Shown piece after piece: positions 1 through 33,239 of a stretch of DNA of 33,239 bases. How positions within the stretch are numbered: the first letter of the stretch is position 1; every line of letters begins with the position of its first letter. The position numbers were made by a program, and so were the translations under genes. A model generated the notes under the pieces. The model was not told the DNA's origin. It searched no databases and saw only the letters and a list, made by a program, of their open reading frames with translations. The stretch covers positions 1-33,239 of the forward strand of contig JBDRNU010000006.1 in NCBI GenBank assembly GCA_043810775.1, given 5' to 3'. This DNA comes from an archaeon. GTDB lineage: Archaea > Nanobdellota > Nanobdellia > Pacearchaeales > GW2011-AR1.

Positions 1-53
1 TAATCATCTTATTCTTTAGAAAGGTTTTTTAGGAAGAAATATATAATGTTAAT

Positions 54-590
54 ATGGAAAAGATAAGAATTGAGCCTCTATCTCACTCAACCTTGGATAA
101 AACAAGCAAGCTAGCAATGAATGTTTTTGAAAGTAAAGTCAAGGATGAGGATTATCCCCCAAAATGGTTTAAAGCTAGTTTAGATTTTGAGAAAAACAAA
201 AAAATTCATCAAGAATTTGATGTGACAAGTTCAAGATACTGGGTAGCACTAGTAAATAAGGAAGTTCTAGGGGTTATTGGATTATACACTCTCTTATATG
301 ATGAAAATGAGGCTTACTGGATTGGTTGGTACTGTGTTGATGATAAATCCAGGGGAAAAGGAATTGGCAAGGCACTTCTTGATTTTGCTATAAATAAAGC
401 AAAACAGGACAATAAAAAATATATAAGATTATACACCTCTAAAGAATCTAATGAAAAAAGAGCAAATGAAATATATGATAAATTAGGATTCAAACTTATG
501 AAAAAAGAAAAATTAAATAGATTAGTAACAAGTGAAAGATTTAGAGAATTCCTAGAAAACTATATATATAAGGAATTAAAATTAGAGTAA
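54..590 (+). CDS. GNAT family N-acetyltransferase
   Basis: Acetyl-CoA binding motif V-DDKSRGKGIGKALL and C-terminal N--A--IYDKLGF. Confidence 0.9.
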   Translation: MEKIRIEPLSHSTLDKTSKLAMNVFESKVKDEDYPPKWFKASLDFEKNKKIHQEFDVTSSRYWVALVNKEVLGVIGLYTLLYDENEAYWIGWYCVDDKSRGKGIGKALLDFAINKAKQDNKKYIRLYTSKESNEKRANEIYDKLGFKLMKKEKLNRLVTSERFREFLENYIYKELKLE

Positions 591-602
591 TCAGCTAATC
601 TT

Positions 603-1808
603 TTACTCATACCTCAGAGCATCTACGGGATTTATTCTTGAAGCTCTTACAGCTGGAAACACTCCTGAAACTGCACCAGTTATTGTTGCGAAAAGAATGC
701 AGCCTATAAACAATGAAAAAGGAAACGCCGGCTCTAAAAATCCATATCCCAAGCCATCTAAAATTCTTCCCCCAGCGTAACTTGCTGAAAATCCAACCAG
801 CACTCCCACCACACCAGCAATAAATCCTAAAAATGCAGATTCAAATAAAAATATTCCAAGCACATCAGAATTTCTTGCTCCAATGCTTTTTATAATTCCA
901 ATTTCTTTTACTCTTTCCAGCACAGAGGTAATCATAGTATTTGCAGTATTGACTGCAGATACTAGCACAGAAATTAGTGCAATTAGCACTATAAAGCCAA
1001 TAGCAATGTTCAAAGCTGAAGAAAAGCCCTCAATCATATCATCAAAAGACTGGACAAAAAAATCCTCCTTCCCAACATCTAAGTTTCTTTCAGCCCTCAA
1101 CGCCTTTTCAATTCTTTCAACTGCATTATCAATATCATCTACATCAACTCTTGCAATGATATATCCATAAGAAAGATTTTCTTCTGCATAAAACTCTTCC
1201 ATATAATCATTATCCATATACACTTGAGCGTCATCAGGAGCACTTCCAACTTTTTCAAAAAATCCCACTACCTTAACATCCTGCCCATTAATCTCAATAT
1301 TCTGGTTTAGCCTTATTGCTTTTGGAAATATTTTGTCATCAACCATATAATTATATCCTAGAACAACCTCTCTCTTTCCCTGGTTAAATTGCCTGCCCTT
1401 TAAAATATCAATATTTGAAACCTCCATCACTAGTGGACTTTTAGAGTCATAACTAATCAATAAAGTATACAATCTTTTTTCCTGAGCCTTGACTTCAATA
1501 GTTCTAAAATAATTACCAGTTACTTCATAAACTCCTGCGACTCTTTCAATAGCTCTTATGTCATCATCCCCAAAATGAACATTGCTTTCAAACAGTGCAA
1601 AAGTGCCCCCTTTAGCCTGGATTATAAGCTTATCTGCAGAGCTTCCCTGAGTGAGCTCTTCTATGTAAGTGTAAAGCCCGAGGCCAAAACTAATAAATAT
1701 AAAAATTGTTGTAATTCCCAGAAAAATAGATAAGACTGTAAAAAAACTTCTCGCTTTTCTTTGTTTCAAGTTTCTTAGCGAGTATTTTACTGTTTGTTTT
1801 GAGATCAT
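603..1808 (-). CDS. ABC transporter permease, MacB/FtsX (SalY) family
   Basis: N-terminal TM, large extracellular loop, SVLERVKEIGIIKSIGAR motif, C-terminal INPVDALRYE. Confidence 0.93.
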   Translation of the reverse strand: MISKQTVKYSLRNLKQRKARSFFTVLSIFLGITTIFIFISFGLGLYTYIEELTQGSSADKLIIQAKGGTFALFESNVHFGDDDIRAIERVAGVYEVTGNYFRTIEVKAQEKRLYTLLISYDSKSPLVMEVSNIDILKGRQFNQGKREVVLGYNYMVDDKIFPKAIRLNQNIEINGQDVKVVGFFEKVGSAPDDAQVYMDNDYMEEFYAEENLSYGYIIARVDVDDIDNAVERIEKALRAERNLDVGKEDFFVQSFDDMIEGFSSALNIAIGFIVLIALISVLVSAVNTANTMITSVLERVKEIGIIKSIGARNSDVLGIFLFESAFLGFIAGVVGVLVGFSASYAGGRILDGLGYGFLEPAFPFSLFIGCILFATITGAVSGVFPAVRASRINPVDALRYE

Positions 1809-2299
1809 CTTTTGTTTTCTTCCCCAATAAATTTAACTATTTCTTTAAGCACTTCTTCAATAGGTAAATCAGAAGTATCAATAACTCTTCCTCTAACTTG
1901 CTTAATTTGTTTTCTTAATTCCATCAAATTTTCTAAATCTTCAATAACATCTTGAGAAGACCCCCTATTAGCTAGTCGTTTCCCCCTTTCTTTTTCATTA
2001 ACATCTAATAAACAAAAAGTAATTTTTTCTAGTTTTTTAAATTCAACCATATTTTTAATTTCTTTTGGAAAACATAATCCAATAATGCAAGTTTGAATAT
2101 CTTTTTTCTGATTTTCAATTGCCTTTTTCAGCCAATACAAAGTGGTATTTAATCTCCATTGAATAGTTGGATTTAAAGGAACACCTAATTCATCAAAATC
2201 ATGAGTATCTATTTTAGGAAATGCTTTTTTAATTTTTTCCAATACACTACTTTTACCAACACCCTCTGCACCTATAATAAAATAATTTCCTATTTTCAT
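1805..2299 (-). CDS. Small P-loop NTPase, nucleotide-kinase-like
   Basis: Walker A GAEGVGKS and lid-like R--RL--RG; start placed at ATG 2299, which overlaps the upstream stop (ATGA). Confidence 0.75.
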   Translation of the reverse strand: MKIGNYFIIGAEGVGKSSVLEKIKKAFPKIDTHDFDELGVPLNPTIQWRLNTTLYWLKKAIENQKKDIQTCIIGLCFPKEIKNMVEFKKLEKITFCLLDVNEKERGKRLANRGSSQDVIEDLENLMELRKQIKQVRGRVIDTSDLPIEEVLKEIVKFIGEENKR

Positions 2300-2847
2300 T
2301 TTAAATAACCCCAATGAGTCCATTCTGGAAAATATGGTTTGAATCCAGCTTTTTTCATAACTTTTTTCAAGAGTCTTCTATTGTCTCTTATTTTCTTTTC
2401 TCGCTTTGTGAGGCTTTTTTTATTTTCATAATAATTTAAAGAATCTCTTTCATCGAATTTCTCTCCCCCCATGTCTAGTTCTTTCCCTTTTTCATCAATT
2501 ATTGTTAAATCAACTGCTCCACCGTGTCTGTGGGTATTCATTGGGGTTTTCTGTTTTAAAACTTGGTATCCTCCTGTGAATTTTATGAGCATTTTTTTCC
2601 AATTTTCTGCATCTCTATTTTTGAAGTCTTTTGCGCATATGTCTATAATTCTCTTTTGGTCAGCAATCGATCTTTTTGCATCTAAGATTTTAAAATTATA
2701 TTTCTTTGGCAAAGATTCTTTAGATTTTACTAAGGCTTTTGCTACTGATTCTCTTGCAAACATATTTTTTGCTTTTGTATAATTCCTCCTCTTTCTATTA
2801 TCTAAAATAAATCCATATTTTTTTAGATTCACTAATTTTATTTTCAT
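2296..2847 (-). CDS. D-Ala-D-Ala dipeptidase-like metallopeptidase (VanX/DdpX, M15D family)
   Basis: D-AKRS, THRHGGAVDLTI, LDMG--FD, NRRLL---M---GF and EWTHW match the VanX layout (SxHxxGxAxD, EWWH). Confidence 0.85.
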   Translation of the reverse strand: MKIKLVNLKKYGFILDNRKRRNYTKAKNMFARESVAKALVKSKESLPKKYNFKILDAKRSIADQKRIIDICAKDFKNRDAENWKKMLIKFTGGYQVLKQKTPMNTHRHGGAVDLTIIDEKGKELDMGGEKFDERDSLNYYENKKSLTKREKKIRDNRRLLKKVMKKAGFKPYFPEWTHWGYLK

Positions 2848-4055
2848 CCTCGCAGAGCCTCCACTGGATTTTCTCTAGCTGCATTCATTGCAGGAACAAT
2901 TCCTGCAATTGCTCCGATTAAAAAGCTTCCAATTAAGGTAAATAATATCAGTAAAAAATTAATTTCAGGAGTTGATGTGCTTCCGACAAAGCTGTTAATT
3001 CCAAGAACTCCAAAATAGCCAATTATCAAACCAAAGATAATTCCTAAGATTCCCCCAATCAAGCCTAAAAATCCTGACTCAATCAGGAACATCATAAAAA
3101 TCTGGCTGTTTCTGGCTCCAATTGACTTCATTATTCCAATTTCCTTTTTTCTTTCTACTACAGAAGTAGCCATTGTATTGACTATTCCAATTGCTCCCAC
3201 AAAAATAGAAATTGAAGCTATTAGTATTATGAAAATCTGAATTGCATTTAAAACACTATTTACCTGATTTAATAATGCATCAGGCGTAGAAACTACAAAG
3301 TTTTCTTCCCCTTTTTTTACATCCCTCCTCTCTCTAAGTAATTTCTCAATATCTTCCTTAGCCTTCTCCATTAAGTCAGGACTCTTGACTTTTACTCCTA
3401 TGATATCTACTGTATCTCCTAAATCAACTAATTTCTCAAGGTCAGTATCATACATTAAGATAGCATTATCAAGTATAAAGCTTCCCTGTCTTTCTAAAAC
3501 TCCTATAACTATGAAAGATTTGTTTTCTATTATAAATGTTCTTCCAATTCCAAGTTCCTTATCAAAGCCATTTTTATCTTCATTTTCTTTATTGCTTCCA
3601 ATAACTACTTTTCCCAAGTCACCAGGCTGCAATAATCTTCCCCTTTCAGCTTTTAATCCCATCACTTCATACATCTCCTCTTCACTTCCAACATCCATGC
3701 TCAATATATAACCAAATTCCAGCTGGTTATTGTATTCTTGCTTTAAAAATTCCAAATTTCTCGGAGAGACAAATTCAACTGTAGATAACCTTCCAATTGC
3801 CTCTGCATCAGCTTTAGTTAGGGGATTAACAACAGTAGAGCCTGGAGATCCATAAGCAAGCCCTCCTGCCTGAACAGTTATAGCTTGTGTTGTGTCTGCT
3901 CCAAACTGCGCATTAACAGCTGCTTTTAGCCCATTACCCAGTGTAATTAAAGCAATTACAGCCATAATTCCAATAAAAACTCCAAGAAGAGTCAGCCAGC
4001 TTCTAAGACCTCTTCTTTTTAAATTTTTAAATGACATAGAAAAATAATGAACCAT
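2844..4055 (-). CDS. ABC transporter permease, MacB/FtsX (SalY) family
   Basis: LRSWLTLLGVFIG, VERKKEIGIMKSIGAR, C-terminal NPVEALRG. Confidence 0.93.
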   Translation of the reverse strand: MVHYFSMSFKNLKRRGLRSWLTLLGVFIGIMAVIALITLGNGLKAAVNAQFGADTTQAITVQAGGLAYGSPGSTVVNPLTKADAEAIGRLSTVEFVSPRNLEFLKQEYNNQLEFGYILSMDVGSEEEMYEVMGLKAERGRLLQPGDLGKVVIGSNKENEDKNGFDKELGIGRTFIIENKSFIVIGVLERQGSFILDNAILMYDTDLEKLVDLGDTVDIIGVKVKSPDLMEKAKEDIEKLLRERRDVKKGEENFVVSTPDALLNQVNSVLNAIQIFIILIASISIFVGAIGIVNTMATSVVERKKEIGIMKSIGARNSQIFMMFLIESGFLGLIGGILGIIFGLIIGYFGVLGINSFVGSTSTPEINFLLILFTLIGSFLIGAIAGIVPAMNAARENPVEALRG

Positions 4056-4056
4056 T

Positions 4057-4752
4057 TTATGCTCTTTTTTTAGTTACTTTCTCTACCTTCCCATCTTTAA
4101 GCCAGTAAATTATTTCAGCGTGTTTTGCTATATCGGGATCATGAGTAACCATAATCACAGTTTTCCCCTCTTTATTTAGTGCTTTAAGAAAATCCATAAC
4201 TCTTTCCCCGGTTTTAGTGTCAAGATTTCCAGTTGGCTCATCAGCCAGTATTACTTCAGGGTCATTTGCCAGAGCTCTTGCAATTGCCACTCTTTGTTGC
4301 TGCCCTCCTGAAAGCTGTCCAGGATAAAAATCCATCCTGTCTTTTAATCCAACTTTGTCCAGGATTTCTTCAGCTACTTCTTCCATCTCTTTGTTAGAGA
4401 TTCCCTGAAAATCCATGGGAAGCATAACATTTTCTTTAACAGTTAAATTAGGAATTAAATTAAACTGCTGAAAAATAAATCCCACCTTATTTCCTCTTAG
4501 TTCAGCAAGGTCTGATTCACTAAGATAAGAAATATCCTCTCCATCAAGAAAAATAGCACCTTTTGTGGGAACATCTAAACTTCCTATCAAGTTCATGCAA
4601 GTGCTTTTACCAGAACCAGAAGGGCCCATTACTGCAATAAAATCCCCTTTTTTTACCGCAATATCAACCCCATCAACCGCTCTGACAATACTATCTCCCA
4701 TCTGATAGTATTTAGCTACCTTTTTGAGTTTAATCACCTCTTGTTTTTCCAT
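4057..4752 (-). CDS. ABC transporter ATP-binding protein, LolD/MacB (SalX) family
   Basis: [33 protein letters not shown]. Confidence 0.96.
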
Positions 4753-4793
4753 AGCTTAAAAAGAAGTTTTAATTATTTAAAGTTATCACTATT

Positions 4794-5411
4794 CTATAAT
4801 GTAGCTGACTTAAGCTTCCAGATTCCATGGTCTAAAGTAGTTGCTTCAAGCCCAAGTTTTTTTGCACTATCTTCAACAATTTTTACCACCTCTTCATCTG
4901 AAACTTTCTTTCCCAAAACCTTTTCTACTGCTCTATGTAAATGCACATCTGGTTTTACAGTTGAAACTCCCAATAGCATGCGAATATACTGTGTTGTTTT
5001 AAATCCAATTCCTTTTACGGGAATTTTGCCAGAATTTTCAGCCCAGTGCTTCATAGCTTTAATATCCGAGCCAAATCTATTTTGTTGCCTGTATCTGATA
5101 AAAAATTCAGTAAGCTTTCTTAAAAGTTCTGCTCTTTGAGTGTGTTTATAATTCCATAGTTTTATGAAATAATTTTGTTTTTTTGCAACTAATTCATGCA
5201 GATCTTTTAGTTTATCAGTGTTCTTCAAGTCTACTCTGAGTTTTTCTATTCTTGGCTTTGCAAAAGAATCATACTGTCTATTAATTGATAGTACAGCATC
5301 AATTAAAATTAAGTTAGGATTATCATATCCAAAATTTTCAGGATTCACAGTCAAGTCTAGCTCCTGCTCTTTTATCCAATCTAAAAATAAATCCACATCT
5401 TCTTTAGTCAT
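4794..5411 (-). CDS. Hypothetical protein with helix-hairpin-helix (HhH-GPD glycosylase-like) signature
   Basis: VKGIGFKT HhH motif followed by KPDVHL and LDHGIW. Confidence 0.6.
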   Translation of the reverse strand: MTKEDVDLFLDWIKEQELDLTVNPENFGYDNPNLILIDAVLSINRQYDSFAKPRIEKLRVDLKNTDKLKDLHELVAKKQNYFIKLWNYKHTQRAELLRKLTEFFIRYRQQNRFGSDIKAMKHWAENSGKIPVKGIGFKTTQYIRMLLGVSTVKPDVHLHRAVEKVLGKKVSDEEVVKIVEDSAKKLGLEATTLDHGIWKLKSATL

Positions 5412-5441
5412 TATTTTTTATATTTTAGAGCTATTTAATAC

Positions 5442-6596
5442 TTACTGAACCATATCAACTTCAATTTCAGATAGCTTCTTGGCAATTACTCCTAGAGCTT
5501 CTTTTTTGCTTTCCCCTAGTTTTTCCCGCTTCTTTTCGTCTTTATATCTTTTGACTTCTATCTCATTAATATCCTCTTTTAATAATTTTATATCCTCTTC
5601 TATTTTTTCTAACTCATCCTTGCCTATACTAATTTTTTCAATATCAGACTTTTTGGTGTTTATTATTTTTAACTTTTCAAGTACCTTTGTTTTATCAAGA
5701 CTAGTTTCATTTAACAGTTCAATTATCTCCTTTCCATTATTTTTCTCAACAATCTCATTAAAGTCTTCTCTGCATTTTTTCAAGGACCTCATTTTTTTCT
5801 CATCAGAATGAAAGATTCCAGCCATCTGCTTAAAATCAAACATTTCCTTAAGTTCAAATATTTCTCTTTTTAGTCTAATATTCTCTTGATTAAGCTGTTC
5901 CTTTTTCTTTAAGTGCTCCTGATACTTTCCAGTTTTACTTACCTTTTCCTTTTCTTGATTCTTATTTTCAATTTTTTTATTGAGATTACTAATTTCTTGT
6001 TCATGGTTTAAGATTTTTCCATCAAAATCTTTTTTTAGCTTATCAAGATTAGCCATTTCCCCTATTTTACTGTCCAGCAAGTTAACTGTCTTTGATTCTT
6101 TTTCAAGCTCTTTATTCTCACTTCTTATCTCTTCAAGTGATTTAAAAAAGCTAGACAGGCTTTTTTTAACTTCACCAAGCTCTTTCCCTATAAGGTATGT
6201 GGCTTTTTGAAAGCTAATAGAGGATTTTTTTTCAAAATTATAAATAACTAAATTTACTCTTTCTATAAGTGCTTCTGGATTTTCATAATTTAAACTTTTC
6301 AGGCTTTCAACTAGCTTTTCAAGATAGATAATATAATTATTTAAGTTTTCTTTTACAATTAGCTGGACTTTTTCCCGCTCCTTTATCTTATTTACATCTA
6401 TCTTCTCCAGTGTATTTTTTTCATCTTCAAGCTCCTTAACTAATTGGATTATTTTTGTCTTTATTTTGTTTAAGAAAACTTTTTCTTTTTCTTCAGTCTC
6501 TTTTTTCCTTGCTTTTATCCAGCTATCCAGCTCACTAATTTTTACACTCTCCTTTTCTAGTTGCCTTTTTTGCCTGAAAATATCCCAAAATCCCAT
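5442..6596 (-). CDS. Hypothetical coiled-coil protein
   Basis: 384-aa ORF, E/K/L/I-rich with heptad character; no catalytic motif seen. Confidence 0.7.
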   Translation of the reverse strand: MGFWDIFRQKRQLEKESVKISELDSWIKARKKETEEKEKVFLNKIKTKIIQLVKELEDEKNTLEKIDVNKIKEREKVQLIVKENLNNYIIYLEKLVESLKSLNYENPEALIERVNLVIYNFEKKSSISFQKATYLIGKELGEVKKSLSSFFKSLEEIRSENKELEKESKTVNLLDSKIGEMANLDKLKKDFDGKILNHEQEISNLNKKIENKNQEKEKVSKTGKYQEHLKKKEQLNQENIRLKREIFELKEMFDFKQMAGIFHSDEKKMRSLKKCREDFNEIVEKNNGKEIIELLNETSLDKTKVLEKLKIINTKKSDIEKISIGKDELEKIEEDIKLLKEDINEIEVKRYKDEKKREKLGESKKEALGVIAKKLSEIEVDMVQ

Positions 6597-6717
6597 AATA
6601 ATCTATGATTATTTGTAATATAAGATTATTGGAAGTCAGGAGTTAGGTTTTTAAACTAAAAATTCATTGTAAAAATGAGGAAAATAAAGTAAATCATATT
6701 ACTTGTTTCTTTTAAAC

Positions 6718-7929
6718 ATGAAAGATTTTAAAGAGCTCGGTTTGACCGACGAGATTTTGAAAGTAGTTGCCGAGTTAAATTTTGATAAACCAAGCGAAAT
6801 TCAGGAAAAATCAATTCCCCTAGTCTTACAAGGAAAAGATATTATTGCAGGCAGTGCTACTGGTTCTGGCAAAACTCTTATTTTTGCCTCTGGCATTATT
6901 CAGAATTTAAAACCAGCTAAAAAGGTTCAGGCGCTGATTATAACGCCCACTCGTGAGCTTTCTGAACAGATTACCCAGGCACTAAGAATATTTTCAAAGT
7001 ACAAGCCAATGAATATAATCTCAATTTATGGAGGAGTTTCAATTATTCCCCAGATTAAGCAGGTTAAAACTGCTGATATTGTAATAGGCACCCCAGGACG
7101 AATCTTAGACCATCTTAGAAGAGAAACACTCTTGCTGGATAATCTTAAAATTCTTGTTTTAGATGAAGCTGACAGAATGCTTGACATGGGATTTATAGAT
7201 GATATGAAGGAGATAATTAAAGCCTGCCCTAAAAAAAGACAGACTTTACTGTTTTCAGCCACAATTGACCAAGATGTAGTCCATATATCTCAGAAATATA
7301 TGAGTAATCCAGTTGAAGTATCTGCAGAATCCTATGTTTCAGCTGAGCATCTCGAGCAGATTTATTATGATGTTCCCTCACATCTTAAATTTGCTCTTTT
7401 TGTCCAGCTTCTTAAGGAAGAAAAATCAGACTTAGTAATGGTCTTTTGCAACACTAGGCACAATACAGATTTTGTAGCTAAAAATTTAAGGTTTCAGAAA
7501 ATACAGTCACTTGCAATTCACGGAGGTTTTTCACAGAATAAGAGGAGTTATACTTTAAGTGAGTTTCATAAAAAGAATATCCAGGTTTTAGTATGCACTG
7601 ATGTTGCTGCTCGTGGTCTGGACATTAAAGGAATATCCCATATATATAATTATGACATGCCCAAGACTAGTGAAGAATATATTCATAGAATTGGAAGAAC
7701 CGCTCGAGCTGGAAAAAATGGAAAAGTTATTAATATAGTTTCAAGCAGAGATTACGACAATCTTAGCAATGTTCTTAAAGATGAATCTATAAAAATTATT
7801 GAGCAGAAACTTCCAAGAATTCAGGAAGTAGCTTTTAGGAGATTTGACAGGCCTTATAGCTCTAATAGGAGATTTTCATCTCAAGGTAAAAGGCAATATA
7901 GCAGTAATTTTCAGAAAAAGCGCAGATAA
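6718..7929 (+). CDS. DEAD-box ATP-dependent RNA helicase
   Basis: Q motif, ATGSGKT, PTREL, TPGR, DEAD, SAT, ARGLD, HRIGRTAR, basic tail; start moved to ATG 6718. Confidence 0.96.
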   Translation: MKDFKELGLTDEILKVVAELNFDKPSEIQEKSIPLVLQGKDIIAGSATGSGKTLIFASGIIQNLKPAKKVQALIITPTRELSEQITQALRIFSKYKPMNIISIYGGVSIIPQIKQVKTADIVIGTPGRILDHLRRETLLLDNLKILVLDEADRMLDMGFIDDMKEIIKACPKKRQTLLFSATIDQDVVHISQKYMSNPVEVSAESYVSAEHLEQIYYDVPSHLKFALFVQLLKEEKSDLVMVFCNTRHNTDFVAKNLRFQKIQSLAIHGGFSQNKRSYTLSEFHKKNIQVLVCTDVAARGLDIKGISHIYNYDMPKTSEEYIHRIGRTARAGKNGKVINIVSSRDYDNLSNVLKDESIKIIEQKLPRIQEVAFRRFDRPYSSNRRFSSQGKRQYSSNFQKKRR

Positions 7930-7970
7930 TTTTTCCAAAATCTTTTCACAAAATATCTAAATCTTTGCTT

Positions 7971-8145
7971 TTAATTCAGTTGCTTATGAATCTCCTCTAT
8001 CTCTTCATCTGTAACTAAAGAATTATAGATATGCCAGTTCTCATTGGGTTCATCATCTGTCACTCTTACTTTTTCCACTTCTACTTTTTTCAAGTATCTT
8101 TATATCCTCTAATCTCTCTTTTATTATGCACCCTTTCCACATCAT
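7971..8145 (-). pseudogene. Frameshifted small hypothetical gene
   Basis: ATGA-coupled start MMWKGCIIKERLEDIKILEK; removing one base of the A6 run (8085-8090) continues it as VEVEKVRVTDDEPNENWHIYNSLVTDEEIEEIHKQLN. Confidence 0.5.
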
Positions 8146-8618
8146 TTCATTTTCTCCCCTGTTGAAGTTACCCACCCAATATAATTATCAAGCCAGTGCT
8201 GAAATATTTTTTTATCAAATCTTTTTACTGATTCAAGTGCAACTTTTTTTGCTTTTTCAATAAATTCTTCTGACAAGTGCGCAGAAGCAAGACAGTCTGA
8301 ATCTAAGATGAATATAATCTCATTATTTTTATAAATTGCCTTAATAGGGTAGCATGCGCAATCCATAGGTTTAATTTCTTGGATTTCACATTTCCCATTA
8401 TCTGATAAGAATATACACTGATTTGTCCCATTTTTTGTTTTTAAGAGAAAGTACTCTCCACCAGAGCATTTAATTTTTTTTGTACTCTCTTCCCTCACTT
8501 TTTCATATTCATCTCTTTCCTCTTTTGTTAAAATTGGAGAGCCAATTCCTCCAACATCTTTACAGCATTTAGAATTGCAGAGAGCACAAAACTTGTATAA
8601 TGATAACTTTTCAGCCAT
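8142..8618 (-). CDS. YkgJ/CxxCxxCC family cysteine-cluster protein
   Basis: CALCNSKCC, CIFL----KCEI---KP--CACYP. Confidence 0.85.
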   Translation of the reverse strand: MAEKLSLYKFCALCNSKCCKDVGGIGSPILTKEERDEYEKVREESTKKIKCSGGEYFLLKTKNGTNQCIFLSDNGKCEIQEIKPMDCACYPIKAIYKNNEIIFILDSDCLASAHLSEEFIEKAKKVALESVKRFDKKIFQHWLDNYIGWVTSTGEKMK

Positions 8619-8652
8619 AGTTAAACTTAAGATTCAATATTTTTAATGTTTT

Positions 8653-8931
8653 CTACTTTACAACCTTCTCCCTCTTTTTGTCAACATTGAATTCAGTTGC
8701 TTTTTCACGATACTCTTTCAGCATTGCTTCAACTGTAGATTCATGATGCAAGCACTCATTGCACTCTTCTCCAAGTGTCTGTGGATGTCCGTTTTTGAAA
8801 AAAGCTCCCATGCATCCATAAACTTCATGCACAGTTCCATCTAGAGTTTGAAGACGTTCTATTACCTCTTCATATACAGGGTGCTTTTCAGGGCACATAT
8901 ATCCCCTGATTTTAACATTTCTTCTTTCCAT
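8653..8931 (-). CDS. Small Cys-containing hypothetical protein
   Basis: 92-aa ATG ORF with a TATA-like element upstream; CP, C and CxxC residues. Confidence 0.6.
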   Translation of the reverse strand: MERRNVKIRGYMCPEKHPVYEEVIERLQTLDGTVHEVYGCMGAFFKNGHPQTLGEECNECLHHESTVEAMLKEYREKATEFNVDKKREKVVK

Positions 8932-8981
8932 GATTCATACTACTCCTTAGTCTTAAAAATACAGAAATATTTTTATCTATT

Positions 8982-9182
8982 TTACTTAGATTTATCTAAT
9001 TCAACGTTTACAGCTTTTGGACCTCTATCGCCTTTTTCAACATCAAATTTTACTGAGTCCCCTTCACTAAGACTTATTCCATTCTTAAGTCCAGATTCGT
9101 GAACAAAGTAGTCTTTTCCGTCTTCAGCAGTTATAAATCCAAATGCTTTCATTTCATTAAAAAATTTAACTTTTCCTTTCAT
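8982..9182 (-). CDS. cspA: Cold-shock domain protein
   Basis: [14 protein letters not shown] (RNP1), DYFVH (RNP2), GPKAVNV. Confidence 0.95.
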
Positions 9183-9252
9183 GTGATTTCCTCGTACAAA
9201 TTTAATAAAAAGTAGCTTTATAAATGCATTGGTTAGTGTTACAGGGTTAATA

Positions 9253-9276
9253 TTTAAAAAGCTTGCTAAAACTCGC
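9253..9276. repeat. 24-bp direct repeat, copy 1 (TTTAAAAAGCTTGCTAAAACTCGC)
   Basis: Identical to 10155-10178. Confidence 0.9.
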
Positions 9277-10132
9277 CTCTAGGAATATCACTTTCTACAA
9301 ATTCAGATATATCTAAATTTAAGATAGCACCTAGAGCTGGAATAATCTCTCCCTTGTCAACACACTCAATAAACATTCCATCTGCACATAAATTTAAATA
9401 CTCATCTCTTGAAAGTCCAAACATATCTAACTGGTCTTTTACCTCTTGAAACTTTTCTCTTAAGTATTCTCCCATTTCATCTTTCCTGTAATTTATAGGA
9501 TATACTAAATTATTATCTCCAGATATTTTTCGTTTTTCTATAGCTTCTTTTAAAAATTTAGAAATAGAACTTCTAATTTTCTTCTTCTTGTCAAAAAAAT
9601 CAGGAATATCACTAAGTGAAAAAACTTTTATTCTCTCTATGCCTTTTCTGCTAAATTTATCTCTTATGCTCTCTTCATCAGTTTCTCCAGGAACATAACC
9701 TAAAGCTATCATTCCTGTTGTAAATATATCCTCAATGCCATAGTTTTCTCTTAAATTCTCTTTGCAAAATTCATATAATAATATTAATTTATTTGAAATT
9801 CTGTTTTTAAGTGAGTCTCTGTAATGCCCTTGTTTTAATATTTCACCTTTTTCTCTTACATTTTCTTCAAGATTAGCTATAAGACTATTTATCTTGTAGC
9901 CCAAACTACTATATATTCCAACATACCTTTCTTCAACAGCCAGTCTATTAGAGTCATTAATATCAAGTCTTTTTTCTTCAACAAATTTTGGAAGCTCAAC
10001 TAAATCTCCAAGTCTCCATACTCCCATGAAGTCAGCAGTTCTCACAGCCTCAAATGGCCCAAATGCATACTCAAATCTCCCCCTTTCTTCAAATGGTCCA
10101 AATGTTTCTCCTAATCTATCTTGTTCTTCCAT
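9266..10132 (-). CDS. Hypothetical protein, paralog of 25573-26439
   Basis: 288-aa ORF; shared motifs GIY, IALGY, ERIKVF---IPDF, FGLSR-EY--L. Confidence 0.75.
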
Positions 10133-10154
10133 TGGAGGAATTATAGAGTCAGGG

Positions 10155-10178
10155 TTTAAAAAGCTTGCTAAAACTCGC
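10155..10178. repeat. 24-bp direct repeat, copy 2
   Basis: Identical to 9253-9276. Confidence 0.9.
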
Positions 10179-10431
10179 TTAATACAGAATTAATAATACC
10201 TATGGGCCACTTTTTTTCAATCAGTTTTGCTCGTAGCTCTTCTTTGCTTGTCCCTCTTTTTAAGGCAGTTTCAACATGTGGCTTTAAAATCATCTTGTAC
10301 TTATCAGTTCTTATATTATAAATATCTTTTGCTCTCTTCCTGTATCTAGATAACTCTACTAACAGCCATGTTATTGTAAATACAATTATAAAAAGCCAAA
10401 AAAACCAGAACCAATACCCAAACAAATCCAT
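10168..10431 (-). CDS. Small single-pass membrane protein
   Basis: Aromatic-rich N-terminal TM helix, basic stretch, C-terminal helical module shared with the neighbouring ORF. Confidence 0.7.
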   Translation of the reverse strand: MDLFGYWFWFFWLFIIVFTITWLLVELSRYRKRAKDIYNIRTDKYKMILKPHVETALKRGTSKEELRAKLIEKKWPIGIINSVLSEF

Positions 10432-10489
10432 GCCAACCTCTTACTAATCTTTAAGCCGAATAACTATAAAAAACTATCTTCTTAGAACT

Positions 10490-11059
10490 CTAGCTTCCAA
10501 CAACATTTTCCAAACCCTCTAAATTCCTGTAAACTACATCTAAAATAAGATTATATTCTTCTTTTTGAGAAATAGAATATATCCCAGCTCCGGTTAATCC
10601 ATTCCCCCTAACTTGTTCATATCTATTCTTAAATTCATTTACACTCCCATAATGTTCAGTAAAAAACTCATTATTTGCATTTTGGTAACTTATTGAAAAA
10701 ACAATCCAATTTTCGTTTTTTCTAGCTTCTTGAATCTTACTTCTTGTTTCTTGGCGTGTTTCTGCATCTTTTTCTGAGACTGATTTACTTGGAGCAGCTG
10801 CTGAAACTTGACGAGTTTTTGAGGGATTAGTATATGAAATTTGCGTAGAAATCTTTGTTTTAGGCGTATAATCTGCTAATACTCCTTCTATAATTTCAGG
10901 ATGTACTTTCTTTGATTTGAGAAATGCTCTAATTTGGTCTGGATTTTTCCCATCTTTTATAGCTTTGTCTACTTTAGGTTTTAGCGCTAAAATAGATTTT
11001 TCTCTAGTATATTCTTCGCTATTTTTTTGTCCAGTTTCATTTCTTTTAAAAGGCCACAT
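10490..11059 (-). CDS. Hypothetical protein
   Basis: 189-aa ORF; N-terminal helical module, S/T/A-rich linker; TATA-like element at 11081-11094. Confidence 0.7.
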   Translation of the reverse strand: MWPFKRNETGQKNSEEYTREKSILALKPKVDKAIKDGKNPDQIRAFLKSKKVHPEIIEGVLADYTPKTKISTQISYTNPSKTRQVSAAAPSKSVSEKDAETRQETRSKIQEARKNENWIVFSISYQNANNEFFTEHYGSVNEFKNRYEQVRGNGLTGAGIYSISQKEEYNLILDVVYRNLEGLENVVGS

Positions 11060-11313
11060 TTTAAACTTTATATCTTAACCTTTTAAAAAGCTTTACATAG
11101 CTTTATAAATTCCAAATCTGCCAGATATTTATGTCAATTAAATACAAATTATGATTACTATCTAGCAAGAACAGCTTATTCTCTAGTTATGTCTGTTAAA
11201 AGGATAGATAAAGTTGATCAAACAGAGCATACCGACAAGTTAAGAAATAATCTTTCTTCAGAAAAAAATCCTCAGCCTAGAGAAAGTTCAGAAAGCATAA
11301 TTGACTTTTTAGC

Positions 11314-11664
11314 TTAGGTAAAAACTGCAGTCAGCCCCTCTTTTTGCCTAGAATCACCGAGCCTTATTAATTCACTATGTCTATCAAGCATTCTGTTAAA
11401 TTCAGCTCTGTCTCTTTTGCTGCTATCTTCTTCTGTCCAGGGCATGCAATTAAGTACAAATCCAAAATACTTTGCCACTAAATTAGATGAGATATTTCCT
11501 TGCAAGATAAAATTTCTTTCTTCTGTTGCTAAATCCCTCCGCATATCTCCAAGAATTCCAGCTACTCCTATTTCAGGCTTTCTCGGGCAATAACTACATT
11601 TTAGCTCATCGCCATAAATAGGGCAGACACCAGTTTCTTCTTCATCAACTAAATCAACAGTCAT
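11314..11664 (-). CDS. Hypothetical protein with Cys motif (CP---CxxC)
   Basis: 116-aa ATG ORF divergent from the recombinase. Confidence 0.6.
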   Translation of the reverse strand: MTVDLVDEEETGVCPIYGDELKCSYCPRKPEIGVAGILGDMRRDLATEERNFILQGNISSNLVAKYFGFVLNCMPWTEEDSSKRDRAEFNRMLDRHSELIRLGDSRQKEGLTAVFT

Positions 11665-11753
11665 GTGGCCTCTTTTTACTTGTTAATAAGGGTTTTTTAG
11701 CTTTTTATATTTTGTGGAATCTCAAAGTTTATAAACAAGTTCGTTTTAATTTT

Positions 11754-12569
11754 ATGATGAACAAAGAGGAAGCAATTGAAAAGCTTAAAACCGAGCTAAA
11801 ACTAAAGGGGTTTTCACCGCTAACTGTAAAAAATTATTCTTATTTTATTGAGAAGTTTCTTTCCAGTTCTTCAAAATCTATAGAAGAGCTTAATGAAGAA
11901 GATGCAAAATCCTATCTAGCTTCTTTAATTGATAGCAAGTCACGTGCAACTCTTTCTCTAGTAGCCTCTTCAATTAGATTTTTTTATAATTTATTAGGAA
12001 AACAAATAGGGCAGATTGTCTTGCCCAAAAAAGAAAAAAAGCTTCCAGTAGTCCTTACTAGAGAAGAAGTTAAAAAATTAGTTGAGTCTACTGACACAAG
12101 AAAATCTAAATTAATTTTATCTCTTCTTTATTCATCTGGATTGAGAGTATCTGAGCTAGTTAATTTGAAAAAAGAAGATATTGATTTTGGCGAGAATTTA
12201 GGGTGGGTGAGAAAAGGAAAAGGGGGGAAAGATAGGTTATTTTCAATCTCTGAAACTCTAGTTAAGGAAATTAAAAATTATATTTCAGTAATTCCTGAAA
12301 ATACCTATTTATTCTCAAAATTAAAACCTCTAACTACTCGCAATATACAAAAAATAATCCAGAGCACTTCAAAGAAAGTTCCTATTCATAAAAAAGTAAC
12401 ACCTCATACTCTAAGGCATAGCTTTGCTACTCATCTCTTGGAGTCAGGAGTAGATATACGAGTTATCCAGACTCTGCTAGGCCACGAAAATCTGCAGACT
12501 ACCCAGATATATACTCATATTTCCCAAGACCAGATTAAGAAAGTCAAAAATCCGTTTGATAGTTTATGA
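11754..12569 (+). CDS. xerA: Tyrosine recombinase, XerA-like
   Basis: GLRVSEL, KGKGGK, HTLRHSFATHLL, LLGH--LQTTQIY; N-terminal SAM-like domain; start moved to ATG 11754. Confidence 0.88.
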   Translation: MMNKEEAIEKLKTELKLKGFSPLTVKNYSYFIEKFLSSSSKSIEELNEEDAKSYLASLIDSKSRATLSLVASSIRFFYNLLGKQIGQIVLPKKEKKLPVVLTREEVKKLVESTDTRKSKLILSLLYSSGLRVSELVNLKKEDIDFGENLGWVRKGKGGKDRLFSISETLVKEIKNYISVIPENTYLFSKLKPLTTRNIQKIIQSTSKKVPIHKKVTPHTLRHSFATHLLESGVDIRVIQTLLGHENLQTTQIYTHISQDQIKKVKNPFDSL

Positions 12570-12812
12570 ATTCATCTCTTCATCTGTTTCTGCTGCTGCT
12601 TTTTGCATGTGAAATATTTATATTAATGCAGGACTAGGAATTTGGATTTCAACCTTATCCATGTTTTCTCTGCCAATTAGTTCCTCAGCTAGCCTTTCAA
12701 CTACACTTGCCCTTGCAAGATAACTTCTGAAAATACTTCCCTCATTTAAATAAACATAATTAGTATTATCTTTAGGAACAGGCCGAGTATCTGATAAAGT
12801 GTATCTTTCATG

Positions 12813-13727
12813 TCATAATTTCTCCAGCCCCTGGCTAAAATAAGAACTCTTCAATCTCTCCACTCCCCTTCCAACCTCATGATATTTTTTGATGGCTTCC
12901 ATCGCGCCGTCAAGATCTTCAAATATATTCTCAAAAAGTCTGTACTCTCTACCATCTTCTTTTGAGTTAGTAACTACACTACCATTTGGCCTGATAATTA
13001 TACAGTATCCTCCTGTTTCACTTGTTGCAAGCTCTGTTAAATTAATCTTCCCTTCATATCTTTTTCTAGTTTTTTGAACTGCCTTTTTAAAAACATTTTC
13101 TGTAATTCTTAATTCTTGCCATAGAGGATTATTTTGCTCTGCGCCAAACGCAGTTGCCTGGTATAATTTCCATACATCTTTTTCAGGATATCTTCTCTGC
13201 ATTCCACACCCCAATAAAAGTTCTCCAATATCAGGAATATCTTCTATATTTAGTGAAGATACAACACTTCCAACTTTTAAAGGAAGGTCTAAATGTTCAT
13301 TATTTAAATAAGCAATCCATTTTAGTGCACTTCTGTGGCATTCCTCTCCTCTGAGTTCTCTGCTATTTTCTTCACTTGAACTATCTAATGGAATTGATAT
13401 TGTGCTTAAGAAAGGTTTAATTCTGCTAAAATATTTAGGTAAATTAAGGGTATTAGTCAGCAAATTAACATTCAATTCTAAAGAACTTTTAGTTTCAATT
13501 ATAAAATCATCAATACCCTCAACTAGTAATGGTTCTCCCCCTGATAATGCTACACCTGTTAAACCAAAAAGTTCTTTCAAATCTTTCAGTAAATGTAACC
13601 ATTTAGAAAGGCTATATTCTTGTTTCATATAATGTGGTGTACCCCAGCATGTAGGACATTGAAGATTGCACTCTCCTGAAATTTCAAGATCTATCATTGG
13701 TAGAATCTTATTATTAGGATAATTCAT
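12813..13727 (-). CDS. Radical SAM protein (viperin-like features)
   Basis: CNLQCPTC CxxxCxxC motif, SGGEPLL, SIPLDS, WKLYQ; no SPASM cysteine cluster. Confidence 0.85.
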   Translation of the reverse strand: MNYPNNKILPMIDLEISGECNLQCPTCWGTPHYMKQEYSLSKWLHLLKDLKELFGLTGVALSGGEPLLVEGIDDFIIETKSSLELNVNLLTNTLNLPKYFSRIKPFLSTISIPLDSSSEENSRELRGEECHRSALKWIAYLNNEHLDLPLKVGSVVSSLNIEDIPDIGELLLGCGMQRRYPEKDVWKLYQATAFGAEQNNPLWQELRITENVFKKAVQKTRKRYEGKINLTELATSETGGYCIIIRPNGSVVTNSKEDGREYRLFENIFEDLDGAMEAIKKYHEVGRGVERLKSSYFSQGLEKL

Positions 13728-13786
13728 AATCTTCTGTAAGTATATTATTTTTTAATATTAATTATTCTAGAAAACATATATAGAAT

Positions 13787-14110
13787 TTAAGAATCACTAA
13801 AAGTTCCTTGTTCAACATCTAATTTTCTAGCAAAATCCTTAATTTCAGGCACTCTCACCACTACTTTTGAACCAATCTTCTTTTCCATTATAGCTTCAAG
13901 GAAGTCCTGGAGTCTATTTTGAGCTACCAGATAGTTTAATTCATCTGCTTCTTGACTTTTAAAATAAGTGTAATCAACCCCATGAAAAAATTTACTATTT
14001 AGTATTTCTCTATGGTTTGGTTTTATTTCCTGCAAGTTAACACTAATTAAATAATATGCTCTGGGTAATTCACTGTCCATATATGTATCACTAGTGTCAA
14101 ATTTTTTCAT
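13787..14110 (-). CDS. Hypothetical protein
   Basis: 107-aa ATG ORF directly downstream of rps9. Confidence 0.6.
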   Translation of the reverse strand: MKKFDTSDTYMDSELPRAYYLISVNLQEIKPNHREILNSKFFHGVDYTYFKSQEADELNYLVAQNRLQDFLEAIMEKKIGSKVVVRVPEIKDFARKLDVEQGTFSDS

Positions 14111-14126
14111 GCTGGATTAGAAAAAT

Positions 14127-14546
14127 TTATCTATAACTCTTCTGCCTTCTTGCCCTTGCCTTGCTGTCTCCTGGTTTGCAAGGCTCTTTTCTTCGAGTAT
14201 CTGCAACTAGCAAGTTCCTGTCATAAGCTAAGAAGGCTTTCTTCAACTCTGCTGATTTTGAAGCTTCTACCAATGCTCTTGCAATTGCAAGTCTGGCAGC
14301 TTCAATCTGGCTCTCATTGCCTCCACCTTTAACCTTTACAGAAATATCATACTTTAGACCCTTTAAAACATCTTTAGCTATTCTTAATGGCTCTTCAATT
14401 TCAAGCCTTTTCGTAAAATCAAGATGTTCATAAGATTTTTTATTTATTGTAACTTTCCCATCCCCTTCCTTAATCATAGCTTTAGCTACAGCAGCTTTTT
14501 TCTTGCCTGAAACAATTATTCCTTTTAAAGCCATTTTATTTCCCAC
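14127..14546 (-). CDS. rps9: 30S ribosomal protein uS9
   Basis: GKKK-AVA, VKGGG---Q, YDRNLLVAD-RRKEP-KPG, RQKSYR; the start could be the second Met (14534). Confidence 0.97.
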   Translation of the reverse strand: MGNKMALKGIIVSGKKKAAVAKAMIKEGDGKVTINKKSYEHLDFTKRLEIEEPLRIAKDVLKGLKYDISVKVKGGGNESQIEAARLAIARALVEASKSAELKKAFLAYDRNLLVADTRRKEPCKPGDSKARARRQKSYR

Positions 14547-14940
14547 CTTTTAATAATTTTGTAAGCTCTCTTAAAGTCATCCCTTTATTTTTCCTTCCTG
14601 ATTTAATTTTTTTTGAATCCTTATACTCTTCAGGAATCTTGTTATAGCATCTTATTCTATCAAATGCTTCGCTTCCCCTTCCTTTTTTGTGTGAAAGCAT
14701 CCCTCTGATAGTCCTTTTTAATATTCTTTCAGGAGTTCTTATTATCTTAGGCCCTTTTTGACTGCTTCCTCCTTTTTTTACCAGAATTGAATATTTTTCA
14801 AGTATATTTTCTTTTGTTCCAGTAATTATTACTTTTTCAGAATTTACAACAGCAATCTCTTTTCCAAGCAATGCCTGTTTGGCTATAAAGCTTGACAATC
14901 TCCCCAAGGTTGCATTCTCCCCATCAATTATAAGCTTCAT
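14536..14940 (-). CDS. rpl13: 50S ribosomal protein uL13
   Basis: IIDGENATLGRLSS, VVNSEKVIITG, RTIRGML. Confidence 0.97.
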   Translation of the reverse strand: MKLIIDGENATLGRLSSFIAKQALLGKEIAVVNSEKVIITGTKENILEKYSILVKKGGSSQKGPKIIRTPERILKRTIRGMLSHKKGRGSEAFDRIRCYNKIPEEYKDSKKIKSGRKNKGMTLRELTKLLKGGK

Positions 14941-15308
14941 CTTAGTATTTTCACTCCCTGAAATTTAGGATTTACTTTAAACTCTTCTAAAATATTAACT
15001 ATTTCACACTTTTTATCTTTTAACTTTACAATTGCACTGGCTGAAAAATACAATGCAACTGCCCTTATTTTTTTAGTAACTTCCCCTTGCCCAAGAATTT
15101 TTCCAGGAACAAGAATAGTATCTCCTTCTTTAGTGTTTCTGTCTATCTGATCTAGGTTTAGGCTAGCTTGTTTTCTAGTAGGTCCAGAAATCATATTCGC
15201 AACTTGAGTCCAGAAATCATTTTTCTTGAGTTTCAAAATAGTTTCAACTAACTCTGGAGATGTTTTCTTTTCCAATTTCCTGTCAATTTTAGTTTTACTT
15301 GCTTTCAT
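14937..15308 (-). CDS. rpl18e: 50S ribosomal protein eL18
   Basis: W--VA--I, LNL-QI, VPGKILGQG; conserved operon position. Confidence 0.95.
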   Translation of the reverse strand: MKASKTKIDRKLEKKTSPELVETILKLKKNDFWTQVANMISGPTRKQASLNLDQIDRNTKEGDTILVPGKILGQGEVTKKIRAVALYFSASAIVKLKDKKCEIVNILEEFKVNPKFQGVKILR

Positions 15309-15348
15309 TTTAAATTATAAAGTTTAATTTGAGCGCATCTCCCCAAGA

Positions 15349-15446
15349 TGCGGGAAGAAGGATTCGAACCTTCGCAGGCACTAAGCCATATGGTTTCTAT
15401 CTTTATGACCTTAGCCATACCCGTTTGACCGCTCCGGCATTCCCGC
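15349..15446 (-). tRNA. tRNA-Leu, anticodon AAG, 14-nt intron at 37/38 (15395-15408)
   Basis: GCGGGAA/TTCCCGC acceptor stem, A73, long variable arm, TTCGAAT T-loop, anticodon stem TATGG/CCATA enclosing CTAAGG-TCATAAAGATAGAA-A; spliced length 84 nt equals the tRNA-Leu(CAA) in this window. Confidence 0.88.
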
Positions 15447-15480
15447 TTAAAATTACGAGAATACTACTCTATTAAAATTT

Positions 15481-16236
15481 TTACTTTTTAAAGACTTTAA
15501 GATTATCCTTCAAACTATCAATAGCCTTGGTAAAAACTTCCTTAGCCTCTAGCTGTCCCCAGGATTCAACAAAAAATATAATATCCTTACCAGGTTTAAC
15601 TTTAATCGCATTTTTCCCATGATTCTTGCAAGTTTCCACACAAGCCTCACACAAATCACATTTCCATAGTTCTTTATTATCAATTACAGCTTTTTTATCA
15701 ACTTTAATCAAACTATAAGGGCATACTTCAATGCATTTTTTGCATGCATCACAATCTTTGTTTATCTCAATTTCAGCTAGATTTCTGTAATAAATTAATC
15801 CTGGAGAATACTTTGTATGATTTATTCCTTTTCCAAGAGTAGCAGTTGCAACTAATTCTAACTCCTGCCCTTCAGCAAGGATAACTATTGGCATCTTATC
15901 ATAAACTACCTTAGCTTTTCCCTTCAAATCACCTGAAAAAACACTGATTTTTCCCTTAGTTGATATTTTCAACTGGACACTGCATTTGGCACAGCCCTTA
16001 CCCTTACAAGTGCATTTATCCTGCTCTGTAAAAGTTTTATCAGTTACTAAAGGTATTAATCCAAGCCTATGGGCAATTATTTCATCATAAAGTGCTGAGT
16101 CATTTTTATAAATTTCAACTTCATTAACAGCAAGAATAGGTATTTCAAGGGCAGAACGTCTTATAGCATTAGCTAATGATTCATCCATCTCATCTTCAAT
16201 TATCATTTTTTCTTTGCTTTTTTGTAAGATTTTCAT
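15481..16236 (-). CDS. rpoD: Archaeal RNA polymerase subunit D (Rpo3) with ferredoxin-like Fe-S domain
   Basis: ANAIRR, NDSALYDEIIAHRLGLIPL, CDACKKCIEVCP and CDLCEACVETC, VESWGQL. Archaeal rpoD, not a sigma factor. Confidence 0.96.
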   Translation of the reverse strand: MKILQKSKEKMIIEDEMDESLANAIRRSALEIPILAVNEVEIYKNDSALYDEIIAHRLGLIPLVTDKTFTEQDKCTCKGKGCAKCSVQLKISTKGKISVFSGDLKGKAKVVYDKMPIVILAEGQELELVATATLGKGINHTKYSPGLIYYRNLAEIEINKDCDACKKCIEVCPYSLIKVDKKAVIDNKELWKCDLCEACVETCKNHGKNAIKVKPGKDIIFFVESWGQLEAKEVFTKAIDSLKDNLKVFKK

Positions 16237-16268
16237 TTTTATCTAGATTAGTTAATTTTTTTTATTTT

Positions 16269-16661
16269 TTAAACCCTTCTACCCCTCTTGCCACCCTTCT
16301 TCTTAGGGCCTCCTCTTGCCACACTAGTAGTATCAACTATACTAATTACCCTAAGCCCCTCTCTACCCAAGCTTTTAATTGCAGCATGAGCTCCAGGGCC
16401 AGGTGCAGAGCTTCCAGTCTTAGCCTTTATCCTTACATAAAGATTTTTTATTCCAGAATCTTTGGCGACTTCTGCAGCTTTTTTTGCCACAAACATTGCA
16501 ACAGTTGGATTTGCCTTTAATCTATCATGTTTTGTAATCTGGCCTCCTGAAATTCTTGAGATTGTATTTCCTGCTAAGTCTGTTATATGTACAATTGTAT
16601 TATTAAATGAAGTAAAGATATAAGCTACTCCAGTTTCTTCACTTTTGCTTTTTTCCGCCAT
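16269..16661 (-). CDS. rps11: 30S ribosomal protein uS11
   Basis: SFNNTIVHITD, PGPGA-AAI, GGKRGRRV. Confidence 0.97.
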   Translation of the reverse strand: MAEKSKSEETGVAYIFTSFNNTIVHITDLAGNTISRISGGQITKHDRLKANPTVAMFVAKKAAEVAKDSGIKNLYVRIKAKTGSSAPGPGAHAAIKSLGREGLRVISIVDTTSVARGGPKKKGGKRGRRV

Positions 16662-17130
16662 TTTTATTTGCTACGTTTATTTTTCTCAAAACATTAATTT
16701 TATCTTCTTCAACAACCTTTACTATATATCCTGGAATATTTACCACATTACCATTTATCTTAACATTTTTATGAACTATTAACTGCCTTGCTTCTCTTGG
16801 AGTCTTTGCCATTTTTTTGGAAACAAGCACGCTTTGCAGTCTTCTTTTCAACCAACTTTCTTTATCAAGGCTTAAAACATCTGAAATTTTTTCAACCTTT
16901 ATTCCAATTTTATTCAACTTATTGAATATTTTTGCATGCTCTTTCTCACTAGCAGTGATAGATTCTTTTGCTCGCCTTCTAATTTTATCAATTTGAGCCT
17001 CAGCCTTCCATATTTCTCTTTTGCTTTTCAACCCATATTTTTTAACTAGAACATTTTCCTCTTCAATCCTAAGTTTATCAAACATTTTCTTAGGTTTGCT
17101 AAATTTTTTCTTTTTTCTTATCCAAGTCAT
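16639..17130 (-). CDS. rps4: 30S ribosomal protein uS4
   Basis: YGLKSKREIWK, RRLQS, ARQLIVH, PGYIV. Confidence 0.97.
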   Translation of the reverse strand: MTWIRKKKKFSKPKKMFDKLRIEEENVLVKKYGLKSKREIWKAEAQIDKIRRRAKESITASEKEHAKIFNKLNKIGIKVEKISDVLSLDKESWLKRRLQSVLVSKKMAKTPREARQLIVHKNVKINGNVVNIPGYIVKVVEEDKINVLRKINVANKNGGKKQK

Positions 17131-17183
17131 TTTAAATCTCCATAAGGAATGTAAAAAGCAGAAAGATTTTCATTTTTCCCATT

Positions 17184-17657
17184 TTATCCTTTCTTTCCTT
17201 TCTTTCCTTTCTTTAATACACCAACAGATTTATTTTTTCTAAAATGAGCTCTTGTGCTCTGTCCTCTTACAGGCTGTCCAGTAGCATGTCTTAACCCTCT
17301 GTAACTTCTAATTTTCTTCAACCTCTTTATATCAAACTCTTTTCTCAATTCCAAGTCAGATGTGCTTAAGTGCAGGTTGCTTCCTTCATCGAGATCTTTT
17401 CTCCTGTTCAATAAATGAGCAGGCAGTTTTGGTTTTTTGATAAAATCAGAAATATTTTTTATATCCTCTGGGCTTAATTCATAAACTTTTTTGTTTTTAT
17501 CTATCTTTAGAGAGTTGCATAAGGCATTGGAAAAACTCCATGAAACACCCTTTATTTTAGTAAGCCCTGCGTAAATATTTTTATCACTTGGAATATCAGT
17601 GGAGAGGATTCTAATTAAGTGCACATCCTTTCTGTCTTTTTGTATGGGTTTTTGCAT
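17184..17657 (-). CDS. rps13: 30S ribosomal protein uS13
   Basis: LTKIKGV, LNRRKD, SYRGLRH--GQPVRGQST. Confidence 0.97.
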   Translation of the reverse strand: MQKPIQKDRKDVHLIRILSTDIPSDKNIYAGLTKIKGVSWSFSNALCNSLKIDKNKKVYELSPEDIKNISDFIKKPKLPAHLLNRRKDLDEGSNLHLSTSDLELRKEFDIKRLKKIRSYRGLRHATGQPVRGQSTRAHFRKNKSVGVLKKGKKGKKG

Positions 17658-17658
17658 T

Positions 17659-18195
17659 TTAACTCACAAATAAATTATTTCTTCTTTCTTCCAATAGCTC
17701 TTCCATTATTCTTTTCTCAATTGCCCTCCTTGGGTCAGGAAGACTTGGAATTCTTTTCTTTATCTCTTCAAAATCTAAAAATTCCTTTTCTTTTCTTGCT
17801 TCTAGTATTTCTTTGGTGTGCTTCTTTCCAAATCCAGGAAGCAGTTCTATTTGATGTAATCTGGTATTTATAGCATCTGCTTTGTTGAAGAATTCAACAA
17901 ATCTTTTCTCCTGTTCTTTAAGAAGATTTTCAACAAAATCATTAAGCTGCATCTTAGAATTCTCAGTTATCTTTTCCTTTGGCAATCTTCCTAAGATATA
18001 GTATATCTTATCCCTCTTGCCCGGACCTATATAAACTTTTTCATTTACTTTAAGGGCAACTCCCTTTCTTGGAACTAATTGTAAGAGTGTTAAGTTCTGA
18101 ACTCCTATAGCCTGAGCTATTGGAATCATTTTCCCCTCCAAAGGATACCCATATGGGAGGTAATCTAATATAATTACATATTCTTCCTTTTCCAT
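17659..18195 (-). CDS. DUF655 family OB-fold/HhH nucleic-acid-binding protein
   Basis: EEY-IILDYLP-G, FVEFFNKA--I-TRLHQIELLPGFGKK; usual neighbour of rpoF. Confidence 0.9.
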   Translation of the reverse strand: MEKEEYVIILDYLPYGYPLEGKMIPIAQAIGVQNLTLLQLVPRKGVALKVNEKVYIGPGKRDKIYYILGRLPKEKITENSKMQLNDFVENLLKEQEKRFVEFFNKADAINTRLHQIELLPGFGKKHTKEILEARKEKEFLDFEEIKKRIPSLPDPRRAIEKRIMEELLEERRNNLFVS

Positions 18196-18200
18196 TTTCT

Positions 18201-18500
18201 TTATTTAGATTTTTTAATGATCTCAAGTATACTTTTGATTTCATTCTCATCTAAGCTAGCATCTACAAATATTTTATTTATATCTTGACTGTCTTCTGGC
18301 ATAAGATCAACAATTTTAACTATATGCTCTTCTTTTATCTTTATATTCTCAAGTTTTTGTATCTCTGCTCTGATTTTGTGGGCCAATGAAGCCTTTGTCT
18401 TACAGAACTTTTTCACATAATTTATAATTTCCTTTTCTTCTTTACTTTCAAGTATCTCTTTGACTTCTGCTAAACTTAATGGAGTGCTTTCTTTTATCAT
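18201..18500 (-). CDS. rpoF: Archaeal RNA polymerase subunit F (Rpo4)
   Basis: PLSLAEVKEIL, KIVDLMP; position between L21e and DUF655. Confidence 0.88.
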   Translation of the reverse strand: MIKESTPLSLAEVKEILESKEEKEIINYVKKFCKTKASLAHKIRAEIQKLENIKIKEEHIVKIVDLMPEDSQDINKIFVDASLDENEIKSILEIIKKSK

Positions 18501-18748
18501 TTTAATTTCTTTAAATGTATAGCATTTATTATAAACCTTTTCACCTGGTTATTATCTTTAAGTTTGACAATATAAGCTTTTCCTTTCTTGCCTTCTATTA
18601 CTCCTGAATCTCCTCTTATTCTTAAAGGAAACCCTGCTCTCAAGCTTGGCTCTTTTACTACAGCTACTCTATCTCCTTCATTTAGCTCCTTAAAGTACTC
18701 ACTAAGGCGTATTTTTCCTTTTTGCCTGATATTTTTCTTGATTCTCAT
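18497..18748 (-). CDS. rpl21e: 50S ribosomal protein eL21
   Basis: GDRV, G-P--RG--GVI-GK-GKAYIV, HLK. Confidence 0.93.
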   Translation of the reverse strand: MRIKKNIRQKGKIRLSEYFKELNEGDRVAVVKEPSLRAGFPLRIRGDSGVIEGKKGKAYIVKLKDNNQVKRFIINAIHLKKLK

Positions 18749-19068
18749 TTTGTTTTGTTTTTGTGGACTTTATGCTCTATTTCATGAAGCAGTTTTTCCA
18801 TTACTTCAGCCAGTGCAGCAAATAAGTTATACTCTGAAGCTTCTGAACTGAATATCCTGTTACTTGTTTTTAAGCTGCCATTAACTTGGTGCAAAAAAGC
18901 CTTTCCTCGTCTTGACTTTTTCAGTTTCAGTTGCAAGTAATCATAAGTGCATTTTAAACTTATCTTATGATCATAGTTTCTTATAATATTGTCTACTATG
19001 GCTTTTTCTGCTGGTTCTAGGTCAAATCCAGACAGTAATAGCTGCCCCATAGTCTTTATGTTTGCCAT
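18745..19068 (-). CDS. Putative HPF/RaiA-like (ribosome hibernation fold) protein
   Basis: Beta-alpha-beta-beta-beta-alpha pattern ending FSSEASEYNLFAALAEVMEKLLHEI, resembling the HPF C-terminal helix; ATGA-coupled to L21e. Confidence 0.55.
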   Translation of the reverse strand: MANIKTMGQLLLSGFDLEPAEKAIVDNIIRNYDHKISLKCTYDYLQLKLKKSRRGKAFLHQVNGSLKTSNRIFSSEASEYNLFAALAEVMEKLLHEIEHKVHKNKTK

Positions 19069-19103
19069 ATTATCTATTATTTACAGAAAGAGTTTTTTGC
19101 TTT

Positions 19104-19358
19104 TTAAACCTTATTATTTGGGTTTTTGTCGTTTAAATTGCTTTTTGCCCGCCTAAAATCACTATCCAGACAGCTTCTTTTTAGTTCTTCATTTACAAGC
19201 CCCTGATCAAGATCCCCTTTTTCTCTAGCCCCATTCATATTGTCTATTATTGCCTTAAACATCCTATCTCCCCATACTCCTATTCCGCACCTGTCGCATA
19301 CATCTACTGCTCTGTCATCTTCAATTAGTCCCTTGCAATATACGCACCTCTTTGTCAT
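19104..19358 (-). CDS. Small zinc-finger protein (CxxC...CxxC)
   Basis: CVYC and CDRC pairs. Confidence 0.7.
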   Translation of the reverse strand: MTKRCVYCKGLIEDDRAVDVCDRCGIGVWGDRMFKAIIDNMNGAREKGDLDQGLVNEELKRSCLDSDFRRAKSNLNDKNPNNKV

Positions 19359-19447
19359 TTATTATTTATTTCTAGCTAGTTTTTAAATTTATCTGTGGTT
19401 AATTTGGATATAGAAATCTTTATATATTCTAAAGTTTGAATTTAGGC

Positions 19448-20338
19448 ATGCCAACTGAAGTTGGGGTGAAGTACAATGAACAAGAAGTTGATGCTATTGT
19501 AAATGCGTCTTCTGACCCTGAGTTAACTAAATTAGTTCTAGCCAAATTATCAAATGCTGGAAAGGATATTCCTCCTCTTCATGTTCTTGCAGAAAATTTA
19601 GGTATAGAGATAAACGAGTTAAGAGATATAGGTTTTTATCTGGATAGGAATAATATCATAAAACCTTCAATGCTTTTATCTGTAAATAATTTAAATAAAG
19701 AAGCCCAACTAGTTATTGCCTGCCCTGTAAGCATAAATTACTATTTTCAGTCTGACCTTCCTTTTGGTCCAGCTATTTCTTTTTATAAATCTCAACTTTC
19801 TCAAAAAGATTTAGTTAAGTTAATGACTAGTGTTTCTGATTCAGTGAAATTTAGGTATAAAAAAGGATTTACACTTTCAAGAGATTCACTAGATAAAATC
19901 AGAGAAGCAATGCATAGTGAAGTAGAATCCCTGCTAGAAAAACAAGCTGATATGTATGGGGCAGAAAAAGATTTTGGAAGTTTTGCCAATTTTCCTTCTT
20001 TTGTGAAAAAAGCTAACCCTCATTCAACTCTTGGGTTTCAAGATAAAGTTTATTTTGAACTTGAAGCAGAATTTACAACTGCTCAGGCTGCAGCTAATGA
20101 AGGCTTTCATGATGCAATTGGAAGTGTTCAGCTAAGCAGAGAGCATCATGTGTTTGATAGAGGGATATCTGAAATTGGTTATGCTGTTCGTGTTGATAAT
20201 AATTCAAAAAACAGAAAATTTTCTTTTCTTAATCTGCGCAGGTGTCCTGAAGCTAGTTATGGTAGTCATTCACTAATGAAAGAAACAGCAATGATAAATG
20301 AAGATTTAGTGAGCAGATTAGAAAATTCACTTAGTTAA
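19448..20338 (+). CDS. Hypothetical protein, possible N-terminal winged helix
   Basis: Long ORF; TATA-like element at ~19418-19426 favours ATG 19448; LAENLGI---ELR is HTH-like. Confidence 0.7.
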   Translation: MPTEVGVKYNEQEVDAIVNASSDPELTKLVLAKLSNAGKDIPPLHVLAENLGIEINELRDIGFYLDRNNIIKPSMLLSVNNLNKEAQLVIACPVSINYYFQSDLPFGPAISFYKSQLSQKDLVKLMTSVSDSVKFRYKKGFTLSRDSLDKIREAMHSEVESLLEKQADMYGAEKDFGSFANFPSFVKKANPHSTLGFQDKVYFELEAEFTTAQAAANEGFHDAIGSVQLSREHHVFDRGISEIGYAVRVDNNSKNRKFSFLNLRRCPEASYGSHSLMKETAMINEDLVSRLENSLS

Positions 20339-20357
20339 GTTAGATATTTTAGTTTTT

Positions 20358-20576
20358 TTATTCTGTAGAATGAGTTTTGTCTTTTTCAAAAGCCACTTCA
20401 ACTAAATCTACAAGTTTTCCAGAATCTCCATCACAAACTTCCCTTATTGCTTGTGCCAATAAATGAAAACCATAATAATCACCGCCTTCACCCCTTCCAT
20501 GTTCAGCTTGCATATAATCTTCCCACCCCCTTGATTTTTCTTCTGTCCATAGAGCTGATTTTCTTAATACCATCAT
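20358..20576 (-). CDS. Small hypothetical protein
   Basis: 72-aa ATG ORF with an upstream TATA-like element. Confidence 0.5.
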   Translation of the reverse strand: MMVLRKSALWTEEKSRGWEDYMQAEHGRGEGGDYYGFHLLAQAIREVCDGDSGKLVDLVEVAFEKDKTHSTE

Positions 20577-20650
20577 ATAATAAAATTTAAGAATTATTTA
20601 AATTTATCTAAGTTGTAAGGGCACTTTGTTCAAATTTTTCTTCTTCCATT

Positions 20651-20956
20651 TTAATTAAAAATTGAATCTTCAAATAGCTCAATATCTAAGCCCTCTTGCC
20701 TTAATCTTTCTAAATCAATCACCTCACTGCAAATAAAATACCAGTTGCCTCCAACACTCCATATCTGCTCTCGTATTTTGCTTCTTTCTTCAGGATTTCC
20801 ATTATCAACTTTTTCTGTAATTAAGTTAACAGCACTTCTATAACTTTGAAAATCTTCGACGCTGTTAACTACATATTTTGGATGTGGGCTTATAATTTCT
20901 CTAAATTGCTCTTCATCGCTTCTTGGGTCAGCTATATAACTTTCCATTTTATTCAT
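20651..20956 (-). CDS. Hypothetical protein
   Basis: 101-aa acidic ORF overlapping or abutting the permease stop. Confidence 0.6.
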   Translation of the reverse strand: MNKMESYIADPRSDEEQFREIISPHPKYVVNSVEDFQSYRSAVNLITEKVDNGNPEERSKIREQIWSVGGNWYFICSEVIDLERLRQEGLDIELFEDSIFN

Positions 20957-22172
20957 ACCTCAGCGCATCAACTGGCCTTAATTTACTTGCCTGCAATGCT
21001 GGCAGAAATCCAGAAGCACTTCCAATCACAAAAGCAAAAGCCAGGCTTCCTAAAACTAGCCATAAAGGATAGCTTACTTGAAGTAAGTTAGTGCCCAGCT
21101 GATTTATTGCAATATACTCAATTATCTGCCCTATTACTATCCCAAGAATAACCCCTATAATCCCTCCAATTAATCCCAAATATCCAGACTCAATTACAAA
21201 TATTTTCAAAATATCAGAATTTCTTGCTCCTACAGCCTTCATTGTGCCTATTTCCTTTGTCCTCTCAATAACACTGGTGTACATTGTGTTCATAATCCCT
21301 ATTGCTCCCACAACCAAGCTGATAGTGGCAATTCCTACTAAAAATCCAGTAATAATATTTAATATATCTCCAAAACTTCTCAAAATTTCTTCAGGAGTTA
21401 ATACTGAAAAATCTTTTGTTTTCTCAGTCAACCCCCTGTCTTTAATTAGTTTTTTTTCCACCTTTTCAGATATATCTTTAACATCTTCCCCAGGCTGAAT
21501 CTGCACAATAATCTCATCAACCCTGTCTCCAGCTTCTGGAAAAATTTCCTTAAAGCCCTCTAAAGGAATATAAATATTTCTGTCATCTTCAGAGTTTCCC
21601 ATGCTTTCCAAAATTCCAACAACCTTAAACTCTTTATTTTGAATCACTAGCTTATCTCCAGCTCCTACTGGCTTTGAAAAAAAATCTCCATACTTATAAT
21701 CATATCCTATCATAATATTATTTTTATCTCCCCCCCGTATTAGTCTTCCCTCTTCTGCTTTTATTGACATTGCTTCATAAATTGATTCATACACACTCAC
21801 CTTATCCATTGGTATTCCTAAAATCATTCTAAATCTTTGTTCATCGCCAAACTCAATTTTCCCATTTCCAATTGTTACATAAGAAACAGCTTTTACACCG
21901 CTGACTCTTTCTACACTATCCACATCCCTGATAGTTAGTTCAGCAGCTCCCCCGCTTCCTGGAGGTCCAAACTGCCCTGCAGCCATTATGAAAAATTTAT
22001 CACTTCCCAACTGCCTGAACTGTTCCTTTACAGCATTTTCAAGCCCAACCGACAAGCTTACCAGAACAAATATAATTGCAACTGACATTAAAATTCCAAC
22101 TATAGTTAGCCAGCTTCTTAGTCTTCTTCTCCTTGTATTCTTCAAAGCTAGTGTAAAATAATCTTTTATCAT
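20949..22172 (-). CDS. ABC transporter permease, MacB/FtsX (SalY) family
   Basis: LRSWLTIVGI, ERTKEIGTMKAVGAR, LRPVDALRYE. Confidence 0.93.
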   Translation of the reverse strand: MIKDYFTLALKNTRRRRLRSWLTIVGILMSVAIIFVLVSLSVGLENAVKEQFRQLGSDKFFIMAAGQFGPPGSGGAAELTIRDVDSVERVSGVKAVSYVTIGNGKIEFGDEQRFRMILGIPMDKVSVYESIYEAMSIKAEEGRLIRGGDKNNIMIGYDYKYGDFFSKPVGAGDKLVIQNKEFKVVGILESMGNSEDDRNIYIPLEGFKEIFPEAGDRVDEIIVQIQPGEDVKDISEKVEKKLIKDRGLTEKTKDFSVLTPEEILRSFGDILNIITGFLVGIATISLVVGAIGIMNTMYTSVIERTKEIGTMKAVGARNSDILKIFVIESGYLGLIGGIIGVILGIVIGQIIEYIAINQLGTNLLQVSYPLWLVLGSLAFAFVIGSASGFLPALQASKLRPVDALRYE

Positions 22173-22678
22173 TTTCTGGAATTATCCGGATAATAAGTCA
22201 TTTTTTTAAGTTTATCAAGATCATTAAAATCTAATTCAGTAAAACAAGAATCAATATTGTTTGCTTTAACATATTCTGCAAGGTCTTTTATTACATTAGC
22301 CATTGATCTAAGTGTATCTCTTTCATAATCTTTTTTTATTGAATGTGAATGAAGGCGCACTACTGTTTTATATCTTCTTATTCTTAAATAATGATTATAT
22401 ATTTCATCAGGCATATTCAAAAGTTCTTTCATTACTTCAGGTTCGCCAGGATTTTCATTTTTTTCAATTTGAATGGTTATATTCCCTTCATGCCAAACTA
22501 AATCATGATTTTCTCCATGTATATGAGGTTCATATTTGCCTGTTTTTTCTAAATTTTCTATTAATCTTTTATAATGAATTTCCATATATATCTCATAATT
22601 GCTCCATAAATTGTATTTTTCTCTTAAGTCTTCATCAGGGCAGTTTTCAAGAGCTTCTAAAAATTCTTCTAAATTCAT
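22169..22678 (-). CDS. Hypothetical protein inserted between the two permeases
   Basis: ATG 22678 lies just after the permease stop; its own stop overlaps the next ATG (ATGA). Confidence 0.65.
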   Translation of the reverse strand: MNLEEFLEALENCPDEDLREKYNLWSNYEIYMEIHYKRLIENLEKTGKYEPHIHGENHDLVWHEGNITIQIEKNENPGEPEVMKELLNMPDEIYNHYLRIRRYKTVVRLHSHSIKKDYERDTLRSMANVIKDLAEYVKANNIDSCFTELDFNDLDKLKKMTYYPDNSRK

Positions 22679-22679
22679 C

Positions 22680-23897
22680 TCATCCTCGCAGCGCATCAAC
22701 TGGCCTTAGTTTACTTGCTTGTAAAGCTGGAAGTAATCCAGAAAGTATTCCAACTAAAAATGAAAAAACCACGGAGCCAATTACCAGTGGCCAGGAAATT
22801 TCAAAGTCGAATATATTATTTCCAAAAAAAGCATTTGCCCCACTTGATGCACTGTAAGCCATTCCCAGCCCCAGAATAACCCCTATAATCCCTCCAATTA
22901 ATCCCAGCAATCCAGACTCAATCAAGAAAACAAAAAGAATATCAGAATTCCTAGCTCCTACAGCCTTCATTGTGCCTATTTCCTTTGTCCTTTCAAGAAC
23001 ACCAGTGTACATTGTATTGGCAATTCCTATTCCCCCGACAATCAGAGAAATAACTGCTATCCCAATTACAATTATATTAACTATATTCAAAATAGTATCT
23101 ACTGCCTGTAATCCTTCTACAGGAGTCTGCACTTTAAAGTCTTCTTCACCCACTTTTTCATCCCTATCTCTTCGCATCTCTTTTTTAATATTTTCTGCAA
23201 CCTTTTCAATTTCATCCTGATTTTCTACCTGAATAGCAATTAAATCAATTTCATCATCTATATCAAGCAAGTCCTTCATATCACTTTCAAGTATCACCAT
23301 TGCAGAATTAATAGTAAAAGTAGAGCTTCTTTGCATAATTCCAATAACTTCAAATTCCCTGCCTTGAATCAGGATTTTTGAGCCAACACCAAGCCTTTTT
23401 CCAAAATCTATATTACTTGAAAAATCATCTCCAAGAAGCACTTTTCCTTTATCTTGCTCTCCAAGTTTCTTGCCTTGGGCAGTATCAACATTCATCTCTT
23501 TATAGATAAAATCAATCTTATCCCTGTCTTCTGGCATACTTACTATGTAACTAAATCTTAAATTTTTATTATACTCTACCTTCACAGCTCTCAGTAACCT
23601 GGGTACAATTTGCTTTATTCCAGAAACTTTTTCAATTACATTAACATCATGTTCATTAAGCTTTCTTACAGCCGTGCTTCCTGGAGGTGAGAAGCCAGTA
23701 TCTGCCCCAGTTACTGTTAAAATATCTGTAGATAAAGATTGAAACTGTCCTGTTACCGCTGTTCTCAAGCCTTGCCCTAATGTTATCAGCGAGACTACAG
23801 CAGCAATCCCAATGAATATGCCAATCATAGTAAGCCAGCTTCTTAGTCTCCTTCTTCTCAGGCTTTTTAATGATAATAAGAAGTAGTCAGCTAGCAT
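22680..23897 (-). CDS. ABC transporter permease, MacB/FtsX (SalY) family
   Basis: LRSWLTMIGIFIG, ERTKEIGTMKAVGAR, LRPVDALRG. Confidence 0.93.
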   Translation of the reverse strand: MLADYFLLSLKSLRRRRLRSWLTMIGIFIGIAAVVSLITLGQGLRTAVTGQFQSLSTDILTVTGADTGFSPPGSTAVRKLNEHDVNVIEKVSGIKQIVPRLLRAVKVEYNKNLRFSYIVSMPEDRDKIDFIYKEMNVDTAQGKKLGEQDKGKVLLGDDFSSNIDFGKRLGVGSKILIQGREFEVIGIMQRSSTFTINSAMVILESDMKDLLDIDDEIDLIAIQVENQDEIEKVAENIKKEMRRDRDEKVGEEDFKVQTPVEGLQAVDTILNIVNIIVIGIAVISLIVGGIGIANTMYTGVLERTKEIGTMKAVGARNSDILFVFLIESGLLGLIGGIIGVILGLGMAYSASSGANAFFGNNIFDFEISWPLVIGSVVFSFLVGILSGLLPALQASKLRPVDALRG

Positions 23898-23901
23898 GGG
23901 T

Positions 23902-24777
23902 CTATCTCCCTGTTTGTTTTAACTTATTCCTTTTTTTCCTAGCTTTAAATATTCTATAAACAATATAAACTAAAATTAGTAGCACTGCAATACTCACATA
24001 AGCCCCAGTGTTACTCTTAGGTATTAACCCAAGCTGTATTGCTTCTTGCTGAGTATATGCAGTTAAAATTATATTTTCATCCTGAAACTGATTTTTATTG
24101 CTAGAGTCTTTATACTCTATAGTTATTGGAAGGCTTATTGTTTTGGCAGCACTAGAATCTATAAATATGCTAAAATCTGCTGACTGGAAATCATCACTAT
24201 CAATATCCCCTATATATGCTGAGCTTGAGCCAATAACTCTTATTCCTGGAGCATTATTAATGTTTACAATTAAAAATTTTGCATCTCCTAATCCTGAATT
24301 CACTATTTTTATAGTTAGCTTGTTTTCCTGTCCTTTAATTAAGCTGTCTTCATATTCAACTCTTAATTCTGGTAGTGAGGTAATTGTCAAGCTTATTAAG
24401 CTTGAATCTTGTTTTTCAATATCATTTAAAGTATAACCTATTATTACAGGAATCTTATATACTCCTGCTTTTGCATCTGGCAGTGCTTCTAAATTGAAAC
24501 TTATACTTTTTTCATTATTATCATTTATCTCATCAAATGTTCTGTCAACTCCTGAGCTTGATGGGGCAAATGGCAAGTCTCTTAAATCTAGCGAAACTCT
24601 TACGTTTTGCACTGCAGTATCAAAATTATTTTCTATATTCATACTTATCTTAACTTGCTCTCCTGGTTTAACTTCACTAGGAGCTGATTGAATATTTTTT
24701 AAGTCAAGAGCAGTTATGCCAGTCATTCCAGCTACTAATAATAAAGCAAAAATTGTAATTATAATTTGATTTTTCAT
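23902..24777 (-). CDS. COG1361-type (S-layer-domain/CARDB-like) surface protein
   Basis: Signal peptide, two Ig-like beta repeats (P-EVKPGE...; IVNSGLGDAK...YIGDIDSDD), C-terminal TM helix plus basic tail; lies within the ABC operon. Confidence 0.75.
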   Translation of the reverse strand: MKNQIIITIFALLLVAGMTGITALDLKNIQSAPSEVKPGEQVKISMNIENNFDTAVQNVRVSLDLRDLPFAPSSSGVDRTFDEINDNNEKSISFNLEALPDAKAGVYKIPVIIGYTLNDIEKQDSSLISLTITSLPELRVEYEDSLIKGQENKLTIKIVNSGLGDAKFLIVNINNAPGIRVIGSSSAYIGDIDSDDFQSADFSIFIDSSAAKTISLPITIEYKDSSNKNQFQDENIILTAYTQQEAIQLGLIPKSNTGAYVSIAVLLILVYIVYRIFKARKKRNKLKQTGR

Positions 24778-24841
24778 TTTATATACTCAGAATAAGGCCT
24801 CTGATATGCCACCACCTCTCACTCTTGCAAATTTTTAAACT

Positions 24842-25528
24842 TTATAAGTTTTTCCTTTTATCAACCTCTCCATCCCTCAGTCTTATTATCTTATTAGCTT
24901 GTTTGGCTTTTTCCATGTCATGAGTAACCATTATAATAGTCTTTCCCTGTTTGTTTAGCTTTTTTAAGATATCCATTACATCATTTCCAGTTTTAGTGTC
25001 AAGATTTCCAGTTGGTTCATCAGCCAGTATTACTTCAGGGTCATTTGCCAGAGCTCTTGCAATTGCCACTCTCTGCCGTTCTCCTCCTGATAGTTCGCCG
25101 GGCACATGAAAAAGCCTGTGCCCTAATCCTAACTCTCCCAAGAGTCTTTCAGCTTTTTCTTCCCTCTCATCCTGGGAAATTCCCTGAAATATCATTGGAA
25201 GCATTACATTTTCCAGTGCATTTAAAGTAGGTATTAAGTTAAATGTCTGGAATATAAATCCTATCTTTTTCCCTCTTATCTGAGCTAAGTCAGACTCACT
25301 TAAATGCTCTATATCTATATTATCAAGAAAAATATCCCCTTCACTAGCAAGGTCTAGTGCTCCCACTAGATTCATCATTGTGCTTTTACCAGAGCCCGAA
25401 GGTCCCACAATTGCTATAAAATCACCTTTTTTAATCTCAAGGTTTACTTCACATATAGCTTTTATTGTCTCTTCACCCATCTCATAATACTTGCATACTT
25501 TCTTAAGCTGAATTATATTTTCTGCCAT
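24842..25528 (-). CDS. ABC transporter ATP-binding protein, LolD/MacB (SalX) family
   Basis: [33 protein letters not shown]. Confidence 0.96.
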   Translation of the reverse strand: MAENIIQLKKVCKYYEMGEETIKAICEVNLEIKKGDFIAIVGPSGSGKSTMMNLVGALDLASEGDIFLDNIDIEHLSESDLAQIRGKKIGFIFQTFNLIPTLNALENVMLPMIFQGISQDEREEKAERLLGELGLGHRLFHVPGELSGGERQRVAIARALANDPEVILADEPTGNLDTKTGNDVMDILKKLNKQGKTIIMVTHDMEKAKQANKIIRLRDGEVDKRKNL

Positions 25529-25572
25529 TTTAATAATCTTTAGATGATAGTAGTTACCCTTATAAATTTAGG

Positions 25573-26439
25573 TTAGTCTCTTCTTCTCTCTGCATTTTCA
25601 TAAGCTCTCCAAGCTTTAATATTTTTTGCGTCAGGTAAGGACCTATACATTGCAATGGCCTGCCTCCCACTAATTATTGGAGCTCCAACTCTCCCATACT
25701 TAATTGATTCTATTCTTCTTCCAGAATTTAATAAAGAACAATATTCTATTCTTGTTAATCCAAATTCTTCTCTCCATCTTTCAAGCAGTTCTTTTCCTGC
25801 TTCTAAATAAAACATTTGCCTTGAATCACTTAATCTTCCTTGTTCTTCTAATTCATCTGCCTGTCTCTGAGGTATATCTAAAAAATCATTTAGATTTTTT
25901 TTACTAAAATCAGGCATTTTGCCAAAAGGAAAAATCTTAATTCTTTCAGCAGAAGCTTCTCCTAAATAAGCATTTCTTACTATTTCTTCTGTTAATTTTT
26001 TAAGATCATATCCTACTGCTATTAAAGTCGCATCACAATCATCAATCATCATCCATCTTTTAGACAAGGCAATATAATTATCTTTATCAGTTATTAACAA
26101 TTCCTCTTCAACTTCTTTTCTAACAGCTTCCCATCTATCCACAGCTTCAGCTCTCTCTTCATACTCTTCAACTGGAATTGTGTATATTTCAGGAATCATC
26201 TTATCTGCTATTTTTCTTGTTTCATTATCTCTGTTTTGATATATTCCTATAAATTTATCAAAGCATATCAGTTCGCTTCCAAAAGTTCCCATAGCCCATT
26301 TCATATCTCTTGTCATTCCAAATTCATCAATATAACCTGTTTCATCTAAACTAGTAGGTTCTTTCATCCTTATTCCCCTCATATTCCCTTTTGCATACAA
26401 GAAAGGACTTTCAATTTCTTTAACTTTTGAGTGTTTCAT
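25573..26439 (-). CDS. Hypothetical protein, paralog of 9266-10132
   Basis: Shared motifs FIGIY, IAVGY, ERIKIF---MPDF, FGLTRIEY--L; a TATA-like element at ~26465-26473 favours ATG 26439. Confidence 0.75.
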   Translation of the reverse strand: MKHSKVKEIESPFLYAKGNMRGIRMKEPTSLDETGYIDEFGMTRDMKWAMGTFGSELICFDKFIGIYQNRDNETRKIADKMIPEIYTIPVEEYEERAEAVDRWEAVRKEVEEELLITDKDNYIALSKRWMMIDDCDATLIAVGYDLKKLTEEIVRNAYLGEASAERIKIFPFGKMPDFSKKNLNDFLDIPQRQADELEEQGRLSDSRQMFYLEAGKELLERWREEFGLTRIEYCSLLNSGRRIESIKYGRVGAPIISGRQAIAMYRSLPDAKNIKAWRAYENAERRRD

Positions 26440-26490
26440 CTTAATTAATTGTCTTTGATTGAACATTTAAATAATTTTTCATTTGAATTA

Positions 26491-27435
26491 TTAATCATAT
26501 TCTTCTAATAGTATGCTATTCCTAGCTCTCCTTAATTTTAATAAAGCATTGTTTTGTATTTGCCTTGTTCTTTCTCTTGTAACTCCAATTACCTCTCCAA
26601 CTGCTTCTAAGCTATATGACTTTCCTTCAAAACCAAATCTCATCCGAATAATTATCTCCTCTCTTTCATCCAAAATATCTTTTAAGAATCTTCCAACTTT
26701 TTCAATCCTAAAATTATAATCTGCAATTTCATCTGCCCCCACCACTCTCTTGTCTTCAACCAAATCTCCTAAAGTTCCCCCATCTTCTGGGCTTAAATCA
26801 GAATCAAGTGAGCTGGTAACTCTTGCCATTTTTTCTAACTTTTCAACTTTTTCATAATCTAAACCAGTTTCTTCTGCAATTTCCTCCACTGTAGGCGCTC
26901 TCCCGCAATTTTTAAAAAATCTTGATTTAAAAGCATCTACTTTTTTTGTTAATTCGTATGCATGAACTGGAATTCTTATTTCAGCACCCTGATTAGCAAT
27001 ATATCTTGTTATTGATTGTTTAATCCAGTTACTAGCGTGAGTTGAAAACTTGAATCCTCTTTTATAATCAAACTTATCTACAGCTTTCATCAGCCCAATA
27101 CTCCCTTCATCTACAAGATCTAGTAAAGGAATTCCGTGATTTGCATATTTATTAGCTATGCTTACAACTAATCTCAGGTTAGATTTAATAAAAATATTTC
27201 TTGCCTCTTCCTTCCCACTAATTTTTGCCCCATAACTTAAATGAGCAACTCTTTTTTCTCCTTCTAAAATTTGGGCAAGAGCCACTTCATCTTCTTTTTT
27301 TAATAAAGGAGTTCTTCCTATATTTCTAAGGTAAGCTTTTACTCCATCTTCAACATAAATATCTCTATCTTTCTTAGTCCCTTTTTCATAAGCCTTATCT
27401 TCATCTTCTAGCAATTCTGTTTCCCTTAATCCCAT
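26491..27435 (-). CDS. Bacterial-type sigma-70 factor (RpoD/RpoS-like, regions 1.2, 2, 3 and 4)
   Basis: DGVKAYLRNIGRTPLL (1.2); NLRLVVSIANKY, DL-DEG-IGLMKAVDKFDYKRGFKFST (2); IRIPVH, PTVEEIA (3); SLEAVG---GVTRERTRQI (4.2). Confidence 0.92.
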   Translation of the reverse strand: MGLRETELLEDEDKAYEKGTKKDRDIYVEDGVKAYLRNIGRTPLLKKEDEVALAQILEGEKRVAHLSYGAKISGKEEARNIFIKSNLRLVVSIANKYANHGIPLLDLVDEGSIGLMKAVDKFDYKRGFKFSTHASNWIKQSITRYIANQGAEIRIPVHAYELTKKVDAFKSRFFKNCGRAPTVEEIAEETGLDYEKVEKLEKMARVTSSLDSDLSPEDGGTLGDLVEDKRVVGADEIADYNFRIEKVGRFLKDILDEREEIIIRMRFGFEGKSYSLEAVGEVIGVTRERTRQIQNNALLKLRRARNSILLEEYD

Positions 27436-27511
27436 TCTTTTTCCAGAAATTATCTATTTAAATATTTAATCATTGCATAAGATTTAAAAACCTCCTCTAA
27501 TTGCTATTTTC
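27436..27511. promoter_or_regulatory. Divergent archaeal TATA-type promoters for the sigma-like gene and rpoN
   Basis: TTTAAATA on - (~27455-27462) and TTTAAAAA on + (27483-27490), each about 25 nt from an ATG. Confidence 0.55.
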
Positions 27512-27709
27512 ATGATAATCCCAATGAGATGCTTTTCATGTGGCAAGCCAATTGCTCACCTATGGGGAGAATACAAAAAGCGAGTAGCTTCAGGAGAAAA
27601 TCCAGGAAAAGTCCTAGATGAGCTTGGACTGGAAAGATACTGTTGCAGGGCTGTTTTCTTAGGACAGGTAGATTTAATTGAAGAAGTGAGTAAGTTTAAA
27701 AAATTCTGA
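27512..27709 (+). CDS. rpoN: Archaeal RNA polymerase subunit N (Rpo10)
   Basis: MIIPMRCFSCGK...LDELGLERYCCR. Confidence 0.97.
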   Translation: MIIPMRCFSCGKPIAHLWGEYKKRVASGENPGKVLDELGLERYCCRAVFLGQVDLIEEVSKFKKF

Positions 27710-27796
27710 TTATTTTAGTGGCTTAAGAAGTTTTGATTTCTTCAATATCTTCCCTATTATACAAATATTCTTAAATATGTAAGCAAATCATTTTTT

Positions 27797-28099
27797 ATGA
27801 GATATTCAGCTAGTTATAAAATAATATCAAAAAATGATCCAAGGTTAGACGGACAAGATATACTTATAGATGAAATAGTTCTAAATAAAAAATTTCTTAG
27901 AAGTAAATTTGTGTTAGAATCTGGGTTACTGGGTGGTGGGGAGGATGAGCAAAGGGCAGAGTATGATGGGATGGAATTTCGTTCAATAGGAGAAGCAACA
28001 CAATATCTCCTAAATTATGCAATAAGAAGAAACTTGGAGTTAGAAGTCACTTATCCATTTTTAAAAATATCAACGCCCTTTCTTAGGTCTAAGAAATAG
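27797..28099 (+). CDS. Hypothetical protein
   Basis: 100-aa ATG ORF with an upstream TATA-like element. Confidence 0.55.
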   Translation: MRYSASYKIISKNDPRLDGQDILIDEIVLNKKFLRSKFVLESGLLGGGEDEQRAEYDGMEFRSIGEATQYLLNYAIRRNLELEVTYPFLKISTPFLRSKK

Positions 28100-28111
28100 C
28101 TATTTGAGCTT

Positions 28112-28672
28112 CTATTTAGTTTTGATGTTCTTAATATCTTCTAATAATTTATTAAATTTAGTATATCTTGAATTTTTATTAAAATGTCCTGCTCCTCTTA
28201 TTATATTTATGCTAACTCCAACTTTATCTGCTATTTCTTGACTTTTTTTCAAAGGTACATAAGGGTCATTATCCGAACTGTATAATATAAATTTTCCACA
28301 GTTCTTTTTTATTTTATCCCATTCAAATTTCTTGTTTACAAAGGTTTTATTTATTTTATCAAAATCTTCATTACCAAGCCAGCTAACAAATCCTGCCACG
28401 AAAAATGAGGCCTTAATTCTTTTATCTAATTTTTCAAGAACAGTCAATATAAAAGCAGGGCCTAAGCTATGCCCTATAATTATTGAACTTTCATCTAAAT
28501 ATTGCTTATAACTTTCAAGCACTTTCATCCAGTTATTCAGTGATTGATTTTTTGGGGTGGGAAATTTTGGGATAAATACTTTGCATCCTATTTTTTCCAG
28601 CTCTTTTTTCAGCCAGGGAAACCAGTTTTCTTCAGGATTTCCATAAGAGCCATGTATCATTATCACATTCAT
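28112..28672 (-). CDS. RBBP9/YdeN family alpha/beta hydrolase
   Basis: IHG------NWFPWL, GHSLG, S-NDPYV, GAGHF; start 28672 is ATGA-coupled. Confidence 0.92.
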   Translation of the reverse strand: MNVIMIHGSYGNPEENWFPWLKKELEKIGCKVFIPKFPTPKNQSLNNWMKVLESYKQYLDESSIIIGHSLGPAFILTVLEKLDKRIKASFFVAGFVSWLGNEDFDKINKTFVNKKFEWDKIKKNCGKFILYSSDNDPYVPLKKSQEIADKVGVSINIIRGAGHFNKNSRYTKFNKLLEDIKNIKTK

Positions 28673-28911
28673 TTGATTTTCCACCTGGAAATATATCCGC
28701 AATTTCTGCATGCAACTCTTTTTATACCTTTTTTTATGCTTTTTACTTTTAATTTAGGTGAGAAACATTTTTTGCAGAACTTTTTTCTCAAGCTTCCTAG
28801 CTTAATATTTGAGTGCATTGCATTTCTTTTAATTTTCTTAAAATCTTTTTCAGTTCTCGCCTTGTTAATTAAATCAATAACTTCTTTTTTTGATAGCTTT
28901 TCTTTTTTCAT
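28669..28911 (-). CDS. rnp4: Ribonuclease P protein component 4 (Rpp21), short form
   Basis: A---NIKL---RKKFCKKC...RVACRNCGYISR zinc ribbon. Confidence 0.8.
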   Translation of the reverse strand: MKKEKLSKKEVIDLINKARTEKDFKKIKRNAMHSNIKLGSLRKKFCKKCFSPKLKVKSIKKGIKRVACRNCGYISRWKIK

Positions 28912-28948
28912 ATACTATTTAAGAAATAATAATATAAAAAAGTATAGA

Positions 28949-29064
28949 TGAAGACAGCTTCAAGCCTTCCCCTCTTGTGGGAGAGTACAAGAATGAACGT
29001 AGGAAGCTTAACTTCTGGGTTCGGAATGAGACCAGGTGTTTCCAACCTACTATGGCCGTCTTCA
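28949..29064 (-). rRNA. rrf: 5S rRNA
   Basis: Terminal helix UGAAGACGGC/GCUGUCUUCA, GGCCAUAG, GAAACACC, CUCAUUCCGAACCCAGAAGUUAAGC. Confidence 0.93.
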
Positions 29065-29153
29065 AAATTAATCTAATTCTAGCCTATTTAAGCTTTTGCA
29101 TAATAAGGTTTAATCACAATAATGTTTATATTTTATAACTAAAATAATAATCT

Positions 29154-29741
29154 ATGAATCAAGTTTATTATGCAACTACTAATCTTGGTAAGTTCATCAC
29201 ATTGCAGAAAGATCTCAAGGAACATAATATTTCTTTAATAAGAGCTGACTTAAAGCTTCCTGAGCTTCAAAGTGAAGATCTGAAAGTAATTTCTGGAGAA
29301 AAAGTAAGATTTGCAATTGGCAAACTAAAAAAACCCTGCATTGCCCAAGACTCAGCTCTTTTTATTTATTCTTTAGAAGGATTTCCCAATACTTATGTTA
29401 AATATGCCTTAGAGACAATAAAAATTGAAGGAATCCTTAAATTACTAGAGGGAAAGCCAAGGGGGTGTGAATTTAGAAACTGTCTGGCCTATCTTGATTC
29501 ATCTCTTTCCAATCCAATGTTTTTTGAATCAGAGTCTAAAGGAATTCTTATCCCAGAAAGAAGAGGAAAAATAAGAGGAGAATCTTGGTCTAATCTTGAC
29601 CTCATATTTATTCCAGAATCATATGAAAAAACTGTTGCCGAACTTGATGATGAAGAATTCAAAGAGTGGAGAGCTTATCGCTCTAAATTTTCTTATTCTA
29701 CTAAATTTGCAAGCTGGTTTTCTCAAGAAAGGAAATTATAA
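29154..29741 (+). CDS. Ham1/ITPase family non-canonical purine NTP pyrophosphatase (divergent)
   Basis: ATTNLGK, PELQ, QDSALFI--LEGFP--YVK, D-IFIP--KT-AEL. Confidence 0.85.
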   Translation: MNQVYYATTNLGKFITLQKDLKEHNISLIRADLKLPELQSEDLKVISGEKVRFAIGKLKKPCIAQDSALFIYSLEGFPNTYVKYALETIKIEGILKLLEGKPRGCEFRNCLAYLDSSLSNPMFFESESKGILIPERRGKIRGESWSNLDLIFIPESYEKTVAELDDEEFKEWRAYRSKFSYSTKFASWFSQERKL

Positions 29742-29766
29742 ATATCCTTATTGCTTTATTATAACA

Positions 29767-29853
29767 GGCAGGAGTAATCAGTGTAGCAGTCAGACACTTC
29801 GGTGTCTTCTGTACAGAGTCTCGTCAGAGATTCCAGCACTGACTCATTCTGCC
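29767..29853 (+). ncRNA. Unassigned structured small RNA candidate
   Basis: Closing stem GGCAGGA/TTCTGCC, TCAGTG/CACTGA, hairpins AGACAC-TTCG-GTGTCT and GAGTCTC-GTCA-GAGATTC; TATA at 29737-29743 and a T-rich tail. Confidence 0.6.
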
Positions 29854-29916
29854 CATCTTTCTTGCTTTGGATAAATTTTAATAACCTCTATTTCTTTTAC
29901 TTCAAGGGAAAGTTTG

Positions 29917-29944
29917 ATAAAGAAAACCGTTAGGTTGTCTTTAT
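29917..29944 (+). repeat. tRNA-leader hairpin ATAAAGAAAACC-GTTA-GGTTGTCTTTAT
   Basis: 11 of 12 bp paired; core AACCGTTAGGT recurs at 33014-33024. Confidence 0.7.
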
Positions 29945-30028
29945 GCGGGAGTGCCGGAGCGGTCAAACGGGATAGACTCAAGATCTATTGGCTTAGTGCC
30001 TGCAAAGGTTCAAATCCTTTCTCCCGCA
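29945..30028 (+). tRNA. tRNA-Leu(CAA)
   Basis: GCGGGAG/CTCCCGC, anticodon arm ATAGA-CTCAAGA-TCTAT, long variable arm, TTCAAAT, A73. Confidence 0.96.
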
Positions 30029-30076
30029 TTCCTTGATAGGAATGCGCCCAATCCCTATCCTCATCTAGGAGTTAAA

Positions 30077-30448
30077 ATGAAAATCACAAAACAGCTTAAA
30101 AAACTAATTGAAGAAAATGCTTTAGCTCTTGCTTCAGTAGATGAAAAAGGAAATCCCCACAATATTGCCCTCGGATATGTTAAGGTAATTGAAGGTAATA
30201 AAATTTTAATTTCAGTTAATTATATTGTATTTACTTTAAAATATATTAAGAAAAATCCAAATGTCTCTCTTGTTGTATGGAATAAAAACTGGAAGAAAAA
30301 TTGTATTGGTTACGAGCTACTTGGAAAGGCAAAATTTTATTCAAAAGGGAAATACTCTGAAATAATTAAGAAACTTCCAATAAATAAAGGAGAGCCTTGT
30401 AGGGGAGCAATTATTGTCTCTATAAATAAAATTAAGAATTTGAGTTAA
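30077..30448 (+). CDS. Pyridoxamine 5'-phosphate oxidase-like FMN-binding protein
   Basis: LASVDEKGNPH, I--NPNVSL, GYEL-GKA; start at ATG 30077 after AGGAG because the upstream ORF extension is tRNA sequence. Confidence 0.85.
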   Translation: MKITKQLKKLIEENALALASVDEKGNPHNIALGYVKVIEGNKILISVNYIVFTLKYIKKNPNVSLVVWNKNWKKNCIGYELLGKAKFYSKGKYSEIIKKLPINKGEPCRGAIIVSINKIKNLS

Positions 30449-30449
30449 A

Positions 30450-30968
30450 ATGTTGGCAAGAATAAAAAATCAAACCAGAAGCCAGAGAATAAAAAGAAAA
30501 GCTAGAAGAAATCTTTCTAGCAAGTTTTCAAGAGAAAAAGATAATTATGTAGTTGATACTTCAGCGATTATCCACAGATTTCTGCCAGGACTTATAAAAA
30601 AAGGGCTAAGCGGAAGAATAATTATTCCCAATGCAGTTATGGCTGAGCTAGAAAGCCAGGCCAATAAGGGATTTGAATGGGGGTTTATCGGTCTAGATGA
30701 AGTTGTAAATCTTCATAATCTAAAAGAAAAATATAAAATAACTATATTTTTTGAAGGAATACGCCCTCAGGAAAACCATATAAAATATGCAAAATCCGGC
30801 GAGATAGATGCTTTAATCAGGGAAATTGCCCGCGAGAATAATGCAACTCTAATAACTTCTGACCTAGTTCAGGCAAAATCAGCTCAGGCTTATAATATTC
30901 CTGTAATTTTTCTTCGCCCTAAACTTGAAAAGCCAAAGAAAAGAAGATTCTGGCCATTTGGAAAATGA
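30450..30968 (+). CDS. PIN-domain protein resembling the N-terminal domain of the archaeal PINA ATPase
   Basis: VVDTSAII, ELESQANKG, GEIDALIR, LITSD-VQA. Confidence 0.85.
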   Translation: MLARIKNQTRSQRIKRKARRNLSSKFSREKDNYVVDTSAIIHRFLPGLIKKGLSGRIIIPNAVMAELESQANKGFEWGFIGLDEVVNLHNLKEKYKITIFFEGIRPQENHIKYAKSGEIDALIREIARENNATLITSDLVQAKSAQAYNIPVIFLRPKLEKPKKRRFWPFGK

Positions 30969-31206
30969 TTAAAAAGAAAACTAAAGTTATTTTTGAAGAT
31001 GGAAATAAAATTAAAGAAGATGATTTAATTGGAGGAATGCCTCTTTCTAAAGGTGAAATTGTCCATATTCATAAAGGTAGCAAGATTATAGATTATAAGG
31101 TAGCAAGATTATAGATTATAAGGTAGTTGACAAGATTATAGACTTTTACTTAGAGGGCAATGATCAAATAGTTAATATCACTTATGTTTTAAGAAAGTTA
31201 AAATAA
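30965..31206 (+). pseudogene. Small gene frameshifted by a 23-bp tandem duplication
   Basis: ATGA-coupled ORF stops at 31114; deleting one repeat unit gives a 72-aa ORF ending at TAA 31206. Confidence 0.65.
31074..31126. repeat. Tandem repeat, 23-bp unit AAGGTAGCAAGATTATAGATTAT, 2.3 copies
   Basis: Exact copies at 31074-31096 and 31097-31119. Confidence 0.9.
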
Positions 31207-31210
31207 TAAT

Positions 31211-31238
31211 GCGCCCGTAGCTCAGCTTGGATAGAGCA
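31211..31238 (+). tRNA. 5' fragment (acceptor strand and D-arm) of an interrupted tRNA, Arg-like
   Basis: GCGCCCG-TA-GCTC-AGCTTGGATA-GAGC-A; pairs with CGGGCGC at 32429-32435. Confidence 0.8.
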
Positions 31239-31270
31239 AAATTTAAATACTTTTTAATGTTAAAATTTAG

Positions 31271-32284
31271 ATGAGGGTTTTAATTTCTAAAGATTCAAAA
31301 TTAGAATTATTCAATTTCCTTAAAGAGAAGAACAATGTTTTTACAAAAAAAGAGCTTTCTAAAAAATTAAAAATATCTTCAAGCACTCTGGATAAGTGGT
31401 TTTATAATGATTATAGGTATATTCCTTTAAATATTGTTCCTGAAGAACTTAAATTAAAAATATTAGATAAAAAGTCAGATAATTGGGGAAAAATTAAAGG
31501 TGGTAAGAAAACTTATCAAATATTAATGAAAAAATATGGTATAAATGAAATCAAAAAAAGACAATCAAAAGGTGGCAAAAATAGTTTGGCAATAAGAAAT
31601 CAAAAATTAAGAGAAAATCTTAAAATTGATATTAATAATCCTTTATTTTTAGAATTTTACGGCGCTTTGTTAGGTGATGGGTGGTTGAGTTCATTATCAT
31701 ATAATTACAAATCAAAAAAAAATTTATGGTGGGTGGGAATAAGTGGTCATTCTAAGCTAGATAAAGAATATTTAATGTTTATTAAAAAAATTGCTGAAAA
31801 ATTATTTAATAGAAAAATCATCATAAAGTATAAAAAAAATTCCCAAGGAATGGAGATACTTTTTTCCCATAAACACTTAATTCTTTTTTTTAATAAAGAA
31901 TTAGGATTTCCAGTAGGCAAGAAATTTAATTTAAAAATTAACAAAAAAATTCCCAAGGAGTGGGATAGGATAAAATATGTAATAAGGGGAATATTCGATA
32001 CAGATGGATGCTTATATTTTGATAAAACTCCAGTAGGAAGACCTTATCCTTGTTTATCTATTCAGATGAAAGCTCCAGTTTTAATAAAGCAATTATATTA
32101 TCTTCTTACTAATAATAATTTTAAAGTAACTTATAAAATTTGTAAGAATAGTAAGGAAGGGCAAAGTAGAATAACCTTAAAAGGAAGTAAACAATTAAAT
32201 AAGTGGATGAACGAGATAGGGTCAAGTAACTCAAAACATTTTTTAAAGTATAAGAATTGGTTAAATCAAGTCCCCGTAGCGTAA
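31271..32284 (+). CDS. LAGLIDADG homing endonuclease with N-terminal HTH
   Basis: Two motifs FYGALLGDG and IRGIFDTDG; KELSKKLKISSSTLDKW HTH; very K/N-rich. Confidence 0.88.
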   Translation: MRVLISKDSKLELFNFLKEKNNVFTKKELSKKLKISSSTLDKWFYNDYRYIPLNIVPEELKLKILDKKSDNWGKIKGGKKTYQILMKKYGINEIKKRQSKGGKNSLAIRNQKLRENLKIDINNPLFLEFYGALLGDGWLSSLSYNYKSKKNLWWVGISGHSKLDKEYLMFIKKIAEKLFNRKIIIKYKKNSQGMEILFSHKHLILFFNKELGFPVGKKFNLKINKKIPKEWDRIKYVIRGIFDTDGCLYFDKTPVGRPYPCLSIQMKAPVLIKQLYYLLTNNNFKVTYKICKNSKEGQSRITLKGSKQLNKWMNEIGSSNSKHFLKYKNWLNQVPVA

Positions 32285-32343
32285 CTGGATAGCGCGACAG
32301 CTTCCTAAGCTGTAGGTTGCAGGTTCAAATCCTGCCGGGGACG
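32270..32343 (+). tRNA. tRNA-Arg(CCT)
   Basis: GTCCCCG/CGGGGAC, D-loop GGATA, ACAGC-TTCCTAA-GCTGT, GCAGG-TTCAAAT-CCTGC, G73. Confidence 0.95.
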
Positions 32344-32345
32344 TT

Positions 32346-32436
32346 TTCCTAACCTTGGTGTCGTAGGTTCAAATACTTAAACTCGTGAGAGTTTGAGTCC
32401 CAGAAAATCTTTGATTTTTTGAGCCTATCGGGCGCA
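32346..32436 (+). tRNA. 3' fragment of the interrupted tRNA, with a 49-nt insertion at the T-loop (32375-32423)
   Basis: TTCCTAA-CCTTG-GTGTC-GTAGG-TTCAAAT-[insert]-CCTAT-CGGGCGC-A. Confidence 0.8.
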
Positions 32437-32551
32437 TTTTGAAATTATAGCAAAATATATAAACTTATAATTCTTCTTTGAATTATCGAAAAAAAAGAAA
32501 GTAAGAATTGATTAGTTAATTCTGACAAATAAAATTATGAAGGAGGTTAAA

Positions 32552-32941
32552 ATGAATAAAAAAATTGAAGGTGTAGTGGCTATCATAGAAAAAGATGGCA
32601 AATATCTTCTTGGCTTAGAATCTAAAGATAGCCCTATTAAAGGTAAATGGCGACTTCTTGGAGGAAAGCTTGAAAAAGGCGAAACTCCCGAACAAGCACT
32701 GCATAGGGAGCTGATGGAAGAAGCTTCAATAGAAATTAAGGTAGTTAAATATCTATTTGATATTAAAGCAGAGCATTCTGACATTCTTATCTATGTATTT
32801 TTAGCAAAATATCTCAAAGGCAATCTAAAACCTAGGATTGAAGAGCATGAATCAATTAAGTGGTTTTCATTAGAAGAGGTTAAGAGTTTAAATCTAGCTA
32901 AAACTACTAAAGAAATTATTGAAAGATATCTTGGTAGGTAA
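32552..32941 (+). CDS. Nudix hydrolase (MutT-like)
   Basis: GGKLEKGETPEQALHRELMEE Nudix box; GGAGG before ATG 32552. Confidence 0.9.
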   Translation: MNKKIEGVVAIIEKDGKYLLGLESKDSPIKGKWRLLGGKLEKGETPEQALHRELMEEASIEIKVVKYLFDIKAEHSDILIYVFLAKYLKGNLKPRIEEHESIKWFSLEEVKSLNLAKTTKEIIERYLGR

Positions 32942-33007
32942 GCAAAAACTTTAAAACACTAGAAAATTTATACTACCATCACTCTTGAAGCATACTCAAG
33001 GGAGATA

Positions 33008-33031
33008 CAAAAGAACCGTTAGGTGCTTTTG
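33008..33031 (+). repeat. tRNA-leader hairpin CAAAAGAACC-GTTA-GGTGCTTTTG
   Basis: 9 of 10 bp paired; same core as 29917-29944. Confidence 0.7.
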
Positions 33032-33032
33032 A

Positions 33033-33104
33033 GCGCTGGTAGTATAATGGCTAGTATCATTGCCTTCCAAGCAATTGATCCGGGTTCGAGCCCCGGCCGG
33101 CGCA
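33033..33104 (+). tRNA. tRNA-Gly(TCC)
   Basis: GCGCTGG/CCGGCGC, ATTGC-CTTCCAA-GCAAT, CCGGG-TTCGAGC-CCCGG, A73. Confidence 0.96.
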
Positions 33105-33158
33105 TTTAATTTTATTTCCAAATAGTTAAATTAGATTTGATTTTAAAAGAAGAAAAAA

Positions 33159-33239
33159 TTATACAATCTGCTCAAGGAAACTTTCGCTGTCAAGCTCTAT
33201 TGATGTTTCTCCGCTGTAAGCATTACTTCTAACATAGCT
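33159..33239 (-). CDS. C-terminal end of a gene running off the window
   Basis: Open frame SYVRSNAYSGETSIELDSESFLEQIV* followed by a T-rich tract. Confidence 0.45.
   Translation of the reverse strand, partial: SYVRSNAYSGETSIELDSESFLEQIV

Follow-up and report, generated by a model that had tools for sequence, protein, structure and literature searches.

A native sigma-70 family gene with altered promoter-melting residues in a DPANN archaeon

Sigma factors on the one side, and TBP and TFB on the other, are the textbook markers of bacterial and of archaeal or eukaryotic transcription start, respectively. Sigma-70 genes have been reported in DPANN archaea, particularly in Woesearchaeota, by Castelle et al. 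2021 (PMC8204110); the passage of that paper on these genes excludes mis-binning, states that anti-sigma factors were not found and calls the mechanism unclear. Divergent, rpoS-like sigma homologues linked to DPANN are also described from viruses and prophages (Nat Commun 2025, PMC12647753). That a large share of one archaeal phylum, lacking a bacterial core enzyme, should retain, multiply and constrain a sigma family is a puzzle flagged in the literature. The gene described here is a further member of this already reported class.

The window (the whole stretch of DNA analysed, 33,239 nucleotides) is the entire 33-kb contig of a 995-kb draft genome in 26 contigs that is 80.1% complete with an estimated contamination of 0.33%. 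The contig carries an archaeal S13-S4-S11-Rpo3-L18e-L13-S9 cluster, the Rpo3 having a ferredoxin insert. Of the 120 rows for this Rpo3, two carry an organism name, and they give its nearest named relatives: an 'archaeon' MAG at 78% and, at 63%, a Candidatus Pacearchaeota archaeon. The sigma gene has a GC content of 0.332 (GC3 0.19), compared to 0.329 for the genome. Its divergent neighbour, rpoN, scores 100.6 bits against the NCBIfam subunit N model (cut-off 79) in addition to its Pfam match. Feature coordinates are given in Table 1.

Table 1. Features of the sigma-70 locus in the window.
Feature	Coordinates	Strand	Evidence or remarks
Sigma-70 family gene, 314 aa, ATG start	26491..27435	-	ORF intact; regions 1.2, 2, 3 and 4; without region 1.1
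Codon CAC (H133, E. coli Y430)	27037..27039	-	Codons read by eye, BLASTP and alignment
Codon AAC (N136, E. coli W433)	27028..27030	-	Codons read by eye, BLASTP and alignment
Codon GAT (D109, E. coli Q406), region 2.2 core-binding site	27109..27111	-	Codons read by eye and BLASTP
Divergent sigma/rpoN intergenic region, 76 bp	27436..27511		Contains both TATA-like boxes
TTTAAATA, perfect archaeal TATA-like box of sigma	27455..27462	-	Centre 23.5 nt before sigma ATG; leaderless spacing
TTTAAAAA, TATA-like box of rpoN	27483..27490	+	Centre 25.5 nt before rpoN ATG; octamer scan
rpoN (archaeal RNA polymerase subunit N/Rpo10), divergent neighbour of sigma	27512..27709	+	Pfam RNA_pol_N, 3.6e-28
Orphan gene, 297 aa	25573..26466	-	24 bp downstream of sigma; without its own TATA-like box
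Six co-directional genes beyond the orphan, span	20651..25528	-	
ABC ATPase	24842-25528	-	Co-directional with sigma
CARDB-domain protein	23902-24777	-	Co-directional with sigma
MacB/FtsX permeases	22680-23897 and 20949-22172	-	Co-directional with sigma
ORFs	22169-22699 and 20651-20956	-	Co-directional with sigma

A second genome of the same genus, here called G001, has a comparable locus on one 18-kb contig: rpoN(-), ORF443, sigma(+), ABC, CARDB and MacB, with Rpo3 on the same contig. The two genomes share this gene order, save that each has an orphan gene next to sigma, on opposite sides and unrelated to one another. This shared order rules out a chimera and indicates that the sigma gene was present in the genus ancestor. 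The first-pass annotation had described a bacterial-type sigma-70 gene inside an archaeal chromosome, separated by 76 bp from a divergent archaeal rpoN; both statements are borne out by the archaeal ribosomal and RNA polymerase genes on the contig, the synteny with G001 and the Pfam and NCBIfam matches of rpoN. The chimeric assembly that it had named among the things that would refute its claim is argued against by that synteny and by the native GC. Contiguity, which it had proposed to confirm with reads, is upheld over the sigma/rpoN junction only: short exact groundwater-metagenome contigs (X2, 27269-27517, and X1, 27423-27680) overlap each other and together run from the 5' part of sigma through the spacer into rpoN, and four DNA runs yielded short, low-depth pieces that leave parts of the sigma gene uncovered, no single record covering it whole.

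The protein belongs to the sigma-70 family, with regions 2 and 4 present in order and above the Pfam gathering scores. Pfam recognizes Sigma70_r1_2 (aa 30-55, E 2.1e-08, 34.4 bits, cut-off 22), Sigma70_r2 (aa 83-150, E 5e-17, 61.9 bits, cut-off 24), Sigma70_r3 (aa 161-236, E 2.6e-15, 56.7 bits, cut-off 25.3) and Sigma70_r4 (aa 254-302, E 2.7e-15, 56.1 bits, cut-off 24.1), in agreement with the earlier description of regions 1.2-4.2 as intact. Region 1.1 (PF03979) is absent among these four matches, region 1.2 beginning at aa 30; PF03979 is present in many of the bacterial matches to the protein. Among solved structures, the best relatives are bacterial primary sigmas: SigA leads (7ckq_F, E 2e-63), and chain 4jk1_X of E. 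coli sigma70 is matched with an E value of 4e-55, residues 75-310 of the query lying on residues 372-607 of the chain. By BLASTP, the protein and E. coli K-12 RpoD are 43% identical over 240 aa. The protein falls under the curated cut-off for all 25 best of the 51 NCBIfam models matched: its best score, 281.2 bits for NF004208, does not reach the RpoD/SigA equivalog level (cut-off 555), nor does its 224 bits reach that of RpoS (cut-off 379).

The nearest sequence relatives are bacterial primary sigmas, Patescibacteria among them, and the best database matches are 45-50% identical. No relative closer than 44-50% was found among 5.8 billion word-indexed proteins or in genome, viral and metagenome contigs, and a two-sequence profile run against 1.84 billion representatives likewise gave no sigma relative closer than that. 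The three profile matches that score above the bulk (P0243-P0245), together with P0246 and P0247 from its upper end, are proteins whose region 2 is duplicated, probably assembly artefacts.

Residue numbering was transferred from E. coli RpoD by BLASTP, residue n of the window protein corresponding to E. coli residue n+297. In the passages concerned, Y430 is described as stacking on the flipped -11A and W433 as a wedge at -12/-11 (PMC4496690), and the core-binding sites of region 2.2 are given as D403, Q406, E407 and N409 (bioRxiv 10.1101/2020.09.07.285775). In the window protein, Y430 is replaced by H133, W433 by N136 and Q406 by D109, as the first-pass annotation had read; N409 is replaced by S112 (N409S), and D403 and E407 are kept. 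The positions of Q406, Y430 and W433 are Q, Y and W in each of 32 bacterial rows aligned, which were picked from the 119 non-self matches listed in the protein search. The protein lacks the region 2.3 melting aromatics of primary and group-2 sigmas. Residues W434, Q437, T440, R441, H455 and E458 (E. coli numbering) are kept and the region 3.2 finger motif is intact. The -35 recognition helix of region 4.2 (R584, E585, R586, R588 and Q589) is also kept, reading VTRERTRQ compared to VTRERIRQ in E. coli, and here too the earlier reading was correct.

The changes in region 2 of the window protein are radical (K392N, R397H, Q406D, Y430H, W433N, A442Y, R448A and T449E), and those of G001 are conservative. 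Among the 101 columns with at least 90% conservation across the 32 bacterial rows, the window protein departs from the consensus at 20; 13 of these lie in region 2, which holds 48 of the 101 columns, and this clustering is not significant (Fisher p 0.13).

Sigma70_r2 exceeds the Pfam cut-off in 129 of 301 genomes of the phylum, with up to seven matches per genome, and some of these genomes are single contigs. This count accords with the prevalence described by Castelle et al. 2021. Of the sample, 300 genomes are at least 90% complete, the exception being the window genome; without the unpublished genome G303 the count is 128/300. The domain is absent from all four control archaea. In an order-level search, 25 of 61 genomes (the window genome counted) had a sigma match. 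Region 4 is found in 25 of 27 sigma ORFs from 23 relatives, region 2 in 18, region 3 in 9 and region 1.2 in 5; three of these ORFs have an XRE-type HTH, and in one a bacterial alpha-CTD is fused to sigma region 4. Relatives with region 4 alone, or with region 4 fused to other DNA-binding modules, fit a use as regulators.

For residue comparison, 50 archaeal ORFs with E <= 1e-10 were taken from 58 loci, weaker E values being excluded, and three identical duplicates were dropped to leave 47. The Y430 position is Y in 46 of these 47 copies and, of the 20 sites tabulated, is among the best kept. W is found at the W433 position in 34 and at that of W434 in 37; D403 is kept in 41, E407 in 37 and N409 in 33. 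The Q406 position is more often Q (25) than S (11) or E (3), and each of the five region 4.2 residues persists in 37-43 copies. G001 has Y and W at the positions of Y430 and W433 and E at that of Q406. The window protein is the sole carrier of the H and N pair among 48 archaeal copies: on this sample of sequences, the pair Y430H/W433N is private to the window genome and is not a trait of DPANN sigmas. The 'rewired melting residues' of the first-pass annotation do not, then, characterize DPANN sigmas as a group.

The sigma proteins of the window and G001 are 48% identical, with pN 0.347, pS 0.663 and dN 0.465; because synonymous sites are saturated, dN/dS is only bounded. The same pair of genomes gives dN values of 0.068 (rpoN), 0.086 (Rpo1), 0.27 (ABC ATPase), 0.39 (MacB) and 0.71 (CARDB protein), so that the sigma value falls between those of the ABC ATPase and the CARDB protein. 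The sigma pN/pS of 0.52 is above that of ABC, MacB, rpoN and Rpo1. The window sigma retains 81 of the 101 bacterial conserved columns and the G001 sigma 82, and the two agree at 67/101 conserved columns compared to 49/187 other columns. The sigma gene is native, inherited and constrained at columns that bacteria also constrain. This retention fits the word 'domesticated' used in the earlier annotation.

A quick tree did not resolve the placement of these sequences: all 14 archaeal rows lie on long branches (2.3-10, compared to a median of 0.56), that of the window sigma being about 4 times the median length. A single archaeal clade is not rejected by the AU test (p 0.438), a result that is no proof of a clade either. 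The suggested search for a DPANN clade under selection was therefore answered in part, with constraint on bacterial-type columns found and a clade compatible with the tree but not demonstrated by it. We read the gene, which is most like primary and group-2 sigmas, as acquired by an ancestor of the DPANN (Pacearchaeota-like) lineage and vertically inherited since.

A scan of 903 crude gene starts of the window genome for the octamer TTTAWATA (at most one mismatch) shows a sharp peak of TATA-like boxes, with 159 genes having the box centre at -25.5 relative to the ATG and a background of approximately 9 per position; the organism is therefore largely leaderless. A second class, of 40 genes, is centred at -23.5. 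The perfect box upstream of sigma belongs to this second class, and the archaeal TATA box at leaderless spacing reported in the first-pass annotation is thereby confirmed. No TATA-like octamer is found within 60 nt upstream of any of the seven co-directional genes downstream of sigma, so these genes probably form one operon, from 27435 to 20651, headed by sigma. On this evidence, sigma probably leads an operon that also takes in the orphan gene and an ABC/CARDB/MacB exporter set; ABC, CARDB and MacB genes come after sigma in G001 as well. A general archaeal linkage of sigma with ABC/MacB genes was considered and discarded, as it was seen in only 2 of 58 loci (G001 and G144) with flanks of approximately 1.5 kb. 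Window positions 19000-33239 show no excess of sigma70-type promoter-like sites, with 53 compared to 57.6 +/- 7.7 in shuffles.

The orphan gene that follows sigma has no match in Pfam, NCBIfam, PHROGs or PADLOC, and a homologue is absent among 5.8 billion proteins. It is missing beside sigma in G001 and is unrelated to ORF443 of that genome; weak relatives in genomes G038 and G018 are on contigs other than those with the sigma matches. For the protein, ESM Atlas scores did not exceed 0.82, and the Atlas's own model has a pLDDT of 0.34. AlphaFold2, with a 4-row alignment, gave a mean pLDDT of 55.5, and a Foldseek search of the model against the PDB returned nothing at E <= 0.001. The orphan was rejected as an anti-sigma-like partner: it matches no known anti-sigma family and is not conserved beside sigma.

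The reading that we prefer, and that we put forward tentatively as somewhat short of an even chance, is that the protein is a domesticated sigma-family regulator heading the ABC/MacB exporter operon, one that would read a -35/-12-type duplex and would no longer nucleate melting. For this copy, the first option of the first-pass annotation, a DNA-binding regulator that does not melt promoters, is thus a reasonable reading. The losses Y430H/W433N and Q406D/N409S argue that it is not a canonical melting sigma; duplex-reading residues and a -35 helix that persist, beside a melting pair and two of four core contacts that are gone, fit the regulator reading. Transcription of the gene would start from a leaderless TATA promoter of the ordinary archaeal type, as predicted from the octamer scan, and basal initiation would be carried by TBP and TFB. 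Its product may bind DNA sequence-specifically through the region 4.2 helix-turn-helix and the duplex contacts of regions 2.4/3.0, and its action might be local to its own exporter operon. Loss of region 1.1 may relieve the block on promoter binding by free sigma70.

Several observations count against this regulator. Neither the clustering of departures in region 2 nor the number of sigma70-type sites around the operon rises above chance, and sigma70 is described as binding promoters only within holoenzyme and not when free (PMC11217687). The near-universal Y at position 430 and the kept region 2.2 surface in the other archaeal copies suggest that the family uses single-strand capture and a coiled-coil partner, and hint that this partner is polymerase-like. 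A family that keeps its strand-capture tyrosine speaks against the regulator reading, and the window copy may be an outlier that is losing function, whether as a dead variant or through decay. With a single close orthologue, nothing shows that H and N themselves are selected.

Such a loss of function is the basis of a first alternative, which we consider unlikely: the family may be functional, but the window sigma is drifting after loss of its role, and the H, N, D and S changes are early decay rather than rewiring. The solitary H and N pair, the radical nature of the region-2 changes beside the conservative ones of G001, and a pN/pS above those of ABC, MacB, rpoN and Rpo1 are all as expected for such a relaxed copy, and there is no closer relative to show the changes kept. 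However, the frame is intact through 314 codons, bacterial-consensus positions are retained to the same degree as in G001 (81 and 82 of 101), the perfect TATA box stands at native spacing before a gene in the lead position of its operon, and neither region 4.2 nor the finger motif of region 3.2 is damaged.

The host transcription apparatus bears on a second alternative. The window genome encodes TBP and TFB and has one Rpb1_1 match, an archaeal Rpo1 of 1160 aa; RNA_pol_A_CTD and a bacterial-type large subunit were not found, an absence that is not proof in a genome 80.1% complete. The earlier statement that archaea have no sigma-dependent core agrees with this single archaeal Rpo1 and the lack of an alpha-CTD. 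The clamp coiled coil of Rpo1 can be aligned gap-free with E. coli beta' 233-373, at 37% identity over 142 aligned residues. At the positions of beta' R275, E295 and A302, which we take to be critical for sigma70 binding, archaeal Rpo1 has A227, L247 and H254. Among 27 relatives, with or without sigma, the coiled coil does not vary. A complex prediction of sigma aa 25-165 with Rpo1 aa 1-340, made with alignments and without controls, scored 0.00 compared to a mark of 0.32 and counts neither for nor against binding. In archaea, the clamp coiled-coil site is used by TFE, which is encoded in 287/301 genomes of the phylum and in 13/13 of the same family. TFE was not found in the window genome (80% complete). 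Replacement of TFE by sigma was considered and rejected, as 6 of 14 TFE-less genomes (the window genome counted) are sigma-positive, about the overall share.

This second alternative, hybrid initiation, strikes us as decidedly doubtful. Here region 2.2 would dock on the Rpo1 clamp coiled coil, the homologue of the beta' clamp helices, and sigma would work beside TBP/TFB as an accessory promoter-specificity or melting factor. Such a system would explain why the melting Y is kept in 46 of the 47 other archaeal copies. In its favour are the retention of the region 2.2 surface and melting aromatics across these copies, whose genomes give no sign of a bacterial core, the gap-free alignment of the coiled coil to beta', and a family that is widespread and multi-copy. 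Against it, the presumed critical beta' residues are replaced, the invariance of the coiled coil whether or not sigma is present leaves no co-adaptation visible, the clamp site has a user in TFE, and the window copy lacks Y430, W433, Q406 and N409. A combined proposal has, in our estimation, a slim chance: DPANN sigmas might be working parts of hybrid initiation, with bacterial -10/-35 reading and strand capture, and the window copy a melting-dead repressor or competitor among them.

The other option raised in the first-pass annotation, an effector or decoy aimed at the RNA polymerase or anti-sigma factors of a bacterial partner, fared poorly and is very improbable. What speaks for it is indirect: most bacterial core- and DNA-contact positions are kept and the closest sequence relatives are bacterial primary sigmas, including those of Patescibacteria. 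However, the N-terminus is, judged by eye, acidic, hydrophilic and unlike a signal peptide; no secretion-system or bacterial-interaction genes were seen beside sigma; the gene lies inside a housekeeping-type exporter operon; and changes at two of four core-binding residues and at both melting residues would weaken competition for bacterial core. An assembly or binning artefact, in which a bacterial fragment was fused to an archaeal contig, is exceedingly improbable: apart from the draft and incomplete state of the genome nothing was found in its favour, and it is opposed by the matching gene order in an independent congeneric genome, the genome-like GC and GC3 and native TATA spacing of the gene, the exact metagenome contigs over the sigma/rpoN junction, the low contamination estimate and the presence of Sigma70_r2 in single-contig genomes of the phylum.

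The discovery is incremental, since the class had been reported before and the unusual residues belong to a single genome. Its use is as a clean test case, in which archaeal residence is certain, promoter and operon are defined, an orthologue exists in a second species and both residues by which bacterial promoters are opened have been substituted naturally. A comparison of the window copy with its congener and with revertants would tell free DNA binders from polymerase-bound factors.

With respect to known systems, the window sigma resembles RpoD/SigA and RpoS in the order of regions 1.2-4, the -35 helix, Q437/T440, H455/E458 and the region 3.2 motif. It differs from them in having neither region 1.1 nor the non-conserved insert, and in the substitutions Y430H, W433N, Q406D and N409S. 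In contrast to bacterial sigmas, it resides in a host with TBP/TFB and no detected bacterial core, and is preceded by a leaderless archaeal promoter. In the MZA anti-phage system the sigma-70 protein is MzaA, and its C-terminal sigma part matches the window sigma (NCBIfam 247 bits, PADLOC 167 bits), but the score is far under the cut-off of 800 and the long N-terminal part of MzaA is missing (the match covers 468-713 of 726). No Mza partner genes are present among the 8 other ORFs scanned (7 downstream and 1 beyond rpoN). Unlike the rpoS-like genes of DPANN viruses, the window sigma is flanked by rpoN and an exporter operon and has no viral genes beside it; its PHROGs match is to a generic sigma family only, and viral contigs contain nothing closer than 45%. 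Like the DPANN sigma-70 genes of Castelle et al. 2021 (Front Microbiol, PMC8204110; 'fam00359'), it is a sigma-70-class gene on an archaeal contig, a likeness of class and contig context. The passage of that paper on these genes is without residue-level analysis, and it is the H/N pair that distinguishes the window sigma from the other archaeal copies collected here.

One relative of the window genome (G000) encodes an archaeal protein in which sigma-70 region 4 is joined to the C-terminal domain of the bacterial RNA polymerase alpha subunit (Pfam RNA_pol_A_CTD, E 2.3e-20). This protein thus combines two DNA-binding modules of the bacterial holoenzyme and lacks any core-binding part. A second type of fusion, with an N-terminal XRE-type helix-turn-helix and a C-terminal sigma-70 region 4, is found in two other relatives (G032 and G059); HTH_3 is present in 3 of the 27 sigma-like ORFs scanned. 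G000 itself has an additional region 4 match in a small ORF (29.7 bits, above the Pfam cut-off).

Location of the features discussed, by genome and locus (L)
Feature	Genome	Location	Strand	Size
Region 4 + alpha C-terminal domain	G040	L018:952-2232 (C12)	+	426 aa
XRE-HTH + region 4	G032	L016:1102-1752	+	~200 aa
XRE-HTH + region 4	G059	L019:1492-2103	-	~200 aa
Additional region 4 match	G000	C14:14077-14208 (L164)		115-aa frame
Lineage-restricted family	G000	window 25573-26466; 9266-10132		224-297 aa
Lineage-restricted family		L033:1294-2013; L034:1387-2061		224-297 aa
Orphan ORF	G001	L038:1229-2560 (C31)	-	443 aa
MacB/FtsX permease sets	G000	window 603-4752; 20651-25528
LAGLIDADG_3 ORF	G000	within window 31271-32343		337 aa
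tRNA-Arg(CCT)	G000	window 32270-32343
Largest polymerase subunit	G000	C9:31735-35217 (L037)		1160 aa
rpoN	G000	window 27512-27709	+
S13-S4-S11-Rpo3-L18e-L13-S9	G000	window 14127-17657	opposite to rpoN

The flanks of the sigma gene seem to be a place of gain and loss of lineage-specific genes. Directly after sigma in the window lies one member of a small lineage-restricted protein family, the other members of which are located away from sigma genes. These proteins are 22-27% identical and have motifs in common (e.g. a conserved G-L-T/S-R-x-E stretch), with neither a family match nor a fold match. In the congener G001, rpoN and sigma are separated by an orphan ORF, whose sole match is a weak one, to a Cox-like excisionase/repressor (PHROGs E 0.0081).

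The window, a single 33-kb contig, contains two MacB/FtsX permease gene sets. The scan of the first covered its permeases; the second additionally comprises genes for an ABC ATPase and for a protein with a CARDB domain. A LAGLIDADG_3 domain (E 3.5e-05) is encoded by an ORF whose 3' end falls within the start of the tRNA-Arg(CCT) gene, close to tRNA-Leu, tRNA-Gly and PIN-domain genes.

The TATA box occupies a very sharply defined position across G000: among 903 crude genes, 159 have TTTAWATA with its centre 25.5 nt upstream of the ATG, which implies that the mRNAs are mostly leaderless.

The largest RNA polymerase subunit of G000 is encoded by a single unsplit gene. Matches were obtained in 28 genomes (L037; relatives L120-L145); in 24 of these the gene forms an open frame of 1133-1203 aa, and in the others it is interrupted by contig ends or a stop. 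In most archaea, this subunit is split into A' and A''. The sigma-bearing contig of G001 also carries rpoN and Rpo3. Archaeal rpoN usually directly follows S9; in the window it lies approximately 13 kb away from the S9-containing cluster.

Follow-up and report, generated by a model that had tools for sequence, protein, structure and literature searches.

To our knowledge, a homing endonuclease is thought to need an intron or an intein in order to be tolerated inside an essential gene. Fungal mitochondrial genes harbor insertions termed mORFs, of which the atp6 gene of Allomyces macrogynus is said to be an example. As far as the published account covers them, mORFs carry a foreign copy of the C-terminal part of the host gene, as in atp6, atp9, cox2 and nad3 of Glomus (PMC3630166). 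Phage T4 encodes SegB, presented in the relevant part of the source as a free-standing GIY-YIG homing endonuclease located between tRNA genes (PMC2330249). In the split and tri-split tRNA genes of Nanoarchaeum and Caldivirga, the parts of a tRNA are encoded apart, at least in the cases outlined in PMC10714607. We found no description of endonuclease-plus-tRNA cassettes inside archaeal tRNA genes in the literature, supplementary files excepted. Here, we analyze an archaeal locus that we consider likely to be such an element: a homing-endonuclease cassette of about 1.1 kb that is free-standing and intron-less, has its own promoter and a cargo tRNA, and is lodged inside a resident tRNA-Arg(CCT) gene.

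The locus belongs to a tiny groundwater archaeon of the Woesearchaeota type (DPANN) and lies in the 33,239-nt stretch of DNA that we analyzed, hereafter the window. A 1,107-nt block (31239-32345) separates the 5' part of an outer tRNA-Arg(CCT) gene (31211-31238) from its 3' part (32346-32436), and contains an archaeal promoter, a double-motif LAGLIDADG ORF of 337 aa and a complete tRNA-Arg(CCT) gene (Table 1). The original prediction had described a TATA-like box, a two-motif LAGLIDADG ORF and an intact tRNA-Arg(CCT) between two tRNA parts with perfectly complementary acceptor strands; all of these elements are found at the positions it gave, and the acceptor strands (31211-31217 and the end of the 3' remnant) form 7/7 pairs. 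The 5' piece reads GCGCCCG TA GCTC AGCTTGGATA GAGC A. In the first part of the 3' piece, CCTTG is the 3' anticodon-stem strand, GTGTC the variable loop, GTAGG the 5' strand of the T-stem and TTCAAAT the T-loop. Reading the sequence also confirmed the reported absence of the 5' anticodon-stem strand, CAAGG; because these positions, 27-31, are gone, the outer gene of the window cannot make a tRNA. The last 15 nt of the endonuclease ORF, including its stop codon, fall within the inner tRNA gene. The outer remnants were located by eye and by motif. Rfam searches at E values up to 10 in 18 loci returned whole tRNAs and no partial hits to the remnants, and local alignment of the flanks to the inner tRNA is a weak detector of them, since the inner and outer genes differ.

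Table 1. Features of the interrupted tRNA-Arg(CCT) locus in the window.
Feature	Coordinates	Strand	Description
Outer tRNA-Arg(CCT), 5' remnant	31211..31238	+	Acceptor 5' strand, positions 8-9, complete D-arm, position 26
Predicted endonuclease promoter	31233..31249	+	Purine-rich BRE-like stretch, then TATA box TTTAAATA (31242-31249)
LAGLIDADG endonuclease gene	31271..32284	+	337 aa
Inner (putative cargo/replacement) tRNA-Arg(CCT), complete	32270..32343	+	ARAGORN; Rfam RF00005
Outer 3' remnant, first part	32346..32374	+	TTCCTAA anticodon loop, CCTTG, GTGTC, GTAGG, TTCAAAT
Two-hairpin T-loop insert, 49 nt	32375..32423	+	Between positions 60 and 61 of the outer remnant
Outer 3' remnant, second part	32424..32436	+	CCTAT T-stem 3' strand, CGGGCGC acceptor 3' strand, discriminator A

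The ORF matches Pfam LAGLIDADG_3 at 24.4 bits (cut-off 22.5), and both motifs are present, each with an acidic residue, as in single-chain double-motif LAGLIDADG enzymes. The catalytic residues D136 (LLGDGW) and D245 (GIFDTDG) are invariant in 19/19 aligned homologues. The protein begins with a helical domain of about 120 aa and continues with the double-motif nuclease core, in which AlphaFold2 (mean pLDDT 89.8), Foldseek and Pfam together indicate two alpha-beta-beta-alpha-beta-beta-alpha domains. The top Foldseek hits of the model are all LAGLIDADG enzymes (I-LtrWI, I-Tsp061I, I-OnuI and I-DmoI; E ~1e-9, probability 1.00), with a TM-score to the target of 0.75 for I-Tsp061I and I-DmoI. An alignment-profile search of the PDB recovered PI-PfuI at 5.7e-7, and single-sequence searches of the PDB and NCBIfam with the endonuclease gave no match. 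Pfam HTH_26 returned a weak helix-turn-helix signal on the N-terminal domain (E 0.0087, below the cut-off). The dN/dS ratios of four orthologue pairs are 0.21, 0.11, 0.13 and 0.13. With its invariant aspartates, its fold, these ratios and a TATA box of its own, the protein looks like an active enzyme, as predicted from sequence.

In silico, the expression signals of the endonuclease are its own and lie outside any intron or intein. When 48 distinct orthologous upstream regions are aligned on the ATG, the spacing from TATA to ATG is fixed at 21 nt; the letters T/T/T/A/A/A/T/A at -29..-22 have frequencies of 73-92% among the loci, A occupies -33/-32 in 92% and G occupies -35 in 79%, and the sequence of the 21-nt spacer is not conserved. 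The BRE-like stretch overlaps the D-stem end of the 5' remnant. With the transcription start placed by textbook archaeal promoter geometry, the endonuclease mRNA is predicted to be leaderless because the TATA box lies 21 nt before the ATG. One contig from an RNA library is identical to 31450-31670; it may represent DNA carry-over and is no proof of transcription.

The inner tRNA is the best-scoring tRNA in the window (Rfam RF00005, 69.3 bits) and ARAGORN detects no other tRNA-Arg(CCT) in this 80%-complete genome. Over the 32 nt that they share, the inner and outer genes are 75% identical (family D2); they diverge in the anticodon stem, in the D-arm, which reads GCGT AACTGGATA GCGC in the inner gene, and in the variable loop, which is AGGTT there. 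The AGGTT variable loop is present in 5/6 endonuclease-linked loci and in 2/23 endonuclease-less loci, counts drawn from related genomes and hence from non-independent samples; the type of the cargo tRNA is associated with the enzyme. Inner tRNAs with the native type of D-arm are found in L008, L050 and L073, and cargo-like tRNAs without any endonuclease in L075 and L069; therefore, a division into sensitive and resistant genes by tRNA type is not universal. Several loci have A/T-rich, TATA-like stretches 20-35 nt upstream of the inner tRNA, inconsistently placed. Chimeric inner tRNAs, expected in loci that lack a 3' piece, were not clearly seen there.

If the outer pieces derive from a once-intact gene, then relatives may carry the uninterrupted allele. 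The search for such alleles proposed in the original prediction was successful: they exist, and their anticodon is CCT. The 5' piece matches the start of the intact tRNA-Arg(CCT) of G093 (L065) at 28/28 positions, TTCCTAACCTTGGTGTCG of the outer 3' remnant is identical in the intact gene of G080 (L042), and the intact gene of G002 (L053) contains GTAGGTTCAAATCCTATCGGGCGC without interruption. Endonuclease-less alleles also occur in synteny, in that an intact tRNA-Arg(CCT) follows the syntenic PIN gene in L040-L043. In the same-genus genome G001 (85% complete), no tRNA-Arg(CCT) allele was recovered; a DNA search gave short tRNA-like matches only, the best locus being a tRNA-Thr, and the sole match to the 5'-piece pattern was a tRNA-Ile. 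Judged by these correspondences, the outer gene is the native, resident tRNA-Arg(CCT). The most direct comparison comes from L101 and L102, which share the same structure and were assembled separately from two metagenomes. They are 91.5% identical over 1,480 nt upstream and 93.1% identical over 1,036 nt downstream to the endonuclease-less locus of G080 (L042), and their cassette sits exactly between A26 and C27, with CAAGG kept. The insertion point of the family is thereby shown to lie exactly between tRNA positions 26 and 27. Among the split tRNA genes mentioned above, of which those of Nanoarchaeum also belong to a DPANN archaeon, one known split position, 25/26, is close to this site.

A trivial source of two separated tRNA parts would be a contig misjoined at similar tRNA sequences. 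The sequence does come from a metagenome-assembled genome, with the feature about 800 nt from the contig end, and no public contig spans either junction of this contig: in four public runs, no junction-bridging contigs were found and the matches were short, low-depth and partial. (Two apparent joints in public runs proved to stem from normal tRNA genes in different organisms, the intervening sequence being unlike that of the window.) Against this stand the separate assemblies of L101 and L102 and the same architecture in the independent G026, G103, G049, G059, L094, L110 and L123. Mis-assembly, which would have overturned the original prediction, is thus of almost negligible probability. That the outer pieces exceed chance follows from the 28/28 match to L065, the identity of TTCCTAACCTTGGTGTCG in L042 and the recurrence of the split architecture in independent assemblies.

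The cassette recurs widely among relatives, and the survey for LAGLIDADG-plus-tRNA units between tRNA pieces that had been suggested at the outset yielded many. The 5' tRNA piece lies directly before the promoter in all 13 of the 13 genome-derived orthologous loci read by eye, and a TAGCTCAG-like motif (≤2 mismatches) is present in 35/51 metagenome loci. Both pieces, with 7/7 acceptor pairing, are found in the window, L006/L115, L056, L094, L110, L123 and L101, with six different acceptor sequences. A same-strand tRNA stands at the end of the ORF in 24/30 homologous loci and represents many isotypes; paralogous cassettes with outer pieces include L143, L140, L167, L164, L010 and L022. Cassette matches are patchily distributed (18/61 related genomes), and the endonuclease tree conflicts with taxonomy, copies of family f9 nesting inside family f1 with support of 99/96. 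In a metagenome scan, at least 464 of the 598 candidate stretches listed encode a relative. In archaeal genomes, tRNA fragments classically stem from integrase-type elements, and tRNA genes are the usual targets of integration; the pieces could be attachment-site remains of an integrative element. However, the 1,107-nt insert holds an endonuclease ORF and a tRNA and no integrase, and its flanks are complementary halves of one gene rather than direct repeats of the same part, which makes this origin exceedingly unlikely. Taken together, the intact alleles, the filled/empty pair and the survey support the original proposal of a selfish module, neither intron nor intein, that enters a tRNA gene together with its own replacement tRNA.

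The extent of the 3' piece varies among loci. It is complete in L101, CAAGG included. In the window, L056 and L006, it runs from the anticodon loop onward, and positions 27-31 are absent in all three. It begins within the anticodon loop in L110 and at the variable loop in L094, is reduced to the T-arm in L123, starts only within the T-loop in L092, is represented only by TCCTAA in L049/L091, and is gone entirely in L005, L007 and L008. This series shows that deletions beginning at the inner junction have eroded the remnants.

If the outer gene were instead a working one, then its parts would have to be joined by the archaeal splicing endonuclease, either across a giant 1.1-kb intron or as a split tRNA, perhaps with a further piece encoded elsewhere. 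Several observations are consistent with this idea: acceptor pairing is perfect in seven loci with covarying sequences, L101/L102 keep every tRNA part, the pieces in G049/G059 are conserved above neutral expectation, and non-canonical introns whose splice motifs are relaxed are numerous in the genome. Our scanner for bulge-helix-bulge (BHB) motifs was controlled on eight introns of the same genome, in which it found full motifs in 3/8 and relaxed motifs in the rest. At the cassette junctions of the window, L101 and L003, it found no BHB above the random control; the best score in the window was 10, reached by 16.8% of 500 random position pairs, and the best scores in L101 and L003 were 7 and 10. 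The pieces are also not flanked by the BHB-forming complementarity of split and tri-split tRNA genes. Joining of the exons would give a complete host RNA only in L101/L102, and not in the window, L056 or L006, where positions 27-31 are missing; more is missing elsewhere, different loci having lost different essential parts. Moreover, the anticodon loop of the outer piece is CTTGCAA in one species and CTTATGA in another of the same genus, the 5' piece precedes the endonuclease promoter, so that the two pieces are not in the endonuclease transcript, and tRNA-Arg(CCT) is already supplied by the inner gene. We therefore regard a functional outer tRNA, including the multi-step or trans-spliced version raised as an alternative in the original prediction, as very unlikely; given the loss of positions 27-31, the progressively shorter 3' remnants elsewhere and the lack of a BHB, the outer gene is best read as a remnant and not as a spliced tRNA. 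A group I intron was also considered and rejected, as the window has no Rfam hit to one at the gathering score and the insert leaves no space for a ribozyme next to the ORF and the tRNA.

The 49-nt T-loop insert did not figure in the original prediction. It folds with an MFE of -29.7 kcal/mol (z -3.67) and forms a BHB-like motif (H 4/4, h 8, h' 4) whose score was reached by 0/500 random controls, a point in favor of a spliced outer gene. However, the predicted cuts, after 32376 and 32419, leave 6 extra nt and fail to restore the 7-nt T-loop. L101/L102 have an insert of about 200 nt, made of similar hairpin modules, at the same place in the T-loop, and a 16-nt core of the window's insert recurs in a repeat family of the same genome.

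Close pairs of loci reveal a feature that counts against our main explanation, namely a degree of conservation in the outer pieces that exceeds the expectation for a neutral relic. Between G049 and G059, the 5' piece and TATA box are 93% identical and the 3' piece 85%, with an unchanged T-arm stretch of 32 nt, compared to 73% for the leader, 51-65% for the flanks and an endonuclease dS of 0.54. In three further pairs, the identity of the 5' piece is on the whole slightly higher than that of the leader/flank, at 93 vs 81/76%, 67 vs 48/48% and 53 vs 33/54%. Gene conversion was considered as a cause and rejected: G049/G059 contain no second copy of the T-arm. Such conservation is what one might expect of a domesticated host factor, such as a regulator or tRNA processing helper, that is not, or no longer, mobile, for which the pieces serve as conserved cis-elements and which is inherited vertically with losses. 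The purifying selection on the ORF (dN/dS 0.11-0.21), the presence of the 5' piece before the promoter in nearly all loci and its conservation above leader and flank in close pairs, the sub-threshold HTH_26 signal (E 0.0087) in the N-terminal domain, and the existence of bifunctional LAGLIDADG proteins, with the bI3 maturase among the fold hits, all agree with it. Still, a mere binding protein would not need both catalytic aspartates, which are invariant in 19/19 homologues, and vertical inheritance is at odds with the filled/empty pair with 91-93% identical flanks, the patchy occurrence in 18/61 genomes and the nesting of f9 copies in f1. The six different, perfectly paired outer acceptor stems also match the diversity of native alleles. 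On balance, we find domestication improbable.

Our data are thus more consistent with a model in which the cassette is a homing element that makes good the damage it causes. The enzyme would cut intact native-type tRNA-Arg(CCT) genes near the junction of the D-stem and anticodon stem, and the break would be repaired from a cassette-bearing copy, with homology supplied by the two remnants and the nearby flanks. The cargo tRNA, whose D-arm and anticodon stem are different, would escape cutting and would keep the host viable, making splicing unnecessary. Lying immediately next to the BRE/TATA, the 5' remnant has probably been recruited as an operator or as an upstream element of the promoter. In such a model, the cost of invading an essential gene would be met by carrying a complete spare gene instead of an intron or intein.

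A broader proposal is that these cassettes represent a widespread, undescribed class of tRNA-gene-invading elements in DPANN archaea that fragment tRNA genes, the 5' half becoming an operator by which the endonuclease senses or controls its own promoter and expressed halves giving rise to split tRNA genes of the Nanoarchaeum type. After each invasion, a 5' half would stay next to the promoter and a 3' half would stand free, neither of them junk. We hold this proposal to be rather doubtful as a whole.

The cassette family is large, and many tRNA isotypes are targeted. It offers a concrete, testable route to the fragmentation of DPANN tRNA genes, a source of tRNA genes replaced horizontally, and natural LAGLIDADG enzymes whose targets can be read from the flanking remnants.

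Among known systems, the closest parallels are the fungal mitochondrial mORFs with their replacement gene ends and T4 SegB. With respect to the nuclease itself, the cassette enzyme has the same core fold and motifs as I-DmoI, I-Tsp061I and PI-PfuI and differs from them by an additional domain at the N-terminus (about 120 aa). Enzymes of that kind reside in inteins or in the BHB introns of rRNA genes, and splicing restores the host product; in contrast, the cassette has no splice motif, and function would be restored by the gene it carries. In split tRNAs, as the cited account presents them, complementary leaders form a BHB and a complete tRNA results, whereas the cassette locus has no such motif and lacks part of the tRNA. 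SegB and the related Seg and Mob enzymes, so far as they are described in the source cited above, spread together with flanking genes by cutting relatives that lack the endonuclease, with no splicing involved, as the cassette would also do; here, however, a LAGLIDADG enzyme and a spare tRNA lie inside a cellular tRNA gene and destroy it. The likeness to mORFs, within what the cited account covers, extends to the insertion of an endonuclease ORF (LAGLIDADG or GIY-YIG in mORFs) into a host gene without an intron, to the divergent substitute brought in while the native part is left downstream as an unused remnant, and to the uninterrupted gene of close relatives. At our locus, the substitute is 75% identical to the native gene over 32 nt, and the remnants match the native alleles of relatives. 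Unlike in the mORFs of that account, the invaded gene encodes a tRNA and is located on an archaeal chromosome. The ORF is preceded by an archaeal promoter of its own and runs into the cargo tRNA gene, and because the cargo is a whole gene rather than a gene end, remnants of the host gene persist on both sides, 5' and 3'. The cassette would bring to RNA genes, and to the chromosomes of archaea, an mORF-like strategy that, as far as our literature searches show, had been described in fungal mitochondria for genes encoding proteins.

All the elements named in the original prediction, namely two tRNA pieces enclosing a TATA-like box, a LAGLIDADG ORF and a complete inner tRNA-Arg(CCT), were found where predicted. 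The window is the entire contig C6 of a ~1 Mb source genome (33% G+C, 80% complete). The outer acceptor strands, described there as perfectly complementary, pair at 7/7 positions, and the 5' anticodon-stem strand of the outer tRNA is missing from the sequence, as had been noticed. The outer 3' part begins with the anticodon loop TTCCTAA, the 3' anticodon-stem strand CCTTG and the variable loop GTGTC, and continues through T-stem GTAGG, T-loop TTCAAAT and a 49-nt insert to CCTAT CGGGCGC A. Among the 37 tRNA genes called in this 80%-complete genome (ARAGORN, introns allowed), the inner gene is the only tRNA-Arg(CCT). Public contigs matching the stretch cover parts of it only; support for the junctions of the window contig comes from the assembly itself and from loci elsewhere with the same architecture.

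Features of the split tRNA locus and its surroundings
Feature	Position	Strand	Sequence or basis
MacB/FtsX-type permease genes	603-4055 and 20949-23897 (-)
tRNA, 98 nt	15349-15446	-	Rfam 46.8 bits
Sigma-70 ORF, 314 aa	26491-27435	-	Pfam
ORF, 49 aa	30965-31114
Tandem repeat of CAAGATTATAGATTATAAGGTAG	31074-31153
Outer tRNA 5' part	31211-31238	+	GCGCCCG TA GCTC AGCTTGGATA GAGC A, read in sequence
TATA box	31242-31249	+	TTTAAATA, read in sequence
Endonuclease ORF, 337 aa	31271-32284	+	ORF prediction
Direct repeat AAAAAAATTCCCAAGGA	31838-31854 and 31948-31964
Inner tRNA-Arg(CCT), complete	32270-32343	+	ARAGORN; Rfam 69.3 bits
Outer tRNA 3' part	32346-32436	+	Read in sequence
T-loop insert, 49 nt	32375-32423

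Several neighbouring features were also observed. Between the PIN gene and the 5' tRNA piece, a tandem array of two and a half to three copies of the 23-nt unit CAAGATTATAGATTATAAGGTAG runs over the end of a 49-aa ORF. Four paralogous permease genes of ~400 aa each form two pairs. The 314-aa ORF has Pfam matches to all four bacterial sigma-70 regions (Sigma70_r1_2, r2, r3 and r4; E 2e-8 to 5e-17), a bacterial-type gene unexpected in a DPANN genome; its contig is otherwise archaeal in look, with intron-bearing tRNAs and BRE/TATA promoters.

At syntenic loci that lack the endonuclease (L040-L043), an intact tRNA-Arg(CCT) follows the upstream PIN-domain gene; in relatives G065 and G080 it reads ...GATAGAGCA CAAGG TTCCTAA CCTTG G(G/T)GTC... 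Within 30 fetched loci, the first 28 nt of the G093 gene are identical to the 5' piece in the window, and GTAGGTTCAAATCCTATCGGGCGC runs uninterrupted, without an insert, in G002. A pattern search gave tRNA-Arg(CCT)-type matches in 86/121 family genomes. Uninterrupted alleles, proposed as a check on the insertion, thus exist in endonuclease-less relatives and carry anticodon CCT, and the outer gene is, by its sequence, a native tRNA-Arg(CCT). The insertion point is clearest in L101 and L102, one structure assembled in two metagenomes, where the 5' piece stops at ...GAGCA before the cassette and the 3' piece resumes after it with CAAGG TTCCTAA CCTTG; the insertion therefore lies exactly between tRNA positions 26 and 27, with no part of the tRNA lost. 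The flanks of this filled site match those of the empty site in G080 at 91.5% across 1,480 nt on the upstream side and 93.1% across 1,036 nt on the downstream side. Within this close pair both acceptor strands differ (GCGCCCG/CGGGCGC vs GCCCGAG/CTCGGGC), as do a stretch of ~18 nt upstream and one of ~45 nt downstream, which fits, rather than proves, co-conversion of the whole small tRNA gene along with the cassette.

The original prediction had offered splicing of the outer tRNA as its alternative. We scanned the junctions with a custom tool for the archaeal helix-bulge-helix-bulge-helix motif, which recovered the full motif in three of eight control introns of this genome and a relaxed motif in the others. 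The best junction scores (10 in the window, 7 in L101, 10 in L003) fell within the random range, as 16.8% of 500 random position pairs scored at least 10 and 84% at least 7, and Rfam gave no group I match in the window; both results speak against the cassette being an intron. All 39 archaeal group I introns reported in PMC6125680 lie within rRNA genes. Many tRNAs of this genome contain introns of 12-68 nt; the 98-nt tRNA, missed by default ARAGORN, is called with a 14-nt intron once introns are allowed.

The T-loop insert of the outer 3' part folds into a splice-type motif (H 4/4, h 8, h' 4) whose score was reached by 0/500 controls; excision at the predicted sites would leave the T-loop longer by six bases. 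Because an insert of ~200 nt, built from similar hairpin modules, occupies this position in L101/L102, a T-loop intron may already have been present in the native gene of that lineage before invasion. The insert shares the hairpin core AAAATCTTTGATTTTT with a repeat family of the source genome (~140 nt, 90-99% identity), several copies of which lie at contig ends (C8:1-147, C8:~3019-3165, both ends of C22 in inverted orientation, C5:~4756-4862, C10:34146-34237); the modules filling the L101 insert resemble this family.

A survey for LAGLIDADG-plus-tRNA units between tRNA pieces found them repeatedly in related genomes and metagenome loci. Endonuclease orthologues with 47-61% identity occur in G049, G059, G031, G026, G012, G033, G018 (a fragment), G103, G088, G078 and two named Woesearchaeota genomes, and at each of the 13 orthologous loci a tRNA 5' piece immediately precedes the promoter and the ORF ends at a tRNA-Arg(CCT). 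A metagenome scan returned at least 464 relatives among 598 candidate stretches. Of 80 kept loci, 51 qualified as orthologues (≥40% identity and a match to query residue ≥289); in 39 of these, ARAGORN called a tRNA-Arg(CCT) where the ORF ends. The motif TAGCTCAG (≤2 mismatches) preceded the TATA box in 35 (exactly in 21), at 12-23 nt, all except one at 12-18 nt; we estimate chance occurrence of the ≤2-mismatch form at ~10% per locus under uniform base composition.

The 5' piece is kept much more commonly than its 3' counterpart. The latter is complete in L101/L102 and starts at the anticodon loop in the window, L056 and L006/L115, inside that loop in L110 and at the variable loop in L094; it comprises T-arm and acceptor only in L123, begins within the T-loop in L092, is reduced to TCCTAA in L049/L091 and is wholly absent in L005, L007, L008, L063 and L073. 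Where both pieces are kept, acceptors pair 7/7 in six different sequences, GCGCCCG (window, L101), GCATCCG (L006/L115), GCTCCTG (L056), GCCTTTG (L094), GCTCCCG (L110) and GCCCGAG (L123), with 6/7 in L099 and 5/7 in L089/L004. These sequences are of kinds present in intact native genes. Our interpretation is that different native alleles were repeatedly invaded, or co-converted, and that deletions then eroded the pieces.

The 337-aa endonuclease matches Pfam LAGLIDADG_3 (24.4 bits, cut-off 22.5), with a sub-threshold helix-turn-helix signal in its N-terminal part; neither PDB nor NCBIfam yielded a match to the single sequence. Across an alignment of 19 homologues each motif has an invariant acidic residue, D136 of LLGDGW and D245 of GIFDTDG; the profile of this alignment matched PI-PfuI at 5.7e-7. 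An AlphaFold2 model (mean pLDDT 89.8) had only LAGLIDADG proteins as best Foldseek matches (I-LtrWI, I-Tsp061I, I-OnuI, bI3 maturase, PI-PfuI, I-DmoI; E ~1e-9), with a TM to target of 0.75 for both archaeal intron enzymes, I-Tsp061I and I-DmoI. Four orthologue pairs gave dN/dS of 0.21, 0.11, 0.13 and 0.13. Given the invariant motifs, fold matches and low dN/dS, the gene is under purifying selection and its product looks catalytically competent. The ORF also contains an exact 17-nt direct repeat, AAAAAAATTCCCAAGGA, with copies 110 nt apart that are translated in two different frames, with no indel there in the protein alignment; it includes CAAGG, the strand absent from the outer tRNA, probably by coincidence.

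In 48 distinct orthologous upstream regions anchored on the ATG, positions -29 to -22 read as the TATA box in 73-92% of loci. Ahead of the box lies a BRE-like stretch rich in purines (A at -33/-32 in 92%, G at -35 in 79%), and the 21-nt spacer from box to ATG is not conserved. The endonuclease is thus served by a promoter of its own, 3' of the 5' tRNA piece. From standard archaeal promoter geometry, the mRNA is predicted to be leaderless, starting at the ATG. Endonuclease ORFs extend into the following tRNA gene, which supplies the stop codon, so C-terminal residues (e.g. ALVAQLDSA) are translated tRNA sequence. The overlap is 15-40 nt in L005-L008, L063, L073 and the window (32270-32284), ending at a TAA or TAG in the D-loop or anticodon loop; RNase P excision of the cargo tRNA would strip the stop codon from the endonuclease mRNA.

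The family is patchy, with matches in 18/61 related genomes. The protein tree recovers the Arg(CCT)-linked copies as a monophyletic clade (100/100) and places copies from family f9 within those of f1 (99/96). Across the 29/30 fetched loci with an ARAGORN-called tRNA-Arg(CCT), AGGTT is the variable loop of 5/6 endonuclease-linked vs 2/23 endonuclease-less genes, counts that come from related and hence non-independent genomes. Cargo-like genes that lack an endonuclease (L075, L069) may be the source lineage or an end state once the enzyme is lost. A same-strand tRNA stands at the ORF end in 24/30 homologous loci (Arg-CCT, Arg-TCT, Arg-TCG, Val, Thr, His, Ile, Gln, Ala, Leu, Pro); the rest have an opposite-strand tRNA (2), no called tRNA (3) or a broken ORF (1). 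Paralogous cassettes likewise lie between pieces of a same-kind tRNA, for example at L010 (Thr), L022 (Gln), L140, L167, L164/L011 and L143 (Arg-CCT, short-form enzyme, acceptor pairing 6/7). The source genome has a second paralogue (L002, C7:52144-53217 (-)) of 299 aa, 36% identical over the core; its gene immediately precedes a tRNA-Val(TAC) with a 36-nt intron in the D-arm region.

The outer pieces are better conserved than suits a plain relic. Between G049 and G059, genomes of the same genus (endonuclease dS 0.54), identity is 100% in the inner tRNA, 93% in the 5' piece plus TATA and 85% in the 3' piece, with 32 nt of T-arm unchanged, vs 73% in the leader and 51-65% in the flanks; neither genome has a further copy of the conserved outer T-arm. 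Three more pairs gave, for 5' piece vs leader/flank, 93 vs 81/76%, 67 vs 48/48% and 53 vs 33/54%. Our best guess is that the D-arm-derived DNA, overlapping the BRE, would now be part of the promoter or operator, possibly bound through the enzyme's own half-site recognition.

We found no description of LAGLIDADG-plus-tRNA cassettes in DPANN or archaea in the literature searched. Of the systems described there, the mobile endonuclease ORFs found in fungal mitochondria come nearest; they bring in a C-terminal part of atp6, atp9, cox2 or nad3 from a foreign source, and the native gene part stays behind as a remnant (PMC3630166). Also close are free-standing phage endonucleases such as T4 SegB, which lies in the tRNA gene cluster (PMC2330249).
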